Below are positions 1 through 64,000 of a DNA stretch of 64,000 nucleotides, piece by piece. Source of the DNA: Vicinamibacterales bacterium (GTDB taxonomy: Bacteria; Acidobacteriota; Vicinamibacteria; Vicinamibacterales; UBA2999). Numbering within the stretch: the stretch's first letter is position 1; each line of letters opens with the position of its first letter. Location of the stretch: the NCBI GenBank assembly GCA_036802945.1, contig DAIRVG010000001.1, forward strand, positions 33,166-97,165. The letters are read 5' to 3'. Position numbers and translations under genes: made by a program. The notes under the pieces were generated by a model. That model was not told where the DNA came from. It worked only from the letters and a program-made list of their open reading frames with translations, and made no database searches.

Positions 1-545
1 CATTTACCGTGACCGTCGACTCCAAGTACTCGGTGATCACGCCCCCGGACACCGTCGAGATATATGTCACCGTGACGCAGGCGGCAGGGGTTGCAAATGC
101 CCCGGCACCAACATCGGTCACGCTGGCGTGCGGCAACGGACAGACCATTAATCTTGGAGATCAACGGACCACCAACTGCACCTTTCGCGAGAAGGACACC
201 TACGTGGTCACCGCGACAGCCTCGGCTGCGAACGGTTGGAGCACTTCGGGAATAGTCCGCGTGTCTGCAATACCGAAAGAAGTCAGCGTCACGCTCACGT
301 ATCGCGAAGTTGCTCATGGTGCGGGGGAAATCGAAGTCGAGTTCATTGCAGTCGGCGCGCCAGAGCGCTCAGTCTGCATGTGGGATTTCGGTGAGGGTAC
401 GAAAAGAACGGGTGCCTGCAACCAGAACATCGTTTACGCAGTTGCCGATACGGACGACGGAGAGGTAACAGTAAGTGTCATCGTGGACCCGAGGACAGGT
501 GCCGACAAGGTCACTATCGAGAAGACAATTACGCTGAATTTCTAG
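1..545 (+). CDS. C-terminal fragment of a secreted Ig-like/PKD-repeat protein (5' end outside window)
   Basis: The frame is open from the window edge to TAG 543-545. It encodes two beta-rich ~85-aa repeats, and the second carries the PKD hallmark WDFGEG (CMWDFGEGT). GC3 is high. Confidence 0.55.
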   Translation, partial: FTVTVDSKYSVITPPDTVEIYVTVTQAAGVANAPAPTSVTLACGNGQTINLGDQRTTNCTFREKDTYVVTATASAANGWSTSGIVRVSAIPKEVSVTLTYREVAHGAGEIEVEFIAVGAPERSVCMWDFGEGTKRTGACNQNIVYAVADTDDGEVTVSVIVDPRTGADKVTIEKTITLNF

Positions 546-595
546 GATGCCGCAGCACGCTCGGTCGATGCTCGGCTGATTCCCGCCTGAAAGGC

Positions 596-640
596 GCCTC
601 CGGCAGCATGAACGCTGCCCTTCGGCAAGCTGCCGGAGGC
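596..640 (+). terminator. GC-rich hairpin downstream of the PKD-protein gene (terminator or attenuator candidate)
   Basis: A perfect 12-bp inverted repeat, GCCTCCGGCAGC (596-607) and GCTGCCGGAGGC (629-640), encloses a 21-nt loop. The loop holds a second GCTGCC (614-619) that could pair alternatively with GGCAGC (602-607). There is no U-tract. Confidence 0.4.
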
Positions 641-714
641 ACCGAATATCCCCAGCCGCAATCCCAACCCTCTCATCTTCCTGCGATCGTGCCACCGAAG
701 CGCGTACGCGCAAT

Positions 715-3648
715 TTGCGATTCGGCCCACCGAAATCAGCGATTTTCCGCCAAAACCACCGCGGCATCCGGCTGGCAATTCCACGTCTCGTGGAAGACGA
801 TCGCCTACTCTCAAATCGCAGGACAGCTTCGGCGCACATTCGACCCGACCGTTTCGATGACCTTGCACGCAGGACGGTCGCGACTCTCTGGTTCGTTCTG
901 ACTTTGTTCGGACACGCCTTCGTCGCAGCCGCGCAGAGCCAGGTATCTCCTGACGGCTCGACACCAACCCGTACGCCGACGTTCACGTGGACCGCGTCCA
1001 CCACGGCGCAGTCGTACTCGCTGTGGGTCGATGATTCGCAGGAAGAAGGAAAGATCTACCTCAAGACGATTTCGCCCGATGCTGCGGGATGTGCGAATGG
1101 GACCGGCATGTGCGCGGTAAGTCCAGGCGTATTGCTCGCACCGGGGAAGGCCTACTGGCAGCTCGGGGTGCAACTGAGCAACCGGCACTCCTGGATCGGC
1201 GAAAAGTCCTTTACCGTGCCCACGACCACCAGCTCCGCGGACGCCACGGCGCCCATCGTGACGATCACCCAGCCGACGTCCGACGCCACGTACAGTTCTT
1301 CTACCGCCACCCTCGCCATTGCAGGAACAGCGAGCGACCAGGTCGGCGTGTCGGAGGTCATGTGGACCAGCGACCGTGGTGCGTCTGGCGTGGCGAGCGG
1401 CACGACGACGTGGTCGGCCAATCTGCCGCTGGTCTCAGGCACGAACGTTCTCACGGTTGCCGCGCGCGACGGTTCGAACAATGTCGCGATCGACACACTG
1501 ACGGTGAGCTACACACCGCCGTCCTCAGGGCCCGTTTATCCGATGGGGGCCATCGACACCGTCAATCCGGTGTACCGCTGGAATGCGATTAGCAACGCAC
1601 AGTCGTACTCGTTGTGGGTGGATGATTCGCACGAGGAAGGAGTAATCGACCTGAAGACGATTAGCCCTGCCGCCGCGGGGTGTCCCAACGGAACGGGTTC
1701 GTGCAGCGTGAGTCCCGGTGTGGCGCTCGCGCCGGGGCGCGCATACTGGACAATCGGCGTGAAGACCAGCAGCGCACACTCGTGGGGCGCGTGGGTCGAG
1801 TTCACCGTGCCGGACCCGAATGCGCCCTGCCTGACGCTCTACCCGGAGAGCCAGTGGCACCCAGCCGACGAACAGACGGGGTTCATTACGGTCACCACGA
1901 ACGGGTGCGCCTGGACCGCCACGACATCCGCGTCGTGGATCACGATCACGCCCGGATGGACCGGTGGTATCGGCAACGGCCGGGTACGTTATGAGCTGTC
2001 GGCGAACCCCACCGGTGCTTCACGGGAATCAGACATTGTGATTGGCACTCGCACGTATCACGTTACGCAGCGCGCCGGGGCGATGTGTGGCGCCGCGCTT
2101 TCTGGGTATAGCGACTTCTACGACGCGAATGCGCATGTGGAGTCCGTGCAACTCTCCATCGGCACATCCTGCGCCTGGACCGCCGTGAGCAGCGCGTCGT
2201 GGGTGGCACTGCGCGCTGATTCGAGGAATGGCACCGGACCGGCGACGATTCGCTGGGATGTAGCGGCAAACACGTCCGGCGGAAACCGGAGCGGGACTCT
2301 CACCGTCGCGGGTCGAACGTACACCGTGGATCAACACGGCGTACCGAGCGGCGATTCTGGATGCAGTTACTCGATTTCGCCGCTAAGCCTGAACGCAGAT
2401 TCCGCGAGCGCATCTGGGCAGATAGTCGTTTCAACGTCGGCCGGCTGTGCGTGGAGTGCGACGAGCCTCAGTCCGTTCATAGACATTACCGGAGGGTTCA
2501 ACGGCAGCGGATCCGGAACGGTTTCCTACTTCGTTCACGACAACACATCTGCAGAGGCAAGAACAGGCGTGTTGGAGGTGGCTTCGCGAAATGTTCAGAT
2601 GACGCAAGCCGGTGTTGGGACTGGAGGCTGCAGCTACGCAGTTTCCGGAAATGATCCACTCCCGTCCGGAACGGCGACCAGCTCGTTGACCGTCTCGGCG
2701 CCGGTGGGATGTCCCTGGACGGCGACCGCCGCGAGCGAATTTCTCACGATCACAGATGGCGCATCGGGCAACGGATCCGGCAGCGTACATTTCGCAGCGA
2801 CCAACAACGCCGTCCATGAGTCGCGGATGGGTGCACTGACAATCGCAGGACAGACGGTTGGCATCATGCAGCTCGGCGCGGGTGGTGAGCCCACTTGCGT
2901 GACGGCGGTCACACCCAATGTCGTGTCGCCACCAGCGATCGGCACCGCGGGAACAATTGTCGTGTCGGCCCAGCCGAATTGCGTGTGGTCTGCTGTCTCA
3001 GGAGTTCCATGGGTGAGGTTGTCCGGCGCGTCGACGACCCGGGTCGGTTCCGGTTCATTTTCGTATGACGCTGGCGTGAACACCGGATCCGCACGTGCTG
3101 TTTCAATTCACATCGGTGCGCAGGAGATCGCGATCAATCAAGATGGAGTCACTCCGACAGGCAATGAGACATCTGAACTTGTCTGGCCGGCACCGCAGCC
3201 AAAGAAAGCCAATAATTGCTTCGGCAACTGCGGTGGTGGTTGTGGAACCTTCCTTGGCGTGTGCGGCACCAACGGCGGTAATTGGACGTCAGAAATTACG
3301 GGCGAATTGCGGCACGTCGACGACGCGCTCCTGGAGGTCTGCAGCGGAGGCACGCTGCAACTCGGCGTGTTCCCGAGGTACGCCTCGACCGTGCGCTGGA
3401 CGTATCACGGTGTCGAGTCGCCCTCATGTATGGCACATGATTCGTTGTGCCGGTCGTGGGCAGGACGGCTTCCCTTCTTGATCGGGAAAATCTTCTGCGG
3501 TGCGGCCGCGCTCGGCCCTTACAGCTACACAATTTGCGAAAGCGCACGACCGTGGACGTGGAGTTACGAAGAGTCGGTGGTCGGGCGCACGATGTTCCCA
3601 ACCGCCATTGTCGATAACCCCGATGCACCGGCGTGCGGGCAGCCGTGA
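715..3648 (+). CDS. Large secreted multi-repeat protein: 2 duplicated ~95-aa modules, an Ig-like module, 5 BACON-like repeats and a Cys-rich C-terminal domain
   Basis: 2934-nt ORF with high GC3. A signal-like segment TVATLWFVLTLFGHAFVAAAQS sits about 55 aa in, so the true start may lie downstream of ATG 715. Two internal duplicates share AQSYSLWVDDS(Q/H)EEG..LKTISP.AAGC.NGTG.C.VSPG. Five ~80-aa repeats each contain GC(A/P/V)W(T/S)A.S motifs typical of BACON-type domains. The C-terminal ~145 aa are rich in Cys and Gly. Confidence 0.75.
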   Translation: MRFGPPKSAIFRQNHRGIRLAIPRLVEDDRLLSNRRTASAHIRPDRFDDLARRTVATLWFVLTLFGHAFVAAAQSQVSPDGSTPTRTPTFTWTASTTAQSYSLWVDDSQEEGKIYLKTISPDAAGCANGTGMCAVSPGVLLAPGKAYWQLGVQLSNRHSWIGEKSFTVPTTTSSADATAPIVTITQPTSDATYSSSTATLAIAGTASDQVGVSEVMWTSDRGASGVASGTTTWSANLPLVSGTNVLTVAARDGSNNVAIDTLTVSYTPPSSGPVYPMGAIDTVNPVYRWNAISNAQSYSLWVDDSHEEGVIDLKTISPAAAGCPNGTGSCSVSPGVALAPGRAYWTIGVKTSSAHSWGAWVEFTVPDPNAPCLTLYPESQWHPADEQTGFITVTTNGCAWTATTSASWITITPGWTGGIGNGRVRYELSANPTGASRESDIVIGTRTYHVTQRAGAMCGAALSGYSDFYDANAHVESVQLSIGTSCAWTAVSSASWVALRADSRNGTGPATIRWDVAANTSGGNRSGTLTVAGRTYTVDQHGVPSGDSGCSYSISPLSLNADSASASGQIVVSTSAGCAWSATSLSPFIDITGGFNGSGSGTVSYFVHDNTSAEARTGVLEVASRNVQMTQAGVGTGGCSYAVSGNDPLPSGTATSSLTVSAPVGCPWTATAASEFLTITDGASGNGSGSVHFAATNNAVHESRMGALTIAGQTVGIMQLGAGGEPTCVTAVTPNVVSPPAIGTAGTIVVSAQPNCVWSAVSGVPWVRLSGASTTRVGSGSFSYDAGVNTGSARAVSIHIGAQEIAINQDGVTPTGNETSELVWPAPQPKKANNCFGNCGGGCGTFLGVCGTNGGNWTSEITGELRHVDDALLEVCSGGTLQLGVFPRYASTVRWTYHGVESPSCMAHDSLCRSWAGRLPFLIGKIFCGAAALGPYSYTICESARPWTWSYEESVVGRTMFPTAIVDNPDAPACGQP

Positions 3649-4109
3649 TCACGAAGTCCACGTTCGTGATCGCCGGCCGCGGCCTCGTTGGCGGGATCCT
3701 CTGTTTGTGGCTAGGAGCGGCAAGTCTCTCCGCGCAGACACCTCATCGCCTCGAGACTGTGAACCGTTACGTGGGCAAGACGGTTATCGTGCACGACCCG
3801 GCTGGACGTCGTTCGTCCGGCCGTCTGATCGATGCAACACCCACCGAGCTCACGTTGTCGGTCGACGGAACGCGTCGCGTCATTCCAAGCGCTGACATTG
3901 CCGCTGTCGGCCTGGTGGGCGATCCGATTTGGGATGGTGCTCTAAAGGCGATAGGTGTGGCTGGACTGCTCGCGGTGCTTGGGAGCGGCGAGTCACCGAG
4001 CAGCGAGAGTGTCGCCTCAAGCGCCCTTGGAGTCGCCCTGTTTGGAGGTCTTGGCGCATGGATTGACGCTCGTCGGACGCGCGAGCGAATCGTGTATGAG
4101 AAGCCGTGA
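3633..4109 (+). CDS. Small exported/membrane-anchored hypothetical protein
   Basis: 477-nt ORF overlapping the upstream stop by 16 nt. It has the signal-like sequence LVGGILCLWLGAASLSAQ and Gly/Ala-rich hydrophobic C-terminal segments. I recognise no family. Confidence 0.5.
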   Translation: MRAAVITKSTFVIAGRGLVGGILCLWLGAASLSAQTPHRLETVNRYVGKTVIVHDPAGRRSSGRLIDATPTELTLSVDGTRRVIPSADIAAVGLVGDPIWDGALKAIGVAGLLAVLGSGESPSSESVASSALGVALFGGLGAWIDARRTRERIVYEKP

Positions 4110-4155
4110 GTGAGCAATCCGACCTTCAACCTGTACCCTGTAACCTATAACCCCC

Positions 4156-5046
4156 GTGCCGAAGCCCTTCATTGCCATCACGGCCGGCGATCCGGCCGGC
4201 ATCGGTCCCGAAATCGCCCTGAAGGCGGCCGACGATCCGCGCGTGCGCGAGGTCTGCGAACCGGTGATCTATGGGCCGCCGGCCGGCGCGCACTTCGCGC
4301 CCGGCGTGTTGTCGCCCGACGCGGCCCGCGCCGCGTACAACGCAATCTGCGCGGCGGTTCGCGACGCGATGACTGGACGGGTCGGCGCGATTGCGACGGC
4401 GCCGATCAACAAGCTGGCGTTCTCGCGCGCCGGATTGGAGTGGACAGGGCACACGGATCTGCTGGCCGACCTGACGCACAGCCGACGCGTGGCGATGATG
4501 TTCTGGTCGAAGCCGCTGAAAATCGTGCTCGCGACCGTCCACGTGCCGCTGGCCGATGTGCCAAAACTTCTCACCCCCGACCTGCTCGACGACATCATCG
4601 AGCTCGCCGCCGGCGGGCTGCCGCGCTTCGGCATCGAGCGTCCGCGTCTGGCGCTCGCCGGACTCAATCCGCATGCAGGTGAAGGCGGCGTCCTGGGTCG
4701 GGAAGACCAGGAGGTATTACGGCCTGCCGTCGAGAGGGCGTGTGCTCGCGGCGTGACGATCGATGGTCCCTTTCCGGGTGACACAATCTTCGCTCGCGCC
4801 GCCCGCGGCGAATTCGACGCTGTCATCGCGTGCTATCACGACCAAGGACTGATCCCGGTCAAGTTACTCTCATTCGGGCACGCGGTGAACGTTACGCTCG
4901 GCCTACCGATCGTCCGCACCTCTGTTGATCACGGCACGGCATTCGACATAGCCGGACAAGGGGTCGCCGATCCTTCCAGTCTGATCGAAGCGGTGCTCCT
5001 CGCGGCGCGGCTGTCGAAACCGCATCGCATTTCCTCCGCGCCATAG
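4156..5046 (+). CDS. pdxA: 4-hydroxythreonine-4-phosphate dehydrogenase
   Basis: The motifs ITAGDPAGIGPEI, GHTDLLA, GLNPHAGEGG, ACYHDQGLIPVK and VNVTLGLPIVRTSVDHGTAFDIAG are collinear with PdxA. Confidence 0.95.
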   Translation: MPKPFIAITAGDPAGIGPEIALKAADDPRVREVCEPVIYGPPAGAHFAPGVLSPDAARAAYNAICAAVRDAMTGRVGAIATAPINKLAFSRAGLEWTGHTDLLADLTHSRRVAMMFWSKPLKIVLATVHVPLADVPKLLTPDLLDDIIELAAGGLPRFGIERPRLALAGLNPHAGEGGVLGREDQEVLRPAVERACARGVTIDGPFPGDTIFARAARGEFDAVIACYHDQGLIPVKLLSFGHAVNVTLGLPIVRTSVDHGTAFDIAGQGVADPSSLIEAVLLAARLSKPHRISSAP

Positions 5047-5141
5047 CGACCCTCTGTGTTCAGCTGGGCCCGACCGCGCTCGTCACGTGCCGCCATCCGA
5101 TGCCGCGTCACTGCAAGAAGATGAGCTAACATTAGCCTCTG

Positions 5142-6251
5142 GTGAAACCGCGGCTGCTGCAGTGGCTGGCATGTCCTGTGTGCCGGTCTGACCTGCGTCT
5201 CGAAGGGGAACGAATCGAAAACGGGGAAGTGGCGGAGGGACGCCTTGCGTGCGTCTCGGCGTCATGCCGAGCGCAGTATCCCATCATCGACTTCATTCCC
5301 CGTCTTCTGCCTGATGTGACTGCTCGCGAGAATCTCCGCGCAAACTACGCCGCAAGTTTCGGCTTCCAGTGGAACTCGTTCGATTGGGAACGCCCGGAAG
5401 ACCAGGAAGAGTATTTTCAGATTACCGACCTCACGCCGGACGATCTTCGGGGCAAGGTCATCGTGGATGCCGGCTGCGGCGGCGGACGGTTCATGAAGTA
5501 CGTGGGCGAACACGCCGCGGAGCTCATCGGCTTCGACTACTCGGTCGCGATCGACAAGGCCCGCGCGCTTGCGGGACGATGGCCCTCGACCCACTTCATT
5601 CAAGGCGACGTCCACCACCCGCCTCTCAAAGACGCGATTTGTGATCTCCTGTACAGCCACGGTGTTCTGCACCACACACCGGACACCCGAAAGGGATTCC
5701 AGGCGCTCGTGCCTCTGGTTCGCGAAGGGGGCGACTGCTACGTCGCCGTCTTCCGGCGGACGGTCTGGCCCCTGCGAACCCTCGACACCACGCTGCGCGC
5801 GCTGGTGAACCGTCTTCCGTATCCTGCCATCAACGCGTTCTGTTCGGTTCTGTGTGTACTCGGCAGCATTCCCGGCGTGCGAAAGCTTCACCGCTTCATC
5901 TGGTTCTCGCGGCAGAAAAACTGGGAGGTGCGCCAGTGCTGCAATTTCGATTGGTACGCGCCTCGGTACCATCACGAGCACGACATTGCCGAGGTGAAAG
6001 GCTGGTTTGAGGCCGCAGGCTTCCGCTCAATCCGTTACATCAACGGCTGGCCGCTGGCGAAGGGTGACTTCAAGTACCGCGAGGATCTCTCGTGGTCCGA
6101 GCGCGCATGGCACGCCGGGCTCGTTGGCGTCATGGGTCGAGGCAAAGTCAGGGTCGACGCGCCACGGCAAGCAGCGAGCTACCGAACGGAAGCGAATGTC
6201 GTCGGAGCCACCGCCGCTCCACCGCAAAGGTCACCAGCCCGAGGGCGTTGA
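5142..6251 (+). CDS. SAM-dependent methyltransferase with N-terminal Trm112-like zinc ribbon
   Basis: GTG start. The N-terminus reads LACPVCRSDL...CVSASCRAQYPIIDFIP, followed by class I motif I VIVDAGCGGGRF and LLYSHGVLHH. The 3' end overlaps the convergent gene by 104 nt. Confidence 0.8.
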   Translation: MKPRLLQWLACPVCRSDLRLEGERIENGEVAEGRLACVSASCRAQYPIIDFIPRLLPDVTARENLRANYAASFGFQWNSFDWERPEDQEEYFQITDLTPDDLRGKVIVDAGCGGGRFMKYVGEHAAELIGFDYSVAIDKARALAGRWPSTHFIQGDVHHPPLKDAICDLLYSHGVLHHTPDTRKGFQALVPLVREGGDCYVAVFRRTVWPLRTLDTTLRALVNRLPYPAINAFCSVLCVLGSIPGVRKLHRFIWFSRQKNWEVRQCCNFDWYAPRYHHEHDIAEVKGWFEAAGFRSIRYINGWPLAKGDFKYREDLSWSERAWHAGLVGVMGRGKVRVDAPRQAASYRTEANVVGATAAPPQRSPARGR

Positions 6252-7071
6252 GCGCGCCACCCGCTTTGGTCTCCGCGAGGTCGGTTCCCGATGTCGGGTC
6301 GGGTCCGTTCGTCCCGACGAGCCGCTCCACGAAACGAGCCAGGACGAACAGCGGAAAGAGAACGGTGGAGAAGTACGTGATCCGCTCCACCCGCCAACCC
6401 GCGGCTTCAATGCGTGCCCGCAGCGTAGCCGCACGGTACCGTCGCCGGTGGCCGGCGATGCGGTCGCGCCGTCCATAAAGTCCTTGGAATGCGGGCACCG
6501 TGACGAAGAGTCGCCCAGTGGGCCGGACGACGTCCAAACATGACGCGAGGATTGGTACTTCGTCGTCGACGTGCTCGATCACATCGAAAAGCCCTACGGC
6601 ATCGAACCAGCCCGGTGCCGTCGCAGTTGCGCCGTCCCCTTGAAAAAGCGCCGCGGCCGGAACCCTCTCTCTGGCGATCTCCAGATTGGAGCGGAACGCG
6701 TCACAGCCAGTGGCATCGAATCCCCGACTGGCAATCTGGGCCAGTACGGTCCCCGTTCCGCAGCCCACTTCGAGAAAGCGGGCTGGACGGTTAGGCTCCC
6801 CAGGTCTAACCAGCGCGTACACGACGTCGCCGAGGATGAGCGCTCGACCTCGCGGCCAGAAGTGCTTGACCTCCCATTCAGCCTGAGCGCGAGCCGCATG
6901 TGCCGGGTATGAGCTCCCGATCGGTGCCAGGGTGCTCCAGGCTGCGATCCCGCCTTCGGCAGCCAGCGCCCAGCCGCAGGGACACAGGTAACGGCCATCA
7001 AGGCTCTCAACGACGGCGTCGCAATCCTCGCATCGTACAGGCGGCCAGGGTTGAGCGATCTCCACCGTCAT
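6148..7071 (-). CDS. Class I SAM-dependent methyltransferase with N-terminal Cys4 ribbon
   Basis: Contains CEDCDAVV...YLCPCGW, motif I FLEVGCGTGTVL and GLFDVIEHV. Its start overlaps the upstream GT2 stop (ATGA). Confidence 0.8.
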   Translation of the reverse strand: MTVEIAQPWPPVRCEDCDAVVESLDGRYLCPCGWALAAEGGIAAWSTLAPIGSSYPAHAARAQAEWEVKHFWPRGRALILGDVVYALVRPGEPNRPARFLEVGCGTGTVLAQIASRGFDATGCDAFRSNLEIARERVPAAALFQGDGATATAPGWFDAVGLFDVIEHVDDEVPILASCLDVVRPTGRLFVTVPAFQGLYGRRDRIAGHRRRYRAATLRARIEAAGWRVERITYFSTVLFPLFVLARFVERLVGTNGPDPTSGTDLAETKAGGALNALGLVTFAVERRWLRRHSLPFGSSLLAVARRP

Positions 7072-8084
7072 GGTCGCGCACGACCTTCACGCGCCGGTCC
7101 CGGCTCCAGGTCGAGAGGCTCGTCGCCTTCGAAATTCACTGCCCGGTCGATGAGGAACAGCGGACGTCGCTGGACCTCGGTGTAGATTCGCCCGACATAC
7201 TCGCCGACAATTCCCAGAAGCAGCATTTGCGCGCCCGTGAGCATCACGAACAGCAACGCGAGAGCCGAGAATCCCGGCCAGACGCCACCAACGAGCAGCC
7301 GATACGCCACCACATACGCCGCGTAGATCACGCTGGAGAACGTAACGAGAAACCCTATGGCGGTGACCACGCGAAGCGGAAAGGAACTGAAGGCGGTCAC
7401 CGTCCAGACGGACAGACGGATGAGACCTCTGAGCCCGTACTTGGAATGCCCTGCGTGCCGTGGGTGGTGTTCCACCTCTACGTACGCCGTTCGGAACCCC
7501 AGCCAGTGGTTGAGAGGACCCGTTACCCGCGAACGCTCCCCAAGGCGATTGAACGCGTCCACCGCTTTTGCCGACAGCAGTCGAAACGTGCCGATGTTCT
7601 CCGGGACGTGCTGCCGCAGCAGGTGCGAAAGAACGCGAAAGAACCAGCGGCCCGCACTCCGCCGAACGAGGGTGTCCTTGCGCTCACGACGGAGCGAGAA
7701 CACGACATCGGCGCCTTTGGCGTATTCGGCATACAGCAAGGGAATCGCTGATGGAGAATCCTGCAGGTCAGCATCCATGAGCACCAGCGCCTTGCCGCGG
7801 GCGTAGACCATCCCGGCGGCAATAGCCGCATGCTGTCCGAAGTTCCGCGAGAAATGGATGACGCGAATACGGCGATCCGCTTCGGCCGCGGCATCGAGAA
7901 CTTCGCTGCTGCCGTCGCGGCTGCCATCATCGACGAACAGAACCTCGTACGAGTTGGCCAGCCACGGGTCCAGCGTCGCGCGCAGCTCCGACACCAGACG
8001 TTCCACGTTGGGCCGCTCGTTGAAGACACACACGAGCACTGTCAACTGCGGCCCGATCTCCGAGGACGGCGGCGGCTGTGTCAT
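7068..8084 (-). CDS. GT2 polyprenyl-phosphate glycosyltransferase (ArnC/GtrB-like, membrane-anchored)
   Basis: Contains VCVFNERPNV, VLFVDDGSRDGS, FSRNFGQHAAIAAG and LMDADLQD, plus two C-terminal hydrophobic helices. It overlaps both neighbours by 4 nt. Confidence 0.9.
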   Translation of the reverse strand: MTQPPPSSEIGPQLTVLVCVFNERPNVERLVSELRATLDPWLANSYEVLFVDDGSRDGSSEVLDAAAEADRRIRVIHFSRNFGQHAAIAAGMVYARGKALVLMDADLQDSPSAIPLLYAEYAKGADVVFSLRRERKDTLVRRSAGRWFFRVLSHLLRQHVPENIGTFRLLSAKAVDAFNRLGERSRVTGPLNHWLGFRTAYVEVEHHPRHAGHSKYGLRGLIRLSVWTVTAFSSFPLRVVTAIGFLVTFSSVIYAAYVVAYRLLVGGVWPGFSALALLFVMLTGAQMLLLGIVGEYVGRIYTEVQRRPLFLIDRAVNFEGDEPLDLEPGPAREGRARP

Positions 8085-10474
8085 CGGCCGACGTTACTCT
8101 CAAGGATCGACCAACCGGACAGGTCGTCAACGAGGAGCGGACGCACCGATGACGCCAATGCCTTTGACACGAACGCGTGGGCAGGGTCCAGGAGAAGGTA
8201 ACGCACGTTGTTCTCGGCCAGGTAGCCGAGCGCTCGCTCGGGTTCGAAGTCTTCGGCCCCGCAGAACACCGGATGCGGCTCTTCGGCCCCCAGGTACTTG
8301 GCCCGGTAGGGCTGGTCCAGCATGTAGGGGGTGCCGGTGTGGACCAGATAATGCGCGGTAAAGAGATGGACTTCCACCAGCCAGGTGTTCTCGAACGGGC
8401 CGTCAACGACCGCCGGACCCGGAAGCGTCGCGAGCGTACCCATGATCGCAGGCGGGATCGTGAACAGACCGGGGCTGAACGTCCGGTCAAACCGACGAGT
8501 CCAGTCGGTTGCCTCGACCCATGTCCTCAGGTACTGGTTGTGGGCGAACTCGAAAAGAGTGGGCCGCTCGTTGCCGCTCTGATGATGTGCTTCGATCTGG
8601 TCTTCGCTGTCGATCAGATGCCCGCGGAAACCCGTGCCCAGCAGCGCAAGCGGCACGGTGGCCGCCACCGTTGCGACGACCGTCCACATGTCACGCCCTC
8701 GGTCTGCCGGGAACGGCAAAGACCGCAGCCCCTTGGCCATCCACCTCGCGGCCAGCGCCGCCGTGGCACTGATCAGAGCGCCTGCGAGAAGGACGTCGGC
8801 GCCGCGCTGTCCCGCGCGCATGGCGAGAGTGGCGAGCACGGCAAGCGCCACGCCCAGGCCAAATGCCGCGCCGATTCCAGGCACTCCCCACCGGGCCACA
8901 GCTTCCTCCGCGCCGAGAGCGATGACCAGCGCGATCAGGGTGTAAACCATCGGATAGAGATAGACCTCCCCCGAGAACAGCGCCTGTGAGAACGTGGCCG
9001 AGACGAACAGGTACGACAGCGCTGGAATTCGGAGGATCGCTAGGAAGCCGAGGCATGCAAGCGCGAGCCACAGGGCGGCAGCCGATCGACGGAATGCGAG
9101 CCCGATCGGAGCGATCCACGTAAAGAGCGCGTATCCGGGCAGTTTCCACAGCGTTGGAAAGTCCGTGGACTGTCCGCCGGGTTCCCAGATCGGCGGGCCG
9201 AACAGAGCAGCCGATGCGGAGGTCAGCACATGTCCGTAACGCTGGTGCCATTGACCCATGGCAGCGTCCTCGAACACGGTGACGTCCGGAGTCTGCATGA
9301 TTGCGCCTCCGACCACGGATGCGAAGAGCAGAGGAACAGCGATCAGGATGCCGATTCGGAACATCCTGGGACGGTCCACCCGTCCCGACAGCGCCACAGC
9401 GGCGCCCAGAAGAACCGCATATATGAGGTACTGAAGGACTTCCCTGGGGTGGATCAAAAAGACCGCGCAAGGGACGAGAGGCGCCAGCCAAGTCAGCAGA
9501 TTTCGCCACGGTCCGCTCTCTCCGAGCACGAGTGCCGCCGCCAGGGTCAGTTCAAGTGGCGCGAGAATGCTGATGGCAATGTCGGCGGGGTGGCTCAGGG
9601 GGGCGAGTTGCCCCGATTCGATGAAGAGACCCCAGGCGTAGGCCACGCCGCCGAATGTGCTGACGGTCAGCAGCACGAGGACGATCCCTCCCAGTCGCGC
9701 CGTCCGGGGGCGGCCGCACAGGGTTCCGATCAGAACCACGTGGATCAGGATCGACGCGACGAACCAGAGCGCACGAATGCGGTGGTAGATCACTATGGGA
9801 TCGAGCCCAGACAGGGAAACGATCATCGCTTCCCAGAAATGGAAGGGCGCGTAGACGTACGCCAGCGTGGCCGGCGTCTTGTACATGTAGTTGTCCGGCC
9901 GAATCGCCTCGAGCGCCGCCAGCTTCCGAATGTAGCCCAATGCCAGGAAGTCTTCGCCGTAAAACCCCTCGAAGGGCACGCCCACGAAGTACAGGCCAAC
10001 GGCAGCCGCGGCGACAAGCAGGGCCAGAATGGTTCCCACACTGCGGAGCGAGGCGCCTGGCTGAAACGTGGTGGTATCGATTCGAGGCCGAGCGCGCCAG
10101 ATGGCCGTCGCGATCGTTGTCGCGAGCGCAGACAAGAGGAAGAAGGCCGAGGCGCCGCGAGCGTTCCATTCCGTTTGAAAGGTCGCGACCGTTACGAGCG
10201 CCACCAGTAGAAGCTGGATGCCGAATCCGGCAACCAAAATCTCCGCGTGCCGCGCGCCTCCCGCGAGCCGCCGGGCGATCTCGGCCCCTGGGAGGAGTAG
10301 AAGGGCGGCAGCGGCGACGAAGAAGCGGACGGGCGTCCACAGAGGCAGCCCGGGGAAGACCCAGAGCACCAGCGCCGCAGCGAGCAGTGTTCTAAGAAAC
10401 CAGGGCAAAACGTCGGGTACGAAAGCCGTGGGGCCGTCGCTGACCGGTGAGCCTTGTTCTGTTGCGGGATCCAA
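8081..10474 (-). CDS. Large polytopic membrane protein, GT-C-like putative glycosyltransferase (family A, copy 1)
   Basis: 797 aa with many hydrophobic helices and a C-terminal soluble part. It is a paralogue of 23964..26342 and 28596..31397. Shared features are an acidic loop (GEDF/TEDQ/GEDY), Y.Y(A/P)(P)F(P/H)..H(Y/F), (Y)H(R/K)(I/L)RA(L/F)W, a C-terminal ..(Y/H)(L/V)L(L/V)DP.. and G/SGW(A/S)(I/V). Confidence 0.8.
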   Translation of the reverse strand: MDPATEQGSPVSDGPTAFVPDVLPWFLRTLLAAALVLWVFPGLPLWTPVRFFVAAAALLLLPGAEIARRLAGGARHAEILVAGFGIQLLLVALVTVATFQTEWNARGASAFFLLSALATTIATAIWRARPRIDTTTFQPGASLRSVGTILALLVAAAAVGLYFVGVPFEGFYGEDFLALGYIRKLAALEAIRPDNYMYKTPATLAYVYAPFHFWEAMIVSLSGLDPIVIYHRIRALWFVASILIHVVLIGTLCGRPRTARLGGIVLVLLTVSTFGGVAYAWGLFIESGQLAPLSHPADIAISILAPLELTLAAALVLGESGPWRNLLTWLAPLVPCAVFLIHPREVLQYLIYAVLLGAAVALSGRVDRPRMFRIGILIAVPLLFASVVGGAIMQTPDVTVFEDAAMGQWHQRYGHVLTSASAALFGPPIWEPGGQSTDFPTLWKLPGYALFTWIAPIGLAFRRSAAALWLALACLGFLAILRIPALSYLFVSATFSQALFSGEVYLYPMVYTLIALVIALGAEEAVARWGVPGIGAAFGLGVALAVLATLAMRAGQRGADVLLAGALISATAALAARWMAKGLRSLPFPADRGRDMWTVVATVAATVPLALLGTGFRGHLIDSEDQIEAHHQSGNERPTLFEFAHNQYLRTWVEATDWTRRFDRTFSPGLFTIPPAIMGTLATLPGPAVVDGPFENTWLVEVHLFTAHYLVHTGTPYMLDQPYRAKYLGAEEPHPVFCGAEDFEPERALGYLAENNVRYLLLDPAHAFVSKALASSVRPLLVDDLSGWSILESNVGR

Positions 10475-10582
10475 AGGTCAAGTTCTCGACAGGAGCGCGG
10501 CTGCACCTCCACTGCGGCAGTCGGGCGCGGGCGGAACGCGGAGATTCTACCGCAGCCACAGGTCTGCGGTCTCGAAGAACGG

Positions 10583-12097
10583 TCACACCGGAGGGCAGGG
10601 AAGGGCAGTCAGCGTATCGATTGGCGCGGTCGGGGCTGCCTGCGGCAGCCAGACGCGCAGACGCGAGTCGATCGCCGGCACTGCGTGCTCGGCCCAGCCG
10701 CGTTGCTGCAGCCACCGATCGAGTTCCGGCCACGACCTCCTGAAGTCCGTCGAGCCATCCAGCATCACGGCTGCGGCGACCCGCTCACGATTCAAGCGCG
10801 CGAGAGCACGTCCGATATCCGCCGGGTCGTCGTAGTACCCGGGAATCCACGCGGCGAGTCCGCCGGCGAAGGCACGGTGCGCGAGCACCGGAATCTCCGG
10901 TCCGAAGCCGCTGACGAGGACGCGGTCGCCGGCCGGCGTGCAACGAGCGAGATAGTCGACCAGCGGCGCAAGATGGGGATCCGGCTGGATCTCGGGCGCC
11001 GCGTGCGCCAGACGTCGAGTGACGCGCACCGGCTGGCTCGCCAGGGTCTCCAGCGTAGGAAGGCGATCCGGGTGCGCTACTGCCAGGGCCGCTGCGGGCA
11101 CGAGCAACGCGACGGCAACCGCGAGGAGGGCACGGTTCAGCACGCGTGAGGGCAGCACCTGGCCTGCGACCGCCGCGGCGACGACGGCGATGGGCGCCAC
11201 CACATCGGGTAATCGAGCGACAAGAACGTCGCGGAGGAAGACCAGTTCGATCAACAGCACCAGCACCGATGCCGACGCCAGCTGCGCAGGCGAGAGCCCC
11301 GACCTTCTTCGGAAGGAAAGGAGCAAACCCGTCATCGGAATGGCCACGAGCGCGTAGAACAAGGGGCTCCGCGGCCACCCTTCAGCCGTCCGCCTTCCTT
11401 CCGCTGTGACAAACCGAAACGCCGAGGCGAAGTACTCGGCGATCCCTTCCGACCACTGGACGTACAACAGCCATGGGCTGACGAACAGGACTGACAGGCC
11501 CGCGTACGACGCCACACGGCGAATCATTTCGCCGCGATCGGCGGAATGGCACATCGTCAGCAACACGATGTTCGAAGCGGCGACGTAAACGACATAGTCG
11601 TGGCGCAGGAGGAAGGCAATCGCCGTCCATCCTGCCAACAGGACGAGCCGTCTCGCTGAGGGCGCGTCCGCGTAACGCCAGGAAAGCCAGATCACCACGA
11701 CAGGCACGAGCACCTTTGTCGTGTTGTACATCCGCGGATAGATCGCAACGGTCATTGCCGCTGCGAGCAGCCCCGCCCAGGTGCTTCCCGTCGCCCGGAA
11801 TGCCAGCAGATACACGAGCGCCGACGTCACGGACAGAAAGAGGATGCAGAGGACGACGTTCACGAGGAGCGTCGGGCCGAAGAGCGCCGCCGCAGCGGTC
11901 GACACGAGGTACGCCAGCGGCTGTCCGGGATCTTCGAAATCGCGCACTGGCCAATCGCCGTGCAGCACCTGGAACGCGCGCGCCAGCATCACGAAGTGGT
12001 CGTTGTCGATCGCGCCGGTCGTCAAGTACCGGATGAAGAAGGTCGCAATCCCGACGCTGAAGGCAATGGTGGATTTCAGATTTCGCTGTTGTACCAC
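10583..12097 (-). CDS. Large polytopic membrane protein, putative glycosyltransferase/polymerase-like (family B, copy 1)
   Basis: The ORF is open to 12382, but that extension would overlap smpB. A GTG at 12097 gives an N-terminus collinear with the paralogues. Shared motifs are R(Y/F)(L/I)T.G...NDH(F/Y)V, GDWP(V/I)RD(F/Y), a C-terminal YL(A/N).CT...D(R/Y)(V/L)LV and (L/F)PC(P/F) at the end. Confidence 0.75.
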   Translation of the reverse strand: MVQQRNLKSTIAFSVGIATFFIRYLTTGAIDNDHFVMLARAFQVLHGDWPVRDFEDPGQPLAYLVSTAAAALFGPTLLVNVVLCILFLSVTSALVYLLAFRATGSTWAGLLAAAMTVAIYPRMYNTTKVLVPVVVIWLSWRYADAPSARRLVLLAGWTAIAFLLRHDYVVYVAASNIVLLTMCHSADRGEMIRRVASYAGLSVLFVSPWLLYVQWSEGIAEYFASAFRFVTAEGRRTAEGWPRSPLFYALVAIPMTGLLLSFRRRSGLSPAQLASASVLVLLIELVFLRDVLVARLPDVVAPIAVVAAAVAGQVLPSRVLNRALLAVAVALLVPAAALAVAHPDRLPTLETLASQPVRVTRRLAHAAPEIQPDPHLAPLVDYLARCTPAGDRVLVSGFGPEIPVLAHRAFAGGLAAWIPGYYDDPADIGRALARLNRERVAAAVMLDGSTDFRRSWPELDRWLQQRGWAEHAVPAIDSRLRVWLPQAAPTAPIDTLTALPCPPV

Positions 12098-12252
12098 GCC
12101 TCCGAGGCATTTCTCGAACAGCACCCGACGGCGCTGTCTGGATGCGGCCCGACGTCCGCCGCCGTCGAGGCTGCGATTTGCGGCGTAATCGATACGAGGC
12201 AGGCCGGAATCGGGAACAGTCCGTCGGCCATCGCACGTAGTACGATTTCGTA

Positions 12253-12735
12253 ATGACCGACAAGGCCCAGGGCGACGAAGCGAGGCGTGTGATTGCGGAG
12301 AACCGCAAGGCCCGCCACGACTACCACGTGCTTCAGACGTGGGAGGCAGGCGTCGCGTTGCTGGGTACGGAAGTAAAGTCAATTCGCGAAGGCCGCGCGA
12401 ACCTGCGCGACAGCTACGCGCGTGTTCAGGGGAGCGAGATCTGGCTCTACAACGTCCATATCAGTCCGTACAGCCACCGGGGATCAGCCGAGCATGCGGA
12501 GATGCGCCCGCGCAAGCTGCTGCTTCACCGCCATGAAATCCGGAAGCTCGTGGGACAAACCGCCGAAAAGGGGCTGACGCTGGTGCCGCTCGAGCTCTAC
12601 TTCAAAACGGGACGGGTGAAGGTGTTGCTGGCGCTCGCCAAAGGCAAGAAGGAACACGACAAGCGCGAAACGATCCGCCGGCGGGAGATCGATCGGGAAA
12701 CGCGGTCGGCGATGAAGTCGGCCAGGCGAAGCTGA
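12253..12735 (+). CDS. smpB: SsrA-binding protein (trans-translation)
   Basis: Contains KNRKARHDYHVL...EAGVALLGTEVKSIREGRANL, WLYNVHISPY, RKLLLHRHEI and KGLTLVPLELYF..GRVKVLLALAKGKK, with the basic tail typical of SmpB. Confidence 0.97.
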   Translation: MTDKAQGDEARRVIAENRKARHDYHVLQTWEAGVALLGTEVKSIREGRANLRDSYARVQGSEIWLYNVHISPYSHRGSAEHAEMRPRKLLLHRHEIRKLVGQTAEKGLTLVPLELYFKTGRVKVLLALAKGKKEHDKRETIRRREIDRETRSAMKSARRS

Positions 12736-12740
12736 GAGAC

Positions 12741-14459
12741 GTGCCCCCCTCCATGAGCGCATCCCACCCCACGCGCGGACCCGCGCTGTCGGATTCCCGA
12801 GCACTCCGGAGCGCCGGTCGCGTTGCGCTCATCCTCGCAATTCTGGCGATCGCCGCGGTTGCCTTTCTCCTCCGCTTCAACGCGCTTGGCGGCTCGCTCG
12901 GAGGTTTCGACGACGACGAGTTCGTGACCCTGACGCATGTCGACATGGTAGTAAGCGGCCAGCAGCCGCTGCGCGACTTCGCCGACAACGAGCTGCGTGG
13001 AGTCTGGCCCTCCCTCAGCTTTGAGCTGCCGGCCCTCGCGCAGCGGACCTGGGGCCGCAACCTGTTCGTGCACGCGTGCTACACGCTCGGTGCGCTCGCG
13101 CTCTGCGCCGTAATGGTGTTTGTCCTCGCGGGCAACCTGTCACGCAACTGGCTGGTCGCACTGCTCACCGCGGGCGTCGTTATCCTCAGCTGGACGGTCC
13201 CCTACAACTACCAGAAGCTGTTTTCCATGACGCTCGGCATTGTGGCGATCCGCTGGGCGGTCCTGCGGCCCACATGGCGGCGGCTGGCGGCGCTGGCGGC
13301 CGCGACCCTGATCGCTGCCCTGTTCCGCCACGACTACGGCCTGTTCGTGGGCGTTGGAGCTGTCGCGGGCATCATCGGATCCCAGCCGCGACCGATGGTC
13401 GTTCCGCTCCGTCGCCTTGCGATGTACGGAGGATTGCTCGTCCTGGTGTCACTGCCGTCGCTGTTGTGGCTGGCGTGGAACGGCGGCGTGATCCAGTATG
13501 CCGGACTGGTGCTGCGGGCATCGCTCACACAATCAGTAAACAATCCAGCGATGGGGTTCAGGCCGCGCTTCGACCCCGCGGCTCCGCTCGCAGCCGACAG
13601 CCTTATCGCGCTCACCTACTACACGTACTGGGCACTGGTCGTCGCTGCGCTCGCGCTGCTGGCGACGCTGTCGACCCGTCGATCGCGGAGCGGCCATGAC
13701 GCGCACATCGGGACGGGATGGGCACTGGTCGCGATGACGCCGTTCGTCAACTATTTCCTGCTGCGCTCGCATCTTCAGGCGCGCTTCGGCGACGCGGTTG
13801 TGCCGATGGCCCTCATTGGTCCCTGGATCGTCGGCACCGCTCCGATGTTGACGTCGCACGTGGGGCGCGCGGTAGCTCGAGCCGGTCCACCGGTGCTCCT
13901 GGCGCTCATGTGCGCGGCATTCGTGCCGATCGAATACGTGCCCCATGAGTTGAGTACCGGCGGTTTCACGCAGTCACCGGAAGTGGTGGCGCAACGGTTT
14001 GTGGAGGTCAGGCGTGAGCTGCTTGCGCTGCCGCCCCACGACTGGACCAAGGTTGATCTCAGCGGCACCCTGGGCGCGGCCCGGTATCTCGCCGAATGCA
14101 CCGCCCCGGACGACTACGTGCTCGTCGGGACGTTCGCCGAGCAGGTTCCCTACTTCGCGCGCCGACGGTTTGCCGGCGGGCAATCGTACTTCGCGTTTTC
14201 ATTCCTGCGCACCGAGGCGGATCAGCGGCTCGTGCTGGAGCGGCTCGGCCACCAGTCGGTACCTGTGATCCTTGCCGCCTTCGACTACGACAAGGAGATC
14301 ATCGAGAACTATCCGCTGCTGGCGCAGCACATTGCCAGTCACTACCACGAGGTCGGAGTCATCGACGCCTACGGCGAGCCGTGGGTGCGCGTGTTCGTGG
14401 AGAATGAACGGTTGGCCACGGGAACGGATCCGCTGCTCGGGTTTCCCTGCTTCCGATGA
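12741..14459 (+). CDS. Large polytopic membrane protein (family B, copy 2)
   Basis: 572 aa and multi-helix. It shares the family B C-terminal block (YLAECTAPDDYVLVGTF..RRRFAGG, LERLGHQSVPVILA) and the terminal FPCF. The start could be GTG 12741 or ATG 12753. Confidence 0.75.
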   Translation: MPPSMSASHPTRGPALSDSRALRSAGRVALILAILAIAAVAFLLRFNALGGSLGGFDDDEFVTLTHVDMVVSGQQPLRDFADNELRGVWPSLSFELPALAQRTWGRNLFVHACYTLGALALCAVMVFVLAGNLSRNWLVALLTAGVVILSWTVPYNYQKLFSMTLGIVAIRWAVLRPTWRRLAALAAATLIAALFRHDYGLFVGVGAVAGIIGSQPRPMVVPLRRLAMYGGLLVLVSLPSLLWLAWNGGVIQYAGLVLRASLTQSVNNPAMGFRPRFDPAAPLAADSLIALTYYTYWALVVAALALLATLSTRRSRSGHDAHIGTGWALVAMTPFVNYFLLRSHLQARFGDAVVPMALIGPWIVGTAPMLTSHVGRAVARAGPPVLLALMCAAFVPIEYVPHELSTGGFTQSPEVVAQRFVEVRRELLALPPHDWTKVDLSGTLGAARYLAECTAPDDYVLVGTFAEQVPYFARRRFAGGQSYFAFSFLRTEADQRLVLERLGHQSVPVILAAFDYDKEIIENYPLLAQHIASHYHEVGVIDAYGEPWVRVFVENERLATGTDPLLGFPCFR

Positions 14460-14524
14460 TTGTCTTTTTCGGTTGCGTGACGAAGCGCGGTATTTGCCGC
14501 TCAGTCGGGCTGATGTATCTTGGG

Positions 14525-14554
14525 TTGACTCGTCACCAGCCTCCTTCCCACAAT
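14525..14554 (+). promoter_or_regulatory. Sigma70-like promoter candidate for the operon starting at 14620
   Basis: TTGACT (14525-14530), an 18-nt spacer and CACAAT (14549-14554) lie in a 160-nt intergenic gap. This is pattern only. Confidence 0.3.
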
Positions 14555-14619
14555 GAAGCGCGGCCGCTCGCCTGGAGTGTGGCCCAGTTCATCGACGACA
14601 GAGACTTGGCGACCCCCCC

Positions 14620-15825
14620 ATGATGAGCGTCCCGACGGCCGTTACCGAGATAGAGCACTGCCGCGTGTGCGGTTCTCCCGCGCTCGAACCGGTGTTCTCG
14701 CTCGGGGATCTCTATGTGTCGGACTTCGTGCGCGATCGGAACGCCGCGGGGATCAAGGGTCCGCTCGATCTGGTCCTCTGTGAGAAATGCACCCTCCTCC
14801 AACTCAAGCACACGGCCCCGCAGGAGATCCTGTACGCGCGCCATTACTGGTACCGATCTGGCGTGACGGAGACCATGCGACGCGCCCTGCGGGACGTCGC
14901 CGAGAGCGTCGAGCGCCTGGTCTCGCCCGCGGACGGCGCCATCGTCCTCGACATCGGTGCCAATGACGGCACGCTGCTGGCGGCCTACGGCAATGAGACG
15001 CTCAGAAGAGTGGGCTGCGAGCCGGCCAACAACCTCGTAGGCCACCTGCGGCAGGTGACGCCGCACGTGATTCATGGCTTCTGGGAGCGTGACGCCTTCG
15101 AGCGGATGTTCCCTGGCGAGAAGGCCATCGCGATCACCGCCATCGGCATGTTCTACGACATGGACGACCCCAACACTTTCATTGCGGACGCCGCGAGCGT
15201 GCTTGCCCACGACGGCGTCTTCGTGGCGCAGTTGATGTGCCTGCGCCCGATGCTGGAAACGAACGACGTCGGCAACATCTGTCACGAGCACCTGGAATAC
15301 TACTCACTCGAATCCCTCCAGTACCTCTTCGAGCACAACGGACTCGAGATCTTCGCGCTCGAGGAAAACGACGTCAACGGCGGCAGCTATCGCCTGTTCG
15401 CGCGGAAGTATCGGTCCGGGAGCATGGCCCTCGCGGACCGCTTCAGGAAACAGGACTACCTGGACTTCTATGCGCGAGTCGAGAGGAACAGGAACGAGTG
15501 CGTCACGTTCATCAAGGGTGAGGTTGCGAAGGGAAAGAAGGTGTACGTCTACGGGGCGTCGACGAAGGGGAACACGATTCTCCAGTACTATGGGCTCACC
15601 CACGAGTGGATCAGCGGCGCCGCCGAGAGAAGCCCCGAGAAGTTTGGGACGTACACGGTTGGCACCCTGATCCCGATCGTCCCCGAGGAGGAGGCCAGGA
15701 AAGAGGCGGACTACTTCCTCGTACTGCCGTGGGCGTTTCTGAACGAGTTCCTGCGTCGCGAGAGCGACTGGCGGGCGGCAGGAGGGAAGTTCATCGTGCC
15801 GCTGCCGGAGGTTCGGGTTCTGTGA
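14620..15825 (+). CDS. NDP-sugar C-methyltransferase family protein (zinc-ribbon + SAM MTase + C-terminal C-methyltransferase domain)
   Basis: Contains CRVCGSPALEPVFSLGDLYVSDF, LVLCEKCTLLQL, YWYRSGVTETMR, VLDIGANDGTLL, HEHLEYYSL and VYVYGASTKGNT. This layout matches TylCIII-type sugar 3-C-methyltransferases. Confidence 0.85.
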   Translation: MMSVPTAVTEIEHCRVCGSPALEPVFSLGDLYVSDFVRDRNAAGIKGPLDLVLCEKCTLLQLKHTAPQEILYARHYWYRSGVTETMRRALRDVAESVERLVSPADGAIVLDIGANDGTLLAAYGNETLRRVGCEPANNLVGHLRQVTPHVIHGFWERDAFERMFPGEKAIAITAIGMFYDMDDPNTFIADAASVLAHDGVFVAQLMCLRPMLETNDVGNICHEHLEYYSLESLQYLFEHNGLEIFALEENDVNGGSYRLFARKYRSGSMALADRFRKQDYLDFYARVERNRNECVTFIKGEVAKGKKVYVYGASTKGNTILQYYGLTHEWISGAAERSPEKFGTYTVGTLIPIVPEEEARKEADYFLVLPWAFLNEFLRRESDWRAAGGKFIVPLPEVRVL

Positions 15826-15892
15826 GGCTGCCGGAGGATCCGCGCGGAGGGCGATTGCCGGAGCCCTTCTCGCGATTTCAGTCGTTCAACGC

Positions 15893-16885
15893 ATGGCTGA
15901 CTCGATGAAGGCGCTGATTCTTGGCGTGACCGGCCAGGACGGCAGCTATCTGGCGGAGATCCTCCTCGACAAGGGGTACGAGGTGCACGGGATGGTGCGC
16001 CGCTCCGCGACCGGGAACACCCGAAACATCGAGCACATCAAGGACCGCCTCATCCTCCACCGCGGGGACTTGGCTGACACCACATCGCTCTACCGGATCA
16101 TTCGGGACGTGGCGCCACAGGAGCTCTACAACGAGGCCGATCAGGACCACGTACGATGGAGCTTCGACACCCCGGAGTACTCGTACGACATCACGGGATC
16201 CGCCGTGGGCCGCCTCCTCGAGATCGTCCGCCAGATCGACCCGACGATCAGGATCTTCCAGCCGTGCACGTCGAACATGTTCGGAAAAGCCACGGAAAGC
16301 CCGCAGACCGAGGACACGCCGTTCCGGCCGCAAAGCCCTTATGCATGCGCGAAGCTGCTGGCGTATGTGCTGGCGCGACACTATCGCGATGCGTACGGGA
16401 TGTTCGTATCGACCGCAATTCTGTACAACCACGAGTCTCCTCGCCGGACCGACGAGTACGTCACGAGAAAGATCACCAGGGCCGCCGCTCGAATCAAGAC
16501 GGGCCTGCAGGAGCGCCTGCTCCTGGGGGACCTGAGCGCCGCCGTCGACTGGGGCTTCGCAAAGGAATACATGGAGGCTGCCTGGAGCATCCTTCAGCAG
16601 GATCGGGCCGACGACTACATCATCGCGACCGGCGAGACGCACACGGTTCGCGCCTGGCTGGATACGGCATTCGAACTCGTGGGACTCGACCTCGACGGCC
16701 GCGTGAGTATCGATGCCGGGCTTCTTCGGCCGGGCAATACAGCGCAACTCGTGGGCGACGCCTCTAAGGCACGGAACGCGTTTGGGTTCGACCCGCAGGT
16801 AAAGTTCCGCAGACTGATCGAGGTGATGCTCGAAGCGGACCTCAGCGAGGCATCGGACGAGAAGGAAGGGAGAGCGCACCGTTGA
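15893..16885 (+). CDS. gmd: GDP-mannose 4,6-dehydratase
   Basis: Contains ILGVTGQDGSYLAEILLDKGYEVHG, SPYACAKL, ILYNHESPRR, YVTRKITRAAARI and DWGFAKEYMEA, collinear with Gmd. Confidence 0.95.
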   Translation: MADSMKALILGVTGQDGSYLAEILLDKGYEVHGMVRRSATGNTRNIEHIKDRLILHRGDLADTTSLYRIIRDVAPQELYNEADQDHVRWSFDTPEYSYDITGSAVGRLLEIVRQIDPTIRIFQPCTSNMFGKATESPQTEDTPFRPQSPYACAKLLAYVLARHYRDAYGMFVSTAILYNHESPRRTDEYVTRKITRAAARIKTGLQERLLLGDLSAAVDWGFAKEYMEAAWSILQQDRADDYIIATGETHTVRAWLDTAFELVGLDLDGRVSIDAGLLRPGNTAQLVGDASKARNAFGFDPQVKFRRLIEVMLEADLSEASDEKEGRAHR

Positions 16886-17970
16886 TCAGGGTTTGCGAGC
16901 CATCGCTGTCGGACCTCGAGAAGAAGTACGTCTGCGAGGCGATCGACAAGAGCTGGCTCTCGTCGATCGCGCCTCCAGTCCGTCTCTTCGAGGAGGCGTT
17001 CGCGCAGCGCTGGGGCACAAAACATGCGGTGGCGGTCAATTCGGGAGGCTCGGCTCTGTTCCTTGCCTTGTGGGCTCTGGGGATTCGGGATGGAGACGAG
17101 GTCCTCATGCCCGCGTTCACGATGATCGCCACAGCCGGCGCCGTGACGCAGTGCGGCGCGACGCCCGTGTTCGTCGATTCGGAGCCCGGCACGGGCAACA
17201 TCGACGTCTCGCTGATCGAGGACAAGATCACGACCAGGACGAAGATGATCCTACCGGTGCACATCTACGGCCACCCGTGCGACATGGATCCAATCCTCCG
17301 GCTCGCCCGGGATTACGGGCTGTTCCTCGTGGAGGACGCCGCGGAATCCCACGGGGCGCTCTATAAAGGCAAGCAGGTCGGCGGGCTGGGTCACGCGGGG
17401 TGTTTTTCCTTCTACGCCAACAAGATCGTCACGTCAGGCGAGGGGGGCATGATCGTCACCAACGACGACAACCTTGCCCATCGGCTCCGGCATACCCGGG
17501 CGTACGACTTCGATGAGGAGAGGCATTTCTGGCACAGGCGGCTGGCGTGGAACCTTCGGATGAGCGCGCTCGAGGCCGCGGTCGGCCGGGCGCAGCTCGA
17601 GCGCCTCGACGAGCTGATCGCCGGACGGCGCCGGAACGCGGCTTTCTACACCGAGCGCCTTGGCGATCTCGCGGAGCCGCTCGAGACGAAAGACTACGCG
17701 ACGCCAATATGCTGGATGTACGGCCTCCTGGTTCGAGACCTGGCCGAACGGGATGGGCTCATGGACCATCTCGCGAAGAACGACGTCGAGACGCGCACCT
17801 TCTTCCTGCCGATGCACCAGCAGCCGGTCTACAAGTCGGCCGAGTCGTTCCCGGTTGCCGAGGACCTGGGGGAGAGAGGTCTCTATTTGCCCTCGTCCTC
17901 GCACTTGAGAGACGAGGACAGGGACACAGTCATTCGTCACGTCCGCGAGTACCTGGCTCCGCGGCGCTGA
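16882..17970 (+). CDS. DegT/DnrJ/EryC1-family PLP sugar aminotransferase (context suggests GDP-4-keto-6-deoxymannose 4-aminotransferase / perosamine synthase)
   Basis: Contains AVNSGGSALFLAL, DEVLMPAFTMIAT, the FSFYANKIVTSGEGGMIVTND lysine motif and YLPSSSHL. Its start overlaps the gmd stop (TTGA). The substrate is inferred from adjacency only. Confidence 0.8.
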   Translation: MIRVCEPSLSDLEKKYVCEAIDKSWLSSIAPPVRLFEEAFAQRWGTKHAVAVNSGGSALFLALWALGIRDGDEVLMPAFTMIATAGAVTQCGATPVFVDSEPGTGNIDVSLIEDKITTRTKMILPVHIYGHPCDMDPILRLARDYGLFLVEDAAESHGALYKGKQVGGLGHAGCFSFYANKIVTSGEGGMIVTNDDNLAHRLRHTRAYDFDEERHFWHRRLAWNLRMSALEAAVGRAQLERLDELIAGRRRNAAFYTERLGDLAEPLETKDYATPICWMYGLLVRDLAERDGLMDHLAKNDVETRTFFLPMHQQPVYKSAESFPVAEDLGERGLYLPSSSHLRDEDRDTVIRHVREYLAPRR

Positions 17971-18015
17971 TCCGCTCTTCACGTTCGCCGCAGGAACAGT
18001 CGCACGACCTGAGGA

Positions 18016-18756
18016 ATGGAGCCCGACGAATATCGGCGCATGTTCGATCTCGAGGACCGCTATTGGTGGTTCCTCGCCCGGCGGGAGCTGGTGCGGATGC
18101 TGATCGAGGAACATGTCGAGCGGTGGCCTCCGTCGTTCGCGGTGGACGTCGGATGCGGAACGGGCGGGCCCCTGGCGGCCTTTTCCGCCGCTGGAGGGAA
18201 ATGGGTCGGGATCGAACAGTCGCCGCTGGCGCTGGCCCTCTGCCGGAAACGGGGCCTCTCCGGCCTGGTGCGGGCCTCGGCCGATAATGTTCCTCTGAAA
18301 TCCGGGTGCGCAGACCTGCTGCTGTGCCTCGACGTGCTCTACCACCGCAACGTGAAGGACGACCGGGGAGTGCTCTCCGAGTGCTTCCGCGTCATGGCCC
18401 CGCAAGGGACGGCGATCATCACCGATTCGGCGCTGAACTGGCTGCGCGGACCGCACGACGAGGCCGTCCATACCAGGCAGCGCTATCGCCTCGGGGAGAT
18501 CGCCTCCATGATCGAAGGTGCCGGCTTCGAGATCGTCAAGCGCACCTATGCGAATTCTCTCCTCTTTGTCCCGACGGTGACCCATCGCCTGGCTCGCCGG
18601 TTCTTCCCAGGAACGGAAGCGCGGTCCGACATCGTCGACGTTCCACGCGCGCTGGAGCGGATCCTCTCGGCGGTTCAGGCCGGTGAGCGATGGCTCCTCC
18701 GGCGCATGTCGCTGCCGATCGGGACGACGGTCGTGATCGTGGCCAGGAAGTCATGA
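18016..18756 (+). CDS. Class I SAM-dependent methyltransferase
   Basis: Contains DRYWWF, motif I VDVGCGTGGPL and LLLCLDVLYH. Confidence 0.8.
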   Translation: MEPDEYRRMFDLEDRYWWFLARRELVRMLIEEHVERWPPSFAVDVGCGTGGPLAAFSAAGGKWVGIEQSPLALALCRKRGLSGLVRASADNVPLKSGCADLLLCLDVLYHRNVKDDRGVLSECFRVMAPQGTAIITDSALNWLRGPHDEAVHTRQRYRLGEIASMIEGAGFEIVKRTYANSLLFVPTVTHRLARRFFPGTEARSDIVDVPRALERILSAVQAGERWLLRRMSLPIGTTVVIVARKS

Positions 18757-19457
18757 CCTTCTCCGTGATCGTCGCGACCTACAACGAGCGGGAGAACATT
18801 TCTCGCCTCATTGCGGAGACGCTTGCCCACGTGCCAGAGGCAGAGATGATTGTTGTCGATGACGACTCGCCGGACGGCACCTCAGGGGAGGTCCAGCGCA
18901 ATTGGGGCCACGACGCGCGGGTACGCCTGATCACTCGCGTCGGCGAACGCGGGCTGCCATCGGCGCTCGCCGACGGCATCGCCGTGGCTCGGGGCCAGAA
19001 GATTGCGTGGCTCGACGCCGACTTCAACATGGAGCCCGCCTTTCTGCCCGTGCTGTTCGCCGCCCTCGAGGAGGTGGACCTCGCGGTGGCCTCCCGCTAC
19101 GTCCCGGGGGGCGAGGATGGCCGGGGCCCGCGCCTCAGGGTCTGGGGGTCGGTGGCCGCGAACATCGTGGCGAGGACACTGCTGGACGCGTCCGTCCGCG
19201 ACTACACGTCAGGTCTCATGGCGGTCCGGCGCGAGGCCGTCGAGCGCGTGCCAGTGCTCCGTCACTATCGGCACGGCGACTACTGCATCGATTTCCTGTT
19301 TCGAGCCCGCCGGGCGGGCTTGCGGATCCGCGAGATTCCCTTCCGGTGCCTCGATCGCCAGGCCGGCGAGACGAAGACGGGCGCGACGGTCGGTCAGTTC
19401 CTCCTCATGGGCGCCACCTACCTGCAAACGATCCTGAAGCTCAGATGGTCTGCCTGA
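18753..19457 (+). CDS. GT2 glycosyltransferase (dolichyl/polyprenyl-phosphate mannose synthase-like, soluble type)
   Basis: ATG 18753 overlaps the upstream stop (ATGA). Contains FSVIVATYNERENI, IVVDDDSPDGT, WLDADF and SGLMAVRR. Confidence 0.85.
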   Translation: MTFSVIVATYNERENISRLIAETLAHVPEAEMIVVDDDSPDGTSGEVQRNWGHDARVRLITRVGERGLPSALADGIAVARGQKIAWLDADFNMEPAFLPVLFAALEEVDLAVASRYVPGGEDGRGPRLRVWGSVAANIVARTLLDASVRDYTSGLMAVRREAVERVPVLRHYRHGDYCIDFLFRARRAGLRIREIPFRCLDRQAGETKTGATVGQFLLMGATYLQTILKLRWSA

Positions 19458-19534
19458 AGGCGAGCCCGTCGTAGCGATATGCACGGCTCGACTGGCCCGG
19501 CTATGGCCAGCAATCCCGGTATCATCATCGAGAA

Positions 19535-20368
19535 ATGAAGAAGATCACGGCAGAGTGTCCCGCGTGCGGGGCTCCCGACGCAGAGGTCGTGCCGGAGTGG
19601 CCCAGGGCAGGCCGTCATCGCCCGATGGCGTGCTGGCAGTGCGGCCTTTTCTTTTCATATCCTCAGCCGTCGCCCGAGATGCTGCAGTCGTACTACGCGC
19701 CGGACGGCAAATGGCGCGCCGTGCGATCCGATGGCCAGGCGGCGGAGGCGCAGACCAAGACGAAGGGACGCGCCGGACGCGCGGTGCTCGAACTGCTGGA
19801 CCGTCACGTGTCTCCTGGACGTCGCACTGTCCTCGATTTCGGCTGTGGCACCGGGTCCTGGCTCAACATGCTCCAGGACAATGGATGGGAAACGTTCGGG
19901 ATAGAGCCGTCGAGCGACGCGGCGTTCGTGCGGCATCTGCGGCTGCAGGAAATTCCCACTGATGGCCGCTTCGATCTTGTAGTGGTCTATCACGTGCTCG
20001 AACATCTGCCGCGTCCGCTTGAGACGCTGAGGCTCCTCGCGGGAGCGGTCCGAACCGGCGGCTACTGCTTCGTCAGCGTTCCGAGGCTCGACACGGTGCT
20101 GCAACACCAGGACACGCGATATTGCCTCTACCCTCCGCACCACATCGTGGCCTTTACTGAGGCATGCCTGCGGGGCCTTCTGGCGAGGGCCGGGTTCGAG
20201 GTCGTGGACGCACTCCACCATCTCGACAATCTGTTCACGAAAGGGCGGCCCCTCCGTCTCCGTCTGCTGGCTCGCAAGGTCGCGTCCGACGTGTCCTATC
20301 CGGACCCCGCATCGGCGCTGAAATCGGTTCTTGCCGAGGTGCCGGTTCTCTTTACGCAGGCGGGCTGA
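19535..20368 (+). CDS. Zinc-ribbon SAM-dependent methyltransferase (paralogue of 41390..42229)
   Basis: Contains CPACG...CWQCGLFFSYPQP, motif I VLDFGCGTGSWLN and VYHVLEHLPRPLETL. By eye it is about 65% identical to the 41390 product. Confidence 0.8.
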   Translation: MKKITAECPACGAPDAEVVPEWPRAGRHRPMACWQCGLFFSYPQPSPEMLQSYYAPDGKWRAVRSDGQAAEAQTKTKGRAGRAVLELLDRHVSPGRRTVLDFGCGTGSWLNMLQDNGWETFGIEPSSDAAFVRHLRLQEIPTDGRFDLVVVYHVLEHLPRPLETLRLLAGAVRTGGYCFVSVPRLDTVLQHQDTRYCLYPPHHIVAFTEACLRGLLARAGFEVVDALHHLDNLFTKGRPLRLRLLARKVASDVSYPDPASALKSVLAEVPVLFTQAG

Positions 20369-22244
20369 GAGCCGTTTTCTCGCGCGATCGCTCGTTGCGG
20401 GACGTGTCGAAACGACGAGCGAGGGACGCGAACCACAGGATCAGTAGACGTTGCCACGCCGGCGGCGGCATAGTCGCCTCGTTCGTCGGTGCGCGTCCGG
20501 CGATCTCCTGGACCAGAGCATACGCGCGGATGGCGCCAGTCTCGTGGTCGCCGCGCGCTGCCGCAACCGCCTGCGGCCGCGCGGCCGTCTCAGAACCAAC
20601 GAGTATCGCGAGCTGCGCAACGGCGTCCTGGGCGCTCCGCACAACGACCAGCCAACCCTCAGTAGAGCTACGAACGCGACAGAAGCGCGCGAGCTCTGAA
20701 TCAGAATCGCGGTCCGCATCGAGCAGGGCGATCACGGGCCTGGCGCGGGCTCCGGCTTCGAGCGCCACCGTCAAACTCGCCGCGACGACGACGTCGGCCG
20801 CCATCAACGACTCGTTCAGCCGGAACAACCCGCGCCGCTCATCGGTGCCGGCGCGAGCCACGACGATCTCGGCAGTCGACGCGAGCCTGCGCCACACGGC
20901 GACCTCATCCGGATTGTGCACGTAGACGACGATGGCAGCACGGCGGACTTCAGGATCGCTGCACTCCTTCACCGATCGCCGCCACTCGTGAAAACGGGCA
21001 ATGAAGGCGCGCGTCGATACGGAGGGAGCTTCAAACAGGATGATGCGCCGGGACGCGTCGATGCCCATCCGGTCGCAGTAGGTGTCGCGTTCGACGAGCG
21101 TCCTTCTATCGATGACGTCCGAAGGCAGCAGCGGACCGGTCACCTGCATTCGATCCGGAGGAAAACCGGAATCGCTCGTCACTGCGCGACGTTGCTCCTC
21201 GTACCAAAGCGCGATGGCATCGGGCGCCTCGTACCGAAGAGCGCCACATGACTCGAGATCGTCCCACCGGATCGGAAGGAGAAGCGACTGGACGCCAAGC
21301 CTGCGTGCGGTCCTGAAGTAATCAGTCTCAATCGACTCGCCCGACTGGTGCGGCAGGACGATCAGCATGTCAGGTTTGCGATCCTCGAGAAAGCTGACGA
21401 TGGCGAGCTCCAGCGGGAGCGCCCGCTCGGTCGACGCCATGAAGCGTTGCGCGATTGTCCGCACGGGCCAGGCGCGCAGAAGCCGGCTTCGAGCCAGCTT
21501 TGCCGCGAACGGGGATGCACCTCGGATTGCGGACTCGAAGGCACGAATGCTGCCGTGCGCCCCGAATAGCAGGCGCCAGGCGGAGAGACATTCCCGCAAC
21601 GCCCGGGCCAGCGGCCGCCACGGTGAATCGAGCAGCTCCGGCGGGCGACCCACCGTGACGCCGGTATACAGGTCTTGAAGGGAAGACAGGTCCGGATCGC
21701 CCGGTGACACGCGCGCGATTGCCACGTGCGCGGCGTGCCCCTCGCGCGACAGCTGCTTCAGCAGGCCGGAGAGCGCGAGAAAGGCCGGAACGTCGGGCGC
21801 CACGAACAGCATCCGTCTCTTGAGCGCCGTCCCATGCTTCGACTGGAGGAACGATACGTTCGCAGCGATTTTCAGTCGCGCTTCTTGAGTGGCAAGTCGT
21901 GTCGCCCACTCGGTCAACAGAGGAATCGCGCGATCCGCAATCGCGGCCGCAAGCGGCGGTCGCGATCGCAACAGCTGTCCAATCTCCACCATTCGGCCAA
22001 GCGCGGTTCGCAGAACTTCCAGCGGCGGTCCTTCGCCTGTCCCGAGGTCGCGGAGCTCGATCACGCGATGGCTCGGCAGGCCATACCGACGAATCGCTTC
22101 CGCGCGCTCGTCCGCTGTTGACGTGATCACCCAGTCCGGTGGGCCTGGACTTGTTCCGATTCGAACGTCAAATGAATGGGACCTCGCAACCTTGCGAACG
22201 GCCGCGATTGCACGCTCGGTTGCGCCGACGAGCATGAGCGTCAT
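20352..22244 (-). CDS. Divergent member of the GT-B-like family P (copy P6) with ~155-aa N-terminal extension
   Basis: 630 aa. The core begins at RMLFVAPDV..LLKQLSREGHAAHVA. The blocks LIVLPH..., RWDDLESCG, ALWYEEQRR, MQVTGP, IILFEAPS and VVVAASLTVALEAGARARPV are collinear with the other five copies but degenerate. Confidence 0.7.
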   Translation of the reverse strand: MTLMLVGATERAIAAVRKVARSHSFDVRIGTSPGPPDWVITSTADERAEAIRRYGLPSHRVIELRDLGTGEGPPLEVLRTALGRMVEIGQLLRSRPPLAAAIADRAIPLLTEWATRLATQEARLKIAANVSFLQSKHGTALKRRMLFVAPDVPAFLALSGLLKQLSREGHAAHVAIARVSPGDPDLSSLQDLYTGVTVGRPPELLDSPWRPLARALRECLSAWRLLFGAHGSIRAFESAIRGASPFAAKLARSRLLRAWPVRTIAQRFMASTERALPLELAIVSFLEDRKPDMLIVLPHQSGESIETDYFRTARRLGVQSLLLPIRWDDLESCGALRYEAPDAIALWYEEQRRAVTSDSGFPPDRMQVTGPLLPSDVIDRRTLVERDTYCDRMGIDASRRIILFEAPSVSTRAFIARFHEWRRSVKECSDPEVRRAAIVVYVHNPDEVAVWRRLASTAEIVVARAGTDERRGLFRLNESLMAADVVVAASLTVALEAGARARPVIALLDADRDSDSELARFCRVRSSTEGWLVVVRSAQDAVAQLAILVGSETAARPQAVAAARGDHETGAIRAYALVQEIAGRAPTNEATMPPPAWQRLLILWFASLARRFDTSRNERSREKTALSPPA

Positions 22245-22254
22245 GCGGTCGGAT

Positions 22255-23730
22255 TCATCGTCCGATCGCTTGGGAACGCAGTGTCAGGCCGGGAATGGGC
22301 TCGACGACGGGAAATACAGCGCGCGTCGAGCCGTCCGGGACCGCGCTTCGCTCGATCAGGTCCGCGACCACGTGCGCGGCAGGACGGTCTAGTCCGCACG
22401 GCCGCAGAAACCAGCGGACGAACTCCAGGCGCTGCTGCCGTTTCTCGTCGGCGCCGTCGATGATTCGCGCGATCCGTTGGGTCGCGCTCGCCACATCACT
22501 CGCCACCTCGAGAAAGTCTCCCTTGATCAGGTGCCGGAAGTGCCCCGTGCGTCCCTGCGCCGCCCAGAACTCGTCGGCGACGATGGTGAGACATGGCCGC
22601 CCGGCGACGACAGCTTCAAGGAATGCGGTGCTGTTGAGACCGAACGCGCAGCTTCCAAGCGCAAGCTGGTTGAAGTACTGCTGCCACGACTCTGGCGAGT
22701 CCGCTTGATCCCCGCCACGCGGATAAACCACGACGCCGGGATGCTCGTAGTCCGCCCAAGGGGCCGGATTCGTCGGGTGAGGCCGGACGACGAGCATCGG
22801 TGTCCGACCGGGAAGTTGCCGGGCGATCTCCGTCGCAAGACGCGTCACGAGGTCGGTCTCGCTCTTCACGAGGGTGCGCGAGCTGCACAGGTACATGACG
22901 TAGGGACGATCGGCGGGACAACCCATATCCGCGCAGATCTCGTCACGAGTGGCTGTCGCGCGCATCGCAAAGAAGTGGTCCAGGTGTGGAGCACCAGTGA
23001 TGCGGATGATCCCTTCCGGCACCAGGTGCAGGTCCACGGCCTCGCGGGCCATCGGTTCATTCCAGACCATGAACTGATCCGGGAGCACATGGACGGTGCC
23101 CTTGCTCGTCAGGTTGTCCCAACTGTTGACGTAGCCGAGCGTCGGGATCCCCATACAGCGCGCCGCATGAATGTAGTCAGCCTCGACCAGATCCTTCGGC
23201 CAGATGGTCGGAGACACGAGCATCACCTGCGGCGCGACCTCGGTCAGCAGGGAAGTCAGCGTGGAGCTCGCTGGACTGGCGTCTTCGATCCAGCGCCATC
23301 CCCTCATGGCCGCCGGTTGCCGCAGGATGTACTTCCACGGGCCGCGCGCGATCCGAACGGCGAGGCCCGGGGGCATGTCACGTTCGAGGACTTCCACCAT
23401 GCGCGTCGGCGACGGGTGGCCCGGGCGCTGGTAGGCAGCATGGTTCATCACCTGTCTGCCGTAACGAAGCGCACGGCACGACGCTTCGGGCGGCTTCGGC
23501 CGGTGCCCGCTCGTGACGCCGGGAATCTCCGACTCCGCGGCGGCCAGGCCACGAGTGAGAACAAGCTTGCCCCGTTTGATCTTCCGCGCCACCTTTTTGG
23601 TGGCGCGCGGATCGTCGAGATCCACGCCGTGAAGGAACAGGACCTCGTGACCGCGGCGGCACAACTCCCGCATCACGGTGTCGAGATTGCGAAAGAAGTT
23701 CACGTGTTGCGCGACCATCAGGACTCGCAC
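22255..23730 (-). CDS. GT-B-like family P protein (copy P1)
   Basis: Contains MRVLMVAQHVNFFRNLDTVMRELCRRGHEV, NSWDNLTSKG, VWNEPMAREA, ITGAPHLDHFF, VMYLCSS, VVRPHP and FGLNSTAFLEAVVAGRPC. Confidence 0.75.
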   Translation of the reverse strand: MRVLMVAQHVNFFRNLDTVMRELCRRGHEVLFLHGVDLDDPRATKKVARKIKRGKLVLTRGLAAAESEIPGVTSGHRPKPPEASCRALRYGRQVMNHAAYQRPGHPSPTRMVEVLERDMPPGLAVRIARGPWKYILRQPAAMRGWRWIEDASPASSTLTSLLTEVAPQVMLVSPTIWPKDLVEADYIHAARCMGIPTLGYVNSWDNLTSKGTVHVLPDQFMVWNEPMAREAVDLHLVPEGIIRITGAPHLDHFFAMRATATRDEICADMGCPADRPYVMYLCSSRTLVKSETDLVTRLATEIARQLPGRTPMLVVRPHPTNPAPWADYEHPGVVVYPRGGDQADSPESWQQYFNQLALGSCAFGLNSTAFLEAVVAGRPCLTIVADEFWAAQGRTGHFRHLIKGDFLEVASDVASATQRIARIIDGADEKRQQRLEFVRWFLRPCGLDRPAAHVVADLIERSAVPDGSTRAVFPVVEPIPGLTLRSQAIGR

Positions 23731-23963
23731 GACGCCTCCGCTACCGCGCGCTGACGAAGTTCGAGACGCACGCCGTTATGATACGTGGTCGCCCGCAGAG
23801 AACTGATCCGCTGGGATATAGTCAATGCCGTACCGATGCATCGGGGTGCGTTACTCGGAATGAGGCGACGACTCGCCGCTACATCAGCCCGCAGCCACGC
23901 CATGCCGGCCACCATTTCGGCCGCCAGAGGTGATCCCCCGCTCACGCCGCCGTCCCCGGCGTC

Positions 23964-26342
23964 ATGACCGATCCCCGCCGACCGCGCCGCGCAGTCTGGA
24001 TCTGCCCGGGCCGTACCGTTGCTGCCAGCACGATGCTCCTCGGCACGCTCGGCATCCTGGCTGGCAGCGTGTCGGGTAATTCAGCGGCTACTTGGCTCAT
24101 CAAGGTTGTCGGGCCCAGCTTCTCCGTTGGAATCGTTCCAGGCGTACTCATCCTGCTGGCCTGGCGCCCAATCGCGCGCCTTCCAGTCGCCGCGCTGGCG
24201 AGTCTCGGGTTCGGTGTGAGTTTCGGACTGATCCAGGCCCTCACCGTCGTCGCCGTCTCTATGCACCGGGACACGGGCGAGATGCTGACGGCCCTCTATG
24301 TGGTTTCCGCGCTGCATGGAATCGCGGCGGTGGTCCGCCGCCGAGGCACTGCAGCCGTGATACACGGCAGTGATGTGCTGCTCGGATGCGCGCTCTTCGG
24401 GGTGGCGGCCTTCGCCTACCTTCAGGGAGCACCGTTTCAGGACACCGAGGATCAGATCCATGCAGCGATCGTCCGGCGCCTTCTCTATCTCGACGCGCCG
24501 TCGCTCGACAACATCTACTCGATTTACGCCGTCCCGCCGGTGATCTACACGTACCCCTTTCCCGGAACGCACTACCTGATGGCGCTGATCGCCCGGGCCG
24601 GTGGACTCGATCCGCTTTTTGTCTACCACAAGCTCCGCGCCTTCTGGGTAGTGATCGCCGTGTTGACTTTGTACGGATTCGTCAATGCGGTATTTGGTTC
24701 GAGACGACTTGCTCTCGTCTCCGCGCTGACCGGTATCGCGTTCATTGCCAACGGGACCTTCGGCACCGTCCGGGGGTTCTTCTGGGGACAACTCGAACCG
24801 GTCAGCCACGCCTCGGACGTGGCTCTGGGCGTCGTCCTGCCGGCATTGCTGCTGCTCGCCTGCTACTTCATCAAGGCGGAACGGCCGCGCGGCCAGACCG
24901 TTTTCCTGTGCGCAACGGTGATGCTGGGCCTGGCGCTGACGGCCGTGCACACGCGCGACGTCGTGCAGCTGATCGTGTACCTCGCCGCATTCGTCGGAGC
25001 GCTGGTCATCATAGGCCGGTCTCGAGCCATGTGGCACCGTGCGGCTCTTCTGCTCGGCACCCTCGCTGCCGCCCTGCTGGTATGGAGCGTCTGGCACGGC
25101 GCGACGGCCGATGCCGTCGGGCGTCTGGTTGTGCAACGACGCCCGGACCTAATCGGCACGGTCTCCAGATATTCCTGGACGATGTTGTTCGGTCAGCCCC
25201 ACGTATTGCTCTCGGACTATGTATCCGGCTTCTCGACCCTGTTTTATGGCTGGACGCCGATCGTGGTGCTCGTGGCCCCGTTCGCGCTCTATCAATACCG
25301 GCACCGCCCGCTCACGCTGCTGATTGGTGCCAGTGTCCTGTCGTATTTGATCATCATTCGCGTGCCCATCGTTGCCCTGACCTATGTCTGGGGCACCTAC
25401 TTTGAGATCCTCTATTCGCCGGTTCGAAACATCGTGTTTTTCGTCCACGCGTTGACCGGCGCGGCCGTGTACACGATCGCGTGCCGGCTCGCACACCTGC
25501 GCCCCGTCCTGGGGGTGGCTTCCGCCCTCGCGGTATCGGCAGTCGCCGTGCTCGTTTTCCACTTCGGAGCGCCTGCGTTCACGGAATGGATCGATCTGCT
25601 CTTCGTCCCGGCGATCGCCGGCTACCTGTTTGTTCTTTATCGTCTGTGGTCGCGGAGCGCGGAGCCGGTCAGGGTTGCGCCGAGCGGATCGTCCTGGTGG
25701 ACGGCCATCGTTGCCGTGTTGATTGTCGTGCCGGCGGCGCTGTTCACCTGGATGCCGGAAACCTCACCTGTTGCTTCCGGGCTTCGTGAAAACGTGAACA
25801 CTCCGACGGAGCTGTTCGCCGGGATCTCCTGTGAGCCAATTGGCGGGGTCTCTGTTCCGTTCGTGCCGTCCGAACTTGCAGCCGCGCCTCCCAGCATCCC
25901 GCTCACCAGGTCCTGTCCGCCGAGTGTGCGAGTGATGCAATTCGCGGCCGAGCGGATGTCGCCACAGGCCATTTTTGTCGCCGATAAATTCGCACGATTT
26001 CCACCGCCCGCGTTCATGCCACAACGGGTGGTTGCGTGGCCCAGCGCAGATCAGGAACTTATCAGCGAGCAGGACATGTTCGTGGAGTACTACCGGTATT
26101 ACCGCGCCCGGATGATTCGGTACGGAGTTCAGCCGTTCTTCAACGATCGCGAATCGAGAGCTGAACGCGTCGACTTCATCTCGCACGTTGGCGCGACGCA
26201 TGTGCTCGTGGATCCGGGGAACCACGAAACGATGGCACGCGTCCTCCGCGACTATCCCGATCTGTTCCGTCCCGTCTTCGACGAGGGCGGCTGGGCCATT
26301 TACGAGATCGTGCGCGCCCGACTGGGAAACGCTACCGGTTGA
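23964..26342 (+). CDS. Large polytopic membrane protein, GT-C-like (family A, copy 2)
   Basis: 792 aa. Contains PFQDTEDQIH, VIYTYPFPGTHYLMALI, FVYHKLRAFW, C-terminal QPFFNDRES and ATHVLVDP, and GGWAIYEI. It is strongly similar to 28596..31397. Confidence 0.8.
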   Translation: MTDPRRPRRAVWICPGRTVAASTMLLGTLGILAGSVSGNSAATWLIKVVGPSFSVGIVPGVLILLAWRPIARLPVAALASLGFGVSFGLIQALTVVAVSMHRDTGEMLTALYVVSALHGIAAVVRRRGTAAVIHGSDVLLGCALFGVAAFAYLQGAPFQDTEDQIHAAIVRRLLYLDAPSLDNIYSIYAVPPVIYTYPFPGTHYLMALIARAGGLDPLFVYHKLRAFWVVIAVLTLYGFVNAVFGSRRLALVSALTGIAFIANGTFGTVRGFFWGQLEPVSHASDVALGVVLPALLLLACYFIKAERPRGQTVFLCATVMLGLALTAVHTRDVVQLIVYLAAFVGALVIIGRSRAMWHRAALLLGTLAAALLVWSVWHGATADAVGRLVVQRRPDLIGTVSRYSWTMLFGQPHVLLSDYVSGFSTLFYGWTPIVVLVAPFALYQYRHRPLTLLIGASVLSYLIIIRVPIVALTYVWGTYFEILYSPVRNIVFFVHALTGAAVYTIACRLAHLRPVLGVASALAVSAVAVLVFHFGAPAFTEWIDLLFVPAIAGYLFVLYRLWSRSAEPVRVAPSGSSWWTAIVAVLIVVPAALFTWMPETSPVASGLRENVNTPTELFAGISCEPIGGVSVPFVPSELAAAPPSIPLTRSCPPSVRVMQFAAERMSPQAIFVADKFARFPPPAFMPQRVVAWPSADQELISEQDMFVEYYRYYRARMIRYGVQPFFNDRESRAERVDFISHVGATHVLVDPGNHETMARVLRDYPDLFRPVFDEGGWAIYEIVRARLGNATG

Positions 26343-28302
26343 GCGCGTGCTGGCCGTCGCCAAAACAGGGGAGGTTGAGCTCCAGGTCGGTTCCGCTCTG
26401 GCGCCGCTCGCGATCGACGAAGACGATGATCTGCTGCCCGCCGTCCTGGGGGAACACGCCCGCCTGGCGATAGCGTTTTGACAGGTAGGTCGAGATGGCT
26501 GGATACGCCTTCTCGAATTCTGGCTGCTGGTCGCGATCGGCCAGGACGATCGGCACGCTCTGCCGCCGGAGACGTTCGAGCACGGCCGGTTCGTACGTCG
26601 CGGTAGGGCGAAAGAGCGGCACGAGGAGCGTTTCTCCCCCTGCGAAGACGCGCCGCGAGAACACGTTGAACTGCGGTGCGTTCCACATCACCAGCAGCCG
26701 ATCCTGCGGGTCCGTGCATCGATTCAGGTAGGGCACGAGCTCGCTGCCTCCGCCTGCCGGCCATTCGCCTGTCCACGGCCATGTACGCGTCCGCTCGATG
26801 ATGCCGTGCGCGCGTTCCAGAATGACCGACGAGTCCTCGCGCAGGTCGGCCTCGTCGATCTTTTCGCGCAGAGACGCCATCGACGCGACGGCAATCGCAA
26901 GCGTGATTCCGGCAGCGACCGCAAGCACCTTGACCGCCGCACGAGCCGCGGCCGCGCGCGGACGCGCGCTGAAAGTGGCCGCGATTACCCACACGGCCAG
27001 AATCGGCGCGGTCCCGAACGCATCAGGAATGCGAACGTCAGTCGGTGAGCGCACCAGTCCGGCGATGGTCGGCATCGCGACCGCCGCCAGCAGGAGAACC
27101 TCGGGGCCGCACCGCAGTGGAGGCTGGCAAGACCGATGTCGCACCAGCCAAAGGACAAGCGTCACCGCCGGTAGCAGCCAGACAGTGTAGAAGAGAAGGG
27201 TCGTGGAATTAACGGCGCCGAACAGGTTCTCGAGCGGCGGTCCGGGTGCGATGCGATCGAGATTCAGTGCGATGGCGATGCGGCGGAGACCACGTGGCCC
27301 GTTCTCGAGCCGGAGCGACGATCGGTCGAAGCCGCCCGTATCCGCCGCATCCGGCAGGCGAACCAGTTGGGAAAGCGCCTCCGTCGCGGGGGGCTCGACG
27401 CGATACCGCCATGACTGCCCATCGTCCCGTAACTCAGGGTAGAGGAGCCCGAGGCTGCGTTCGTGTGCGTGCCTGTCATCGTCCGACAGGCCCATCCGCC
27501 ACCGGACGGCGATGGCCGGCAGGTCGTCGGCTGACCGGGGTTTTGTGAGCATGATCGGTCCCGATTGCACCGGAACGAACCGGGGCAGATTCCAGTCGCC
27601 ACGTTGCGCCTCGGTACGGCTGACTTGCAACCCGGTGCGGAAATACTCCACGAGTCCGACGTTCAGCTGTACGTAGGCCAGGTATGGACTGACGCAAAGC
27701 AGGACGAGCCCGGCGTACGCAGCTGCGCGCTGCAGTACGCGCCGCGGGCCCTCTGACCAGTGCGCGATGATCACGGCCGCTCCACCACCGATGGCTGAGT
27801 AGACGCCATGGTCGTGGCGAAGCAGGAATGCGAATGCGGTCCACGCTCCCAATGCCGCCAGGCGTTTCCCATTCGGGCGTCGCAGATACGCCCAGCCGAT
27901 CACGAACAGGATCGGGTAGAGGGTGATCTTCAGATATCCGTACAGACGCGGGAATGCGACGATCTGTGCGAGGGCCGCGAGGAAGCCGAGCGTCTGCGAG
28001 CCTGTGAGCCGGGCGGCTGCCCAGCAGGTTACGGCGGCCGCCACACCCAACGAGATGACGGTCAGCATCAGCTCGGCGAAAAGCTCCTGACCGAAGATCG
28101 TCTGCGCGGCCGCCGACAGCGCCACCATAAAGGGCGCGCCAACTTCTGTGTAGTCGCGGATCGGCCAGTCACCGAGCAGCACTGCCTGCGCGAGCGACAG
28201 GTGCACGTAGTGGTCGTTTGAGAAGGTGCCGTGAGTGATGAACCGAAACAGGAACGCGACAATCCCTGCCAGCATCGGCAAGATGAGCAGCTTGACGCGC
28301 AA
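26332..28302 (-). CDS. Large polytopic membrane protein (family B, copy 3)
   Basis: The ORF is open to 28551, but the first ~80 codons are lower in GC3 and not conserved. TTG 28302 or ATG 28275 fits the paralogue N-termini better. Contains RFITHGTFSNDHYV, GDWPIRDY, YLNRCTDPQDRLLV, LERLRRQSVPIVLA and LPCF. Confidence 0.75.
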   Translation of the reverse strand: MRVKLLILPMLAGIVAFLFRFITHGTFSNDHYVHLSLAQAVLLGDWPIRDYTEVGAPFMVALSAAAQTIFGQELFAELMLTVISLGVAAAVTCWAAARLTGSQTLGFLAALAQIVAFPRLYGYLKITLYPILFVIGWAYLRRPNGKRLAALGAWTAFAFLLRHDHGVYSAIGGGAAVIIAHWSEGPRRVLQRAAAYAGLVLLCVSPYLAYVQLNVGLVEYFRTGLQVSRTEAQRGDWNLPRFVPVQSGPIMLTKPRSADDLPAIAVRWRMGLSDDDRHAHERSLGLLYPELRDDGQSWRYRVEPPATEALSQLVRLPDAADTGGFDRSSLRLENGPRGLRRIAIALNLDRIAPGPPLENLFGAVNSTTLLFYTVWLLPAVTLVLWLVRHRSCQPPLRCGPEVLLLAAVAMPTIAGLVRSPTDVRIPDAFGTAPILAVWVIAATFSARPRAAAARAAVKVLAVAAGITLAIAVASMASLREKIDEADLREDSSVILERAHGIIERTRTWPWTGEWPAGGGSELVPYLNRCTDPQDRLLVMWNAPQFNVFSRRVFAGGETLLVPLFRPTATYEPAVLERLRRQSVPIVLADRDQQPEFEKAYPAISTYLSKRYRQAGVFPQDGGQQIIVFVDRERRQSGTDLELNLPCFGDGQHALNR

Positions 28303-28595
28303 GCCGGCATCGTAGCGTTCATCACATGGACCGTCAAACCGCGGCCGGACGCATTGACCCGCAGCTTGTAAATGGCGTAGTGTGAACGGGTTGCGGCGCT
28401 TTCCGCCCTTCTTCCAGATAAGCCGCTTCGTTAGAAAAGTGAACGTTGAACCTCGCGCGGTCTCGTTCTCGAGCCGCCCTCGTTCGTTGCGGCGACGCAC
28501 GTGCTGATCGCTCCGGTGAACGTGCTCCGCTCGTTCCTTGATCTCTTCCAATGCGCCCGTGATGACGGCAGGCCGCCAATCTTCGAGGTGACCCG

Positions 28596-31397
28596 TTGAT
28601 TCGCCCGGTGTCTCGCCGCGCGCTCGGTCTCGCGATCATCGGCGTGGAGGCTGCTGCTGTCGTCGCTCGGTTTGTCGACGCGCCGGATGGTTTCGCCTGG
28701 CCCGTTCGTGTTGTCATCCCGGCGATTTGTATCGGTGTCCTGCCGGGTGCTGCTCTCGCGCTCGCGTCGGTTCCGCGACGGTCATGGGCACTGACGGAGC
28801 TGTTCGTCGTCGCGTTCGGGATGAGCGTTGCGCTCGTGCAGCTCGCAGTCATCGCGGCGCTCCTCGGGCATTTCAATGCGGTGACCATGCTTTCCGGGCT
28901 GCTGCTGGCGACGACTGCTCTGGCCGTCATCGGCGCCGCGCGTCACCCCCGTGCCGATGCGGTGACGGCAACCGGAGCCGAGCTCGCGTGGTGGACCTCA
29001 GTGATCGCCCTCGCGGCGTTTCTCTACCTGCAGGGATCTCCGTATACGTTGGGGGAGGACTATCTCCACATCGGAGTGATCCGGCGGCTTGCCTGGCTAC
29101 CGCGTCCGGCGCTCGACAACATCTATTTCGCCCCGGGTGTGATCTATACCTACCCGTTCCCCGCGATTCACTACCTGATGGCGCTGATCTCGCGTCTCGG
29201 CGACGTTGACGCGATTTTCGTGTATCACAAGCTCCGCCTCTTCTGGGGTCCGATTGCGCTCGCATCGCTGGTTGTCGTCGGACGACGAGTCTTTGGATCG
29301 ATGACGGTGGGCCTTGCGTGCGGTTTCACCGCCCTCGCGTTTGCGGCAGCTGGAACGTTTGCGTCCGTGCCGTCGCTCATATGGGGTCAGCTCGTCCCGT
29401 ATTCCCACGCGTCGGATGTGGCCATGGGTACGCTGCTCCCTGTGACGCTCGCCTTTGTCACAACCTTCCTCGACGAGGATCAGGGCCGCGAGGCCCGGTT
29501 TTTCTTCATCGGGGCCGCCGGGCTCGTGCTGACGCTGTCGATCGTGCACATTCGCGAGATCGTCCAGCTGATTGTCTACCTCGGGACCTACCTGGTGTAC
29601 CTCCTGTGGACTCGCGCGGAGCGGAAGTTGCTCGGACGTGCGGCGAAACTCCTGGCCGCCACGGTTGTGATCGCCGGAGCGTTCACGGTGTGGCAGGAAA
29701 CCGTCGTCACGCACGTCGGCTTCCTCGTGAGCAACGAACGCGCGGAACTGGTCCGGACGCTGCGCTCCTCGTCCGCACTCGAGCTGCTGCAGCCTCCCCT
29801 ACCGCTGCTCTCGTCCTTCGTTGGCTACTACTGGACGATGTTCTGGGGATGGAATCCGTTTCTGCTCGCGGCCACGGCGTTGGTCGTGATGGCGTTCCGG
29901 CGGCAGCGGCTCGTCTGGCTGGTTGGCGCAAGCGTGCTCTCCTACGTGCTGATCATCCGGTTCCCGTTGCTCGGCGCTGCCTATATTTTTGTGACGTACT
30001 TCGAAATCCTCTTCACGCCGGTCCGCAACGTGATCTTTTTCCTGCAGCTCATTGCGGGAGCGGCGCTGTTTCTGATCGCCGGTGCGTGCGGACGCAAGGG
30101 CGTGTTGCGCGGGGGGCTTCTGGCGGTACTGGTGTGCGTGGCGTTGGGAGCCGCGTGGTACCTGCCGCGCACGTTCCTGGAACAGCATCAGGACGTTCTG
30201 CTGGTGCCGGTGATCGCCATGCTCATCTGGGCACTCGTTCGCGGCAGGCAGCCGGCGGTGGCTCCCGTCGTACGGACCGAGACTGTACAGCGCGACAGTA
30301 CGGGAATACGCTGGCGCGTCATCGGCGCCGCCGCGGCCGCCGCGGCCGTCGCGCTGATCGCGGCGTGGCACCTGACCAGCCGTCCGGCGCCGGTGATCAA
30401 CGTGCGCTGGGCCAGCGACGTGGGCGGTTCAGAACGGGTGCTGCAGGAGATGCGCTTCACGCTGGTGAAACAGCGGTGGATGGAAGGGACGACCTGGTCG
30501 TACGCGCTGCTTGATTCGTCGCCTGACAACGTACGAGCCCTTGTCGAGTCGCCCGCCGTCGCGGACACGCACGAGATCAATCGCGCGGCGTTCACTGTGA
30601 ACGAGGAGGCGCCGCGCGGCAGCGAGGTCGAATGGGCCGGCAGCCGTCTGCCGGTTCTGGGCTCACCGTTCGGATTCGACGCCGTGCTGATTGCGCTGAT
30701 TGCCCTCGTGGTGATCTCGTTCGCCCGCAACGGCGCCATGGACTTCTCGCCGATCGCGGAGGCGTTGCCAGGCGCCGCGCCGGCCTCTCCGAGTCCGGCG
30801 TTGTTCGGCTGCGTCGTAGTCGCCCTCGCCGCCCTCACGTTTACACCCTCGCTGTCACCGCTGGTTACGCGAGCAGTCAAGCGCCGACCGGTCGATACAG
30901 TGACGGCGATCGCATGCGAGGAGAGGCCGTCCCGGAGCGCTCCCTATCTGCCTCCGGGCGTCGATGTCGTCATCAGCAGCCTGCGGTCGTGCCCACCCAC
31001 GCCCGCGCTGATGCAGTGGGTCGAGGACCACGTGCTGGCGGACGCCGTATTTGCCGTCGACACATGGAACGAGCATCCTCCCTCCGTGTTTTTTCCGCAG
31101 CAGTTCGTCGGGTGGTCGGGCATGGAGCGCAATTTCCTCAACCCCGAAGAACTGTTCGCTTCTTACCTCCGCTTCTACAGGCGGGCGCTGGCCGTGCACG
31201 GAGCGCAGCCTTTCTTCAACGACAAGGAGACGGATGCCGAGCGCAGGCAGTTTGTCGACGATCTCGGGATCACGCACGTGCTCGTTGACCCCGCATTCCA
31301 CGATGTCGTTGTCCCCGCGCTGCGTGACAACGCAATGTTCGAGAAGCAATACGACGCGGGTGGGTGGGCCGTCTTCCGCGTCCGGCCTTCATCGTAG
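28596..31397 (+). CDS. Large polytopic membrane protein, GT-C-like (family A, copy 3)
   Basis: 933 aa with a TTG start. Contains PYTLGEDYLH, VIYTYPFPAIHYLMALI, FVYHKLRLFW, QPFFNDKET, ITHVLVDP and GGWAVFRV. An extra insert of ~140 aa precedes the C-terminal domain. Confidence 0.8.
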   Translation: MIRPVSRRALGLAIIGVEAAAVVARFVDAPDGFAWPVRVVIPAICIGVLPGAALALASVPRRSWALTELFVVAFGMSVALVQLAVIAALLGHFNAVTMLSGLLLATTALAVIGAARHPRADAVTATGAELAWWTSVIALAAFLYLQGSPYTLGEDYLHIGVIRRLAWLPRPALDNIYFAPGVIYTYPFPAIHYLMALISRLGDVDAIFVYHKLRLFWGPIALASLVVVGRRVFGSMTVGLACGFTALAFAAAGTFASVPSLIWGQLVPYSHASDVAMGTLLPVTLAFVTTFLDEDQGREARFFFIGAAGLVLTLSIVHIREIVQLIVYLGTYLVYLLWTRAERKLLGRAAKLLAATVVIAGAFTVWQETVVTHVGFLVSNERAELVRTLRSSSALELLQPPLPLLSSFVGYYWTMFWGWNPFLLAATALVVMAFRRQRLVWLVGASVLSYVLIIRFPLLGAAYIFVTYFEILFTPVRNVIFFLQLIAGAALFLIAGACGRKGVLRGGLLAVLVCVALGAAWYLPRTFLEQHQDVLLVPVIAMLIWALVRGRQPAVAPVVRTETVQRDSTGIRWRVIGAAAAAAAVALIAAWHLTSRPAPVINVRWASDVGGSERVLQEMRFTLVKQRWMEGTTWSYALLDSSPDNVRALVESPAVADTHEINRAAFTVNEEAPRGSEVEWAGSRLPVLGSPFGFDAVLIALIALVVISFARNGAMDFSPIAEALPGAAPASPSPALFGCVVVALAALTFTPSLSPLVTRAVKRRPVDTVTAIACEERPSRSAPYLPPGVDVVISSLRSCPPTPALMQWVEDHVLADAVFAVDTWNEHPPSVFFPQQFVGWSGMERNFLNPEELFASYLRFYRRALAVHGAQPFFNDKETDAERRQFVDDLGITHVLVDPAFHDVVVPALRDNAMFEKQYDAGGWAVFRVRPSS

Positions 31398-31479
31398 ACC
31401 GACGCGCAGGGCATCAGGCCTGCCGGATCCGCGAAATATGGCAGCTTGAATTGCGGATGAGCTAACATCCGGGGCCCCC

Positions 31480-34400
31480 ATGCCGTCGAGAGATTTTGTT
31501 TACATTCTTGGCGTCCCGAATTTTGCCAACTACGAAGCCAGCGCCACTTTGATCCGCGCGCCCCGTGCGGGCGGAAATATCGACTATGTGTGTATCGGTG
31601 AAGACCGGCTGACCCGGCTCAAACACACGTATGTGTTTCCGCTGCGTGGGATCGACTATTGCCTGACGGCGTTCGGCCTCGAATCGCTGGAACAGGTCGA
31701 CTACATCTACACGGACTATGCCCGCCTGCCACGCTGGTTGAACAGCGGTCCCGGTTATCGAAAGCTCGAGCACGATTACCTGAAGCTCAAACTGAATTAC
31801 CCGCGTGAGCGGATTCGCATTGTCGATCATCACGATGGACATGCCGCGAGCGCGTATCACCCCTCGGGATTCGATGACGCCGCCGTACTCGTCGTCGATG
31901 CCCTCGGCTCCGAGCTCATCACCCAGAGCTTGTATCACTGCAAAGGGTCCGAGGTGACACTTCTGGAGCGCGGTCACGATTGGGGAATCGGCCGGCTGTA
32001 TTCGCTTGTCACCGGCGCTGTCCTTCCATACGGACCGGAAAAAGGTTTCGGCAAGATCATGGGACTAGCCCCGTACGGGCAGATCGAGCCGGGACCGGTT
32101 CTCGAGTTTCACGCGAGAGACTCGGGAATGACCACGGACTACAGCGCGTTCTTCACCCGCGCGCCACTCTCGCGCATTGTCGCCCCCGAAGTTCGCCGAT
32201 GCGAAGACCGTGAGAGGGTTCTGGAACCCTACTTTGCGCGCGCCGCGTACGACGTTCAGCAGGAATGCGAACGGCAGATGATCCGGATGGCCTGCTACGC
32301 TTTTGAGAAGACTGGAAGCGCCAATATCTGTCTCGCGGGCGGGGTCGCGCTGAACGGTCTGGCCAACGCCCGCGTTCTACAGCACTCTCCATTCGACAAC
32401 ATCTGGATACAGCCCGGATGTTCCGATACCGGTGTGTCGATGGGGCTCGCCTTGTGGGGCTATTTCCAGGAGCTTGCCACGCCGGAATCATCTCGCGCCG
32501 TCGTATCGATGCCCACACCCTACACAGGGCGTCGCTATCCGGATGACGAGATCCGCGATCTGCTCGCGCAGTATGGCGTCCACGCCACGCCGGTGCCTCC
32601 CGAAGAAGCCGGGCGCCTGGTCGCCGACGGGAAGATTCTTGGATGGTTCGACGGTGAGTCGGAGTTCGGCCCTCGAGCGCTGGGGCACCGCTCGATCATC
32701 GCGGATCCCCGGGATCCGGGCATGAAAGACACACTGAACCATAACGTGAAGTTTCGCGAGGGGTATCGGCCCTACGCGCCCAGCATTCTCGCGGACCACG
32801 CGGAGGAGTGGCTGGAACTTGGCTGCCCAAGTCCGTTCATGCTGCTGGTCGTCCCCGTGCGGGAGGAAAAGCGGTCGCGGGTGCCTGCTGTCACGCACGT
32901 TGACAACACGACCAGGCCTCACACCGTAACCGCGGAAGCCAACCCCAATTACTGGAGGATGATTCGCGAGTTCCACCGGCTGACCGGAGTTCCGATGGTC
33001 CTGAACACGTCGATGAACGTGAACAGGGAACCCATCGTGGAAGCTCCGCTCGATGCGCTCATCTGCGCATTCGGCACCGCGATCGACTTTCTCTACCTGC
33101 AAGGCCTTCTCATCGATTGCAAGCGGTACGCGAATCCTGAATTGGTGAAGCGTCTTACTGCACATCGCCAACAGGTGCTCGACGACGAATGGCGCCGCGT
33201 CACCACGAAGCACCTGACCGGGTACAACGCGGCCGAACGCGATGTGTACCTGGCGGAGGAAAACAAGATTGCCGACTGGCATCGAGATTACCGGTCCAAG
33301 TACGAGCTCGAGCGGAAGATTTCGGAGTGGATTTGTCAGCGGTCTCGTGTCCTCCTCGTCGGGACCAGCGGTCACACGCGTTGTCTCTATCAATATGTCG
33401 ATCGCTTCGACGAGCTCCACGTCACGGGTCTCGTGTCGATGGACGATCTGCCGGGCGAGTCGGCCGATTTCGATCTGTACCCGACGCTTGGTCTCGACGC
33501 CGTGCCGTGGAGTGACGTCGACGCTGTGCTCGTCTCAACCCACGAGTATCAGAAACTGGCGGTCCAACGTGTGCGGGACGTTGCGCCTTCCGGGGTAGAA
33601 CCGGTCACGATCTACGACGACGCCGGCGACAGCCTGATGTTCGTACTTCCGCAGAAATGGCCGGTCATGAACCCGTTCGAGCATGTGTCGGCGCGGCGGA
33701 CGGCCCGCGGGACGCAATCAGTTGCGGTGGACTTCGATTTCCGGTCGAGCGCCGGAAAGCTGGCGGAACGATACGCGCTGATTGTCAACTATCACTACTG
33801 CCATCCTGAAGGCGGCTTCCCGAAGGGCGCGAACGAAGTGCGTCCGGAGGGTCTCGATCGTCAACTGAAGGTCCTGAAACAGAACTTTGCGTTTACGACG
33901 ATTGGCGAGTTGCTCAATCCGAAGGCCGATCTCCCTGAAGCCGTTGCGATCATCACCTTCGACGACGGCTTGAAGGACGTTGCCGAGTTCGCCCTGCCTG
34001 TCCTTCAGAGATGGGACGTTCCGGCGAACGTCTTCTGTTGCTCGGCTCCGCTGATCGAAAAGCACCTGCTCGACGTCCACAAGACTCACCTGTTGCGGGG
34101 ACAACTGGGGATGGAGACGTTTCGAAAAGAGTTCATGAGGCTGCTTGGTCGCCATGACCTGAGCAAGATTCCATCGGTCGAGTCGCTGGGTTTCAGCCAC
34201 CTCTATCCCTACGACGAGAAATCGACCAGGCAATTCAAAGTGCTGCTCAACTATCAGCTGCCGTATCCGATTCTGGACGACGTCCTTGCCGAGATGTTCT
34301 GCCAGACATGCGGTTCAGAGGAAGAATTCGCGGAGCGGCTGTACATGTCCGAGGAAGACCTTGTTCGGTGCCAGCTGGCCGGATGTGAGATCGGGATTCA

Positions 34401-34731
34401 CTCGCATCGGCATCGCATCCTGGGCCGCCTTACCGAGGAAGAACAGCGTCTTGAGCTGGAAACGCCGTTGGCGTACTTCAAGAACCGATTTGCCGTCGAG
34501 AAGTATCATCTCGCATTTCCCTATGGTGCTACCGGCACATGGAATGACGCCACTCTGCGGGTCGCGAAGTGCCTCGGCTACTCGAGTGGCCTGACGGTCG
34601 GGCGTCGAATCGTCAAGCCAGAGGATCTTTCGAATCCGTGGGAGTTGCCGCGATTCGACGTGCGGGACATTTTCGACGCGGACAACAATCTCTACGCGGA
34701 CAAGCTTCGCGCGCTCTTCACTTCGGATTAG
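31480..34731 (+). CDS. Fusion protein: NodU/CmcH-type carbamoyltransferase + linker domain + NodB-type polysaccharide deacetylase
   Basis: N-terminal ~570 aa contain DHHDGHAASAY, GLAPYG, CLAGGVALN, QPGCSDTGVSMG, FGPRALGHRSII, KFREGYRPYAPS, HVDNTTRP and VLNTSMN. C-terminal ~290 aa contain ITFDDGL (motif 1) and IHSHRH (the H-S/T-x-x-H motif 2) of carbohydrate esterase 4-type deacetylases. Confidence 0.9.
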   Translation: MPSRDFVYILGVPNFANYEASATLIRAPRAGGNIDYVCIGEDRLTRLKHTYVFPLRGIDYCLTAFGLESLEQVDYIYTDYARLPRWLNSGPGYRKLEHDYLKLKLNYPRERIRIVDHHDGHAASAYHPSGFDDAAVLVVDALGSELITQSLYHCKGSEVTLLERGHDWGIGRLYSLVTGAVLPYGPEKGFGKIMGLAPYGQIEPGPVLEFHARDSGMTTDYSAFFTRAPLSRIVAPEVRRCEDRERVLEPYFARAAYDVQQECERQMIRMACYAFEKTGSANICLAGGVALNGLANARVLQHSPFDNIWIQPGCSDTGVSMGLALWGYFQELATPESSRAVVSMPTPYTGRRYPDDEIRDLLAQYGVHATPVPPEEAGRLVADGKILGWFDGESEFGPRALGHRSIIADPRDPGMKDTLNHNVKFREGYRPYAPSILADHAEEWLELGCPSPFMLLVVPVREEKRSRVPAVTHVDNTTRPHTVTAEANPNYWRMIREFHRLTGVPMVLNTSMNVNREPIVEAPLDALICAFGTAIDFLYLQGLLIDCKRYANPELVKRLTAHRQQVLDDEWRRVTTKHLTGYNAAERDVYLAEENKIADWHRDYRSKYELERKISEWICQRSRVLLVGTSGHTRCLYQYVDRFDELHVTGLVSMDDLPGESADFDLYPTLGLDAVPWSDVDAVLVSTHEYQKLAVQRVRDVAPSGVEPVTIYDDAGDSLMFVLPQKWPVMNPFEHVSARRTARGTQSVAVDFDFRSSAGKLAERYALIVNYHYCHPEGGFPKGANEVRPEGLDRQLKVLKQNFAFTTIGELLNPKADLPEAVAIITFDDGLKDVAEFALPVLQRWDVPANVFCCSAPLIEKHLLDVHKTHLLRGQLGMETFRKEFMRLLGRHDLSKIPSVESLGFSHLYPYDEKSTRQFKVLLNYQLPYPILDDVLAEMFCQTCGSEEEFAERLYMSEEDLVRCQLAGCEIGIHSHRHRILGRLTEEEQRLELETPLAYFKNRFAVEKYHLAFPYGATGTWNDATLRVAKCLGYSSGLTVGRRIVKPEDLSNPWELPRFDVRDIFDADNNLYADKLRALFTSD

Positions 34732-34749
34732 GGCGATTCTCTGGAGTGG

Positions 34750-34786
34750 TCGGAGGCGCCCAGGGCTCGGATTCGCGCGCCTCCGA
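34750..34786 (+). terminator. Hairpin between the carbamoyltransferase fusion gene and the next operon (terminator candidate)
   Basis: A perfect 10-bp stem, TCGGAGGCGC (34750-34759) and GCGCCTCCGA (34777-34786), encloses a 17-nt loop 19 nt after the stop codon. There is no clear U-tract. Confidence 0.4.
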
Positions 34787-34830
34787 TGATTGACGCCTGC
34801 GCGCAAATGACTTAGCTTTAAACAATTACG

Positions 34831-36036
34831 GTGACAACAAATACGACAGCTGTGCCTGCCGCGGCACACGCGCCCGTACGCTCCACCTTTCTGCCGTACC
34901 ACCAGCCGTCAATAGACGCAGACGACGAACAGGCGGTCCTCGAGACGTTGCGATCCGGCTGGATCACGACGGGGCCTCGTACCAAGACGTTCGAGCACAC
35001 GTTGGCTGAGTACGTTGGCGCTGCCCGGGCGGTTGCGGTGAACTCGTGCACGGCGGCACTCCACCTGGCGCTCGAAGCCGCTGGCGTTGGTTCCGGCGAC
35101 GAGGTCATCACGTCGCCGATCACATTCGCGTCGACGGCAAACGTCATCGTGCATCGCGGCGCCAGGCCGGTGTTCGCCGACGTTCAACCCGACACGCTGA
35201 ACATCGACGTCGACCGTCTGGAGGCGGCAATCACGCCGCGTACAAAGGCGGTGATTCCGGTCGATTTCGCGGGCCATCCGGCCGACCTCGATGCGATCAT
35301 GGCGCTTGCTCGCAACCGCAATCTGGTTGTGATTGAGGACGCCGCGCACTCGATCGGCGCCGAGTACGGCGGGCGGCGCGTGGGCGGCATCGCCGACATG
35401 ACGGCGTTCTCCTTCTACGCCACGAAGAACATCACGAGCGGGGAGGGGGGCGCGCTGACGACGAACAACATCGAGTGGGCTGAGCGGATCGCCATCATGG
35501 CTCTCCACGGCATCAGTCGAGACGCGTGGAAGCGGTACGGCTCCGATGGCTACAAACACTGGGACATCATCTATCCCGGCTACAAGTACAACATGTTCGA
35601 TCTGCAGGGCGCGTTGGTCCTCTCGCAGCTCGCCAAGATCGATCGCTTCTGGAAGCGGCGCGTGTCGCTCAAGGCGACCCTCGACGCGGGACTGAGCGAC
35701 ATCGCGGAGATCGACAGACCCGGTGAGCGGCCGGGCATCAAACACGCGTACCACCTGTACCCGATCATCGTGCGCACGGAGGCGCTCAACGCCGACCGCG
35801 ACACGATCATGAACGCGATCCAGGCGGAGAACGTCGGCATCGGCGTCCATTTCCGCGCGGTGCATCTCCACCCGTATTACCAGGAGACGTTCGGTTTCCG
35901 CCGGGGCGACTTTCCGAACGCCGAGTACTATTCCGATCGCACGATCTCGCTGCCGCTCTATCCACGCATGTCGGACGCCGATGCGGACGATGTGGTGGCG
36001 GCCGTGCGGACGGTCATCGCGCGTTTCCGGCGATAG
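34831..36036 (+). CDS. DegT-family PLP sugar aminotransferase, ArnB-like
   Basis: Contains SGWITTGP, AVNSCTAALHLAL, FSFYATKNITSGEGG, LHGISRDAWKRY, PGYKYNM, VGIGVHFRAVH and SLPLYPRMS, collinear with ArnB-type UDP-4-keto-sugar aminotransferases. Confidence 0.9.
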   Translation: MTTNTTAVPAAAHAPVRSTFLPYHQPSIDADDEQAVLETLRSGWITTGPRTKTFEHTLAEYVGAARAVAVNSCTAALHLALEAAGVGSGDEVITSPITFASTANVIVHRGARPVFADVQPDTLNIDVDRLEAAITPRTKAVIPVDFAGHPADLDAIMALARNRNLVVIEDAAHSIGAEYGGRRVGGIADMTAFSFYATKNITSGEGGALTTNNIEWAERIAIMALHGISRDAWKRYGSDGYKHWDIIYPGYKYNMFDLQGALVLSQLAKIDRFWKRRVSLKATLDAGLSDIAEIDRPGERPGIKHAYHLYPIIVRTEALNADRDTIMNAIQAENVGIGVHFRAVHLHPYYQETFGFRRGDFPNAEYYSDRTISLPLYPRMSDADADDVVAAVRTVIARFRR

Positions 36037-36060
36037 TAGACTCGCATCCTGACAACCGAA

Positions 36061-37173
36061 ATGAACGCAGTGCAACCGGAAAAAACCTATGGTCTCCGGC
36101 GCGGCGCGGAGGAATTCCCGCTGATGCTGGTGATCTCGATCATCTATCCGTGCAACTTTGGCTGCCCGAATTGCCCGTACACGGACGCCAACTCGGAGAT
36201 CCGGCAGTTCTACCACGAGCACCACGCCGACCTGTTCCCCGTGGATCTGTGGAACAAGCTCGCGGTGGAGTGCGGCGAGCATGGCGCCTGGATGCGGTGC
36301 ACCGGCGGCGGCGAGCCGATGCTCCACCCGCACATGGTGGACATGATCGAGCTGGCCAAGGCGAAGGGCGCGCGCGTCTGGATGAACACGAACGGCAGCA
36401 TGTTCGGGCCGACGCCGGCGCTGCGCAGCAAGCTGGAGCGCCTGATCAAGGCCGGCATCGACCTGATCGAGTTTTCGATGGACGCCGGCGACGCCGAGAC
36501 GTACGCCCAGGTTCGTCCACCACACCGTGGCGGCCCGCCGCGCGATCCGCAGAAATGGTGGCTGAACGCCGTCAACAACGTTCGGGCCGCGCTCGAGCTG
36601 CGCAAGCAGTTCACGGCCACGACGCGCATCGTCGTGTCGATCATCCGGCAGCAGCAAATCGAAGGGAAGCTCGACCAGGCGATTGCCTTCTGGTTCAAGG
36701 AGGTCGGCGTCGACGAGGTGATCACACGAAAGTTCCTCACCTGGGACGACAACACGCACATTCAGCTCGGCAAGGCCCTCGATCCACATCTGTACCGGTC
36801 GATGCCGACGCAGAAAAAGGAGCCCTGCGTGTGGCCGTTCGAGCGCCTCAACGTAGACACGCTGGGACGGATCGCATTGTGCGGCCAGGACATTTCCTTC
36901 CGCACGTCAGAGTTCTTCCCGAACGCCAATGACGTGTCGATCAAGGAGATTTGGCAGGGGGAGCGCTTCACCTGGTACCGGCGGATGCACCTCGAAGGAC
37001 GCGGGGCCGAAGCGTTTCCCTGCCGCGGCTGCTCGGCCTGGTTTGCCGGCATCCGCGACTGGGATCACGGCTGGCTCAAGGTGCTGAAGACGTCTGGTGA
37101 TCACCTCAAAGACGTCATGAAGAAGGATCTCGGCGTCGACGTCGAGATCTACCAGCCCGACTCGCAACCCTGA
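36061..37173 (+). CDS. Radical SAM protein with C-terminal SPASM/twitch-like Cys cluster
   Basis: Has the CX3CX2C motif YPCNFGCPNC and a GGGEPML glycine-rich SAM motif. The C-terminus contains CVWPFERLNVDTLGRIALC and CRGCSAW. Confidence 0.85.
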   Translation: MNAVQPEKTYGLRRGAEEFPLMLVISIIYPCNFGCPNCPYTDANSEIRQFYHEHHADLFPVDLWNKLAVECGEHGAWMRCTGGGEPMLHPHMVDMIELAKAKGARVWMNTNGSMFGPTPALRSKLERLIKAGIDLIEFSMDAGDAETYAQVRPPHRGGPPRDPQKWWLNAVNNVRAALELRKQFTATTRIVVSIIRQQQIEGKLDQAIAFWFKEVGVDEVITRKFLTWDDNTHIQLGKALDPHLYRSMPTQKKEPCVWPFERLNVDTLGRIALCGQDISFRTSEFFPNANDVSIKEIWQGERFTWYRRMHLEGRGAEAFPCRGCSAWFAGIRDWDHGWLKVLKTSGDHLKDVMKKDLGVDVEIYQPDSQP

Positions 37174-37685
37174 TGACCGGGCGTGACGACGTACGCCTGG
37201 TGCCGCTGGGGCGGGAGCACCTGGCGCGGACACGCGAGTGGACCAACGATTCGGATCTGATGCGGTTGATGGATCGCAGCAGGATCGTCTCGGAGATCGA
37301 ACACGAAGCCTGGTTCGCCTCGATCGCCACACGAGACGATTGTGAGTACTTCGCCATAGAGCAGGCGGGGGAACCACGCCACGTCGGCAACGTCTGGCTC
37401 TGGGCGATTGACGCCCGTCATTGCAAAGCCGAGCTGCGCATTGTCGTCGGCGAGCCCTCGGCGCGCGGCCGCGGCGTCGGCCATCTCGCGATCGATCACC
37501 TCTGCCGGCACGCGTTCGACCAGCTCGCCCTTCATCGCATCTACGCGTATGTCCTCGCGATCAATCCCGGCGGGAAGCGCGCTTTCGAGAAGGCGGGCTT
37601 CGTCGTCGAGGGGCGGCTCAAGGACGATCGGTCGACCGCCAGCGGCTTCGTCGACAGTTGGCTGCTCGCCCGGGTCGTTCGTTGA
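37173..37685 (+). CDS. GNAT N-acetyltransferase (RimL/PseH-like)
   Basis: Contains LVPLGREHL..EW.ND, EHEAWF, RGRGVGHLAIDHL, YAYVLAINPGGKRAFEKAGFVVEG. Its start overlaps the upstream stop by 1 nt (TGATG). Confidence 0.8.
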   Translation: MTGRDDVRLVPLGREHLARTREWTNDSDLMRLMDRSRIVSEIEHEAWFASIATRDDCEYFAIEQAGEPRHVGNVWLWAIDARHCKAELRIVVGEPSARGRGVGHLAIDHLCRHAFDQLALHRIYAYVLAINPGGKRAFEKAGFVVEGRLKDDRSTASGFVDSWLLARVVR

Positions 37686-37729
37686 CCGTATCGAGACAAA
37701 TGACCTAGAATGAATACGTTACAGCTTCA

Positions 37730-38113
37730 ATGCTTCACCTAATCTACGACGGCCAGTGTGGGTTCTGCCGGCGAGCGCTGGCTGCCGCGCTGCGCGTCGA
37801 CATCAACGGACGTCTCCGTCTCCACGACGCCACCCACCGCGAGTACGTGCACGGCGAGTTCCCCGAACTGGCGGGCGCTGACTTCGATAACGCGATGTTC
37901 GCCGTCGACGAAGACCGGCGCGTGACGCGCGGATTCTTCGCGTTCCGGCGCGTCGCGTGGGAAAGTCCTCTTACGTGGCCGTTGCTCCTGCTGTTCTACC
38001 TGCCGGGCGCTGGTGTCGTCGGGTCGCGGCTGTATGCGTGGGTGGCGCGCAATCGCCGTCGCTTCGGATGCGAGTCCGACATCTGCGAGCTGCCGCGGCC
38101 CCCTCGCCGTTGA
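37730..38113 (+). CDS. DCC-family thiol-disulfide oxidoreductase (DUF393)
   Basis: Contains LIYDGQCGFCRR near the N-terminus, ...RLRLHD..., and YAWVARNRRRFGC at the C-terminus. This is the typical DCC1-like layout. Confidence 0.8.
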   Translation: MLHLIYDGQCGFCRRALAAALRVDINGRLRLHDATHREYVHGEFPELAGADFDNAMFAVDEDRRVTRGFFAFRRVAWESPLTWPLLLLFYLPGAGVVGSRLYAWVARNRRRFGCESDICELPRPPRR

Positions 38114-38114
38114 A

Positions 38115-39575
38115 GTGATCGACGCTCTTCTCCCCGATCTCAGCTTCTCCACACAGGCGCTGGTTCGCGTGGGCTATGGCGTGCTGATGCTGTTGACGCT
38201 GGCCCAGGCACTGCCGAACGCGCGACGCTTCTTCCTGAGCGAGCGATGGGGCGGCTACGCGAAGTCGTCGCGTGACGTGGATGCGATTCAGAACCCGCGC
38301 GTGCTGCCGATGCTGCTCATCGTCTGGTTCGGAGCAGCATTCGCAATCACGTTCGGATGGGCGATGCCTTGGGCCGCGCTCGTCAACCTCGTGCTCTGCG
38401 GGTACTTCTTCATCCACATGCGGTGGAAGGGGATCCTGCGCGGCATGGGTGCGCCGGGGTTCATGGCGTACTGGGTGGGTTTCGCGGTTTTCCTGCTCGA
38501 ATACACCTCGCGGTATGCGCCGGACCTGCGATCGCTGGCGCTGCTGGTCCTGCAAGTGGACCTCGCGCTCGTCATGCTGTCCGCTGGTGTGTACAAGTTC
38601 ACGGCCGGGTATCCACGCAATCACGGCATGGAGCTCGGGATGGCCAACCCGATGTGGGGCTATTGGTGGAGGCGTTACATCAAGCTGCCCCCCAACCACG
38701 CGGTGTTCTGGACACTGAATCAGCTGGCGTGGGGAACGGAAGTTGTTGCAGCGCTGCTCATGCTCGTTCCCGGGACACGCGAGCTCGGCGGGCTCCTCCT
38801 CAGCGCGAGCTTCGTGTTCATCCTCACGCAGATCCGTCTCGGGTTCCTGTGCGAGATGGTCGTCGTGTCCGGGCTCCTGTACGTCGTGGCGGGCAGCCCC
38901 CTCGACGGCTGGATCGCGGCATTGGTGGGCGTGCCCCCGGCGCCCTCGGTCGGGACGGGACCGGGGTTCGCGATTGCCAATGCCGCGCTCGGCGCCGCGC
39001 TCATCGTCTACCTCGTGCTGTTGCCGCTTGCGCATGCCGGTCTCTACTACAACTTCTACGCGCGTCGTTCGTTTCCAGCGCCGCTGCAGCGGCTCCTCGA
39101 GCGGTATACGAATCTGTTCGGGATGATCATCTGGCGCGTGTTCTCGGTGGATCTGGTGAACTTCTTCATCCACGTGCATACGGAGTCTCCGGAGGGCGGA
39201 TCGCGCACGCTGGTCGGGAGGCTGGGGACGTGGCCGCGGTTCAATCATGTCGGCGAGATGATCTGCATCACGTCGCTCTTCACCACGCTCAAGTACTACC
39301 CGGCCGACGACGGCATCTTTCGTGAGCGGCTGCTGAGGTACGCGCGCACCATTGCGCGGCCGAAGGCGTCGGTGCTCGTGTTCGAGTACATCAGGGTGGT
39401 GAAGCGGCCGACGCACTTCGATTGGGTACCCGCCGCCGAGTATCGCGTTGATGTCGATGCCGGCACCGTCTCGGAACGGCTCCTCGACAACAGTTTCTCG
39501 CCCCGCGCGGCGCACGCGGTATCGCCCGTGCACGCAGGCGCCGTCCCGGGCAGCTACGCGCCCGCGAGTCGCTGA
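38115..39575 (+). CDS. Polytopic membrane protein, HTTM/lipase-maturation-factor-like (tentative)
   Basis: GTG 38115 lies immediately after the DCC stop. The track ORF start at 38013 would overlap DCC by 100 nt. The protein has several hydrophobic helices starting at ALVRVGYGVLMLLTLAQAL and a soluble C-terminal ~150 aa. The family call rests on the layout and the known DCC-HTTM neighbourhood. Confidence 0.6.
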   Translation: MIDALLPDLSFSTQALVRVGYGVLMLLTLAQALPNARRFFLSERWGGYAKSSRDVDAIQNPRVLPMLLIVWFGAAFAITFGWAMPWAALVNLVLCGYFFIHMRWKGILRGMGAPGFMAYWVGFAVFLLEYTSRYAPDLRSLALLVLQVDLALVMLSAGVYKFTAGYPRNHGMELGMANPMWGYWWRRYIKLPPNHAVFWTLNQLAWGTEVVAALLMLVPGTRELGGLLLSASFVFILTQIRLGFLCEMVVVSGLLYVVAGSPLDGWIAALVGVPPAPSVGTGPGFAIANAALGAALIVYLVLLPLAHAGLYYNFYARRSFPAPLQRLLERYTNLFGMIIWRVFSVDLVNFFIHVHTESPEGGSRTLVGRLGTWPRFNHVGEMICITSLFTTLKYYPADDGIFRERLLRYARTIARPKASVLVFEYIRVVKRPTHFDWVPAAEYRVDVDAGTVSERLLDNSFSPRAAHAVSPVHAGAVPGSYAPASR

Positions 39576-39576
39576 G

Positions 39577-41364
39577 ATGTGCGGGATTGCGGGCATCTTC
39601 GGAAAGGCCGATCCGCCCACGGTCCACCGGATGCTGGAAACGCTGCGCCACCGCGGTCCCGACGACGGCCACGTGGTGTCGGGAGAGGGCTACACGATTG
39701 GTGCGCGGCGTCTGAGCATCGTCGACGTCGAAGGCGGTCGACAGCCTCTAACCAACGAGGATGCCACCGTCGTCGCCACACAAAATGGCGAGATCTATAA
39801 CTTTCCAGAGTTGCGGCCTGCCTTGCTCAAAGCGGGGCATCGACTGCAGACGCACACCGATACCGAGGTGCTTCCCCACCTGTGGGAAGACTTCGGCGAG
39901 CGGCTTCCCGAGCACATCCAGGGCATGTTCGCGATCGCGGTATGGGACGCCCGCCAGCGCGTGGGACTGCTTGCACGCGATCGCATGGGGAAGAAGCCGC
40001 TGTACTACTGGGAACAGGACGGCGCGCTGTATTTCGCCTCCGAGCTGAAGGCGCTGCTCGTTGTCCCTGGCTTCACGCGGCGCCTCAATCACGAGGCGCT
40101 GCATCATTACCTGAGCTATAAGCACGTCCCGCATCCGCTGACGATTTTCGAAGGCGTGCGGATGCTGGCGCCGGCGCACCGGCTGCTGTTCCGTCCCGGC
40201 GCGTCACCGGCCATCTCCCGCTACTGGTCGCTGTCGTTTGCCCCATCGAACGGTCACGTTCCAGATGAGCGCGAGGCCGTCGACGAGTTGCTCGCGCGAT
40301 TGCGAACCGCCGTGCGCCGCCGGCTGATGTCGGACGTTCCGGTAGGTTTCTTCCTCAGCGGCGGCCTTGATTCATCGCTGACGACGGCGCTGGCGACGGA
40401 AGTCGCGCCCGGGCGGATCAAGACGTTCACGCTGACTTACGACGACGCCGCGACCACTGCGGGCAAGGAGCAGGACCGCCGGTGGGCCGGATGGGTTGCG
40501 GAACACTACGGTACCGACCATCACGAGGAAAGCATCTCGGTGTCGAACTATCCGGAGCAGCTACGAGCGATTCTCCGGGCATTCGACGAACCCTTCGCCG
40601 GTGTGGTCTCTACGTATTTCCTCGCGCAGCGCATGGCGCGGCACGTGAAGGTCGCGATCGCAGGGGATGGCGCCGACGAATTGTTCGGGAGTTATTTGTC
40701 TCACCGGATCGCGGCGGGTGCCCAAACCCTCCCCGGGGCTTCCGGCCTGGCGGATTGGGAGTGGCGCGCGCGCCTGCTGGTGCTCAGTGAGGAGGAGAAA
40801 TGTTCGTTGTACTCGCCGGCCATGCGTGACGCGCATGGCGATGCGACGACGACCGCACACCTCCGTCATTCATTTGAGGGGCTGACGGCGCGCGATCCGC
40901 TGAACCGGATGCTCGAGGCCGAGTTCCACGGCATCTTTCCCGATCAGGTCCTGGCGTTTGTCGATCGCCTTTCGATGGCGCATTCGCTCGAAGTGCGCAG
41001 CGCGTTTCTCGATACCGACGTCGTCGAATATGTGGCGAGCCTTCCCGGCGCTCTCAAGATCTTCGACGGTGAAACGAAGCACGTGCTCAAGCAGGCGGCC
41101 CTCCGGTATTTCCCCGAGGAGATGGTACGGAGGCCGAAGGAAGGCTTCCTCATGCCCGTGACCAACTGGGTGATGAACGACCTCCAGTCGTGGGTGCGCG
41201 AGATGCTCTCGCCCGAGCGGCTCCGCCTTCACGGTCTGTTCAACGTCGAACGTGTGGATAAACTGGTGGACGTGATCTACCGGCCTGGCTGCGATTACAC
41301 GGACGTGAACAAGGTCCTGGCGCTCGTGATCTTCCAGGAATGGTACGAGCTGTATCTCACGTAG
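39577..41364 (+). CDS. asnB: Asparagine synthetase B-type glutamine amidotransferase
   Basis: Starts MCGIAGIF (N-terminal nucleophile Cys2). Contains HRGPDD, NGEIYN and the SGGLDSS PP-loop, followed by a C-terminal synthetase domain. ATG 39577 lies 1 nt after the upstream stop. Confidence 0.9.
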   Translation: MCGIAGIFGKADPPTVHRMLETLRHRGPDDGHVVSGEGYTIGARRLSIVDVEGGRQPLTNEDATVVATQNGEIYNFPELRPALLKAGHRLQTHTDTEVLPHLWEDFGERLPEHIQGMFAIAVWDARQRVGLLARDRMGKKPLYYWEQDGALYFASELKALLVVPGFTRRLNHEALHHYLSYKHVPHPLTIFEGVRMLAPAHRLLFRPGASPAISRYWSLSFAPSNGHVPDEREAVDELLARLRTAVRRRLMSDVPVGFFLSGGLDSSLTTALATEVAPGRIKTFTLTYDDAATTAGKEQDRRWAGWVAEHYGTDHHEESISVSNYPEQLRAILRAFDEPFAGVVSTYFLAQRMARHVKVAIAGDGADELFGSYLSHRIAAGAQTLPGASGLADWEWRARLLVLSEEEKCSLYSPAMRDAHGDATTTAHLRHSFEGLTARDPLNRMLEAEFHGIFPDQVLAFVDRLSMAHSLEVRSAFLDTDVVEYVASLPGALKIFDGETKHVLKQAALRYFPEEMVRRPKEGFLMPVTNWVMNDLQSWVREMLSPERLRLHGLFNVERVDKLVDVIYRPGCDYTDVNKVLALVIFQEWYELYLT

Positions 41365-41389
41365 GCTTTCACGGAAACGATCGACTGCG

Positions 41390-42229
41390 ATGTCCAAACC
41401 ATCCGTGCCCTGCCCTGCGTGCGCGAATACTCACACGAAGGCGATCAAGCCGTGGCGGCTCGGGAAACACAACGCCATCGCCTGTTGGCGGTGCGGGCTG
41501 GTTTTCACCCATCCGCAGCCCGCTCCCGAGACGTTGGAGGCGTACTACCAGCCCGACGGCGGATGGCGTGAGTTCCGTCCCGATCCGAAGGGGACGGATG
41601 CACAGACGCGCCACAAGGGTCCGGGGGGATTGGCGGTACTCGACGTGCTCGACAGATACGTGCCGCCGGGCACGCGACGCGTGCTCGATTTCGGCTGCGG
41701 CGTCGGCGCGTGGCTGAACGTGCTTCAGGATCGCGGATGGGAAACGTACGGCATCGAGCCGTCGAGTGATGCCGCCTTCGTCCGCCACCAGCGCCTGCAT
41801 GAGATCCCGAGCGACGGCAGTTTCGACCTGCTGGTGATGTATCACGTTCTCGAACACCTGCCTCGGCCGCTCGAGACGTTACGTCAGCTTTCCGCGGCCA
41901 TGCGGGTGGGCGGGTACTGCTTCGTCAGCGTCCCGCGTTTGGATGCGGTGGCGGCACACCGAAAGCTGACCTACTGTCTCCACCCTACACACCACATCGT
42001 GGCGTTCACCGAGGCGTGCCTTCGCGGGCTGCTTGCCGGCGCCGGTTTCCAGGTGGTCACCGCGCTGCACGAAATGGATCCGCTCTTCACCGACGGCGTC
42101 CCGCTTCGGTTGCGCCTTCTGGCTCGCCGGGTCGCGAACCCGTTGCCGTGGCCCGATCCCGCGAAGTCGCTGCGCGCACTGTTCGAGAACCTGATTCCCC
42201 TCCTCGAGGAGCGGAAAGAAGCCCGGTGA
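41390..42229 (+). CDS. Zinc-ribbon SAM-dependent methyltransferase (paralogue of 19535..20368)
   Basis: Contains CPACA...CWRCGLVFTHPQP, VLDFGCGVGAWLN, MYHVLEHLPRPLETL and HHIVAFTEACLRGLLA. Confidence 0.8.
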   Translation: MSKPSVPCPACANTHTKAIKPWRLGKHNAIACWRCGLVFTHPQPAPETLEAYYQPDGGWREFRPDPKGTDAQTRHKGPGGLAVLDVLDRYVPPGTRRVLDFGCGVGAWLNVLQDRGWETYGIEPSSDAAFVRHQRLHEIPSDGSFDLLVMYHVLEHLPRPLETLRQLSAAMRVGGYCFVSVPRLDAVAAHRKLTYCLHPTHHIVAFTEACLRGLLAGAGFQVVTALHEMDPLFTDGVPLRLRLLARRVANPLPWPDPAKSLRALFENLIPLLEERKEAR

Positions 42230-43032
42230 GTGTCGACATCCTTCCCGGAACGCCGCGCGTGTCGTTCGGTCTCTCGATGCTCGGATGGGCGCTCAATGAA
42301 GAAGAGAGCATCGGTTCGTATATCGATCGCGCAGGCGCGTTCCTTCAAACGCTGACCGATGACTTCGAGCTGATCGTCATCGACGACGGCAGCCGCGATC
42401 GGACCTGGGAGATCCTGGTCGACTACCAGCGGTCGCGCCCGTGGCTGAAGCCGTACCGCAACGAACGCAACTTCGGTTCGGGCTACAACACGAAGCGCGC
42501 GATCTCTCTCGCCTCGAAGGACTACGTGTTCTGGCAGACGGTCGATTGGGCGTACGACATCCGGCATCTGGCGCATGCGCTGAACGATCTCCACACGGTC
42601 GACGTGCTGCAGGGCGTCCGGCGTCACACGACTTCCGCTGGCGCGATCCTCGAACGGCGATCGGACAATGCCTACAAGGGGCTGGTGTCGGTCGTCAATT
42701 ACCACCTGATCCGGACGCTGTTCAGGCTCCCAATCCACGACTATCAGAACGTGACGGTGTATCCTCGCGGCCTGATCCAGGGCGTGAGGCTCGAGACGGA
42801 GAGCTCGTTCACCAACGCCGAGTGTCTGTTGAAGACATGGTGGCAGGGAGCGACGTTCAAGGAAGTGCACGTGCCGTTTGTCAAACGGCAGCGCGGCACC
42901 GGTACGGGGACGCGGCCGCGCGCAATCGCGGCGGCGATTCGAGACATCCTCTCGTGGTGGACGAAATGGGTTCTGCTCGGCCGGCGCCCGCACAGCGGCC
43001 GCGGGCGCGTCATCTCGATCGATGAATCGTGA
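42226..43032 (+). CDS. GT2 glycosyltransferase
   Basis: GTG 42226 overlaps the upstream stop (GTGA). Contains LIVIDDGSRDRT and NERNFGSGYN, and a basic C-terminal tail. Confidence 0.85.
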   Translation: MSVDILPGTPRVSFGLSMLGWALNEEESIGSYIDRAGAFLQTLTDDFELIVIDDGSRDRTWEILVDYQRSRPWLKPYRNERNFGSGYNTKRAISLASKDYVFWQTVDWAYDIRHLAHALNDLHTVDVLQGVRRHTTSAGAILERRSDNAYKGLVSVVNYHLIRTLFRLPIHDYQNVTVYPRGLIQGVRLETESSFTNAECLLKTWWQGATFKEVHVPFVKRQRGTGTGTRPRAIAAAIRDILSWWTKWVLLGRRPHSGRGRVISIDES

Positions 43033-43057
43033 GCAGGTCCTCGTTGCCGCGCAGCCG

Positions 43058-43145
43058 GCGCGGTTGGCGGCGGCGTTTTCGGCGCGTTACCATAGGCGGC
43101 TGTTGCCAATCCCACAATCGAAGTCGACGCACACCCGCGCGGGCG
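43058..43145 (+). promoter_or_regulatory. Conserved intergenic element, copy 1 (promoter-like boxes plus conserved leader)
   Basis: About 82% identical over ~70-80 nt to 48563..48650, in the same orientation and at a similar distance (~50 nt) from the next start codon. It contains TTGGCG, an 18-nt spacer and TACCAT, followed by AGGCGGCTGTTGCCAATCCCACAATCGAA. Confidence 0.55.
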
Positions 43146-43188
43146 ATCGGTTTCCTGGCGCCGGGAACCGGCAGGCCGGTGAGGCGAG

Positions 43189-43869
43189 ATGATTAAACAA
43201 TACGGCCGCGGATGCCTGCTGCACGAGAGCCTGAAGACGTACGGACACAACTGGATCGGCGCCCATTCTATGATCCTGGAGAACGTGATCCTCGGCTACC
43301 CGACGAGCGATGTCCTGCTGAAGATCATGCATCGGCGTACGCGCCATGAAGATCTCGACTACGTCGGGGTTCGGATCGGGCATCACTGCATCATCCGATC
43401 GGAGGCGATACTCTATCGTGACGTGCAGATCGGCAACTACGTGCGGACAGGTCACAAGGTGCTCATCCGCGAGCGCTGCCGCATCGGTCATCACGTGCTC
43501 GTCGGCACCAATGTGGTCATCGACAACGACTCCACAATCGGAAGTCGAGTCAGCATTCAGTCGACCGTCTACATCCCGACGAAAACGATCATCGAGGACT
43601 GGGTGTTCATCGGCCCCAATGCGGTCTTTACCAACGACCGCTTCCCGATCCGCCTCAAGGCGCCGCTCGCCGCGCCGCGTATTCGCCGCGGGGCGACGAT
43701 CGGCGCCAACGCGACGATTCTGCCGGGTGTGGTGGTCGGAGAAGGGGCAATGGTCGCGGCGGGAGCCATCGTAACGAACAACGTGCCGCCATGGCATCTC
43801 GCGATCGGCGCCCCGGCAAGGTTCGAAACGCTTCCGCCGCGCCTCCGTCGGCAGAACCGGATCGTCTGA
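43189..43869 (+). CDS. Hexapeptide-repeat (left-handed beta-helix) sugar N/O-acyltransferase
   Basis: Successive [LIV]-G-x4 hexads run through VRIGHHCIIRSEAILYRDVQIGNYVRTGHKVLIRERCRIGHHVLVGTNVVI...IGANATILPGVVVGEGAMVAAGAIV. Confidence 0.85.
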   Translation: MIKQYGRGCLLHESLKTYGHNWIGAHSMILENVILGYPTSDVLLKIMHRRTRHEDLDYVGVRIGHHCIIRSEAILYRDVQIGNYVRTGHKVLIRERCRIGHHVLVGTNVVIDNDSTIGSRVSIQSTVYIPTKTIIEDWVFIGPNAVFTNDRFPIRLKAPLAAPRIRRGATIGANATILPGVVVGEGAMVAAGAIVTNNVPPWHLAIGAPARFETLPPRLRRQNRIV

Positions 43870-43871
43870 TC

Positions 43872-44846
43872 GTGCGACTCGCAGACGCGAGCGTGCTTGT
43901 CATCGGCGGTGCCGGCTTCATCGGAAGCCACCTGGTCGATCTGCTGGTCGATCGCGGCGTGAAACGCCTCTCCGTGGTCGACACCCTCTGGCTCGGTCGC
44001 GAAGAGAACCTCGCGTCCGCGCGGCGGCGGCGTCCGGACCTCGTTTTTTACAAGGAGGATGCCGCGGACTATTTCGCGCTGCGCACGATCTTCGTGGCGG
44101 AACGCCTCGATCTCGTGTTCAATCTCGCGACCCGTCCCCTGAGCTACAGCTTCACGCACCCCCGCGGCGCCTACATGACGAGCGTGGATATCGCGGTGAA
44201 CCTGGCCGAATTGCTCCGCGAGCAGCAGTTCGGACGGCTGGTGCATTTTTCGACTTCCGAGGTCTACGGCGATGCCATCACCATTCCGATGACGGAGGAC
44301 CACCCGCTGCACCCCACCACCTCCTACGCCGCCGGAAAACTTGCGGCCGACGTACTGCTGCAGTCATACGTGGAAATGTTCAAGGTTCCCGTGCTGACCG
44401 TGCGACCGTTCAACAATTACGGTCCCCGGCAGAACAGCGGGGATTACGCGGCGGTTATTCCGATCACCATCCGGCGGATCGCTTCCGGACTGCCTCCGAT
44501 CGTCGAAGGCTCCGGCGAGCAGACACGGGACTTCACCTACGTGAGGGACACCGTGCGCCTCGCCGCCGATCTCTGCGAGTGCGAGGCCGCCTGGGGCGGC
44601 ACGTTCAACGTGGCTCGCGCCGATGAAGTGCGGATCGGCGAGCTGATTGCGACGATTGGGGCCGTCATGGGTTGCGCGAGTCCCGCCGAGCGGCGCCCGC
44701 CGAGGCCCGCCGATCATCGGCGTCATCTTGCCGCCACGGATCGCGCGCGCTCACTCATCGCCTTCGACGACCTGACACCGTTGGAGGTGGGACTCGCCGA
44801 GACTATCGCGTGGTACACGGAGTCACTCAACCAGCGTGCGCGCTGA
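43872..44846 (+). CDS. NAD-dependent NDP-sugar epimerase/dehydratase (extended SDR)
   Basis: GTG 43872 follows the upstream stop. Contains VIGGAGFIGSHL, STSEVYG and a YxxxK motif (YAAGK). Confidence 0.85.
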   Translation: MRLADASVLVIGGAGFIGSHLVDLLVDRGVKRLSVVDTLWLGREENLASARRRRPDLVFYKEDAADYFALRTIFVAERLDLVFNLATRPLSYSFTHPRGAYMTSVDIAVNLAELLREQQFGRLVHFSTSEVYGDAITIPMTEDHPLHPTTSYAAGKLAADVLLQSYVEMFKVPVLTVRPFNNYGPRQNSGDYAAVIPITIRRIASGLPPIVEGSGEQTRDFTYVRDTVRLAADLCECEAAWGGTFNVARADEVRIGELIATIGAVMGCASPAERRPPRPADHRRHLAATDRARSLIAFDDLTPLEVGLAETIAWYTESLNQRAR

Positions 44847-45780
44847 CACGGCACCGTCGCGCGTCGTGTTCATGGGCAGCAAGCGGCTCGGTGTTCGCAG
44901 TCTCGAGGCCCTTGCCCTCCTGCCGGATGTGACGGTGGCGGCCGTGACACTTGACGATCGCGACGACGTCCGAAGCGCATACGATGACTTCACCGCGACC
45001 TGCGGCGCACGGGGTATTCCGTGTACGGTCGCGCGCACCCGCGCCGACGCCTCCGCGGCCCTCCGCCGCCACGAACCGGATATTTGCGTTGTCTGCGGGT
45101 GGTACTGGATGGTGGCCCCGTCGGACCTCGCATCTGTTCCGGCGGGCTTCGTCGGCGTTCACTTTTCCGCGCTGCCGAAATACCGGGGCGGATCCCCGCT
45201 GGTCTGGCAGATGATCAACGGAGAGCCGGAGGTTGGAATCTCGCTCTTTTCATTCGCCGACGGTGTCGATGAAGGGCCAGTCTGGGCGCAACGGCTGTTG
45301 CCTGTCGGTCCTGATGAAACGATCGGCGACGTATTGCCCAGGCTCGAGGACGCCGCCGTCCAGTTGCTCACCACGCATGTGCCACGAATCCTGAAGGGCG
45401 ACGTTCAAGCAACGCCACAGGATCACTCGCGCGCGACGTACTGCGCGCTGCGTCGTCCGGAGGATGGAGAAATCTCCTGGGAACGATCAGCGCGCGAGGT
45501 CCACGATTTCATTCGCGCGCAGTCGAAACCCTATCCAGGTGCGTTCACATCGGTGGAGCGGAAACGAATCGCGATCTGGCGATCACGGCTCGCGGCCACT
45601 ACCTATTACGGCACGCCCGGTCAGATCGTCCAGGTAACCTCCGACGGCGTCTGGATCGTATGCGGTGATCATCATCCACTCATCGTCGAACGCGTCGGAA
45701 CCGATGGGACCGAGGTGCCGGCGCACGAGGTCTTGAGATCGATTTCCCTCCGATTGCACTCCGTCGACCGCAGTCGGTGA
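44836..45780 (+). CDS. Formyltransferase (Fmt/ArnA-N/sugar N-formyltransferase family) with C-terminal Fmt-like domain
   Basis: Contains VVFMGS, CVVCGWYWMV, VGVHFSALPKYRGGSPLVWQMING (HxSLLPxxRG-type) and VDEGPV. The start could be ATG 44836 or GTG 44866. Confidence 0.85.
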   Translation: MRADTAPSRVVFMGSKRLGVRSLEALALLPDVTVAAVTLDDRDDVRSAYDDFTATCGARGIPCTVARTRADASAALRRHEPDICVVCGWYWMVAPSDLASVPAGFVGVHFSALPKYRGGSPLVWQMINGEPEVGISLFSFADGVDEGPVWAQRLLPVGPDETIGDVLPRLEDAAVQLLTTHVPRILKGDVQATPQDHSRATYCALRRPEDGEISWERSAREVHDFIRAQSKPYPGAFTSVERKRIAIWRSRLAATTYYGTPGQIVQVTSDGVWIVCGDHHPLIVERVGTDGTEVPAHEVLRSISLRLHSVDRSR

Positions 45781-46484
45781 TGGCCGCGGACGCGGTGAGC
45801 CTCATCGTTCCTGCCTGCGACGAAAGCGGAAGTATCGAAGGAACGGTTCGAGAAGCTGTCGCTGCTTTTGCGCGTCACGGTATCGAGCGGCAGGAAATCG
45901 TGCTGGTCGACGACGGGAGTCGTGATGACACGCGGGCGGTCATGGATCGGCTCGGCCGCGAGCTGCCGACCGTCCGGGTCGTCACGCATGATGTCAACCG
46001 CGGGCTTGGCGCGGCGATCCGTACGGGACTGAGCGCCGCGCATGGTGACATCCTGCTGTGGGTTCCCGGCGATGGCCAGTACGCGGTGAACGATCTGTTG
46101 CATGGCCTTTCACTGCTTGACAGCGGCGGTGTCGTAATCGGTCTCCGCCGCGCGCGTGGCGACGTCGCTCGCGGCCTCGTCTCGCGCTGCTTTCATGGGC
46201 TCATCTTCCTGTTTTTCCGTTTCGACGCCTCACGGATGTCGGGACTCTTCATGATTCGCCGAGCTGTGTTCGAGCGCCTTCGGCCGCAATCCGGAGACGT
46301 CTTCCTCAACTACGAGATCCCTCTCCTCTGCGTACGTCATGGCTTGCGGGTGGAGCCGCTCGATGTGACCCTCCATCCAAGGCGGAGCGGTGTCTCGAAG
46401 GTCGTGAACGCGCGGACAATCGGGCGCATCCTGTGGGAAATGGCGCGCTTCCGCCTGCGCCTGTGGCATGGGTCAGACCGATGA
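45777..46484 (+). CDS. GT2 polyprenyl-phosphate glycosyltransferase-like (CsbB/ArnC-like, no TM tail)
   Basis: Contains SLIVPACDESGSI, IVLVDDGSRDDT and VPGDGQY. It has GTGA and ATGA overlaps with its neighbours. Confidence 0.85.
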   Translation: MMAADAVSLIVPACDESGSIEGTVREAVAAFARHGIERQEIVLVDDGSRDDTRAVMDRLGRELPTVRVVTHDVNRGLGAAIRTGLSAAHGDILLWVPGDGQYAVNDLLHGLSLLDSGGVVIGLRRARGDVARGLVSRCFHGLIFLFFRFDASRMSGLFMIRRAVFERLRPQSGDVFLNYEIPLLCVRHGLRVEPLDVTLHPRRSGVSKVVNARTIGRILWEMARFRLRLWHGSDR

Positions 46485-48511
46485 ATCGCGTGGTGCCGCA
46501 CAGGGTGCTTGGGCTCGCCATTGTGGCGATCTACGCGGCCCTGGTCTTGTGGCCGTACGTGGCCGTGGGGCCGAACGACCTCGAGGAGTTCTTCACGGGC
46601 ATCATCGGCACCAAGCTCGCCGTGCAGGCCATCATGGCGGGGCAGTGGCCGTTCTGGAGCGTCGACATCGGCCTCGGCGTACCGCTACCGCTGAAGTATC
46701 ACTTCATCACCCATCCCGCGAGCGGGCTGTGCCTTATCGACGACTGCCAGCGCGCGATGCGAATCGCCGCAGCGCTCCAGATCGTGATCGGAGCGCTGTG
46801 CATGGCGCTGATCCTCCGCGCAAGCGGCATCGGTCGATCGCTCTCGACCGTCGGCGCGCTGGCGTTTCTCGTCACCTCGTCGACCATCGAAGACACGTAC
46901 GTCAACGACTGGTCCAGCACTGCGCTCGCTGAGGCGTCCATTCCAATCCTGATCTATGCGGCGCTGAGACTGTTCGCCGCCGACGATCGCCGCGATCCTG
47001 TCCTCTGGACGCTGGTGTTCGGCGGCGTCATCGGATTCCTCCTCAGCATGGGATATCCGGCCCCGCAGTTCATGATCGTGGGGTTGTTCCTCCTCGCGCG
47101 TCCTTCAAAACTGTGGGAGCGTCGTGGCTGGTTCGCGCTTGCCGCGGCAGTGGCGTTGTGCATCGGAGGGGCTCATCTCTATCACCTCACGCAACAGATC
47201 CTGGCGACACCTCCAACCGCTCTCCGCAGCGTGCACGACGAGGCCAGCCCTCTCGTCGAGCTGTGGTCGACGTTTCTCCGTCCGTTCGGTGGTGACCTAG
47301 ACAAGACCTGGCGGATCATTTTTCTTGGTCCTCCCTTCGCGATGCTCGCGACCCTTGCGCTGTTCCGCCGCACGCCCGCGTTGTGGCCTTACCAGTTCGG
47401 TCTTGTGGCGAGCGTGGCGCTCATGCTGCTGCCCGAAGGCGCCCTCTTCAACCTGGTCACGGCGCGCTGGTTCTTCCGCGCAGGCGTCAACATCTTCGGG
47501 ATCGTGCTGGCAACGCACCTTCTGGCGTCGTTCATGACGAGCTTCGATCGTCGTCGCACCGCCGTGGCAGCCGTCGCTGGCCTTGTGGTCCTGCAGCTCG
47601 CGTGGCAGTGGTGGGCGTTCCTGCCGTTGTGGCGTTCGGTCGCGCAGGTCGCGCTCGGCGGTTCAGAGCCGGACTCAAATGTGCGGCGGTTGTCCCTGGT
47701 ACAACCTGCTGTCGCAAGGCTGCAAGCGTTGAACGCCGCGCGGCCGGGTCGGTTGATGTTCAGCGATCGTGCCGGCCGGGCGATTCGCTCGCTGACGTTC
47801 ACGGCCGATGGCATTGCGCCCAACGTCTTTGCGATCGCCAACATTCCCACGGTGAGCGCGTTTGCGCATGGAATCGTGCTCGACGCTCTGTATCCGACGG
47901 AAGAGCTCACGGGTGGTCCGATATGGCCGCCGGCGAGCGCGCACACCGATCAGGCATTTCTGGATGTCCTTGGCATTCGTTACCTGCTGATGCTTCAGGG
48001 TGAGCAGGGCGCCCCGGGTCTGCGCGAGATCGGTTCGGTCCCGGGTGGGCTGACACTGTTTGAGAACCCGGGCGCGTGGCCAGAAGCTTTCACGGTCGAC
48101 ACGTACCCCTCGGCGAAGGAACCGCGCAAGGCCGGATGCGAGCACGATCGCTTTCTCTGCGCGGACTTCAGCGCCTACCAGATTCACCGGTTGACCACGG
48201 CTGTTGGCATCGATTGGCATCACGATGGTATGACGCTGCGCGTTCCGAAAATGGACCTGCCGCAGCGACTGGTCGTGACTCAGTGGTATCAGCCGGATTG
48301 GCACGTCTCGAGCGGTCGTGCCTCGCTGAGCAGAGTGATCGAGCAGTTCATCGGCGTCACGATTGCGCCCGGGGAGACATCGGTTCGGCTGACGTACTTT
48401 CCTGCGGTGCGAGGCGCGCTCTTTGTTTTCGGCTGTCTGTCAGAACTTGCGGTCGCTGGTGTGTGTGTGGTGATGGCGGTGCTTATCAGGCGTCGACCGC
48501 GCGAGCTCTGA
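46481..48511 (+). CDS. Polytopic membrane protein, YfhO-like GT-C glycosyltransferase (tentative)
   Basis: ATG 46481 overlaps the GT2 stop. Contains AGQWPFWSVDIGLGVP near the N-terminus, many helices, a periplasmic C-terminal part with VLGIRYLLM and TLFENPGAWPEAF, and a final TM helix. Confidence 0.7.
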   Translation: MNRVVPHRVLGLAIVAIYAALVLWPYVAVGPNDLEEFFTGIIGTKLAVQAIMAGQWPFWSVDIGLGVPLPLKYHFITHPASGLCLIDDCQRAMRIAAALQIVIGALCMALILRASGIGRSLSTVGALAFLVTSSTIEDTYVNDWSSTALAEASIPILIYAALRLFAADDRRDPVLWTLVFGGVIGFLLSMGYPAPQFMIVGLFLLARPSKLWERRGWFALAAAVALCIGGAHLYHLTQQILATPPTALRSVHDEASPLVELWSTFLRPFGGDLDKTWRIIFLGPPFAMLATLALFRRTPALWPYQFGLVASVALMLLPEGALFNLVTARWFFRAGVNIFGIVLATHLLASFMTSFDRRRTAVAAVAGLVVLQLAWQWWAFLPLWRSVAQVALGGSEPDSNVRRLSLVQPAVARLQALNAARPGRLMFSDRAGRAIRSLTFTADGIAPNVFAIANIPTVSAFAHGIVLDALYPTEELTGGPIWPPASAHTDQAFLDVLGIRYLLMLQGEQGAPGLREIGSVPGGLTLFENPGAWPEAFTVDTYPSAKEPRKAGCEHDRFLCADFSAYQIHRLTTAVGIDWHHDGMTLRVPKMDLPQRLVVTQWYQPDWHVSSGRASLSRVIEQFIGVTIAPGETSVRLTYFPAVRGALFVFGCLSELAVAGVCVVMAVLIRRRPREL

Positions 48512-48562
48512 GCCATCGCTCCATTGGATCGCGTGGCGGGACAGGCGGAGAATGCTGGGCAC

Positions 48563-48650
48563 CTGCGGTTGTCGCGACGTTTGCGGCGCGTTACGATAGG
48601 CGGCTGTTGCCAACCCAACAATCGAAATCGGTGCGCATCCCCGCGCAGGT
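48563..48650 (+). promoter_or_regulatory. Conserved intergenic element, copy 2
   Basis: Contains TTGTCG, a 17-nt spacer and TACGAT, followed by AGGCGGCTGTTGCCAACCCAACAATCGAA. See copy 1 at 43058..43145. Confidence 0.55.
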
Positions 48651-48662
48651 ACTTGCTGGATA

Positions 48663-49394
48663 ATGGAAGACCCTTCGGAGGGTCAGACCCTCGTCGTCCT
48701 CCAACCCGGCTACCTGCCCTGGCTGGGGTTCTTCGATCAGTTCCGGCGTGCGGACATCTTCGTGTATTACGACGACGTCCAGTATGACAAGCATGGCTGG
48801 CGCAACCGGAACCGCATCAAGACGCGGCACGGGCCGCAATGGCTGACGGTGCCGGTGAAGCATGCAGGCCTTGGCCTGCCGCGGATCCTGGATGTCACGA
48901 TCGACGGGCGCACGCCGTGGGCACGGAAACACGTGGCGAGTATCCGACAGGCGTACGCGCGCGCGCCATTCGCGCCGCGGTACCTGCCGCAATTGGAGGC
49001 CGTGCTGCAGCAGTCGTGGGAGCGGCTGATCGACCTCGACATCGCCGTCATCGATCTGATGTGCACCTGGTTCGGGCTGTCGCGGCGCGTGGAGCGCTCA
49101 TCGGCGCTCGGCATCGAAGGCGGGAAGAGCGAGCGGCTGCTCAGGTTCTGCCAGCACTTTGGCGCCGGCCGGTACCTGAGTGGCAACGCAGCGCGGGACT
49201 ATCTGGATACGGCGCTGTTCGTACGTGAAGGTATCCATGTCGAGTGGCAGAACTTTCAGCCGCCGACCTATCCACAGCTCCACGGCGAGTTCGTGCCGCA
49301 CCTGTCCGCGCTCGACCTCGTGCTGAATTGCGGCGACAATGCGCGCGCGATTCTCGAAGGCGGCGAAATTTCACACTCTGGAACGACAACGTGA
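48663..49394 (+). CDS. WbqC-family protein
   Basis: Contains LQPGYLPWLGFFDQ, VYYDDVQYDKHGWRNRNRIKT and GPQWLTVPV, as in WbqC-like proteins of amino-sugar O-antigen clusters. Confidence 0.8.
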   Translation: MEDPSEGQTLVVLQPGYLPWLGFFDQFRRADIFVYYDDVQYDKHGWRNRNRIKTRHGPQWLTVPVKHAGLGLPRILDVTIDGRTPWARKHVASIRQAYARAPFAPRYLPQLEAVLQQSWERLIDLDIAVIDLMCTWFGLSRRVERSSALGIEGGKSERLLRFCQHFGAGRYLSGNAARDYLDTALFVREGIHVEWQNFQPPTYPQLHGEFVPHLSALDLVLNCGDNARAILEGGEISHSGTTT

Positions 49395-50428
49395 AGACAT
49401 TTCTCATCACCGGCGGCGCAGGGTTCATCGGCAGCAACTTCGTACGGTACCTGTACGACAACTACCCCGAGTATCGGATCCGGGTGCTCGACCAGCTTAC
49501 CTACGCGGGAAGCGTCGAGAACCTCCCGGTCGGGTTCAACGAGGCTTCTTCCGACGGCCGTCTTCAGTTCTGGTACGGCGACGTGCGGAACGCGTCGCTG
49601 GTCGATACGCTCGTGGAAGACGCGGACGTGGTGGTGCACTTCGCCGCCGAAACGCACGTCACGCGGTCGATTTACGACAACTACCACTTTTTCGAGACCG
49701 ACGTGCTTGGCACACAGGTGGTGGCCAATGCGGTGCTCAAGCATGTCAAGGGCGTCAACCGGTTCATTCACATCTCGACGTCGGAAGTCTATGGCACGGC
49801 GGTGAGTGCCAAGATGGGCGAGGACCATCCGCTGATGCCGATGAGCCCGTACGCGAGCGCGAAGGCGGGCGCCGACCGACTCGTATATTCCTACTGGGCC
49901 ACGTACCGGCTGCCTGCGATCATCGTCCGGCCGTTCAACCAGTACGGGCCGCATCAGCACCTCGAAAAAGTGATTCCGCGGTTCATCACGAGCTGCCTGC
50001 TCGACGAACCGCTGCGCGTGCATGGTGACGGTTCGGCCGCGCGCGACTTTACCTACGTCGGCGACACATGCCGCGCGCTCGACGCAATTGCCCACTGTGA
50101 GCTCGAGAAGGTCGTTGGCGAGGTGATCAACCTCGGGTACGGCGAGAGCTACACCCTTTCGCAGATAGCGCCGATGATTGTGCGGAAGATGAACAAGCCG
50201 GCAAGCCTGATCACGTACGTCGGGGATCGGCCCGGGCAGGTCTTCCGCCATACGGCCGACGCAAGCAAGGCGCAGCGTTTGCTCGGCTGGACGCCGCAGG
50301 TCGGCTTCGAAGAGGGGCTGGATAAGACCATCGCGTGGTACCTGGCGAACAGGCCGTGGTGGGAAAAACAGCTGTGGATGCGCGAGATCCCGATCATCAC
50401 CAAGTCGGGAAAGCGCGAGATGCACTGA
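49391..50428 (+). CDS. rfbB: dTDP-glucose 4,6-dehydratase-like NDP-sugar dehydratase
   Basis: GTG 49391 overlaps the upstream stop. Contains ITGGAGFIGSNFVRY, LTYAGSVENL, HFAAETHVTRSI, HISTSEVYG, SPYASAKAGADRL, NQYGPHQHLEKVIPRF and GDGSAARDFTYV. Confidence 0.85.
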   Translation: MKTFLITGGAGFIGSNFVRYLYDNYPEYRIRVLDQLTYAGSVENLPVGFNEASSDGRLQFWYGDVRNASLVDTLVEDADVVVHFAAETHVTRSIYDNYHFFETDVLGTQVVANAVLKHVKGVNRFIHISTSEVYGTAVSAKMGEDHPLMPMSPYASAKAGADRLVYSYWATYRLPAIIVRPFNQYGPHQHLEKVIPRFITSCLLDEPLRVHGDGSAARDFTYVGDTCRALDAIAHCELEKVVGEVINLGYGESYTLSQIAPMIVRKMNKPASLITYVGDRPGQVFRHTADASKAQRLLGWTPQVGFEEGLDKTIAWYLANRPWWEKQLWMREIPIITKSGKREMH

Positions 50429-50457
50429 CCGCGCCGCGCCTCCGGCGCTCACGGGTC

Positions 50458-50463
50458 TATAAT
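50458..50463 (+). promoter_or_regulatory. Perfect TATAAT -10 candidate upstream of wzt
   Basis: TATAAT lies 31 nt upstream of ATG 50495 and is preceded by a small GC hairpin, GCGCCG and CGGCGC (50431-50448). There is no good -35 box. Confidence 0.3.
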
Positions 50464-50494
50464 CGCTTCCGGGTGACTCGTCTGACCGCTCGCA

Positions 50495-51769
50495 ATGGAT
50501 AGCCTGATCGTTGAGGGTCTCGGCAAGCGGTACTTTCTTCCATCCAAGAGGCCCACGGAGGAGCCCCGGCCCGCGCTGCGTCTCGGCCGGTTGACGATAC
50601 CGCGATTGCCGTGGAACCGGCGCCGCAAGGCGGACCGGGAGCTGTGGGCGTTACGAAACGTCTCGTTTGCCGTCCCGCACGGCACGATCCTGGGCATCAT
50701 CGGCGCAAATGGGGCGGGCAAGTCGACGCTGCTGAAAATCATCGCACGCGTCACGCGGCCGACCGAGGGACGGGTCATCGGATTCGGGCGCGTCGTCTCG
50801 CTGCTGGAGCTCGGCGCGGGGTTCAATCCGGACTTTTCCGCGTACGACAACATCCTGATGAACGCGGCGATGCACGGGATCTCACGGCGCGAGGCGCTGA
50901 AGCGGATAGACGAGATCGTGTCGTTTGCCGAGCTCGACGAATTCCTCGACAACCCGCTGCGCCAGTACTCGAGCGGGATGTATCTCCGTCTCGCGTTTTC
51001 CGTCGCGATCAACATGCAGCCGGACATCCTTCTTGCCGACGAGATCCTGGCGGTCGGAGACATGGCGTTCCAGGACCGCTGTCTTGCCCGCGTCGCGCAG
51101 GAGGCCGAGCGAGGGCTCACGGTGCTGTTCGTGTCGCACGACATGTCGGCGTTGTCCCGGCTGTGCGATCGCATCGTCTGGATCGACAAGGGCGAACTTG
51201 TCCGCGATGGTGACCCCGAGCCGGTGATTGCGGAGTACGAGGAGACGGCGCTTCGGGGCAAGCACGGCGCTCGCGGCTTCGGCGACACGGCGGGGCGACA
51301 CACCAACGTGGAGGCGGAGATCGCGAGCGTCCGCCTGTTGAACACGGCAGGTGAGGAGATCGGTGCGGCGCCGACGGGCGAAGACGTCTACATCAGGCTG
51401 CGGCTGAAGGTCCGAAAGCCGGGACGCGCGGTCAGGGGCGTGGTGGACGTGAACGCGAAAGGCGTCTTCCTGTTCCGCACGGTACAGTCCGAGGAATTCG
51501 TGTCGGACCGCCGCGGCGTGGTCGATCTGATCGTCCGCATTCCGCCGAATCTGCTCGCAGAAACGACCTACTCGGTGAACGTCACGGTGTACACGCGATG
51601 GGAGAAGGAATCCAAGATCGTGCTGGCGAATGCGTTGACGTTCATGGCGTACGGCGAGCAGCACGGCGCGGAGTTCAAGAGCCGGGTCAGAAGCGGTGTG
51701 ATCGCGCCGCAGCTCGAGTGGCACGTTCGAACCCACGCGAATGATGGGAAGCGAAAGGTACGCGTATGA
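50495..51769 (+). CDS. wzt: Polysaccharide ABC exporter ATP-binding protein with C-terminal extension (Wzt-type)
   Basis: Has Walker A GANGAGKST, the signature YSSGMYLRLAF and Walker B ILLADE, plus the GAGFNPDFSAYDNI block typical of Wzt/TagH. The NBD is followed by a ~170-aa beta-rich C-terminal domain. Confidence 0.9.
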   Translation: MDSLIVEGLGKRYFLPSKRPTEEPRPALRLGRLTIPRLPWNRRRKADRELWALRNVSFAVPHGTILGIIGANGAGKSTLLKIIARVTRPTEGRVIGFGRVVSLLELGAGFNPDFSAYDNILMNAAMHGISRREALKRIDEIVSFAELDEFLDNPLRQYSSGMYLRLAFSVAINMQPDILLADEILAVGDMAFQDRCLARVAQEAERGLTVLFVSHDMSALSRLCDRIVWIDKGELVRDGDPEPVIAEYEETALRGKHGARGFGDTAGRHTNVEAEIASVRLLNTAGEEIGAAPTGEDVYIRLRLKVRKPGRAVRGVVDVNAKGVFLFRTVQSEEFVSDRRGVVDLIVRIPPNLLAETTYSVNVTVYTRWEKESKIVLANALTFMAYGEQHGAEFKSRVRSGVIAPQLEWHVRTHANDGKRKVRV

Positions 51770-51836
51770 GGCGTACTGCGGCGGTGTCTCGTTGGCACCG
51801 ACGCACGCGGCGGCGAGCGGCGCCGGCGAGTAGGCG

Positions 51837-52718
51837 ATGAACCCGATGTCATCGAGCGCCAGCGAGGCGGCAGAACGTTCTGCCTGGAGCATCAGCGCCG
51901 ACGCGCGCGATGGTTTTGCAGCGCGCGTCCGCGAAGTGTGGCAGTACCGCCGCATCCTGTGGTTCTTCGCGTTGCGCGCAACCCAGGCGCTTTATCGTAA
52001 GACCTACCTGGGCGTCTGGTGGCTGTTCATCCGGACCCTCGTGCCCCTCATCGTTGGCGCGTTCGTGTTCGGTGCGGTGATCAATGTCCCATCGGGCGGG
52101 GTCCCGTATTTGGTGTTCTTCCTGGCGGGCCAGCTCGCCTGGAACTTTTTCGACGGTCCGCTCGTACGTGCCAGCCGTGGCATCGACGGCAACCGGCAGT
52201 TGCTGACGAAGCTGTACATCCCGCGAATCATCCTGCCGCTCGGTCAAATGGCAGCCGGCGTCGTCGAACCAATCATCATCGCCGTGATTCTCGTCGTGAC
52301 CGTGGTGTATTACCGACGCGTCGACGGCGTCTGGTACGTCCAGCCGGGCCTGCGACTGATGGCCGCGTCCGCGGCCGTCCTTGTGATCCTCTGGTTTGCG
52401 TTCGCGCTGTCGCTCTTCACCTCGGTGTGGCAGGGGCGTGCACGTGATACGCGGTTCGTGCTGCGGCACATCGTCGGGTTCTGGCTCCTTTTGACGCCGG
52501 TGGTCTATCCCGCCTCCCAGGTGTCGGCGCGGATTCGCTGGCTGATCTATGTCAACCCGCTCACGGCGCCGGTGGAAACGTTCAAATGGGCCGTGCTGCC
52601 AGGCATGGAGCACTCGTGGCCGTGGTTCATGTACAGCGTCGGCCTGACGGCAGCGCTCTTCGTCGCCGGCTTGTGGTATTTCGCGCGCTCCGAAGGCGCT
52701 ACGATGGACAAGCTGTGA
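51837..52718 (+). CDS. wzm: ABC-2 type polysaccharide exporter permease (Wzm, copy 1)
   Basis: Contains RRILWFFALRATQALYRKTYLGVWWLFIRTL, six hydrophobic segments and a YVNPLT..ETFKW block. Confidence 0.85.
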   Translation: MNPMSSSASEAAERSAWSISADARDGFAARVREVWQYRRILWFFALRATQALYRKTYLGVWWLFIRTLVPLIVGAFVFGAVINVPSGGVPYLVFFLAGQLAWNFFDGPLVRASRGIDGNRQLLTKLYIPRIILPLGQMAAGVVEPIIIAVILVVTVVYYRRVDGVWYVQPGLRLMAASAAVLVILWFAFALSLFTSVWQGRARDTRFVLRHIVGFWLLLTPVVYPASQVSARIRWLIYVNPLTAPVETFKWAVLPGMEHSWPWFMYSVGLTAALFVAGLWYFARSEGATMDKL

Positions 52719-53557
52719 GCGCGCGATGGGAATTCGGGTCGCGTTCCCCCGGGGTTGGTGCGACGACGGTCGACGTGTGGCAACACAGGTGGCTGTTGCG
52801 AACCGTGGCGGTGCGGGCGTTTCAGCGTATGTACCGGCGCACGATCCTCGGCTGGCTGTGGCTGGTGATCAATCCGCTTCTGCCGTTGGTGATCCGCGCG
52901 ATCATCTTTGGTGCGCTGCTCGGAGTCTCATCGGACGGGCTGCCGTATTTTCTCTTCCTGCTCGGCGGTTCTATTGCCTGGGATCTGTTTGCGGCGACGT
53001 TGATGCGCGGCACCCGCGCCCTCGAGATGCATCGCGAGATGTCGGATCTGATCTATTATCCGCGCGCGATCCTGCCGATCGGTAACATCGCGCCGGCACT
53101 GTTGGAGCTCGGAATCAAGCTTGGCGTCTTTGTCGTGGCGCTGGTCTACTACATGATTCACGACGGCCGGCTCTACGTGCGATCGGACGCCGCGCTGCTC
53201 TGGGGTCTCTGCGCGCTCGTGCTCGCCCTGATCTTTGCGCTCGCCATTTCGCTCTTTACCTCGGTGTGGGGCGAAACGACGCGCGACACCCGTTTTGCGC
53301 TGAACCAGCTCTCCTCCGTCTGGTACTTGTTGACGCCGGTGCTTTACCCGATGTCGCAGGTGCCGGAGGCGTACCGCGGGTGGATCGTCTGGAACCCGAT
53401 GGCGGTCATCGTCGAGACGTTCAAGTGGGGAGTCTTCGGCGTCGGGACGTTTCAGCCGGTGCTGTTCGCCTGGACCGCCACTGCGATCGGCGGTCTGTTT
53501 CTCGCCGGTTTGATCTACTTTACGCGCACCGAGGCACGGATTATCGATGCGCGCTGA
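52715..53557 (+). CDS. wzm: ABC-2 type polysaccharide exporter permease (Wzm, copy 2)
   Basis: GTG 52715 overlaps the upstream stop (GTGA). Contains RWLLRTVAVRAFQRMYRRTILGWLWLVINPL and a WNPMAVIVETFKW block, parallel to copy 1. Confidence 0.8.
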   Translation: MSARWEFGSRSPGVGATTVDVWQHRWLLRTVAVRAFQRMYRRTILGWLWLVINPLLPLVIRAIIFGALLGVSSDGLPYFLFLLGGSIAWDLFAATLMRGTRALEMHREMSDLIYYPRAILPIGNIAPALLELGIKLGVFVVALVYYMIHDGRLYVRSDAALLWGLCALVLALIFALAISLFTSVWGETTRDTRFALNQLSSVWYLLTPVLYPMSQVPEAYRGWIVWNPMAVIVETFKWGVFGVGTFQPVLFAWTATAIGGLFLAGLIYFTRTEARIIDAR

Positions 53558-54935
53558 GCAAGCGAACGACCTTGCCCGCAGACTTCTGCGGCCGTTCGGC
53601 ATCTCGCCGATCACGCCTCTCGCACTCGCGATCTTCCGCACAGTCCTGGGTCTTGGGCTCCTGTACATCCTGCTGGTCTATCAGCCGATCGTGGCGAGGG
53701 CAGACGATGTCCGGCGACCGCACAGTCCGCTGGCTGACATGCAGTGGGTGTATGCGCTCGCCGTGAACAAGGGGGCGACGTCGGTCCTTCAGGGTGTGGC
53801 GTGCGTTGCCGCGGGGCTCTTTACGGTAGGCATCTTCGCGCGGCCGGCGTACGTCGTTGTCGTATCGCTGATGCTGGTCAACGTGCTGATGATCCTTGCC
53901 AGGGCGGGCGGGCACGACTGGGGTCTGCCGATCGTGACACTGCTGATCCTCACGGTCGTGCCGTGGAGTGACGCGCCAAGCCTGTTCCAGTTGCCCCGTT
54001 CATGGGCGAGATTCTCCGCAGCCAGCCTGGCGAGCCGCGCCTACGGATTCGCGGTCTGGCTTCCGGGGCTGACGGTCGGTCTGGCGCTTGCGGCGGCAGC
54101 CTACGCCAAGGTCGTCGGCACGGGCGTCCAGTGGATCACGAACGGGACCGTGCGGTACCACTTTGTCGAGGACGGCCGGAACGCGCCGGTGACGCTGGGT
54201 TTGTGGATCGCGACGCATCCGTCGGTCGCCATCGCCGTCTCCCTTGCGGCGGTGCTGACTGAAGCAGGGTTCATCCTCGTCATCTTCGCGCGGGACTGGC
54301 GTACTCGACTGGCGTTTGGATTGATGGGCGCCTCGATGATGGCCGGCTTCACCTTGTTCCAGGGAGTGGCATGGTGGCCCTGGCGGATCCTGTTCCTGGC
54401 GTTCCTGCCGTGGACGTTGCTCACGACGTTGGACAAAGGGACGACGATCGCATCCTCCGACGACGTTTCCGGTTCATCCTTCGTCGCCCAGCGCGATCTG
54501 ACGTGGACGCATGCCCTGCTCGTCGTCGTGCTGATTGCGGGTCAGTTGTGGGTCTCGGCTCGTGCGATCGAAATCGAGCCGTTCGTGTCGAACTATCCGA
54601 TGTATGCCTACACCTGGTCGTCAACGGAGGAATTCGACCGCCACCAGTCGCGAACACGGTTCGAGGCCGACGGCAAGGACATCTCAGACCGTATCGAAGC
54701 CGCCGGCGGTGAGGACGTTCTGAGGCAGATGGTCACGCGGAACGATGACAGCGAGTCCAACCGCGACGACATTGAGGAAGATCGCGCTGACTTCATCGCC
54801 CGCTACACCCGGATATATGGCGGCGTACCGCCCAGCATTGATGTCATTCTCCTCCAGCGACCGTTCGACTGGCAGCGGGGCAGATACCTGCCGCCAACGC
54901 GAGCGCGTATAGGAACGGTGCACCTGGCCCACTGA
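53547..54935 (+). CDS. HTTM-domain-like polytopic membrane protein
   Basis: Overlaps the second wzm by 11 nt. The N-terminus LALAIFRTVLGLGLLYILL resembles the start of the HTTM domain. It has about 8 hydrophobic helices and a soluble C-terminal ~140 aa. Confidence 0.65.
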   Translation: MRAEQANDLARRLLRPFGISPITPLALAIFRTVLGLGLLYILLVYQPIVARADDVRRPHSPLADMQWVYALAVNKGATSVLQGVACVAAGLFTVGIFARPAYVVVVSLMLVNVLMILARAGGHDWGLPIVTLLILTVVPWSDAPSLFQLPRSWARFSAASLASRAYGFAVWLPGLTVGLALAAAAYAKVVGTGVQWITNGTVRYHFVEDGRNAPVTLGLWIATHPSVAIAVSLAAVLTEAGFILVIFARDWRTRLAFGLMGASMMAGFTLFQGVAWWPWRILFLAFLPWTLLTTLDKGTTIASSDDVSGSSFVAQRDLTWTHALLVVVLIAGQLWVSARAIEIEPFVSNYPMYAYTWSSTEEFDRHQSRTRFEADGKDISDRIEAAGGEDVLRQMVTRNDDSESNRDDIEEDRADFIARYTRIYGGVPPSIDVILLQRPFDWQRGRYLPPTRARIGTVHLAH

Positions 54936-54951
54936 CCCGCCAGACGGGATC

Positions 54952-56547
54952 TCAAGACACGTCTGCGGGCCGGCGGAGCGCCTTGGCCGCCGCCTGTTGA
55001 CGACGCCGCTCTTCGAGAGCCGCCTGCTTCTTCTCGCGGTGTTCCCTGATTCGGACCGTCTTCAGGCGTATCGCTTCTTCCTCGATCCGGATCGCGCGGC
55101 GCGCCGCCGCTCTGGCGAACGGGACCAGGATTGGCCGGATCACGTGCGTCCATACAGGTACCGGCAAGGGGGCGGGTGAGGGACCAGCGCCCAGCGCCTC
55201 GACGGCCTCCACGAACTTCGCAGTCGCGGCAATGTCGACGGGGCCGGGCCGGACAAACGTGCGGACGAAGCGCGCGCTGCGATCGGGATCCGGATCGCGA
55301 TCCTCCAGCACGTCTGCGAGCTGGTGCACATGATCGTCCAGCGATCGCGCGGTTCGGAGCAAAGGCGCGGCAGGATCGAGCAGGTAATGGAAATGCAGCG
55401 TACCTTCCTGGCTGTCACGGAACTCCGGCAGAAGCACGGTGTGCACCGGGCGGTTGAGGATAGCAGCTTCAATCATCGCGCTGGTGTTGAGGCCGACGAT
55501 CGCCGAGGCGTGGTACATCGAGTCGAAGTAGTCCGTCTTCGATCGCGCGTCGACCGGCGCATCGCCAAGCGGCGGCCAGCAGGCGACGTTATCGAAGCCG
55601 GAGAAGTCGACTCCCTCCCAGGATGCACCATGCTGATAGTGCGGGCGCACGAGCACACCGCATTCCTTCAGGATCGGATGGCTGCTGTCGCGCAGGTGTC
55701 GAATCCACTGCATGACGAACGGCGGCTCGGGGGGACTTCCCTCGAGAAGCGACGAACACACGTAGAGGACGATCGGTCGCTCGGGCCGCAGGCCGACACG
55801 CGCGCAGAACGCCTCCTTCGTCGTCGAGGGTTGTTTTTCGAACCAGACGTCGAACAGCTGCGCGCCGGTGACGGTAATCCGATCCGGGTCCATGCCGTGG
55901 AGCTCGACGGCTTCGCGCTTCTGGACGTCGTTCCACACCGTGATCTGCTGTGGCTGGAAGGTGAGCTCGCCCTTACTGGAAAGATGATCCCAGCTCGCGA
56001 CGGCGAACATGTTGCGGATGCCGAGCTCGCACGCCGCGCGCGCGATGTCCAGTTGTGTCGTCTTGAGCACGACGAGTGGCGTCAATATGACGACATCAGG
56101 GCGCCGTTCCTGCAGATAGGCGTGAAACAGGCTTGCGCTGCGCGTTGTCCGGTCGAGGGCATCGATGGTCGCAGCGAGCAACCGGCGTCCTCGGATGCCG
56201 ACGCCAGGCACCTCCGCCAGGCGGACCGCCGGGGTGGGCGCCCGTTTGCGAGCGCGGGTGAGCAGGGCCTGACTCTCACGATAGTGAGGCTCGAAGAACC
56301 GGAGGTAGAAACGCGCTCGCCGCAGGCGGTTGGCCAGCTCCCACCACGGGTTTTTGGCCATCTTTGGTGTGACCGACAAGCCGATTCCACACGTTTCGGC
56401 GAGCGAGACGACGAAGGGAGGCCACGCTGTCCCGCCCAGATGCTCCTTGACGAGCTCGACTTCGTGACCGCGGGCCGCCAGCATGCGCAGCACCGAGTCG
56501 AAGTGCCGGACGTTCGATGGTTTTCGGACGGAGAAAAGAATGCGCAC
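54952..56547 (-). CDS. GT-B-like family P protein (copy P2)
   Basis: Contains MRILFSVRKPSNVRHFDSVLRMLAARGHEV, ASWDHLSSKG, VWNDVQKREA, VTGAQLFDVWF, VLYVCSS, VRPH, VGLNTSAMIEAAILNRPV and SQEGTLHFHYL, plus a basic coiled C-terminal tail. Confidence 0.75.
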   Translation of the reverse strand: MRILFSVRKPSNVRHFDSVLRMLAARGHEVELVKEHLGGTAWPPFVVSLAETCGIGLSVTPKMAKNPWWELANRLRRARFYLRFFEPHYRESQALLTRARKRAPTPAVRLAEVPGVGIRGRRLLAATIDALDRTTRSASLFHAYLQERRPDVVILTPLVVLKTTQLDIARAACELGIRNMFAVASWDHLSSKGELTFQPQQITVWNDVQKREAVELHGMDPDRITVTGAQLFDVWFEKQPSTTKEAFCARVGLRPERPIVLYVCSSLLEGSPPEPPFVMQWIRHLRDSSHPILKECGVLVRPHYQHGASWEGVDFSGFDNVACWPPLGDAPVDARSKTDYFDSMYHASAIVGLNTSAMIEAAILNRPVHTVLLPEFRDSQEGTLHFHYLLDPAAPLLRTARSLDDHVHQLADVLEDRDPDPDRSARFVRTFVRPGPVDIAATAKFVEAVEALGAGPSPAPLPVPVWTHVIRPILVPFARAAARRAIRIEEEAIRLKTVRIREHREKKQAALEERRRQQAAAKALRRPADVS

Positions 56548-56570
56548 CTTGTGAGTCGGTGACCGGAACC

Positions 56571-56580
56571 TATATATTAT
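56571..56580. promoter_or_regulatory. AT-rich box in a divergent intergenic region (candidate -10 for one or both divergent P-family genes)
   Basis: TATATATTAT is the most AT-rich decamer I noticed in the window. It lies 24 nt from the minus-strand start (56547) and 91 nt from ATG 56671. It is followed by two GGCGTCACG direct repeats (56592-56600 and 56642-56650). Confidence 0.3.
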
Positions 56581-56670
56581 CTACGAGTTACGGCGTCACG
56601 CTACTGTCGCAGCAGCAACTGAGCTCCCGATCCGGATGTTAGGCGTCACGGCGGTCGTGTGCCCTCGCGA

Positions 56671-58386
56671 ATGAAAATCCTTTTTTCAGCGACGCATTTC
56701 GGCTTTCTTCGCAATTTCCAATCGACGATCCGCGTCCTTGCCGAACACGGCCACGAGCTTCACGTGTTGGCGGAGCGCAGCGATGCGATCGACGGTCAGA
56801 AAATGGCCGATATCCTCTCGGCTGAACATCCGTCGATGACGTTCGAGCGACTTCCGACCAGTCGCCATCGCCTGTGGTACGCGCTCGGGAACGCTCTTCG
56901 CGCCTCGATGGACTATTGGCGATATCTCGATCCGAAATGGGACCATTCGGCGAAGCTCAGGCGCAGAGCTGCGGACCAGGCGCCGCCCTTGGCGCGCACG
57001 CTCGCGCGTCTCCCCCTTCTCGGCACGCGCTCCGGACTGGCATTGCTTCACACCTGTTTCCACACGCTGGAACGCGCGCTGCCTCCGCCCCCCGAGGTCA
57101 CGGAGGTGTTCCGACGTGTGAACCCTGACGTCCTGCTGCTGACGCCGCTCCTCTATTTCGGCTCTCAACAGGCGGCCCACGTCCGATGTGCGCGGCGCCT
57201 CGGTATAAAGTCGGTTCTGGGAGTGGGCAGCTGGGACCATCTCACGACGAAGGGGTTGATTCACGAGATACCGGACCGTGTGCTGGTCTGGAACGAGGCG
57301 CAGAAGCGCGAGGCGATTGCGTTGCACGGCGTTCCGGCCGATCGGGTCGTTGTCACCGGCTCTCAGGCGTACGACCACTGGTTTTCGACCAAACCCGCGC
57401 TCGATCGCGCCGGATTCTGCCGTAAGGTCGGCCTCGATCCGGAGCGGCCGATGGTGCTGTATCTCTGCTCGTCGCCGTTCATTGCGCCTCACGAAGTCGG
57501 GTTCGTGCGGTCGTGGATGACCGCCATCAGACGCAGCTCCGATGAGCGCTTGCGGGGCGTCAGCCTTCTCGTGCGTCCGCATCCGCAGAACGCCGCGCAG
57601 TGGGAGAACGTCGATCTTGCCGCTGAGTTCGAGCACGCTGCGCTCTGGCCGAAAACGGGCGTCAATCCAATCGGCGGAGTCGCGCGGTCCGACTATTTCG
57701 ATTCGATGTATCACGCGGAGGCGGTCGTCGGCGTCAACACCAGCGGGATGATCGAGTCGGGGATTCTCGGCAAACCGGTGTACTCGGTCTTGACCGAGGA
57801 ATTTGCCTCGACGCAGGAAGGCACGCTGCATTTTCAGCATCTCAAGAACGTCGAAGGGGGATTGCTGTACCTCGCGGGGAGTCTCGAGGAACACGCCTCG
57901 CAACTCTCGCGACTGCTCGCCGACGGGCGTTCCGAGCGGCAAGGCACGCGGCAATTCATCCAGGCATTTATCCGGCCGAACGGCCTCGATCAGGCTGCGA
58001 CGCCGCTTGTCGTCGAAGCCGTCGAACACTTCGCGGAGGGACCGCGCCTCGAGGTGGAGCCGACCCCTGTGGGCGCGTCCGTCCTACGCGTTGTGCTGGC
58101 GCCAGTGGCCGTCGTCGCCACGATTGCAACCATGGAGCGCGCGAAGCTTCAGGCCATTGTGGTGCGGTGGACCAGGCCGGCGAGGCTGATTGTTCGAGCG
58201 ATCGTGAGGCGGTCGATCTACGCCGCCCGGTTTGTCCTGCGGCTGCCTCGTCGATTCCTGCGGCTGGTCGGGATGGCGTTCCGGCGGCTGCTGATGGCGC
58301 CCGCCAGGTGGATGCTGCATCAAGGAAAGCTGCGGGTGCACGCCTTTCTCGTCTGGCGCAAGGGCGAGCCCGACCAGGCGCCCTGA
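56671..58386 (+). CDS. GT-B-like family P protein (copy P3)
   Basis: Contains MKILFSATHFGFLRNFQSTIRVLAEHGHEL, GSWDHLTTKG, VWNEAQKREA, VTGSQAYDHWF, VLYLCSS, VRPHP, VGVNTSGMIESGILGKPV and TQEGTLHFQHL, plus a basic amphipathic tail. An alternative GTG start lies at 56659. Confidence 0.75.
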   Translation: MKILFSATHFGFLRNFQSTIRVLAEHGHELHVLAERSDAIDGQKMADILSAEHPSMTFERLPTSRHRLWYALGNALRASMDYWRYLDPKWDHSAKLRRRAADQAPPLARTLARLPLLGTRSGLALLHTCFHTLERALPPPPEVTEVFRRVNPDVLLLTPLLYFGSQQAAHVRCARRLGIKSVLGVGSWDHLTTKGLIHEIPDRVLVWNEAQKREAIALHGVPADRVVVTGSQAYDHWFSTKPALDRAGFCRKVGLDPERPMVLYLCSSPFIAPHEVGFVRSWMTAIRRSSDERLRGVSLLVRPHPQNAAQWENVDLAAEFEHAALWPKTGVNPIGGVARSDYFDSMYHAEAVVGVNTSGMIESGILGKPVYSVLTEEFASTQEGTLHFQHLKNVEGGLLYLAGSLEEHASQLSRLLADGRSERQGTRQFIQAFIRPNGLDQAATPLVVEAVEHFAEGPRLEVEPTPVGASVLRVVLAPVAVVATIATMERAKLQAIVVRWTRPARLIVRAIVRRSIYAARFVLRLPRRFLRLVGMAFRRLLMAPARWMLHQGKLRVHAFLVWRKGEPDQAP

Positions 58387-58394
58387 CTAACTGC

Positions 58395-60155
58395 ATGCGC
58401 ATTTACTGCTCCATGCATCACCTCGGCTCGTTCCTGGTATATGAGCCGGTGATCCGTGAGCTGGCCGGGCGTGGCCATGACATGCACTTGGCCGTCAGCC
58501 GGGCGGAGACACTGGGCTGGGAGCAAACGCTGCAGTCGGTGCTCGTCGATCATCCCAATATCACCTGGAGCTGGCTGTCGCCGTCACCGCTCTCGTCGAG
58601 CATCTGGTTCGAGCTCGCGAAAACCATTCGCATCTGGGCTGGCTATCTGCGCTACTTCGAGCCCGAGTACGCTGACGCTCCAAGGCTGAAGGAGCGCGCG
58701 GAGCAGGGAGTGCCGCCTGGACTGGTTCGCCTGAGCGCCCGGCCGATTTTTCGCAAGGCGCGAAATCGGCAACGGCTGCTGCGGCTGCTGCGGCTGGTCG
58801 AACGGACCGTCCCGCCCGTTCCGGAAGTGCAGCAGGCACTGCGCGAGTACAACCCGGACCTGGTGTTCATCACACCGCTCGTCTACCTTGGCTCCTGGCA
58901 GTTCGAAGTGCTCCGTACCGCGCTGGCCGAAGGATTGCGCACCGCATTCGGCGTCGGGAGCTGGGATCACCTCTCGAGCAAGGCACTCATTCGGGATATC
59001 CCGCAGCGCGTGCTTGTGTGGAACGAGACACAGAAGGACGAGGCGATGCGTCTGCACGGGGTGCCGGCGGATCGGATCGTGGTGACGGGCGCACAGTGCT
59101 ACGATCGGTGGTTCGACCGCGCACCGGTGCGCTCGCGCGAAGAGTTCTGTCGGCGCGTCGGGTTGCCACACGATCGCCCCTTCATCCTGTACGTGTGCTC
59201 GGCGCTGTTCTGGGGCAGTCCTGTCGAAGCGGAGTTTGTCCGTCGTTGGATCCAGGAGCTCCGCGCGAGCGGACACCCGGTGCTGCGTTCGGCCGCCGTG
59301 CTGATCAGGCCCCACCCGGCGCGCCTGGAGGAGTGGAAGGCGATCGACCTGTCGTCGTTCGAGGGCGTGTCGTTGTACGGCTCGAACCCGAAGGACCCCG
59401 AGTCGAGGGAAGACTATTTCGAGTCCCTCTTCTACAGCAGTGCGGTCGCAGGCCTCAACACGAGCGCGTTCATCGAGGCGGCCGTGGTCGGACGCCCGGT
59501 GCACACGGTCCTTGCGCCGGAATACCACGACAATCAGGAAGGGACGCTGCATTTCCACTATCTGACTCGCGTGGGTGGAGGCGTGCTGCATGCGGCGCGG
59601 ACGGTCGACGAACATCACGCGCTGCTCGCGGCATCGCTGCAGGGACCTGCCGGCGAGCCCGGCACGAACCCGCAGTTCGTGCGCGAGTTCGTCCGGCCGT
59701 TCGGGCTCGACAGGGCGGCGACGCCGATCCTCTGTGAAGCGCTCGAGGAGCTCGGCCGCATGCCGGCGCCGGCGCCGGTCACAATCCCGCGGTCGCTTGC
59801 CTGGCTGCGATCGGCGGTCTACCCGATGGCCGTCCTCCTGCAGCGGCTGTACGGAGGGGCGGTCTTTCGCGACGTCGAGCGCCTGCAGCGACAACGCGAT
59901 CACGAGCGCGGTCGCGAGCTGGAGGCCGAGCGGCGAAGGACCGAGAAGATTGCCGCGCGGGCGGAAAAGATTCGACGGGTCGAAGCGGCACGCGAGGCGG
60001 AACGGCGCAGTCGTGAAGAGCGCCTCGCCGCGTCGGCGCGGGCCAAGAGCTTAGCGAAAGCCGCCCGCGAGCGCCACAAGGCGCGGCACCGGCGCTCGAA
60101 GCGTCGTGCGGCGTTTGTCGCGCAGATCAAGCGTCGGATGGGATTCGGACAATGA
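58395..60155 (+). CDS. GT-B-like family P protein (copy P4) with ~100-aa charged coiled-coil tail
   Basis: ATG 58395 gives MRIYCSMHHLGSFLVYEPVIRELAGRGHDM, collinear with the paralogues. The track ORF start at 58167 would overlap P3. Contains GSWDHLSSKA, VWNETQKDEA, VTGAQCYDRWF, ILYVCSA, IRPHP, AGLNTSAFIEAAVVGRPV and NQEGTLHFHYL. The tail is ERLQRQRDHERGRELEAERRR...RHKARHRRSKRR. Confidence 0.75.
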   Translation: MRIYCSMHHLGSFLVYEPVIRELAGRGHDMHLAVSRAETLGWEQTLQSVLVDHPNITWSWLSPSPLSSSIWFELAKTIRIWAGYLRYFEPEYADAPRLKERAEQGVPPGLVRLSARPIFRKARNRQRLLRLLRLVERTVPPVPEVQQALREYNPDLVFITPLVYLGSWQFEVLRTALAEGLRTAFGVGSWDHLSSKALIRDIPQRVLVWNETQKDEAMRLHGVPADRIVVTGAQCYDRWFDRAPVRSREEFCRRVGLPHDRPFILYVCSALFWGSPVEAEFVRRWIQELRASGHPVLRSAAVLIRPHPARLEEWKAIDLSSFEGVSLYGSNPKDPESREDYFESLFYSSAVAGLNTSAFIEAAVVGRPVHTVLAPEYHDNQEGTLHFHYLTRVGGGVLHAARTVDEHHALLAASLQGPAGEPGTNPQFVREFVRPFGLDRAATPILCEALEELGRMPAPAPVTIPRSLAWLRSAVYPMAVLLQRLYGGAVFRDVERLQRQRDHERGRELEAERRRTEKIAARAEKIRRVEAAREAERRSREERLAASARAKSLAKAARERHKARHRRSKRRAAFVAQIKRRMGFGQ

Positions 60156-61399
60156 CGATCTTGGGGTCGGTGCGGCGCCTGCTTACGGGACGACACCAGC
60201 TCGAGCGCTTGTCGGCGCTCGAGGAGAAGGTGGTCAAGTTCGGTCGGGCGCAGCGCGAGCAGCTCGCGAGCCAGGATGCGCGGCTCCATTCGCTGCAGAA
60301 CGCTGTCGGGGAATGTGCGAGCGCGACCGCCGTCCGGGCGGTCGGGCGGCACGTTGAAGGCGTGCAGACCTCACTGGCCCAGCTCGACCGAACCTTCGCC
60401 GAAGCGTTGGAGCGCGCCCGTCTCCTTGACGAACAGGGGCATGAAGATCGCCGTTTTGCCCGTCGCATCGAATCGATGCTTCGTCAGCGGCATCCGATCA
60501 TCGTCGGTCCCTGGACCGGCGAGATTGGATTCGAGCTGCTGTACTGGATTCCGTTCGTCCGCTGGGTGGCGCAGACCTACAGCGTGCCGCCCGAGCGGTT
60601 GCTCGTCGTGTCGCGAGGCGGGGTCAGGTGCTGGTACGGCGGCCTCGCCGCGAACTATGCGGACGTGTTCACGTTCTTCGCCCCGGACGAATTCAGGGCG
60701 GCGACGGAAGCGACAAAGAAACAGCGCCGCGTGCGGGCATTCGATGGCGAGGTTGTCGATCGGGTGATTGCCGCGCATCAGACCGGTCGCGCAAGCCTGC
60801 TTCATCCCGGGATGATGTACCGCCTGTTGATGCCCTTCTGGAAGGAGCTGGCGCCGGTGACGCGCGTCGATCGGTACGCAGCCTATGCCAGGATTGAACC
60901 GGAAAATGAGCCGGCGCTGCGCGAGCTTCCCTCCGAATACGCCGCGGCCAAGTTCTATTTCAGCGACTGTTTCCCCGATACGCCGTCAAACCGGGCGCTC
61001 GTGGCATCGATACTGGAGACGATCAGCCGGGACCGTCCCGTCGTGCTGCTCAATACACCCTTCGCGGTTGACGATCACTGCGACGCCGCGGTCGCCGGCG
61101 GCCGTGTGATGACGATAGGACCTGCGCACATGGTTCCGGAGCGCAACCTTGCGGTGCAGACGGCCGTCATCGCCGGCGCGCACAGCTTCGTCGGCACCTA
61201 TGGCGGCTATTCGTATCTCGCGCCGTTCTGCGGTGTGCCGTCGCTGGCGTTCTATTCGCGCCGGACGTTCCAGTCGCCACATCTTGACGTCGCCCGACGC
61301 CTGTTCGAACGGCTCGGCAGCGCTCCGCTGGTTCCCGTTGACGTCGGCGACCTTCCGCTGCTGCGACTCGCGTTGTCCGGATCGCCTTCAACGATATGA
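60152..61399 (+). CDS. Hypothetical enzyme with N-terminal coiled coil and GT9/heptosyltransferase-like C-terminal pattern (tentative glycosyltransferase)
   Basis: Has ATGA overlaps at both ends. The N-terminal ~95 aa are heptad-like (LERLSALEEKVVKF...LHSLQNAV...LAQLDRTFAEALERARLL). They are followed by IIVGPWTGEIGFELLYWIPFVRW and a C-terminal FVGTYGGYSYLAPFCGVPSLAFYS, which is reminiscent of the GT9 G-x-DSG-x-x-HLA motif region. Confidence 0.65.
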   Translation: MTILGSVRRLLTGRHQLERLSALEEKVVKFGRAQREQLASQDARLHSLQNAVGECASATAVRAVGRHVEGVQTSLAQLDRTFAEALERARLLDEQGHEDRRFARRIESMLRQRHPIIVGPWTGEIGFELLYWIPFVRWVAQTYSVPPERLLVVSRGGVRCWYGGLAANYADVFTFFAPDEFRAATEATKKQRRVRAFDGEVVDRVIAAHQTGRASLLHPGMMYRLLMPFWKELAPVTRVDRYAAYARIEPENEPALRELPSEYAAAKFYFSDCFPDTPSNRALVASILETISRDRPVVLLNTPFAVDDHCDAAVAGGRVMTIGPAHMVPERNLAVQTAVIAGAHSFVGTYGGYSYLAPFCGVPSLAFYSRRTFQSPHLDVARRLFERLGSAPLVPVDVGDLPLLRLALSGSPSTI

Positions 61400-63063
61400 A
61401 GATTCTGTTTCTGATGGACTCGCCGGAGTACCTCCGGTTTTTCGACTCGGTGATCGGTGAGCTCGCCGCGCGCGGACACCAGGTCACTCTCGCCGTCGGG
61501 TACGGGCGCGAGAAGAAACCGGTCGGGCTCGAGGGGTTGCACGCGCACTTTCCCAACGTGCGCGTCGCCGGCGTCGTTCCGCAGGCGGAAGGGATGTGGG
61601 CCGACATCGCGTTCAGGCTCCGCGGAATCATGGATTTCGTTCGGTACCTTCACCCGCGGTTCGCGGCCGCGCCGGCGCTTCGCGCGCGGATGAAGCGGAA
61701 GGTGCTGCCGTCCGCGTATCACTGGCTGGACGCGATTCCACGCGTCGCTCCCGACACGGTGCGGCGGCTCGAACGCGTGTTGATGGCCGGTGAGCAGGCC
61801 GTGCCGCTGAATCGGCTCATCGTCGACTTCCTGCGCAATGAAGCGCCCGACGTGCTGCTGGTCTCGCCCCTCGTCGCGTCAGCATCACCGCAGGTGGATT
61901 GGATCAAGGCGGCACGCGCGTGCGGCATCCGCACGGCGGTGTGCGTGGCAAGTTGGGACAACTTGACCAACAAGGGGCTCATGCGTGTCGAGCCCGATCT
62001 GGTCGTCGTCTGGAACGATGCCCAGAAGCGGGAAGCCTCCGAGTACCACTACATTCCCGCCGAGAAAGTGGTCACGACGGGAGCGCAGCCGTTCGACCGC
62101 TGGTTTGCGAGACAGGTCACGCGCGAACGCGACGCGTTCTGCGCGCGCGTGGGCCTGCCGGACGATGGACCGTTCATCCTCTTCACGGGATCGTCCGCGT
62201 TCATCTCACGTTCGAACGTCGAGGTGCCTTTCGTTCGGCGCTGGATCGCCTCGCTGCGCGCCAGCGACGATCCGGTGCTGCAGCGGATCAACATCCTGGT
62301 CAGGCCGCATCCGTACAACTATCACTCGTGGGCAACCGACCCGCTGGCTGACCTGTCCGGCGTGAGGGTGTTTCCGCCACGGGGGTACAATCCTGTAGAC
62401 GAAGAGAATCGGGCGGACTTCTTCGATTCGCTCCACCACTGCACGGCGGTCGTCGGGGTCAATACGAGCGCCATGATCGAAGCAGCGATTCTCGGGCGTC
62501 CGGTCTTCTCGATGCTCTCGGAGGAGTTCGCGGGCACGCAGGAGGGGACCATTCATTTTCATTACCTGCTGCCCGAAAACGGCGGATTCCTGCGAATCGC
62601 GGCAGGTCTCGACGAGCACGTCCGGCAGCTCGCGGAACGGCTCGCCGACACCGAGGGGGCGCGGGCAGAGACTCAGCGATTTGTCGCCAGCTTTCTGCGA
62701 CCTCATGGGCTCGATCGGGCGGCCACGCCAATTTTTGCGGATGCAGTAGAGCAACTGGCCGCCACGCCGGCGCCCGCGCCCGTTTTTGCACCCGCTTGGG
62801 CGCTGGTTCTGCGACCCCTGTTGCTCGCGGGCGCGCTCGTTCAGGCCGCGGCGAACGTGGCCAAGAAGGGCAAGAAACGTATCCCGGGAAGACGCCGGGT
62901 CATCAACGCGGTGCACCGGACCGGCAAGACTGCTCACCGGACGAGAAAGGGACTGGCGAAGGCAGGGCGGGTGGCCGCGTCACGGCTGCGCCGACGTGCG
63001 AAGCTCGCAGGGAAGCAGTGGCAGAGGGTGGTCGTCAAGCCGCTGCGAACGGGGCGCGAATAG
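61396..63063 (+). CDS. GT-B-like family P protein (copy P5)
   Basis: Contains MKILFLMDSPEYLRFFDSVIGELAARGHQV, ASWDNLTNKG, VWNDAQKREA, TTGAQPFDRWF, ILFTGSS, VRPHP, VGVNTSAMIEAAILGRPV and TQEGTIHFHYL, plus a Lys/Arg-rich tail. Confidence 0.75.
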   Translation: MKILFLMDSPEYLRFFDSVIGELAARGHQVTLAVGYGREKKPVGLEGLHAHFPNVRVAGVVPQAEGMWADIAFRLRGIMDFVRYLHPRFAAAPALRARMKRKVLPSAYHWLDAIPRVAPDTVRRLERVLMAGEQAVPLNRLIVDFLRNEAPDVLLVSPLVASASPQVDWIKAARACGIRTAVCVASWDNLTNKGLMRVEPDLVVVWNDAQKREASEYHYIPAEKVVTTGAQPFDRWFARQVTRERDAFCARVGLPDDGPFILFTGSSAFISRSNVEVPFVRRWIASLRASDDPVLQRINILVRPHPYNYHSWATDPLADLSGVRVFPPRGYNPVDEENRADFFDSLHHCTAVVGVNTSAMIEAAILGRPVFSMLSEEFAGTQEGTIHFHYLLPENGGFLRIAAGLDEHVRQLAERLADTEGARAETQRFVASFLRPHGLDRAATPIFADAVEQLAATPAPAPVFAPAWALVLRPLLLAGALVQAAANVAKKGKKRIPGRRRVINAVHRTGKTAHRTRKGLAKAGRVAASRLRRRAKLAGKQWQRVVVKPLRTGRE

Positions 63064-63093
63064 CTGGTGTGTCACTGAAAGAGGTTTTCTGTC

Positions 63094-64000
63094 ATGTTCC
63101 GGAATCTTGTTGCCTCGCTCGCCAATCTCCGACCGGGTTCACAGGCACACCTCCGTCAGGCAGTCGACGTTCTGTCCGCCGACGCCCGCGAACTGAAGTG
63201 CACCGTCGCACAGCTCGTGGAGCAGCAGCAGCGCTTCGAAGCCAGTTCCGCACGTTGGGCCGGGGAGATTAGCGAACAGCTGTCGGCGCTCGCAGGCATG
63301 CGGGAAGTGCTGGATTCGCTGGTCCTGCGCGAATCGCAGCTGCGCGCGATCCTTCAGGCGGACGCCGCGCTCCAGGCGAAGTTCGACGAGCTCGAGACGA
63401 AGCCGATCCTCAAGGAGCCTCGCATCGCGAGAGTTGCCGGCGCCGCAGTGGAACGCGCCGAGTTACGCATGGATCCTTTTCCGCACGCCGTCATCGAGGA
63501 CCTGTTTCCACGCAGTTTCTACAAGGCGCTTGTGCACGGCATTCCACCGGTCGAGCTGTTCGAGGACAAGCCGGTCAACCACCAGCAGCTGCCCGTGCCA
63601 TTCACACTCGGCCCTGCCTACAGCCGGCGCGTGTGGAGCTTCATGACTGAAGTCGTCGAGCGCGTCATGGTGCCCCTGCTCGTCGACAAGTTCCGCGCCC
63701 CCTTGGAGACCTGGATCGCGGAGAATTGGCCGGCGCTCGCGGCCGACCCTCTCGGGCCGCCAATGGAGCTGCACGGAAATGCTGGACGCGTCATGCGGCG
63801 GCGTCGCGGTTACAACATCCCGCCGCATCGCGATCCGAAATGGGGGTTTCTCACCTGCCTCGTCTACCTGGCACGATCAGGCGATCCGGAGACGTGGGGC
63901 ACCGGCCTGTACGCCGTCGATGAGGATCAGGAGGCGCAGGGCGCCCTGCCGCACTGGATCGACCCAACGATCTGCCGTCTTGTGCGGGAGGTCCCGTTCA
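63094..64000 (+). CDS. Partial CDS (3' end outside window): N-terminal coiled coil + putative 2OG-Fe(II) oxygenase-like domain
   Basis: This ORF is not in the supplied track because it has no stop in the window. I translated it by hand and found no stop from ATG 63094 to 64000. GAAAGAGG lies 9 nt upstream of the ATG. The N-terminal ~100 aa are coiled-coil-like. They are followed by DPFPHAVIEDLFP and an HxD motif (PPHRDPKWGFLTCLVYL) as in the cupin/2OG oxygenase fold. Confidence 0.6.
   Translation, partial: MFRNLVASLANLRPGSQAHLRQAVDVLSADARELKCTVAQLVEQQQRFEASSARWAGEISEQLSALAGMREVLDSLVLRESQLRAILQADAALQAKFDELETKPILKEPRIARVAGAAVERAELRMDPFPHAVIEDLFPRSFYKALVHGIPPVELFEDKPVNHQQLPVPFTLGPAYSRRVWSFMTEVVERVMVPLLVDKFRAPLETWIAENWPALAADPLGPPMELHGNAGRVMRRRRGYNIPPHRDPKWGFLTCLVYLARSGDPETWGTGLYAVDEDQEAQGALPHWIDPTICRLVREVPF

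What the first reader, a model, noticed from the sequence alone, without database searches (positions are those of the whole stretch)
36061..41364. Radical SAM/SPASM - GNAT - DCC thiol oxidoreductase - HTTM-like membrane protein - AsnB cassette embedded in a sugar operon
Five tightly coupled genes (gaps or overlaps of -1 to 44 nt) follow the ArnB-like aminotransferase.
- A SPASM-type radical SAM enzyme and an AsnB-type amidotransferase can act on sugars, but they are also hallmarks of peptide maturation.
- DCC (DUF393) and HTTM proteins are a known but functionally unexplained gene pair.
- Their position inside a glycan locus hints that the HTTM-like protein and its redox partner act on the exported polymer or its lipid carrier.

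This sub-cluster has the least predictable chemistry in the window.
Basis: inference. Interest (0 to 1): 0.65.

Follow-up and report, generated by a model that had tools for sequence, protein, structure and literature searches.

The report
Vitamin-K-carboxylase-like enzyme in sugar pathway
The five genes are real and belong to an eight-gene sugar-decorating module conserved in more than a dozen bacterial phyla; its unnamed membrane protein has the fold and the quinol-activating residues of the human vitamin K-dependent carboxylase, an enzyme type not previously linked to glycan synthesis in the literature I searched.

Summary
Five co-directional genes lie at 36061-41364, separated by -1, 44, 1 and 1 nt, in a Wzm/Wzt glycan locus of a Vicinamibacterales-like genome.

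- **Membrane protein.** It matches no Pfam or NCBIfam model. Its AlphaFold model (pLDDT 96) matches only human GGCX in the PDB (16 top hits, E about 1e-6). The quinol-deprotonation triad K218/W223/D263 is kept as K161/Y166/E209. The Glu- and CO2-binding residues are not kept.
- **Topology.** Charge bias places the active site on the cytoplasmic side.
- **Radical SAM enzyme.** It has one auxiliary cluster (four conserved Cys, BtrN-like twitch) and no peptide-recognition domain. Its nearest structures are BlsE and DesII.
- **AsnB.** It keeps the glutaminase Cys and is closest to the WbpS/WbqG sugar amidotransferases.
- **Synteny.** In 53 species-level loci: AsnB 94%, rSAM 89%, SDR 83%, aminotransferase 77%, WbqC 77%, GNAT or formyltransferase about 77%, DCC 34%. 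Seeding with the rSAM instead gives the membrane protein in 23 of 23 loci.

It is therefore a sugar-tailoring module, not a peptide cassette. The chemistry of the GGCX-like/DCC pair is inferred: quinol-dependent, with DCC acting like VKOR. It has not been shown.

The parts
34831..36036 (+). DegT/ArnB/PseC-like PLP sugar 4-aminotransferase; part of the conserved module
   Evidence: PF01041 3.5e-129. TIGR03588 PseC 394.6 bits and the ArnB model 373 bits, both below their cutoffs. Present within 10 kb of the membrane gene in 77% of loci.
36061..37173 (+). Radical SAM enzyme with a single-cluster (twitch-like) auxiliary domain
   Evidence: Radical_SAM and SPASM Pfam hits. CX3CX2C at C31/C35/C38, plus only four conserved C-terminal Cys (C256, C274, C321, C324) in 64 homologs of 39-88% identity. 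PDB sequence hits: BlsE 8e-6, BtrN 2e-4 over the Cys region. Foldseek top hits: BlsE, DesII, PqqE, viperin, BtrN. In 89% of loci.
37173..37685 (+). GNAT N-acyltransferase (PseH/RimL-like); replaced by, or fused to, a formyltransferase in other genomes
   Evidence: Acetyltransf_3 1.2e-18. PseH model 65.8 bits, below its cutoff of 93.1. GNAT in 58% and formyltransferase in 19% of loci at the same position. FormylT::GNAT fusion in L005.
37730..38113 (+). DCC1-like thioredoxin-fold thiol-disulfide oxidoreductase; optional partner of the membrane enzyme
   Evidence: PF04134 5.9e-18. Conserved N-terminal DGxCxFC and C-terminal GCxxxxC. Immediate upstream neighbour of the membrane gene in 23 of 67 loci and within 10 kb in 34%. 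No signal peptide (read directly from the sequence).
38115..39575 (+). 486-aa polytopic membrane protein with the fold of vitamin K-dependent gamma-carboxylase (HTTM/DoxX superfamily); a family with no existing model
   Evidence: No Pfam or NCBIfam hit. 1154 homologs, all unnamed. 367 clusters at 50% identity. AF2 pLDDT 96.4. Foldseek: 16 GGCX entries at E 1e-6 to 1e-2, next hit at E 0.28. hhalign maps K161=K218, Y166=W223, E209=D263, W340=W399. K161 is present in 66 of 66 homologs.
39577..41364 (+). Glutamine-dependent AsnB-type amidotransferase, closest to the WbpS/WbqG sugar-carboxylate amidotransferases
   Evidence: GATase_7 and Asn_synthase. Begins MCGIAG, i.e. Cys2 is present. TIGR03108 476 bits (below its cutoff of 816.9) and TIGR01536 441 bits (above its cutoff). 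WbpS and WbqG belong to TIGR03108 (PMC7468200). In 94% of loci and immediately downstream in 38 of 73.
42226..43032 (+). GT2 glycosyltransferase (268 aa, no TM segment) that follows AsnB in about a third of loci
   Evidence: PF00535. Ortholog in 36% of loci.
48663..49394 (+). WbqC-family protein of unknown function; module member
   Evidence: PF08889 2e-76. In 77% of loci. No PDB relative by sequence or by profile. Mutually exclusive with a PylC-like ATP-grasp enzyme.
49391..50428 (+). RmlB/DesIV-like short-chain dehydrogenase (nominal NDP-hexose 4,6-dehydratase) with an atypical STSEVYG motif; module member
   Evidence: TIGR01181 329.5 bits, below its cutoff of 365. PDB 1r66 DesIV 2.5e-72. 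Ser replaces the Asp of STDEVYG in 50 of 50 module orthologs. In 83% of loci.
50495..53557 (+). Wzt ATPase and two Wzm-type ABC-2 permeases: the export system of the glycan
   Evidence: ABC_tran and Wzt_C; ABC2_membrane twice. Wzt lies next to the module in 36% of loci.

Best explanation
The five genes are the core of a conserved module of about eight genes. The module builds an unusual amino-sugar for a glycan exported by a Wzm/Wzt ABC transporter. It is not a peptide-maturation cassette.

**Shown**

- The module comprises an RmlB-like SDR, a DegT 4-aminotransferase, a GNAT or a formyltransferase, a twitch-type radical SAM enzyme, an unannotated membrane protein, an optional DCC thioredoxin-like protein, a WbpS-like AsnB amidotransferase and WbqC.
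- The membrane protein has the GGCX fold.
- It keeps the residues GGCX uses to deprotonate vitamin K hydroquinone: invariant K161, Y166 five residues later, E209 on the next helix, and the W340-R-V-F cap.
- It lacks GGCX's Glu-binding residues (N159, H160, Y395) and its CO2-stacking residue (F299).

**Inferred mechanism**

1. The SDR and the aminotransferase make an NDP-4-keto sugar and then a 4-amino sugar.
2. GNAT or the formyltransferase caps an amine.
3. The rSAM abstracts a sugar hydrogen, for a DesII/BlsE/BtrN-type oxidation or dehydration.
4. The GGCX-like enzyme sits with its active site at the cytoplasmic membrane face. It uses membrane (mena)quinol and probably O2 to generate a strong base or oxidant. 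That species acts on a C-H next to a carboxyl or amide group of the anionic intermediate, which may be NDP-linked or polyprenyl-phosphate-linked. Several invariant Arg residues probably bind the intermediate.
5. DCC's CxxC re-reduces the spent quinone or quinone epoxide directly, acting as a soluble analogue of VKOR.
6. AsnB converts a carboxylate on the sugar to a carboxamide, as WbpS and WbqG do.

**Likelihoods**

- Sugar-tailoring module: about 0.9.
- GGCX-superfamily membership: about 0.95.
- Quinone-dependent catalysis on the sugar intermediate: about 0.5.
- GGCX-type O2/epoxide chemistry with DCC as recycler: about 0.35.
For: **Gene identities.**

**Synteny.**
- Seeded with the membrane protein, 53 species-level loci across more than 12 phyla show AsnB 94%, rSAM 89%, SDR 83%, aminotransferase 77%, WbqC 77%, GNAT 58% plus formyltransferase 19%, and DCC 34%.
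- Seeded with the rSAM, the membrane protein is present in 23 of 23 loci and AsnB in 22 of 23.
- Unbiased clustering of all ORFs in these loci finds no other widely shared family.
- A 25%-identity homolog is still flanked by the rSAM and a DCC gene.

**Fold.**
- AF2 pLDDT 96.4.
- Foldseek returns only GGCX, at E 1e-6 over about 500 columns.
- HTTM, DoxX and MauE Pfam hits occur in a few family members.

**Active site.**
- hhalign equivalences are.
- Conservation in 66 homologs: K161 66/66; Y166 62 Y + 3 F; E209 56 E + 10 Q; W340 65; R341 66.
- The roles of the GGCX residues come from PMC12647623.

**Topology.** Mean K+R of 15.0 against 2.3. DCC has no signal peptide.

**DCC role.**
- The membrane protein has no conserved Cys, so DCC's thiols cannot be relayed through it.
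- An HTTM + DCC1 fusion exists elsewhere.

**Precedent.** The bacterial GGCX homolog MloH carboxylates a small-molecule aspartyl group.

**rSAM.** Twitch Cys pattern. Nearest structures are BlsE, DesII and BtrN.

**AsnB.** Cys2 is present and the best model is the WbpS/WbqG family.
Against: - No biochemical data exist for any member of the module, and every genome carrying it is uncultured.
- The window protein itself matches no HTTM HMM.
- hhalign against the single GGCX sequence reaches only E 0.084, so the residue equivalences rest on a weak sequence alignment supported by the fold match.
- GGCX's substrate and CO2 residues are not conserved: N159->G106, H160->I107, Y395->G336, F299->L245.
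- DCC is adjacent in only about a third of loci.
- The module occurs in MAGs labelled Omnitrophota, Elusimicrobia and Anaerolineae, which may be anaerobes, and in Burkholderiales, which use ubiquinone. This fits poorly with O2- and naphthoquinol-dependent chemistry.
- The rSAM model is only moderately confident (pLDDT 74). Its sugar-acting and peptide-acting structural neighbours have similar E-values.
- The topology is predicted from charge bias only.
- The identity of the sugar is open, because the SDR carries STSEVYG in place of STDEVYG.
Confidence: 0.5

Rival explanations
1. The GGCX-like protein and DCC form a redox shuttle for the radical SAM enzyme, not a sugar-modifying enzyme. They pass electrons between the quinone pool, DCC thiols and the rSAM clusters. 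This would serve either to dispose of the electron from a BtrN-type dehydrogenation or to supply reductant. No O2 is needed.
For: - Coupling of rSAM and the membrane protein is near-obligate: 23 of 23 and 47 of 53 loci. A very divergent homolog keeps both the rSAM and DCC as neighbours.
- The DoxX-clan relatives of the family (DoxX, MauE hits) are quinone- or thiol-linked redox proteins. This is my own knowledge of DoxD/DoxX.
- The module occurs in lineages that may be anaerobic.
- The K/E pair could serve quinone protonation just as well as quinol deprotonation.
Against: - Twitch dehydrogenases such as BtrN are thought to recycle the electron internally (established knowledge).
- Dithiols are two-electron carriers and Fe-S clusters are one-electron carriers.
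- The C-terminal domain is large and strongly conserved (R375, E381, F389, Y394, F402). It is homologous to GGCX's substrate-binding domain. Together with several invariant Arg residues, this suggests that a substrate is bound rather than only electrons passed.
- DCC is absent from two thirds of loci.
Confidence: 0.2
2. One reading: the HTTM-like protein and DCC act outside the cytoplasm on the exported polymer or on its lipid-linked precursor. Examples would be periplasmic modification or disulfide-linked redox chemistry.
For: - In eukaryotes the GGCX active site faces the ER lumen, the topological equivalent of the periplasm (PMC12647623).
- The locus has many large, unannotated, GT-C-like membrane proteins and polyprenyl-phosphate-type GT2 enzymes, which suggests periplasmic decoration steps.
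- DoxX/thioredoxin pairs in lasso-peptide clusters are proposed to form disulfides (PMC9266682).
Against: - The charge bias is strong and consistent: 15.0 against 2.3 K+R in 66 homologs. It places K161 and the C-terminal domain in the cytoplasm.
- DCC has no signal peptide, and its CxxC starts at residue 10.
- The tightest genetic partners (rSAM, AsnB, GNAT) are cytoplasmic, cofactor-dependent enzymes.
- The bacterial homolog MloH acts on an NRPS/PKS intermediate.
Confidence: 0.1
3. A RiPP or peptide-maturation cassette. The rSAM/SPASM enzyme crosslinks or epimerises a small precursor peptide. AsnB acts as a lasso/lactam-type cyclase. The DCC/HTTM pair forms disulfides or carboxylates Glu or Asp of the peptide.
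For: - The SPASM Pfam domain is above its cutoff.
- There are weak NCBIfam hits to PqqE and to sactipeptide and other maturases, and to the lasso cyclase for AsnB.
- PqqE, SkfB and SuiB are among the structural neighbours.
- GGCX and MloH act on Glu and Asp residues.
Against: - Intergenic gaps in the cassette are -1 to 44 nt, and no ORF of 20 aa or more lies in a gap.
- The rSAM motif starts at residue 31, so there is no N-terminal RRE domain. Only four auxiliary Cys are conserved.
- AsnB keeps Cys2 and scores higher on the asparagine-synthase and WbpS-type models than on the lasso-cyclase model: 441 and 476 bits against 212 bits.
- In every phylum the conserved neighbours are an SDR, a DegT aminotransferase, WbqC, glycosyltransferases and Wzm/Wzt. 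A small peptide gene or a protease/exporter set is never among them.
Confidence: 0.03

Closest known systems
[quoted passage not shown]
   Same: - Same overall fold: a polytopic TM domain plus a C-terminal beta-rich domain. GGCX is the only PDB match.
- The Lys base, the aromatic residue five positions later, the acidic residue on the next helix and the W-x-hydrophobic cap are retained.
- A CxxC thiol protein is encoded alongside, as VKOR is functionally paired with GGCX.
   Different: - About 15% identity and no HMM match.
- The Glu-binding residues N159/H160/Y395 and the CO2-stacking residue F299 are replaced.
- The active site is predicted to face the cytoplasm.
- The partner is a soluble DCC thioredoxin-fold protein, not a four-helix membrane VKOR.
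- The genomic context is nucleotide-sugar enzymes, not a propeptide-bearing protein substrate.
MloH, the bacterial GGCX orthologue of malonomycin biosynthesis (Law et al. 2018, as cited in PMC12647623, PMC12186529 and bioRxiv 10.64898/2026.08.19.745780)
   Same: A bacterial GGCX-superfamily enzyme embedded in a small-molecule pathway. It acts on a non-protein substrate at a C-H next to a carboxyl group.
   Different: - MloH is reported to keep the CO2-stabilising and KH2-deprotonating residues. This family keeps only the latter.
- MloH works in an NRPS/PKS context, not a glycan context.
- I could not compare the sequences directly.
HTTM + DCC1-like fusion protein with a DUF5819 partner (Melghirimyces; bioRxiv 10.64898/2026.08.19.745780)
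   Same: It shows that HTTM-type membrane domains and DCC thioredoxin-like domains work together, here as neighbouring genes. The predicted complex there also resembles GGCX as a whole.
   Different: - In that case the two are fused, and the lumenal-domain equivalent is supplied by a separate DUF5819 protein.
- Here the C-terminal domain is part of the membrane protein and DCC is a separate, optional gene.
- The context is different.
WbpS (P. aeruginosa, P. gingivalis) and WbqG (E. coli O121): AsnB-type uronamide-forming amidotransferases (PMC7468200)
   Same: The best-scoring NCBIfam model for the window AsnB is their family, TIGR03108. They are Gln-dependent and sit in O-antigen/LPS sugar loci.
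   Different: - The score is below the family's trusted cutoff (476 against 816.9 bits).
- The module's SDR looks like a 4,6-dehydratase, which would leave no C6 carboxylate to amidate. The acceptor carboxylate is therefore unknown.
DesI/DesII (desosamine), BlsE/BlsH (blasticidin S) and BtrN (butirosin): radical SAM enzymes acting on sugars, with a neighbouring aminotransferase
   Same: - These are the nearest sequence and structure matches to the rSAM.
- BtrN shares the four-Cys twitch pattern.
- The module SDR's best PDB match is DesIV of the same desosamine pathway.
- The aminotransferase and the rSAM are adjacent.
   Different: - Only 14-20% identity.
- As far as I know, none of those pathways contains a GGCX-like protein, DCC, AsnB or WbqC.
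Arn (4-amino-4-deoxy-L-arabinose) pathway
   Same: It has an ArnB-like aminotransferase, a formyltransferase, an SDR with the ArnA/UXS-type STSEVYG motif, an ArnC-like GT2, a deacetylase-family domain and large membrane transferases nearby.
   Different: - All scores are far below the Arn equivalog cutoffs.
- The SDR is much closer to RmlB/DesIV.
- Arn has no rSAM, GGCX-like protein, AsnB or WbqC.

Membership tests
HTTM / vitamin K-dependent carboxylase superfamily (Pfam PF05090, DoxX-like clan) | Significant match to the PF05090 HMM | tested here: not met
   The window protein has no Pfam hit at E<=10. Only 3 of 66 family members hit PF05090 (best 1.6e-4), 6 hit DoxX and 2 hit MauE.
HTTM / vitamin K-dependent carboxylase superfamily (Pfam PF05090, DoxX-like clan) | GGCX fold: polytopic TM core plus C-terminal domain | tested here: met
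   AF2 pLDDT 96.4. The top 16 Foldseek PDB hits are all GGCX, with E 1e-6 to 1e-2, probability 1.0 and TM-score (query-normalised) 0.46-0.49 for the first 14 (0.43 and 0.33 for the last two). The next hit has E 0.28.
HTTM / vitamin K-dependent carboxylase superfamily (Pfam PF05090, DoxX-like clan) | Quinol-deprotonating Lys218 with Trp223 and Asp263 | tested here: met
   hhalign gives K161=K218, Y166=W223, E209=D263 (alignment E 0.084). Conservation: 66/66; 65/66 aromatic; 56 E + 10 Q.
HTTM / vitamin K-dependent carboxylase superfamily (Pfam PF05090, DoxX-like clan) | Carboxylase half-site: N159/H160/Y395 (Glu carboxyl) and F299 (CO2) | tested here: not met
   The aligned residues are G106, I107, G336 and invariant L245. 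The roles of the GGCX residues come from PMC12647623.
HTTM / vitamin K-dependent carboxylase superfamily (Pfam PF05090, DoxX-like clan) | Vitamin K epoxidase or carboxylase activity | not testable with these tools
   Needs biochemistry.
DCC1-like thiol-disulfide oxidoreductase (PF04134) | HMM above the gathering score, and the DxxCxxC motif | tested here: met
   66.6 bits against a cutoff of 27.8. DGQCGFC at residues 7-13, conserved in 30 orthologs.
Radical SAM, SPASM/twitch subgroup | CX3CX2C cluster motif and GGE SAM-binding motif | tested here: met
   C31/C35/C38 and G82-G83-G84-E85 are conserved in at least 97% of 64 sequences; the Cys are present in 63 of 64, the other being a gap.
Radical SAM, SPASM/twitch subgroup | Full SPASM domain: seven Cys binding two auxiliary clusters | tested here: not met
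   Only C256, C274, C321 and C324 are conserved (Cx17Cx46Cx2C). They align to the Cys region of BtrN. The domain is therefore twitch-like, although Pfam SPASM scores 29.5, above its cutoff of 21.5.
RiPP maturation cluster | A precursor-peptide gene, and an RRE/PqqD-like recognition domain | tested here: not met
   No ORF of 20 aa or more lies in any intergenic gap of the cassette. The rSAM motif begins at residue 31. No peptide, protease or PqqD gene is among the conserved neighbours.
Asparagine synthase B-type glutamine amidotransferase | N-terminal Cys nucleophile, GATase and Asn_synthase domains, TIGR01536 above its cutoff | tested here: met
   MCGIAG start. GATase_7 1.5e-42 and Asn_synthase 8.6e-86. 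TIGR01536 441 bits against a cutoff of 267.
WbpS/WbqG sugar amidotransferase family (TIGR03108 eps_aminotran_1) | Score above the model's trusted cutoff | tested here: not met
   476 bits against a cutoff of 816.9. It is nevertheless the top-scoring model.
dTDP-glucose 4,6-dehydratase (RmlB/DesIV) | TIGR01181 above its cutoff, and the Asp-Glu dyad (STDEVYG) | tested here: not met
   329.5 bits against a cutoff of 365. The motif is STSEVYG here, and Ser occupies the Asp position in all 50 module orthologs (48 STSEVYG, 2 SSSEVYG).

The most novel reading that the evidence does not exclude
The GGCX-like enzyme is a quinol/O2-driven C-carboxylase for a sugar. It would deprotonate a C-H next to a carboxyl or amide group on the amino-sugar or on its N-acyl/aminoacyl substituent, and add CO2, much as Glu is converted to Gla. 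The gene immediately downstream, AsnB, would then convert the new carboxylate into a carboxamide. DCC would act as a soluble VKOR analogue that recycles the quinone epoxide in the cytoplasm. This would be a complete, self-contained bacterial vitamin K cycle dedicated to glycan biosynthesis, and it would produce a branched or malonate-type sugar not yet described.
Probability: 0.15. Interest if true: 0.9.

Novelty: new variant of a known kind. Interest (0 to 1): 0.7.

Why it matters
[quoted passage not shown] The one characterised case I found is MloH.
- **A defined system to work on.** Here a distinct, unmodelled branch of that superfamily (367 clusters at 50% identity) is locked into a defined pathway. 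Its partners are a radical SAM enzyme, an amidotransferase and amino-sugar enzymes, in more than 12 phyla of mostly uncultured soil and freshwater bacteria. This gives a tractable question: which step of sugar tailoring needs a membrane quinol enzyme?
- **Wider consequences if confirmed.** It would extend vitamin K-type chemistry from proteins and one antibiotic to cell-surface glycans. It would assign a role to DCC proteins. It would also predict a new sugar structure on abundant Acidobacteriota.

Tried and rejected
1. **Direct HMM classification of the membrane protein.** Pfam at E<=10 and NCBIfam both returned nothing. A profile of the family against PDB sequences gave only chance hits.
2. 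**Sequence alignment to GGCX.** hhalign of the family profile against the single human GGCX sequence gave only E 0.08-0.09. I used it for residue mapping only because the fold search is unambiguous.
3. **Profile too divergent for locus search.** The search for related loci with the 66-sequence alignment failed because no stretch was conserved enough. I repeated it with 17 closer sequences.
4. **WbqC.** No NCBIfam model, no PDB relative by sequence or profile and no useful literature. Its role remains unknown.
5. **DCC.** No PDB relative.
6. **rSAM structure.** The model is only moderately confident (pLDDT 74). The fold search does not cleanly separate sugar-acting from peptide-acting relatives. 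The Cys pattern and the missing RRE domain are the stronger arguments.
7. **Precursor peptide.** None found, so the RiPP reading was rejected.
8. **AsnB amidating a C6 uronate as the whole story.** This is attractive because the SDR has lost the dehydratase Asp. It cannot be decided here, because no UDP-glucose dehydrogenase is part of the conserved module.
9. **Literature.** Searches for a GGCX homolog in polysaccharide clusters returned nothing.
10. I did not use the third homology search. A GGCX-seeded search would list only near-identical animal orthologs and would not improve the profile.

Full report
**1. What is in the sequence**

The window has about 64% G+C. From roughly 12.7 kb to 63 kb it carries a long, mostly + strand glycan locus.

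At the finding's coordinates there are five co-directional ORFs with high third-position GC, 0.78-0.86:

- 36061-37173: a 370-aa radical SAM protein (Radical_SAM 1.5e-12; SPASM 29.5 bits, cutoff 21.5).
- 37173-37685: a 170-aa GNAT (Acetyltransf_3 1.2e-18).
- 37730-38113: a 127-aa DCC1-like protein (66.6 bits, cutoff 27.8; DGQCGFC motif).
- 38115-39575: a 486-aa membrane protein.
- 39577-41364: a 595-aa AsnB (GATase_7 1.5e-42; Asn_synthase 8.6e-86).

Spacings are a 1-nt overlap, then 44, 1 and 1 nt. A DegT/ArnB/PseC-like aminotransferase ends 24 nt upstream. Public gene calls on the same organism's contigs give identical gene boundaries.

**2. Surroundings**

- Upstream:
  - a 1083-aa fusion of a NodU-like carbamoyltransferase and a polysaccharide deacetylase;
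  - several large proteins with no Pfam hit;
  - a Gmd + perosamine-synthase-like pair with a C-methyltransferase.
- Downstream:
  - a methyltransferase and a GT2;
  - a hexapeptide acyltransferase;
  - an Arn-like set (SDR, formyltransferase, GT2, 676-aa membrane protein);
  - WbqC and an RmlB/DesIV-like SDR;
  - Wzt and two Wzm permeases.

The cassette therefore sits in an ABC-transporter-dependent O-antigen-like locus. Named homologs are from Vicinamibacterales (Acidobacteriota) MAGs.

**3. The membrane protein**

It matches no model in Pfam, even at E<=10, and none in NCBIfam. None of 66 family members hits any NCBIfam model meaningfully.

It has 1154 homologs at E<=1e-3 among the 8000 candidates scored in the 5.8-billion-protein set; all 120 listed are unnamed and without a Pfam domain. 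An exhaustive search finds 367 clusters at 50% identity.

Scanning 66 diverse members individually gives weak hits to DoxX (6 members, best 4.5e-5), HTTM PF05090 (3 members, best 1.6e-4) and MauE (2 members). As far as I know, these three families belong to one Pfam clan.

An AlphaFold2 model built from the 66-sequence alignment is very confident (mean pLDDT 96.4, pTM 0.94). Foldseek against the PDB returns only human vitamin K-dependent gamma-carboxylase:

- 16 entries, E 1.1e-6 to 1.2e-2, probability 1.0;
- about 500 aligned columns, covering both the TM core and the C-terminal domain;
- the next hit has E 0.28.

**4. Active-site comparison**

I checked that my copy of the human GGCX sequence is identical to the PDB chains. 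I then aligned the family profile to it (E about 0.08, 451 columns).

Residues kept:

| This family | GGCX |
|---|---|
| SAGVYK161 | IAGVKK218 |
| Y166 | W223 |
| M172-E173 | M229-E230 |
| E209 | D263 |
| N333 | N392 |
| W340-R-V342-F343 | W399-D-M401-M402 |

According to PMC12647623, these GGCX residues have the following roles:

- W223 stacks on K218.
- D263 sits next to K218 and hydrogen-bonds the quinone.
- M401 caps the naphthoquinone ring.
- N159, H160 and Y395 bind the Glu carboxylate.
- F299 stacks on CO2.

Conservation across the 66 homologs:

- K161 is invariant.
- Y166 is aromatic in 65.
- E209 is E in 56 and Q in 10.
- W340, R341, V342 and F343 are essentially invariant.

The carboxylation half-site is not kept. 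The positions of N159, H160 and Y395 are occupied by G106, I107 and G336. F299 is replaced by an invariant Leu (L245).

The family has its own invariant Arg residues (R103, R109, R241, R341, R375). This fits an anionic substrate.

No Cys is conserved in the membrane protein.

**5. Topology**

I took the model's helices as TM segments. Loops on the side carrying K161, the W340 cap and the C-terminal domain hold 19 K+R in the window protein. The mean over 66 homologs is 15.0. The opposite side holds 3, with a mean of 2.3.

By the positive-inside rule the active site faces the cytoplasm, and the short acidic N-terminus is outside. DCC starts directly with its CxxC motif and has no signal peptide.

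It is a prediction, not a measurement.

**6. The radical SAM enzyme**

In 64 homologs of 39-88% identity, the conserved cysteines are C31/C35/C38 and just four C-terminal cysteines (C256, C274, C321, C324; Cx17Cx46Cx2C).

phmmer aligns this region to the auxiliary-cluster region of BtrN. BtrN's four ligands have the same spacing pattern, as I recall from Goldman et al. 2013. The domain is therefore a one-cluster twitch domain, not a full SPASM domain.

The cluster motif starts at residue 31, which leaves no room for an N-terminal peptide-recognition (RRE) domain.

- Best PDB sequence hits: BlsE (8e-6) and BtrN.
- The AF2 model is of moderate quality (pLDDT 74).
- Its best structural matches are BlsE, DesII, PqqE, viperin and BtrN, at E 1e-6 to 2e-5. 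Peptide maturases follow closely.

The enzyme is unusually conserved, at 73-88% identity across Acidobacteriota, Methylomirabilota, Binatia and others.

**7. AsnB, GNAT and the SDR**

*AsnB.* It begins MCGIAG, so it has the class II glutaminase nucleophile. It scores 476 bits on TIGR03108 and 441 bits on TIGR01536, against 212 bits on the lasso-cyclase model. TIGR03108 is the family of WbpS and WbqG, the enzymes that turn sugar uronic acids into uronamides (PMC7468200).

*GNAT.* It is PseH/RimL-like.

*SDR.* The module's SDR is closest to DesIV/RmlB (1r66, 2.5e-72; TIGR01181 329 bits, cutoff 365). It carries STSEVYG where those enzymes have STDEVYG, and Ser occupies that position in all 50 orthologs from other loci (48 STSEVYG, 2 SSSEVYG). 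To my knowledge that Ser-Glu pair is typical of Gmd, UXS and ArnA. Whether the sugar is a 6-deoxyhexose, a pentose or keeps a C6 carboxyl group is therefore open.

**8. Synteny tests**

*Seeded with the membrane protein.* Searching one genome per GTDB species gave 80 loci. They come from Acidobacteriota, Methylomirabilota, Nitrospirales, Chloroflexota, non-photosynthetic Cyanobacteria, Planctomycetota, Binatia, Burkholderiales, Bdellovibrionales, Omnitrophota, Eremiobacterota, Dormibacterota, Latescibacterota, Actinomycetes and others. Nearly all are MAGs.

Among the 53 loci with at least 5 kb on both sides, orthologs of the window genes occur within 10 kb as follows:

| Gene | Share of loci |
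|---|---|
| AsnB | 94% |
| rSAM | 89% |
| SDR | 83% |
| aminotransferase | 77% |
| WbqC | 77% |
| GNAT | 58% |
| formyltransferase | 19% |
| GT2 | 36% |
| Wzt | 36% |
| DCC | 34% |

- The gene immediately upstream of the membrane gene is DCC in 23 of 67 loci, GNAT in 15, rSAM in 7 and formyltransferase in 5.
- The gene immediately downstream is AsnB in 38 of 73 loci.

*Seeded with the rSAM.* In metagenomes, 23 of 23 loci with adequate flanks contain the membrane protein and 22 of 23 contain AsnB. This test covers only rSAMs of at least 73% identity.

*Other observations.*

- A homolog of only 25% identity still has the rSAM (63% identity) and a DCC gene as neighbours.
- Unbiased clustering of all ORFs in the loci finds no further widely shared family.
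- Lineage-specific extras are a peptidase M20, an Antibiotic_NAT-type acetyltransferase, an NTP-transferase and methyltransferases.
- Six loci lack both WbqC and the GNAT/formyltransferase and instead carry a PylC-like ATP-grasp ligase. No WbqC locus has that ligase. This suggests that WbqC takes part in installing an N-linked acyl or aminoacyl group.
- In one genome the formyltransferase and the GNAT are fused.

**9. Interpretation**

The peptide-maturation reading is rejected, for four reasons:

- there is no precursor ORF;
- the rSAM has no RRE domain;
- AsnB is a true amidotransferase;
- the neighbours are invariably sugar enzymes.

The five genes are the centre of a nucleotide-sugar (or lipid-linked sugar) tailoring module.

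The GGCX-fold protein has a conserved quinol site and a conserved, Arg-rich putative substrate side. Its neighbours are cytoplasmic enzymes. The most economical reading is a quinone-dependent step on the sugar intermediate at the inner face of the membrane.

The membrane protein has no conserved Cys. DCC's dithiol would therefore have to act directly on the bound quinone species, as VKOR's CxxC does on vitamin K epoxide. That favours GGCX-type epoxide-forming chemistry with DCC as recycler.

A fused HTTM + DCC1 protein supports a functional pair. So do the DoxX + thioredoxin pairs in lasso-peptide clusters. MloH shows that bacterial GGCX homologs can act on small molecules.

Caveats:

- The CO2 and Glu residues are lost.
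- DCC is optional.
- The module occurs in lineages that may be anaerobic or may use ubiquinone.

A plain redox-partner role for the rSAM is the main rival.

**10. Novelty**

GGCX/HTTM proteins, DCC proteins, twitch rSAMs and WbpS-like amidotransferases are all known kinds. What is new is threefold:

- an unmodelled GGCX-fold family;
- its near-obligate coupling to a radical SAM enzyme and an amidotransferase;
- its placement in a glycan pathway across many phyla.

I found no paper linking a vitamin K-dependent carboxylase homolog to polysaccharide synthesis. That library is incomplete. I rate the finding a new variant of a known kind, with interest 0.7.

Noticed in passing
window 49391-50428 (also 43872-44846): The module's RmlB/DesIV-like SDR has STSEVYG where dTDP-glucose 4,6-dehydratases have STDEVYG. 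Ser occupies the Asp position in all 50 orthologs from other genomes (48 STSEVYG, 2 SSSEVYG). The second SDR in the window has the same motif (35% identity between the two). The enzyme may not be a canonical 4,6-dehydratase.
   Followed up: partly
L017, L025, L026, L027, L032, L063 (Pyrinomonadaceae and other Acidobacteriota loci): A module subtype lacks both WbqC and the GNAT/formyltransferase. Instead it carries a PylC-like ATP-grasp ligase, a divergent AsnB (40% identity) and an extra SDR. WbqC and the ATP-grasp enzyme are mutually exclusive, which hints that WbqC helps install an N-linked acyl or aminoacyl group.
   Followed up: partly
L005 8151-9602: In a related Vicinamibacterales-like genome, the formyltransferase and the GNAT are fused into one 483-aa protein at the position of the window's GNAT.
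   Followed up: no
window 12741-14459, 20352-22244(-), 22255-23730(-), 23964-26342, 26332-28551(-), 28596-31397, 46481-48511, 53547-54935, 54952-56547(-), 56659-58386, 58167-60155, 60152-61399, 61396-63063: Thirteen large ORFs (415-933 aa) in the glycan locus have no Pfam hit at the thresholds used. One further ORF, 10583-12382(-), weakly hits PMT_2. They may be GT-C-type membrane glycosyltransferases or other unmodelled glycan proteins.
   Followed up: no
window 31480-34731: A 1083-aa fusion of a NodU-like carbamoyltransferase (N- and C-terminal domains) with a polysaccharide deacetylase domain lies directly upstream of the module's aminotransferase.
   Followed up: no
window 14620-17970: A second amino-sugar pathway: a sugar C-methyltransferase (Methyltransf_13/14), a Gmd-like GDP-mannose 4,6-dehydratase (373 bits, cutoff 415) and a LegC/perosamine-synthase-like aminotransferase.
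   Followed up: no
window 43872-48511: An Arn-like gene set: SDR, ArnA-N-like formyltransferase (NF005414 180 bits), a polyprenyl-phosphate-type GT2 and a 676-aa unannotated membrane protein. This suggests that a lipid-linked sugar is transferred outside the cytoplasm.
   Followed up: no
window 19535-20368 and 41390-42229: Two Methyltransf_23 paralogs are 63% identical. Each begins with a Cys-rich zinc-ribbon-like N-terminus and each sits next to a GT2 gene. This looks like a duplication within the locus.
   Followed up: partly
window 37730-38113 and 29 orthologs in related loci: The module's DCC proteins share a second conserved Cys pair near the C-terminus (GCxxxxC), in addition to the N-terminal DGxCxFC. 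They also share a conserved hydrophobic stretch (SPLxWPLxPLFYxPG) that could dock on the membrane or on the partner protein.
   Followed up: no
window 51837-53557: Two ABC-2 (Wzm-type) permease genes lie in tandem after Wzt. Their longest ORFs overlap by about 130 nt, so the start of the second gene is probably further downstream.
   Followed up: no

Follow-up and report, generated by a model that had tools for sequence, protein, structure and literature searches.

A conserved promoter-like element upstream of wbqC is repeated around a glycan-modification module in an acidobacterial polysaccharide gene cluster

An intergenic element of about 80 nt, here named E, heads the wbqC operon in a polysaccharide gene cluster from an uncultured Vicinamibacterales-like acidobacterium and recurs at the head of an inserted module five genes upstream. 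On balance we favour the reading that E provides the wbqC-dehydratase-wzt-wzm operon of this Vicinamibacterales-like lineage with an internal promoter and a short leader, and is thus a real but fairly ordinary regulatory element; it points to no regulator or RNA of a new class. Observed directly are the repeat and its conservation, the fixed site of E beside wbqC, the single-copy "empty-site" layout of relatives, and the geometry of a short ORF within the leader.

The repeat and its genomic setting

The window (the whole 64,000-nt stretch of DNA analysed) is a polysaccharide gene cluster with 64% G+C that includes Wzm/Wzt export genes. The ORF lists bear out the original prediction that the block 28596-54935 has just three gaps longer than 90 nt, which are 34732-34830 (99 nt), 43033-43188 (156 nt), and 48512-48662 (151 nt). 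The last two had been reported to share a sequence, and a repeat search recovered it as an ungapped direct repeat in the same orientation (43070-43141 vs 48574-48645, 72 nt, 85% identity). With 1-nt indels, the similarity spans ~43059-43141 vs 48564-48648 (~83 nt). The two copies are referred to as c1 and c2:

43059..43141, + strand: E copy 1 (c1), direct repeat, nhmmer E = 4e-22 (5-sequence profile)
48564..48648, + strand: E copy 2 (c2), nhmmer E = 1.4e-22 (5-sequence profile)

Both copies were said to end 45-50 nt before the next start codon, which is roughly right for c1 (~44-48 nt before ATG 43189) and wrong for c2 (~13-18 nt before ATG 48663). The genes around them are indeed unrelated, with GT2 and a hexapeptide acyltransferase at c1 and a 692-aa YfhO-like membrane protein and WbqC at c2, and the repeat is not a by-product of gene duplication. 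The surrounding features are:

42016..43032, + strand: GT2 gene upstream of c1, with an orthologue in contig L078 that lies directly next to a single E and wbqC ("empty site" layout)
43189..48511, + strand: inserted five-gene arn/gtr-like glycan-modification module (Pfam domains)
48663..54935, + strand: operon headed by c2 (Pfam domains)

According to Pfam, the module encodes a hexapeptide acyltransferase, an NAD-dependent epimerase/dehydratase, a formyltransferase, a GT2, and the 692-aa YfhO-like membrane protein, and the operon headed by c2 comprises wbqC, a dTDP-glucose-4,6-dehydratase-like gene, wzt, two wzm genes, and a gene for a 462-aa membrane protein.

An nhmmer search of the 64-kb window with a profile of the two copies found no third copy. 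One weak nhmmer match (52753-52804, E = 0.077) encodes the conserved N-terminus of Wzm (VWQHRWLL) and was set aside as chance. The 17-mer TAGGCGGCTGTTGCCAA, common to both copies, occurs exactly twice in the window vs 0.11 times expected. An exact 17-mer scan of 185,579 GTDB species genomes returned 21 single matches in unrelated phyla, none of which extends past the 17-mer; the best (L007) lies inside an 834-aa ORF. Scanning JGI metagenomes gave 48 matches, four of them real and all four representing the same locus in a strain 99% identical to the window; the JGI samples Ga0137452, Ga0137465, and Ga0137436 hold this population. Five hot-spring metagenome matches (L050, L052, L055, L063, and L065) have a loosely E-like layout, but all five represent a single, nearly invariant sequence that shows no homology to E past the 17-mer, and they were judged to be chance. 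BLAST found no match to E in plasmids and phages.

These searches bear on the idea that E is a genome-wide REP, BIME, or MITE-type repeat that sits in the two gaps by happenstance. It is a short repeated intergenic sequence, and weak GC-rich complementary ends (ACCTGCG...CGCAGGT) surround c2. These 7-nt ends are found around c2 only, however, and c1 lacks equivalent inverted repeats at its ends; the E copies have neither a palindromic body nor a shared terminal inverted repeat. The position of E is fixed next to wbqC, and there are two copies in 64 kb, with no extra copy either in same-population metagenome contigs or across ~250 kb of related loci. On the sequence scanned, a generic repeat, which the original prediction had named as one outcome that would undo it, is highly improbable.

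Conservation in relatives and the inserted module

E is kept in orthologous loci on five related metagenome contigs (L075, L076, L077, L078, and L088). Each carries exactly one E, always directly 5' of wbqC, and their WbqC proteins are 77-85% identical to that of the window. Judged by its alignment with the wbqC-upstream regions of all five, c2 is the orthologue of this single element. The copy c1, the only one found heading a gene other than wbqC, is a paralogous copy that heads the inserted module. Between species, the 46-nt core of E is 70-87% identical, whereas fourfold-degenerate sites in the neighbouring wbqC reach 48-68%; selection acts on E itself. Core identity is 0.89 between c1 and c2, and 0.85-0.87 between these copies and the L075 orthologue.

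Conservation is concentrated in three blocks, namely a -35-like GTTGTC, a -10-like TACGAT(A) that follows after a spacer of 17-18 nt, and GCTGTTGCC another 5 nt further:

43099..43107, + strand: conserved block GCTGTTGCC of c1, containing TTG at 43103-43105

This third block is identical in five of the seven copies and varies to GCTGTTTGCC in L078 and GCGGTTGTC in L088. The 3' half of E is conserved in close relatives only and is missing from L077, and four relatives (L079-L082) are without E.

The gene order at E is GT2, E, wbqC in L078 and AsnB, E, wbqC in L075-L077, with one E each. On the 3' side, the order wbqC, dehydratase, wzt is kept in L075-L077, and wbqC and the dehydratase are kept in L078. 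The gene 5' of E in L078 matches the GT2 gene of the window, as its last 54 aa correspond to 42871-43032 at 80% identity (tblastn). Between GT2 or AsnB and wbqC, the module is absent in L075-L078. The same five-gene unit occurs without E elsewhere, complete in L084 and partial in L001, L002, L004, and L083. We also considered whether E is native to the hexapeptide module and rejected this, as there is no E upstream of the module in L001, L002, L004, L083, and L084, and the upstream regions there do not align with one another. This comparison of gene orders suggests that the duplication of E probably came with the insertion of the module.

Promoter-like core and short upstream ORF

The 5' part of E had been read by eye as a promoter, and the hexamers named in that reading proved correct:

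43064..43093, + strand: promoter-like core of c1, TTGGCG (-35), 18-nt spacer, TACCAT (-10), coordinates verified
48569..48597, + strand: promoter-like core of c2, TTGTCG (-35), 17-nt spacer, TACGAT (-10), hexamers common to the orthologues

The related loci fit this reading. The hexamers are the best-conserved positions, with GTTGTC (GTTGTG in L088) and TACGAT retained in all five orthologues, and the spacer measures 17-18 nt in 7/7 copies despite spacer indels. The hexamers match TTGACA and TATAAT at four of six positions each (4+4 of 12), and a consensus promoter scan that required at least 9/12 reported no site at E. A loose promoter pattern gave 7 matches vs 5.1 in simulations, which is no overall enrichment. 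Hexamers of the types TTGACS, TTGNCG, and TANNNT can also be seen in the block's other long gaps and around 28.3 kb, in the divergent region, and TANNNT is the -10 form reported for high-G+C genomes (PMC3160421). From this footprint we are fairly confident that E acts as a sigma-70-type promoter. Both c1 hexamers are one base off the orthologue form (GTTGTC, TACGAT), and because of these changes c1 may be a weaker or decaying promoter. A sigma-54 reading was rejected on inspection, since the GG-to-GC spacing is 10 nt, not 12, and the conserved GATA occupies the GG position.

All copies of the third block contain a TTG, which lies 9 nt after the end of the -10 hexamer in c1, c2, L075, L076, and L077, 10 nt in L078, and 7 nt in L088. 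This spacing falls within the range for leaderless starts (5-12 nt, about 6 typical), and the codon is TTG in every copy, not the AUG or GUG by which such starts are recognised. In organisms examined to date, leaderless translation starts poorly at UUG, and a usual transcription start 6-8 nt after the -10 would leave a leader of 1-4 nt at E. Across the window, a TANNNT ends 5-12 nt upstream of 9 of 43 gene starts vs 0.6 expected, and five such starts remain after dropping four where an in-frame stop codon makes the motif. For example, TACGAT-N6-ATG precedes smpB, and TACGAT-N6-TTG precedes the gene 26332-28302, whose start at 28302 is the one other candidate leaderless TTG start in the window. 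Shine-Dalgarno motifs are rare in the window; the hexapeptide gene has one of the few, a GAGG at -8. Short or absent leaders thus look normal in the source organism, as far as these motif counts indicate. Leaderless genes, with TANNNT ~12 nt before the start, were reported in all three Acidobacteria genomes surveyed and make up 9.7-19.4% of genes (PMC3160421).

The conserved TTG opens a short ORF, which in the two window copies is as follows:

43103..43192, + strand: upstream ORF of c1, starting at TTG, 29 codons in all, with a TGA that overlaps the hexapeptide-transferase ATG; translation LPIPQSKSTHTRAGDRFPGAGNRQAGEAR, then stop
48607..48663, + strand: upstream ORF of c2, starting at TTG, 18 codons in all, with a TAA that overlaps the wbqC ATG; translation LPTQQSKSVRIPAQVLAG, then stop

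The frame is open in all six leader-bearing copies, and its stop always overlaps the start codon of the next gene (ATGA in c1, TAATG in c2, TGATG in L078, and GTGA in L075, L076, and L088). The distances from TTG to that start codon are 86, 56, 53, 53, 59, and 77 in c1, c2, L075, L076, L078, and L088, all 2 mod 3; this conservation of phase involves only ~3-4 independent length changes, which gives P roughly 0.01. An open frame at this site has a chance probability of P = 0.57-0.79 per copy. In L077, a deletion joins the conserved TTG to the wbqC reading frame; the resulting (M)PASPTLVVLQ is like other WbqC N-termini. In L079-L082, the relatives without E, wbqC begins with a GTG that shares bases with the preceding gene's stop (GTGA), within the GTGACCGG context also seen in L075. 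A stop-start overlap at wbqC is therefore present whether or not E is.

The peptide sequences of the upstream ORFs are not conserved among copies, and the differences between c1 and c2 fall mostly at codon position 2 of the upstream-ORF frame. Six of the eight differences are third positions of the wbqC frame, a frame without a start codon. Coding in that frame, as an N-terminal extension of WbqC, was rejected, as it is closed by TAG in c1, c2, and L075, lacks a start codon, and has a different phase relative to TACGAT in L088. In the 99%-identical strain, c1 is unchanged although its flanks carry substitutions, and the sole substitution in c2, G to C in AATCGAAA, is synonymous in the upstream-ORF frame (TCG to TCC). 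The overlaps and the shared phase suggest, tentatively, that the short ORF may be translated and coupled to the next gene.

In the mechanism that we propose, a sigma-70-type RNA polymerase would use GTTGTC (-35), the 17-18 nt spacer, and TACGAT (-10), and transcription would begin a few bases 5' of the conserved TTG in GCTGTTGCC, which itself lies 7-10 nt after the -10 hexamer. The TTG would open the ORF of 18-29 codons on a leaderless or nearly leaderless mRNA, and ribosomes ending this ORF would re-initiate at the overlapping start codon of the first real gene (termination-reinitiation coupling). The self-contained five-gene module (43189-48511) would have inserted at this spot, where relatives have a single E; with E on both sides, the module and the wbqC operon would each keep a promoter and a coupled leader.

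The second copy could instead be a mere recombination scar left by integration of the module, with 83 nt duplicated in the process. Campbell-type recombination of E on a circular intermediate with the chromosomal E is one possible route, and c1 would have no function of its own. Direct repeats do flank a module that is missing from the same site in relatives, c1 has changed at positions of both hexamers that are invariant in the wbqC-linked copies, and the hexapeptide gene has its own Shine-Dalgarno-like motif. Yet c1 has retained core, spacer length, and TTG, along with an open frame closing precisely at ATGA, though c1 and c2 are about as diverged from each other as from the L075 orthologue, and c1 remained unchanged in the 99%-identical strain while its flanks were substituted. 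Inspection of the copies as a test of Campbell-type integration showed the private changes of c1 and of c2 intermixed along E, with no split into a 5' and a 3' half. We consider a mere scar improbable, and this explanation bears on c1 only, since E itself is under selection.

Another explanation departs from the proposed coupling in that E would be a promoter with a protein-binding site. The block GCTGTTGCC (~+1 to +10), together with the part-conserved spacer (TTTC.GGCGCG), would form an operator or loading site through which a repressor, an activator, or a promoter-proximal antiterminator (lambda Q-like or a NusG paralogue) co-regulates the module and the wbqC operon, and the short ORF would be incidental. 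This accounts for a block just after the -10 that is at least as conserved as the hexamers, for a spacer more conserved than a plain promoter requires, and for the same sequence heading both transcription units, and it sits well with peptides that are not conserved. The block has no clear dyad symmetry, though, and neither a regulator gene nor, among the ORFs scanned with Pfam, a NusG-like protein was seen in the window, which also weakens the earlier suggestion of a NusG paralogue. A protein site further leaves the mod-3 phase, the stop-start overlaps, and the in-frame fusion in L077 unexplained, and we regard it as unlikely. Still less likely, and put forward as speculation, is a specific form in which GCTGTTGCC at the transcription start and the unusually conserved spacer serve as a promoter-proximal site for loading an elongation or antitermination factor dedicated to acidobacterial polysaccharide operons. 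If true, such a site would play the part that ops/RfaH, or lambda Q with its binding site, plays elsewhere, and the duplication of E would put newly acquired glycan modules under the same long-operon control.

The original prediction had noted a loose resemblance to ops, and an ops/JUMPstart-type recruitment site for an RfaH-like factor would have in its favour that GGCGGCTG is loosely like GGCGGTAG and that the site heads long polysaccharide operons. RfaH, known mainly from Gammaproteobacteria, acts at a 12-nt consensus. It contacts G5 and T6 of this consensus, GGCGGTAGCGTG, base-specifically (PMC5995543). The corresponding GGCGGCTGTTGC of the window has C at position 6, where T6 is essential in ops, and T at position 7. 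GGCGG also varies among the orthologues, being replaced by CACCG, CACGG, CAGGG, and GCGCG in L076, L077, L078, and L088, and the motif lies 0-10 nt from the predicted transcription start and overlaps it, whereas an ops site would lie within the leader. These discrepancies speak strongly against an ops-type site.

A cis-regulatory RNA had likewise been proposed, and a structured one within the 5' leader, be it a riboswitch, an attenuator, or a processing site, would be in keeping with sequence conservation at an intergenic leader position. L077 lacks the 3' leader, and Rfam gave no match at gathering scores and only chance-like sub-threshold matches at E-values up to 10, of which the sole one overlapping a gap was P10 on the minus strand (16.7 bits vs a gathering score of 37 bits). 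When each copy was folded singly, as whole gap, leader only, and element only, z-scores of -0.42 to +1.11 indicated no excess stability, and the MFE folds differ between copies. RNAalifold consensus folds of 6 and 7 homologues (-3.9 and -4.8 kcal/mol; covariation terms -0.16 and +1.31) showed neither covariation nor a conserved structure. We judge a structured RNA very improbable. A Rho-utilisation or C-rich leader found no support either, as the six full-leader copies are only mildly C-rich (C 0.32-0.42, G 0.23-0.35).

Comparison with known systems

Because Vicinamibacteria and most other soil Acidobacteria are rarely cultured, almost nothing is known of the signals that govern expression of their genes. 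The locus provides a phylogenetically footprinted promoter, GTTGTC-N17/18-TACGAT, and evidence that leaders in the source organism may commonly be short or absent and Shine-Dalgarno use low. It is also a candidate case of a promoter and start-codon cassette coupled to a gene by stop-start overlap. In addition, it illustrates how a horizontally mobile glycan-modification module may enter an O-antigen cluster without silencing the downstream export genes, which would be spared because the promoter and leader were duplicated. Such information could be used to annotate start sites in acidobacterial metagenome-assembled genomes and to design expression tools.

The closest parallel to the proposed coupling is uPPE2-PPE2 of Mycobacterium tuberculosis, in which an upstream ORF is coupled by an overlapping stop-start through termination-reinitiation (PMC11260477), a phenomenon that has also been described in general terms (PMC6728339). 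E shares with it a short out-of-frame leader ORF that ends in a 4-5 nt overlap (NUGA/URAUG), a downstream gene without a well-placed Shine-Dalgarno, and a poorly conserved peptide. In contrast to uPPE2, the upstream ORF of E has neither a riboswitch nor its own Shine-Dalgarno, its UUG lies 7-10 nt after the -10, and it is a predicted ORF of an uncultured acidobacterium. E also resembles the leaderless mRNAs and short ORFs of high-G+C bacteria (Actinobacteria, Deinococcus; PMC3160421) in having a TANNNT -10 a few bases before a start, a signature for which other gene starts in the window are enriched as well. The leaderless starts described to date nearly always consist of an AUG or GUG right at the 5' terminus, whereas E has UUG, located 1-4 nt farther from the -10 than is typical.

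Like the enterobacterial JUMPstart/ops of the RfaH system, E is a short conserved sequence that heads polysaccharide units and lies at module-exchange junctions. Unlike JUMPstart/ops, it fails the consensus at the contacted bases, its ops-like part is not conserved, it overlaps the promoter, and no cognate factor is known. Finally, E resembles the internal promoters of O-antigen and capsule clusters in being intergenic and co-directional and in parting sugar-precursor genes from export genes (wzm/wzt). It differs from these in being unusually conserved over ~50 nt, including the initial transcribed bases, and in being duplicated around an inserted module.

Two copies of an intergenic element in a polysaccharide locus

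The window (G+C 64%) holds two polysaccharide gene clusters together with pdxA and smpB, and the best named relatives of its PdxA (82%) and hexapeptide transferase (77%) are Vicinamibacterales MAGs, which makes the source an uncultured acidobacterium. In the co-directional block 28596-54935, the only gaps longer than 90 nt are 34732-34830, 43033-43188, and 48512-48662, in agreement with the original prediction. The last two have a common sequence in equal orientation, also as predicted: a repeat search of the window paired 43070-43141 with 48574-48645 (72 nt, ungapped, 85% identity). With 1-nt indels the similarity covers ~43059-43141 and 48564-48648, and it ends sharply on both sides. We refer to this ~80-nt element as E. 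Copy 2 had been placed 45-50 nt before the next start codon, which is wrong; the distance is ~15 nt.

Genes and E copies of the co-directional block (start position or extent; all in the same direction)
28596: 933-aa protein, no Pfam domain found
31480: carbamoyltransferase/deacetylase
34831: DegT aminotransferase
36061: radical-SAM/SPASM protein
37173: GNAT acetyltransferase
37730: DCC1-like oxidoreductase
38013: 520-aa protein, no Pfam domain found
39448: AsnB-like amidotransferase
41390: methyltransferase
42016-43032: GT2 glycosyltransferase
43059-43141: E copy 1
43189: hexapeptide acyltransferase (module, first gene)
43791: epimerase/dehydratase (module)
44836: formyltransferase (module)
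45777: GT2 glycosyltransferase (module)
46433: 692-aa YfhO-like membrane protein (module, last gene)
48564-48648: E copy 2
48663: wbqC
49244: 4,6-dehydratase
50495: wzt
51837 and 52586: two wzm genes
53547: 462-aa membrane protein, last gene of the block

Judging by domain content, the five-gene module between the copies resembles an arn/gtr-type unit, which would assemble a modified sugar with polyprenyl phosphate as its carrier before moving it onto a glycan outside the cytoplasm. Lower-identity direct repeats (70-75%; 19763-20062 vs 41615-41914, 24530-24648 vs 29129-29247) link the two polysaccharide clusters and are paralogous genes, namely Methyltransf_23 methyltransferases and large ORFs (~790-930 aa) without a Pfam domain. 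Read from its first start codon, the second wzm ORF (52586-52776 region) overlaps the first by 133 nt; its true start probably lies well downstream of 52586, because the conserved N-terminal motif begins near 52776.

The 17-mer TAGGCGGCTGTTGCCAA, common to both copies, occurs twice in the window (0.11 expected), and a profile search of the 64 kb found no third E; a weak match at 52753-52804 codes for the conserved Wzm N-terminus. Exact-word scans, which diverged copies would escape, gave 21 single matches in unrelated phyla among 185,579 species (one genome each), none extending past the 17-mer, and 48 matches in JGI metagenomes, only four of which extend. These four represent one and the same locus, from a population that shares ~99% identity with the window, with both copies in Ga0137452_1000043 and copy 2 in Ga0137465 and Ga0137436. 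Plasmids and phages yielded no match. On these searches, which for the source genome covered the 64-kb window, E is not a dispersed repeat or REP element. One contig of a ~99%-identical population (L028, 1-1495) matches the window as far as 52072, within the first wzm, and past this point is without detectable DNA similarity, reflecting either a swap of the cluster's distal part at strain level or a chimeric assembly.

Conservation and promoter-like anatomy of E

Contigs encoding WbqC homologues were fetched for comparison with the window. The key result, which upholds the original prediction, is that E is conserved in orthologous loci: five contigs each carry one E directly 5' of wbqC, and the gene on its other side differs among loci (the 692-aa protein in the window).

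E copies and their upstream ORFs (WbqC identity to the window's; gene upstream of E; ORF codons; stop-start overlap; TTG-to-start distance)
Copy 1: before hexapeptide acyltransferase; GT2; 29; ATGA; 86 nt
Copy 2: before window wbqC; 692-aa protein; 18; TAATG; 56 nt
L075: 85%; AsnB; 18; GTGA; 53 nt
L076: 82%; AsnB; 18; GTGA; 53 nt
L077: 81%; AsnB; TTG in frame with wbqC
L078: 80%; orthologue of window GT2 (42016-43032); 19; TGATG; 59 nt
L088: 77%; LPG-synthase-like membrane protein; 26; GTGA; 77 nt

Between species, identity of the 46-nt core (0.70-0.87) exceeds that of fourfold-degenerate sites in the adjacent wbqC (0.48-0.68; codon positions 1+2, 0.86-0.91), which indicates purifying selection on the core. 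E was found nowhere else in the fetched related loci, including the sequence 5' of the hexapeptide module of L001, L002, L004, L083, and L084. The more distant L079-L082 (WbqC 75%) have neither E nor a gap, and wbqC overlaps the preceding gene. There, its GTG start and the stop codon of an LPG_synthase_TM-like gene share the sequence GTGA (e.g., L079 7177-7180), and the gene order 5' of wbqC is as in the window (DegT, radical-SAM, GNAT, unknown, AsnB, GT2); this shared order suggests a single long operon as the ancestral state.

The -35-like GTTGTC is kept across copies (GTTGGC in copy 1, GTTGTG in L088), the spacer stays at 17-18 nt although indels occur, and the -10-like TACGAT (TACCAT in copy 1) is followed by A. 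After two to four variable bases comes a conserved block, GCTGTTGCC (variants GCTGTTTGCC in L078 and GCGGTTGTC in L088), and the next 30-40 nt (CCAAYCCMACA...GACGCAC) are kept among the closest sequences only and deleted in L077. This pattern is that of a predicted sigma-70-type promoter footprint plus the first transcribed bases; it does not fit a long functional leader. Measured against E. coli, the hexamers are weak, and a consensus scan calls no promoter, but TANNNT is how the -10 of high-G+C bacteria has been described (PMC3160421).

A second promoter-like motif, TTGACS-N9-11-AAATGRC-N1-3-TAGNNT, lies at three further intergenic sites of the block (28354-28383, 34790-34818, and 37682-37711, + strand; three matches vs 0.02 expected for a pattern picked after the sites were seen), and for this reason the block may comprise five transcription units with two promoter types. 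In addition, the 13-mer GATGAGCTAACAT, which holds a TAACAT -10-like hexamer, is identical at 5120-5132 and 31456-31468 (+ strand; two matches vs 0.04 expected), 9 nt 5' of the methyltransferase start at 5142 and 11 nt 5' of the carbamoyltransferase start at 31480, with similarity confined to the 13-mer.

Two other identities had been proposed for E. A structured cis-regulatory RNA found no backing, as an Rfam search gave no match, folding energies were not better than those of shuffled sequence, folds differed between copies 1 and 2, and the consensus folds from six or seven homologues (-3.9 and -4.8 kcal/mol) showed no covariation. RfaH contacts G5 and T6 in ops12, GGCGGTAGCGTG (PMC5995543), and the supposed ops resemblance breaks down at these bases and also on conservation, because the ops-like GGCGG varies among orthologues of E. 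No NusG-like gene turned up among the window ORFs scanned with Pfam. Both a riboswitch-like RNA and an ops/JUMPstart element are rejected as the identity of E.

A short reading frame in the leader

A short ORF opens at the TTG that is conserved within GCTGTTGCC. This TTG follows the -10 hexamer by 9 nt, except in L078 (10 nt) and L088 (7 nt). In six of six copies with the leader, the stop of this upstream ORF overlaps the next gene's start codon and the TTG-to-start distance is 2 mod 3, a phase argument that involves ~3-4 independent length changes. A deletion in L077 sets the TTG in frame with wbqC, and the fused product, (M)PASPTLVVLQ, agrees with the N-termini of other WbqC proteins. Within copy 2, the 99% strain differs by one substitution, a synonymous one in the upstream-ORF frame. 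Loci without E also show the GTGA overlap, in the same GTGACCGG context as L075, so wbqC sits at a stop-start overlap with or without E. Open frames this long are expected by chance (P = 0.57-0.79 for each copy), the peptides are not conserved, differences between copies 1 and 2 cluster at codon position 2 of the frame, and UUG serves poorly as the start of a leaderless mRNA in the organisms studied to date. We consider it possible, with a slight leaning against, that the upstream ORF is translated and coupled.

Across the window, TANNNT ends 5-12 nt 5' of the start in 9 of 43 genes (0.6 expected), five being left after discounting four made by an in-frame TAA/TAG bounding the ORF, and Shine-Dalgarno-like motifs are rare at gene starts. 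The smpB start (12253) is preceded by TACGAT-N6-ATG, and the 26332-28302 gene by TTGACG-N17-TACGAT-N6-TTG (28300-28337, minus strand). ORF 26332-28551 contains this TTG (position 28302) in its frame, and the 83 codons 5' of the TTG have a GC3 of 0.61 (0.80 downstream) and a junk-like translation; the TTG is probably a leaderless start, which would make the ORF 83 codons shorter than its longest reading. A start codon right behind a -10 is plausible in the source organism, and the motifs suggest that leaderless or very short-leader mRNAs are widespread there; one published survey predicted leaderless genes for each of its three Acidobacteria genomes (PMC3160421).

Origin of the two copies and likeness to known systems

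Relatives show an 'empty' arrangement with a single E, either GT2-E-wbqC (L078) or AsnB-E-wbqC (L075-L077). In the window, the module fills exactly the interval between the copies, copy 1 keeping the ancestral left neighbour GT2 and copy 2 the ancestral right neighbour wbqC; L084 has the complete module as a unit, without E, in a different context. On the simplest reading, the module would have been inserted at E and E duplicated along with the insertion, after which the module and the wbqC/wzt/wzm genes would each keep a promoter-leader. The route could be Campbell-type recombination with an E-carrying donor or another one. Core identity is 0.89 between the copies and 0.85-0.87 between them and L075, an about equal divergence, and the private changes of each copy are interspersed along E.

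E is real and conserved, and adds a new, lineage-specific example to signal types already known; its phylum is poorly studied, and its general interest is modest. Functionally, it would resemble an internal operon promoter joined to a termination-reinitiation upstream ORF, a mechanism surveyed across prokaryotes (PMC6728339) and demonstrated for uPPE2-PPE2 of M. tuberculosis (PMC11260477). A second likeness is to the leaderless short ORFs of high-G+C bacteria.
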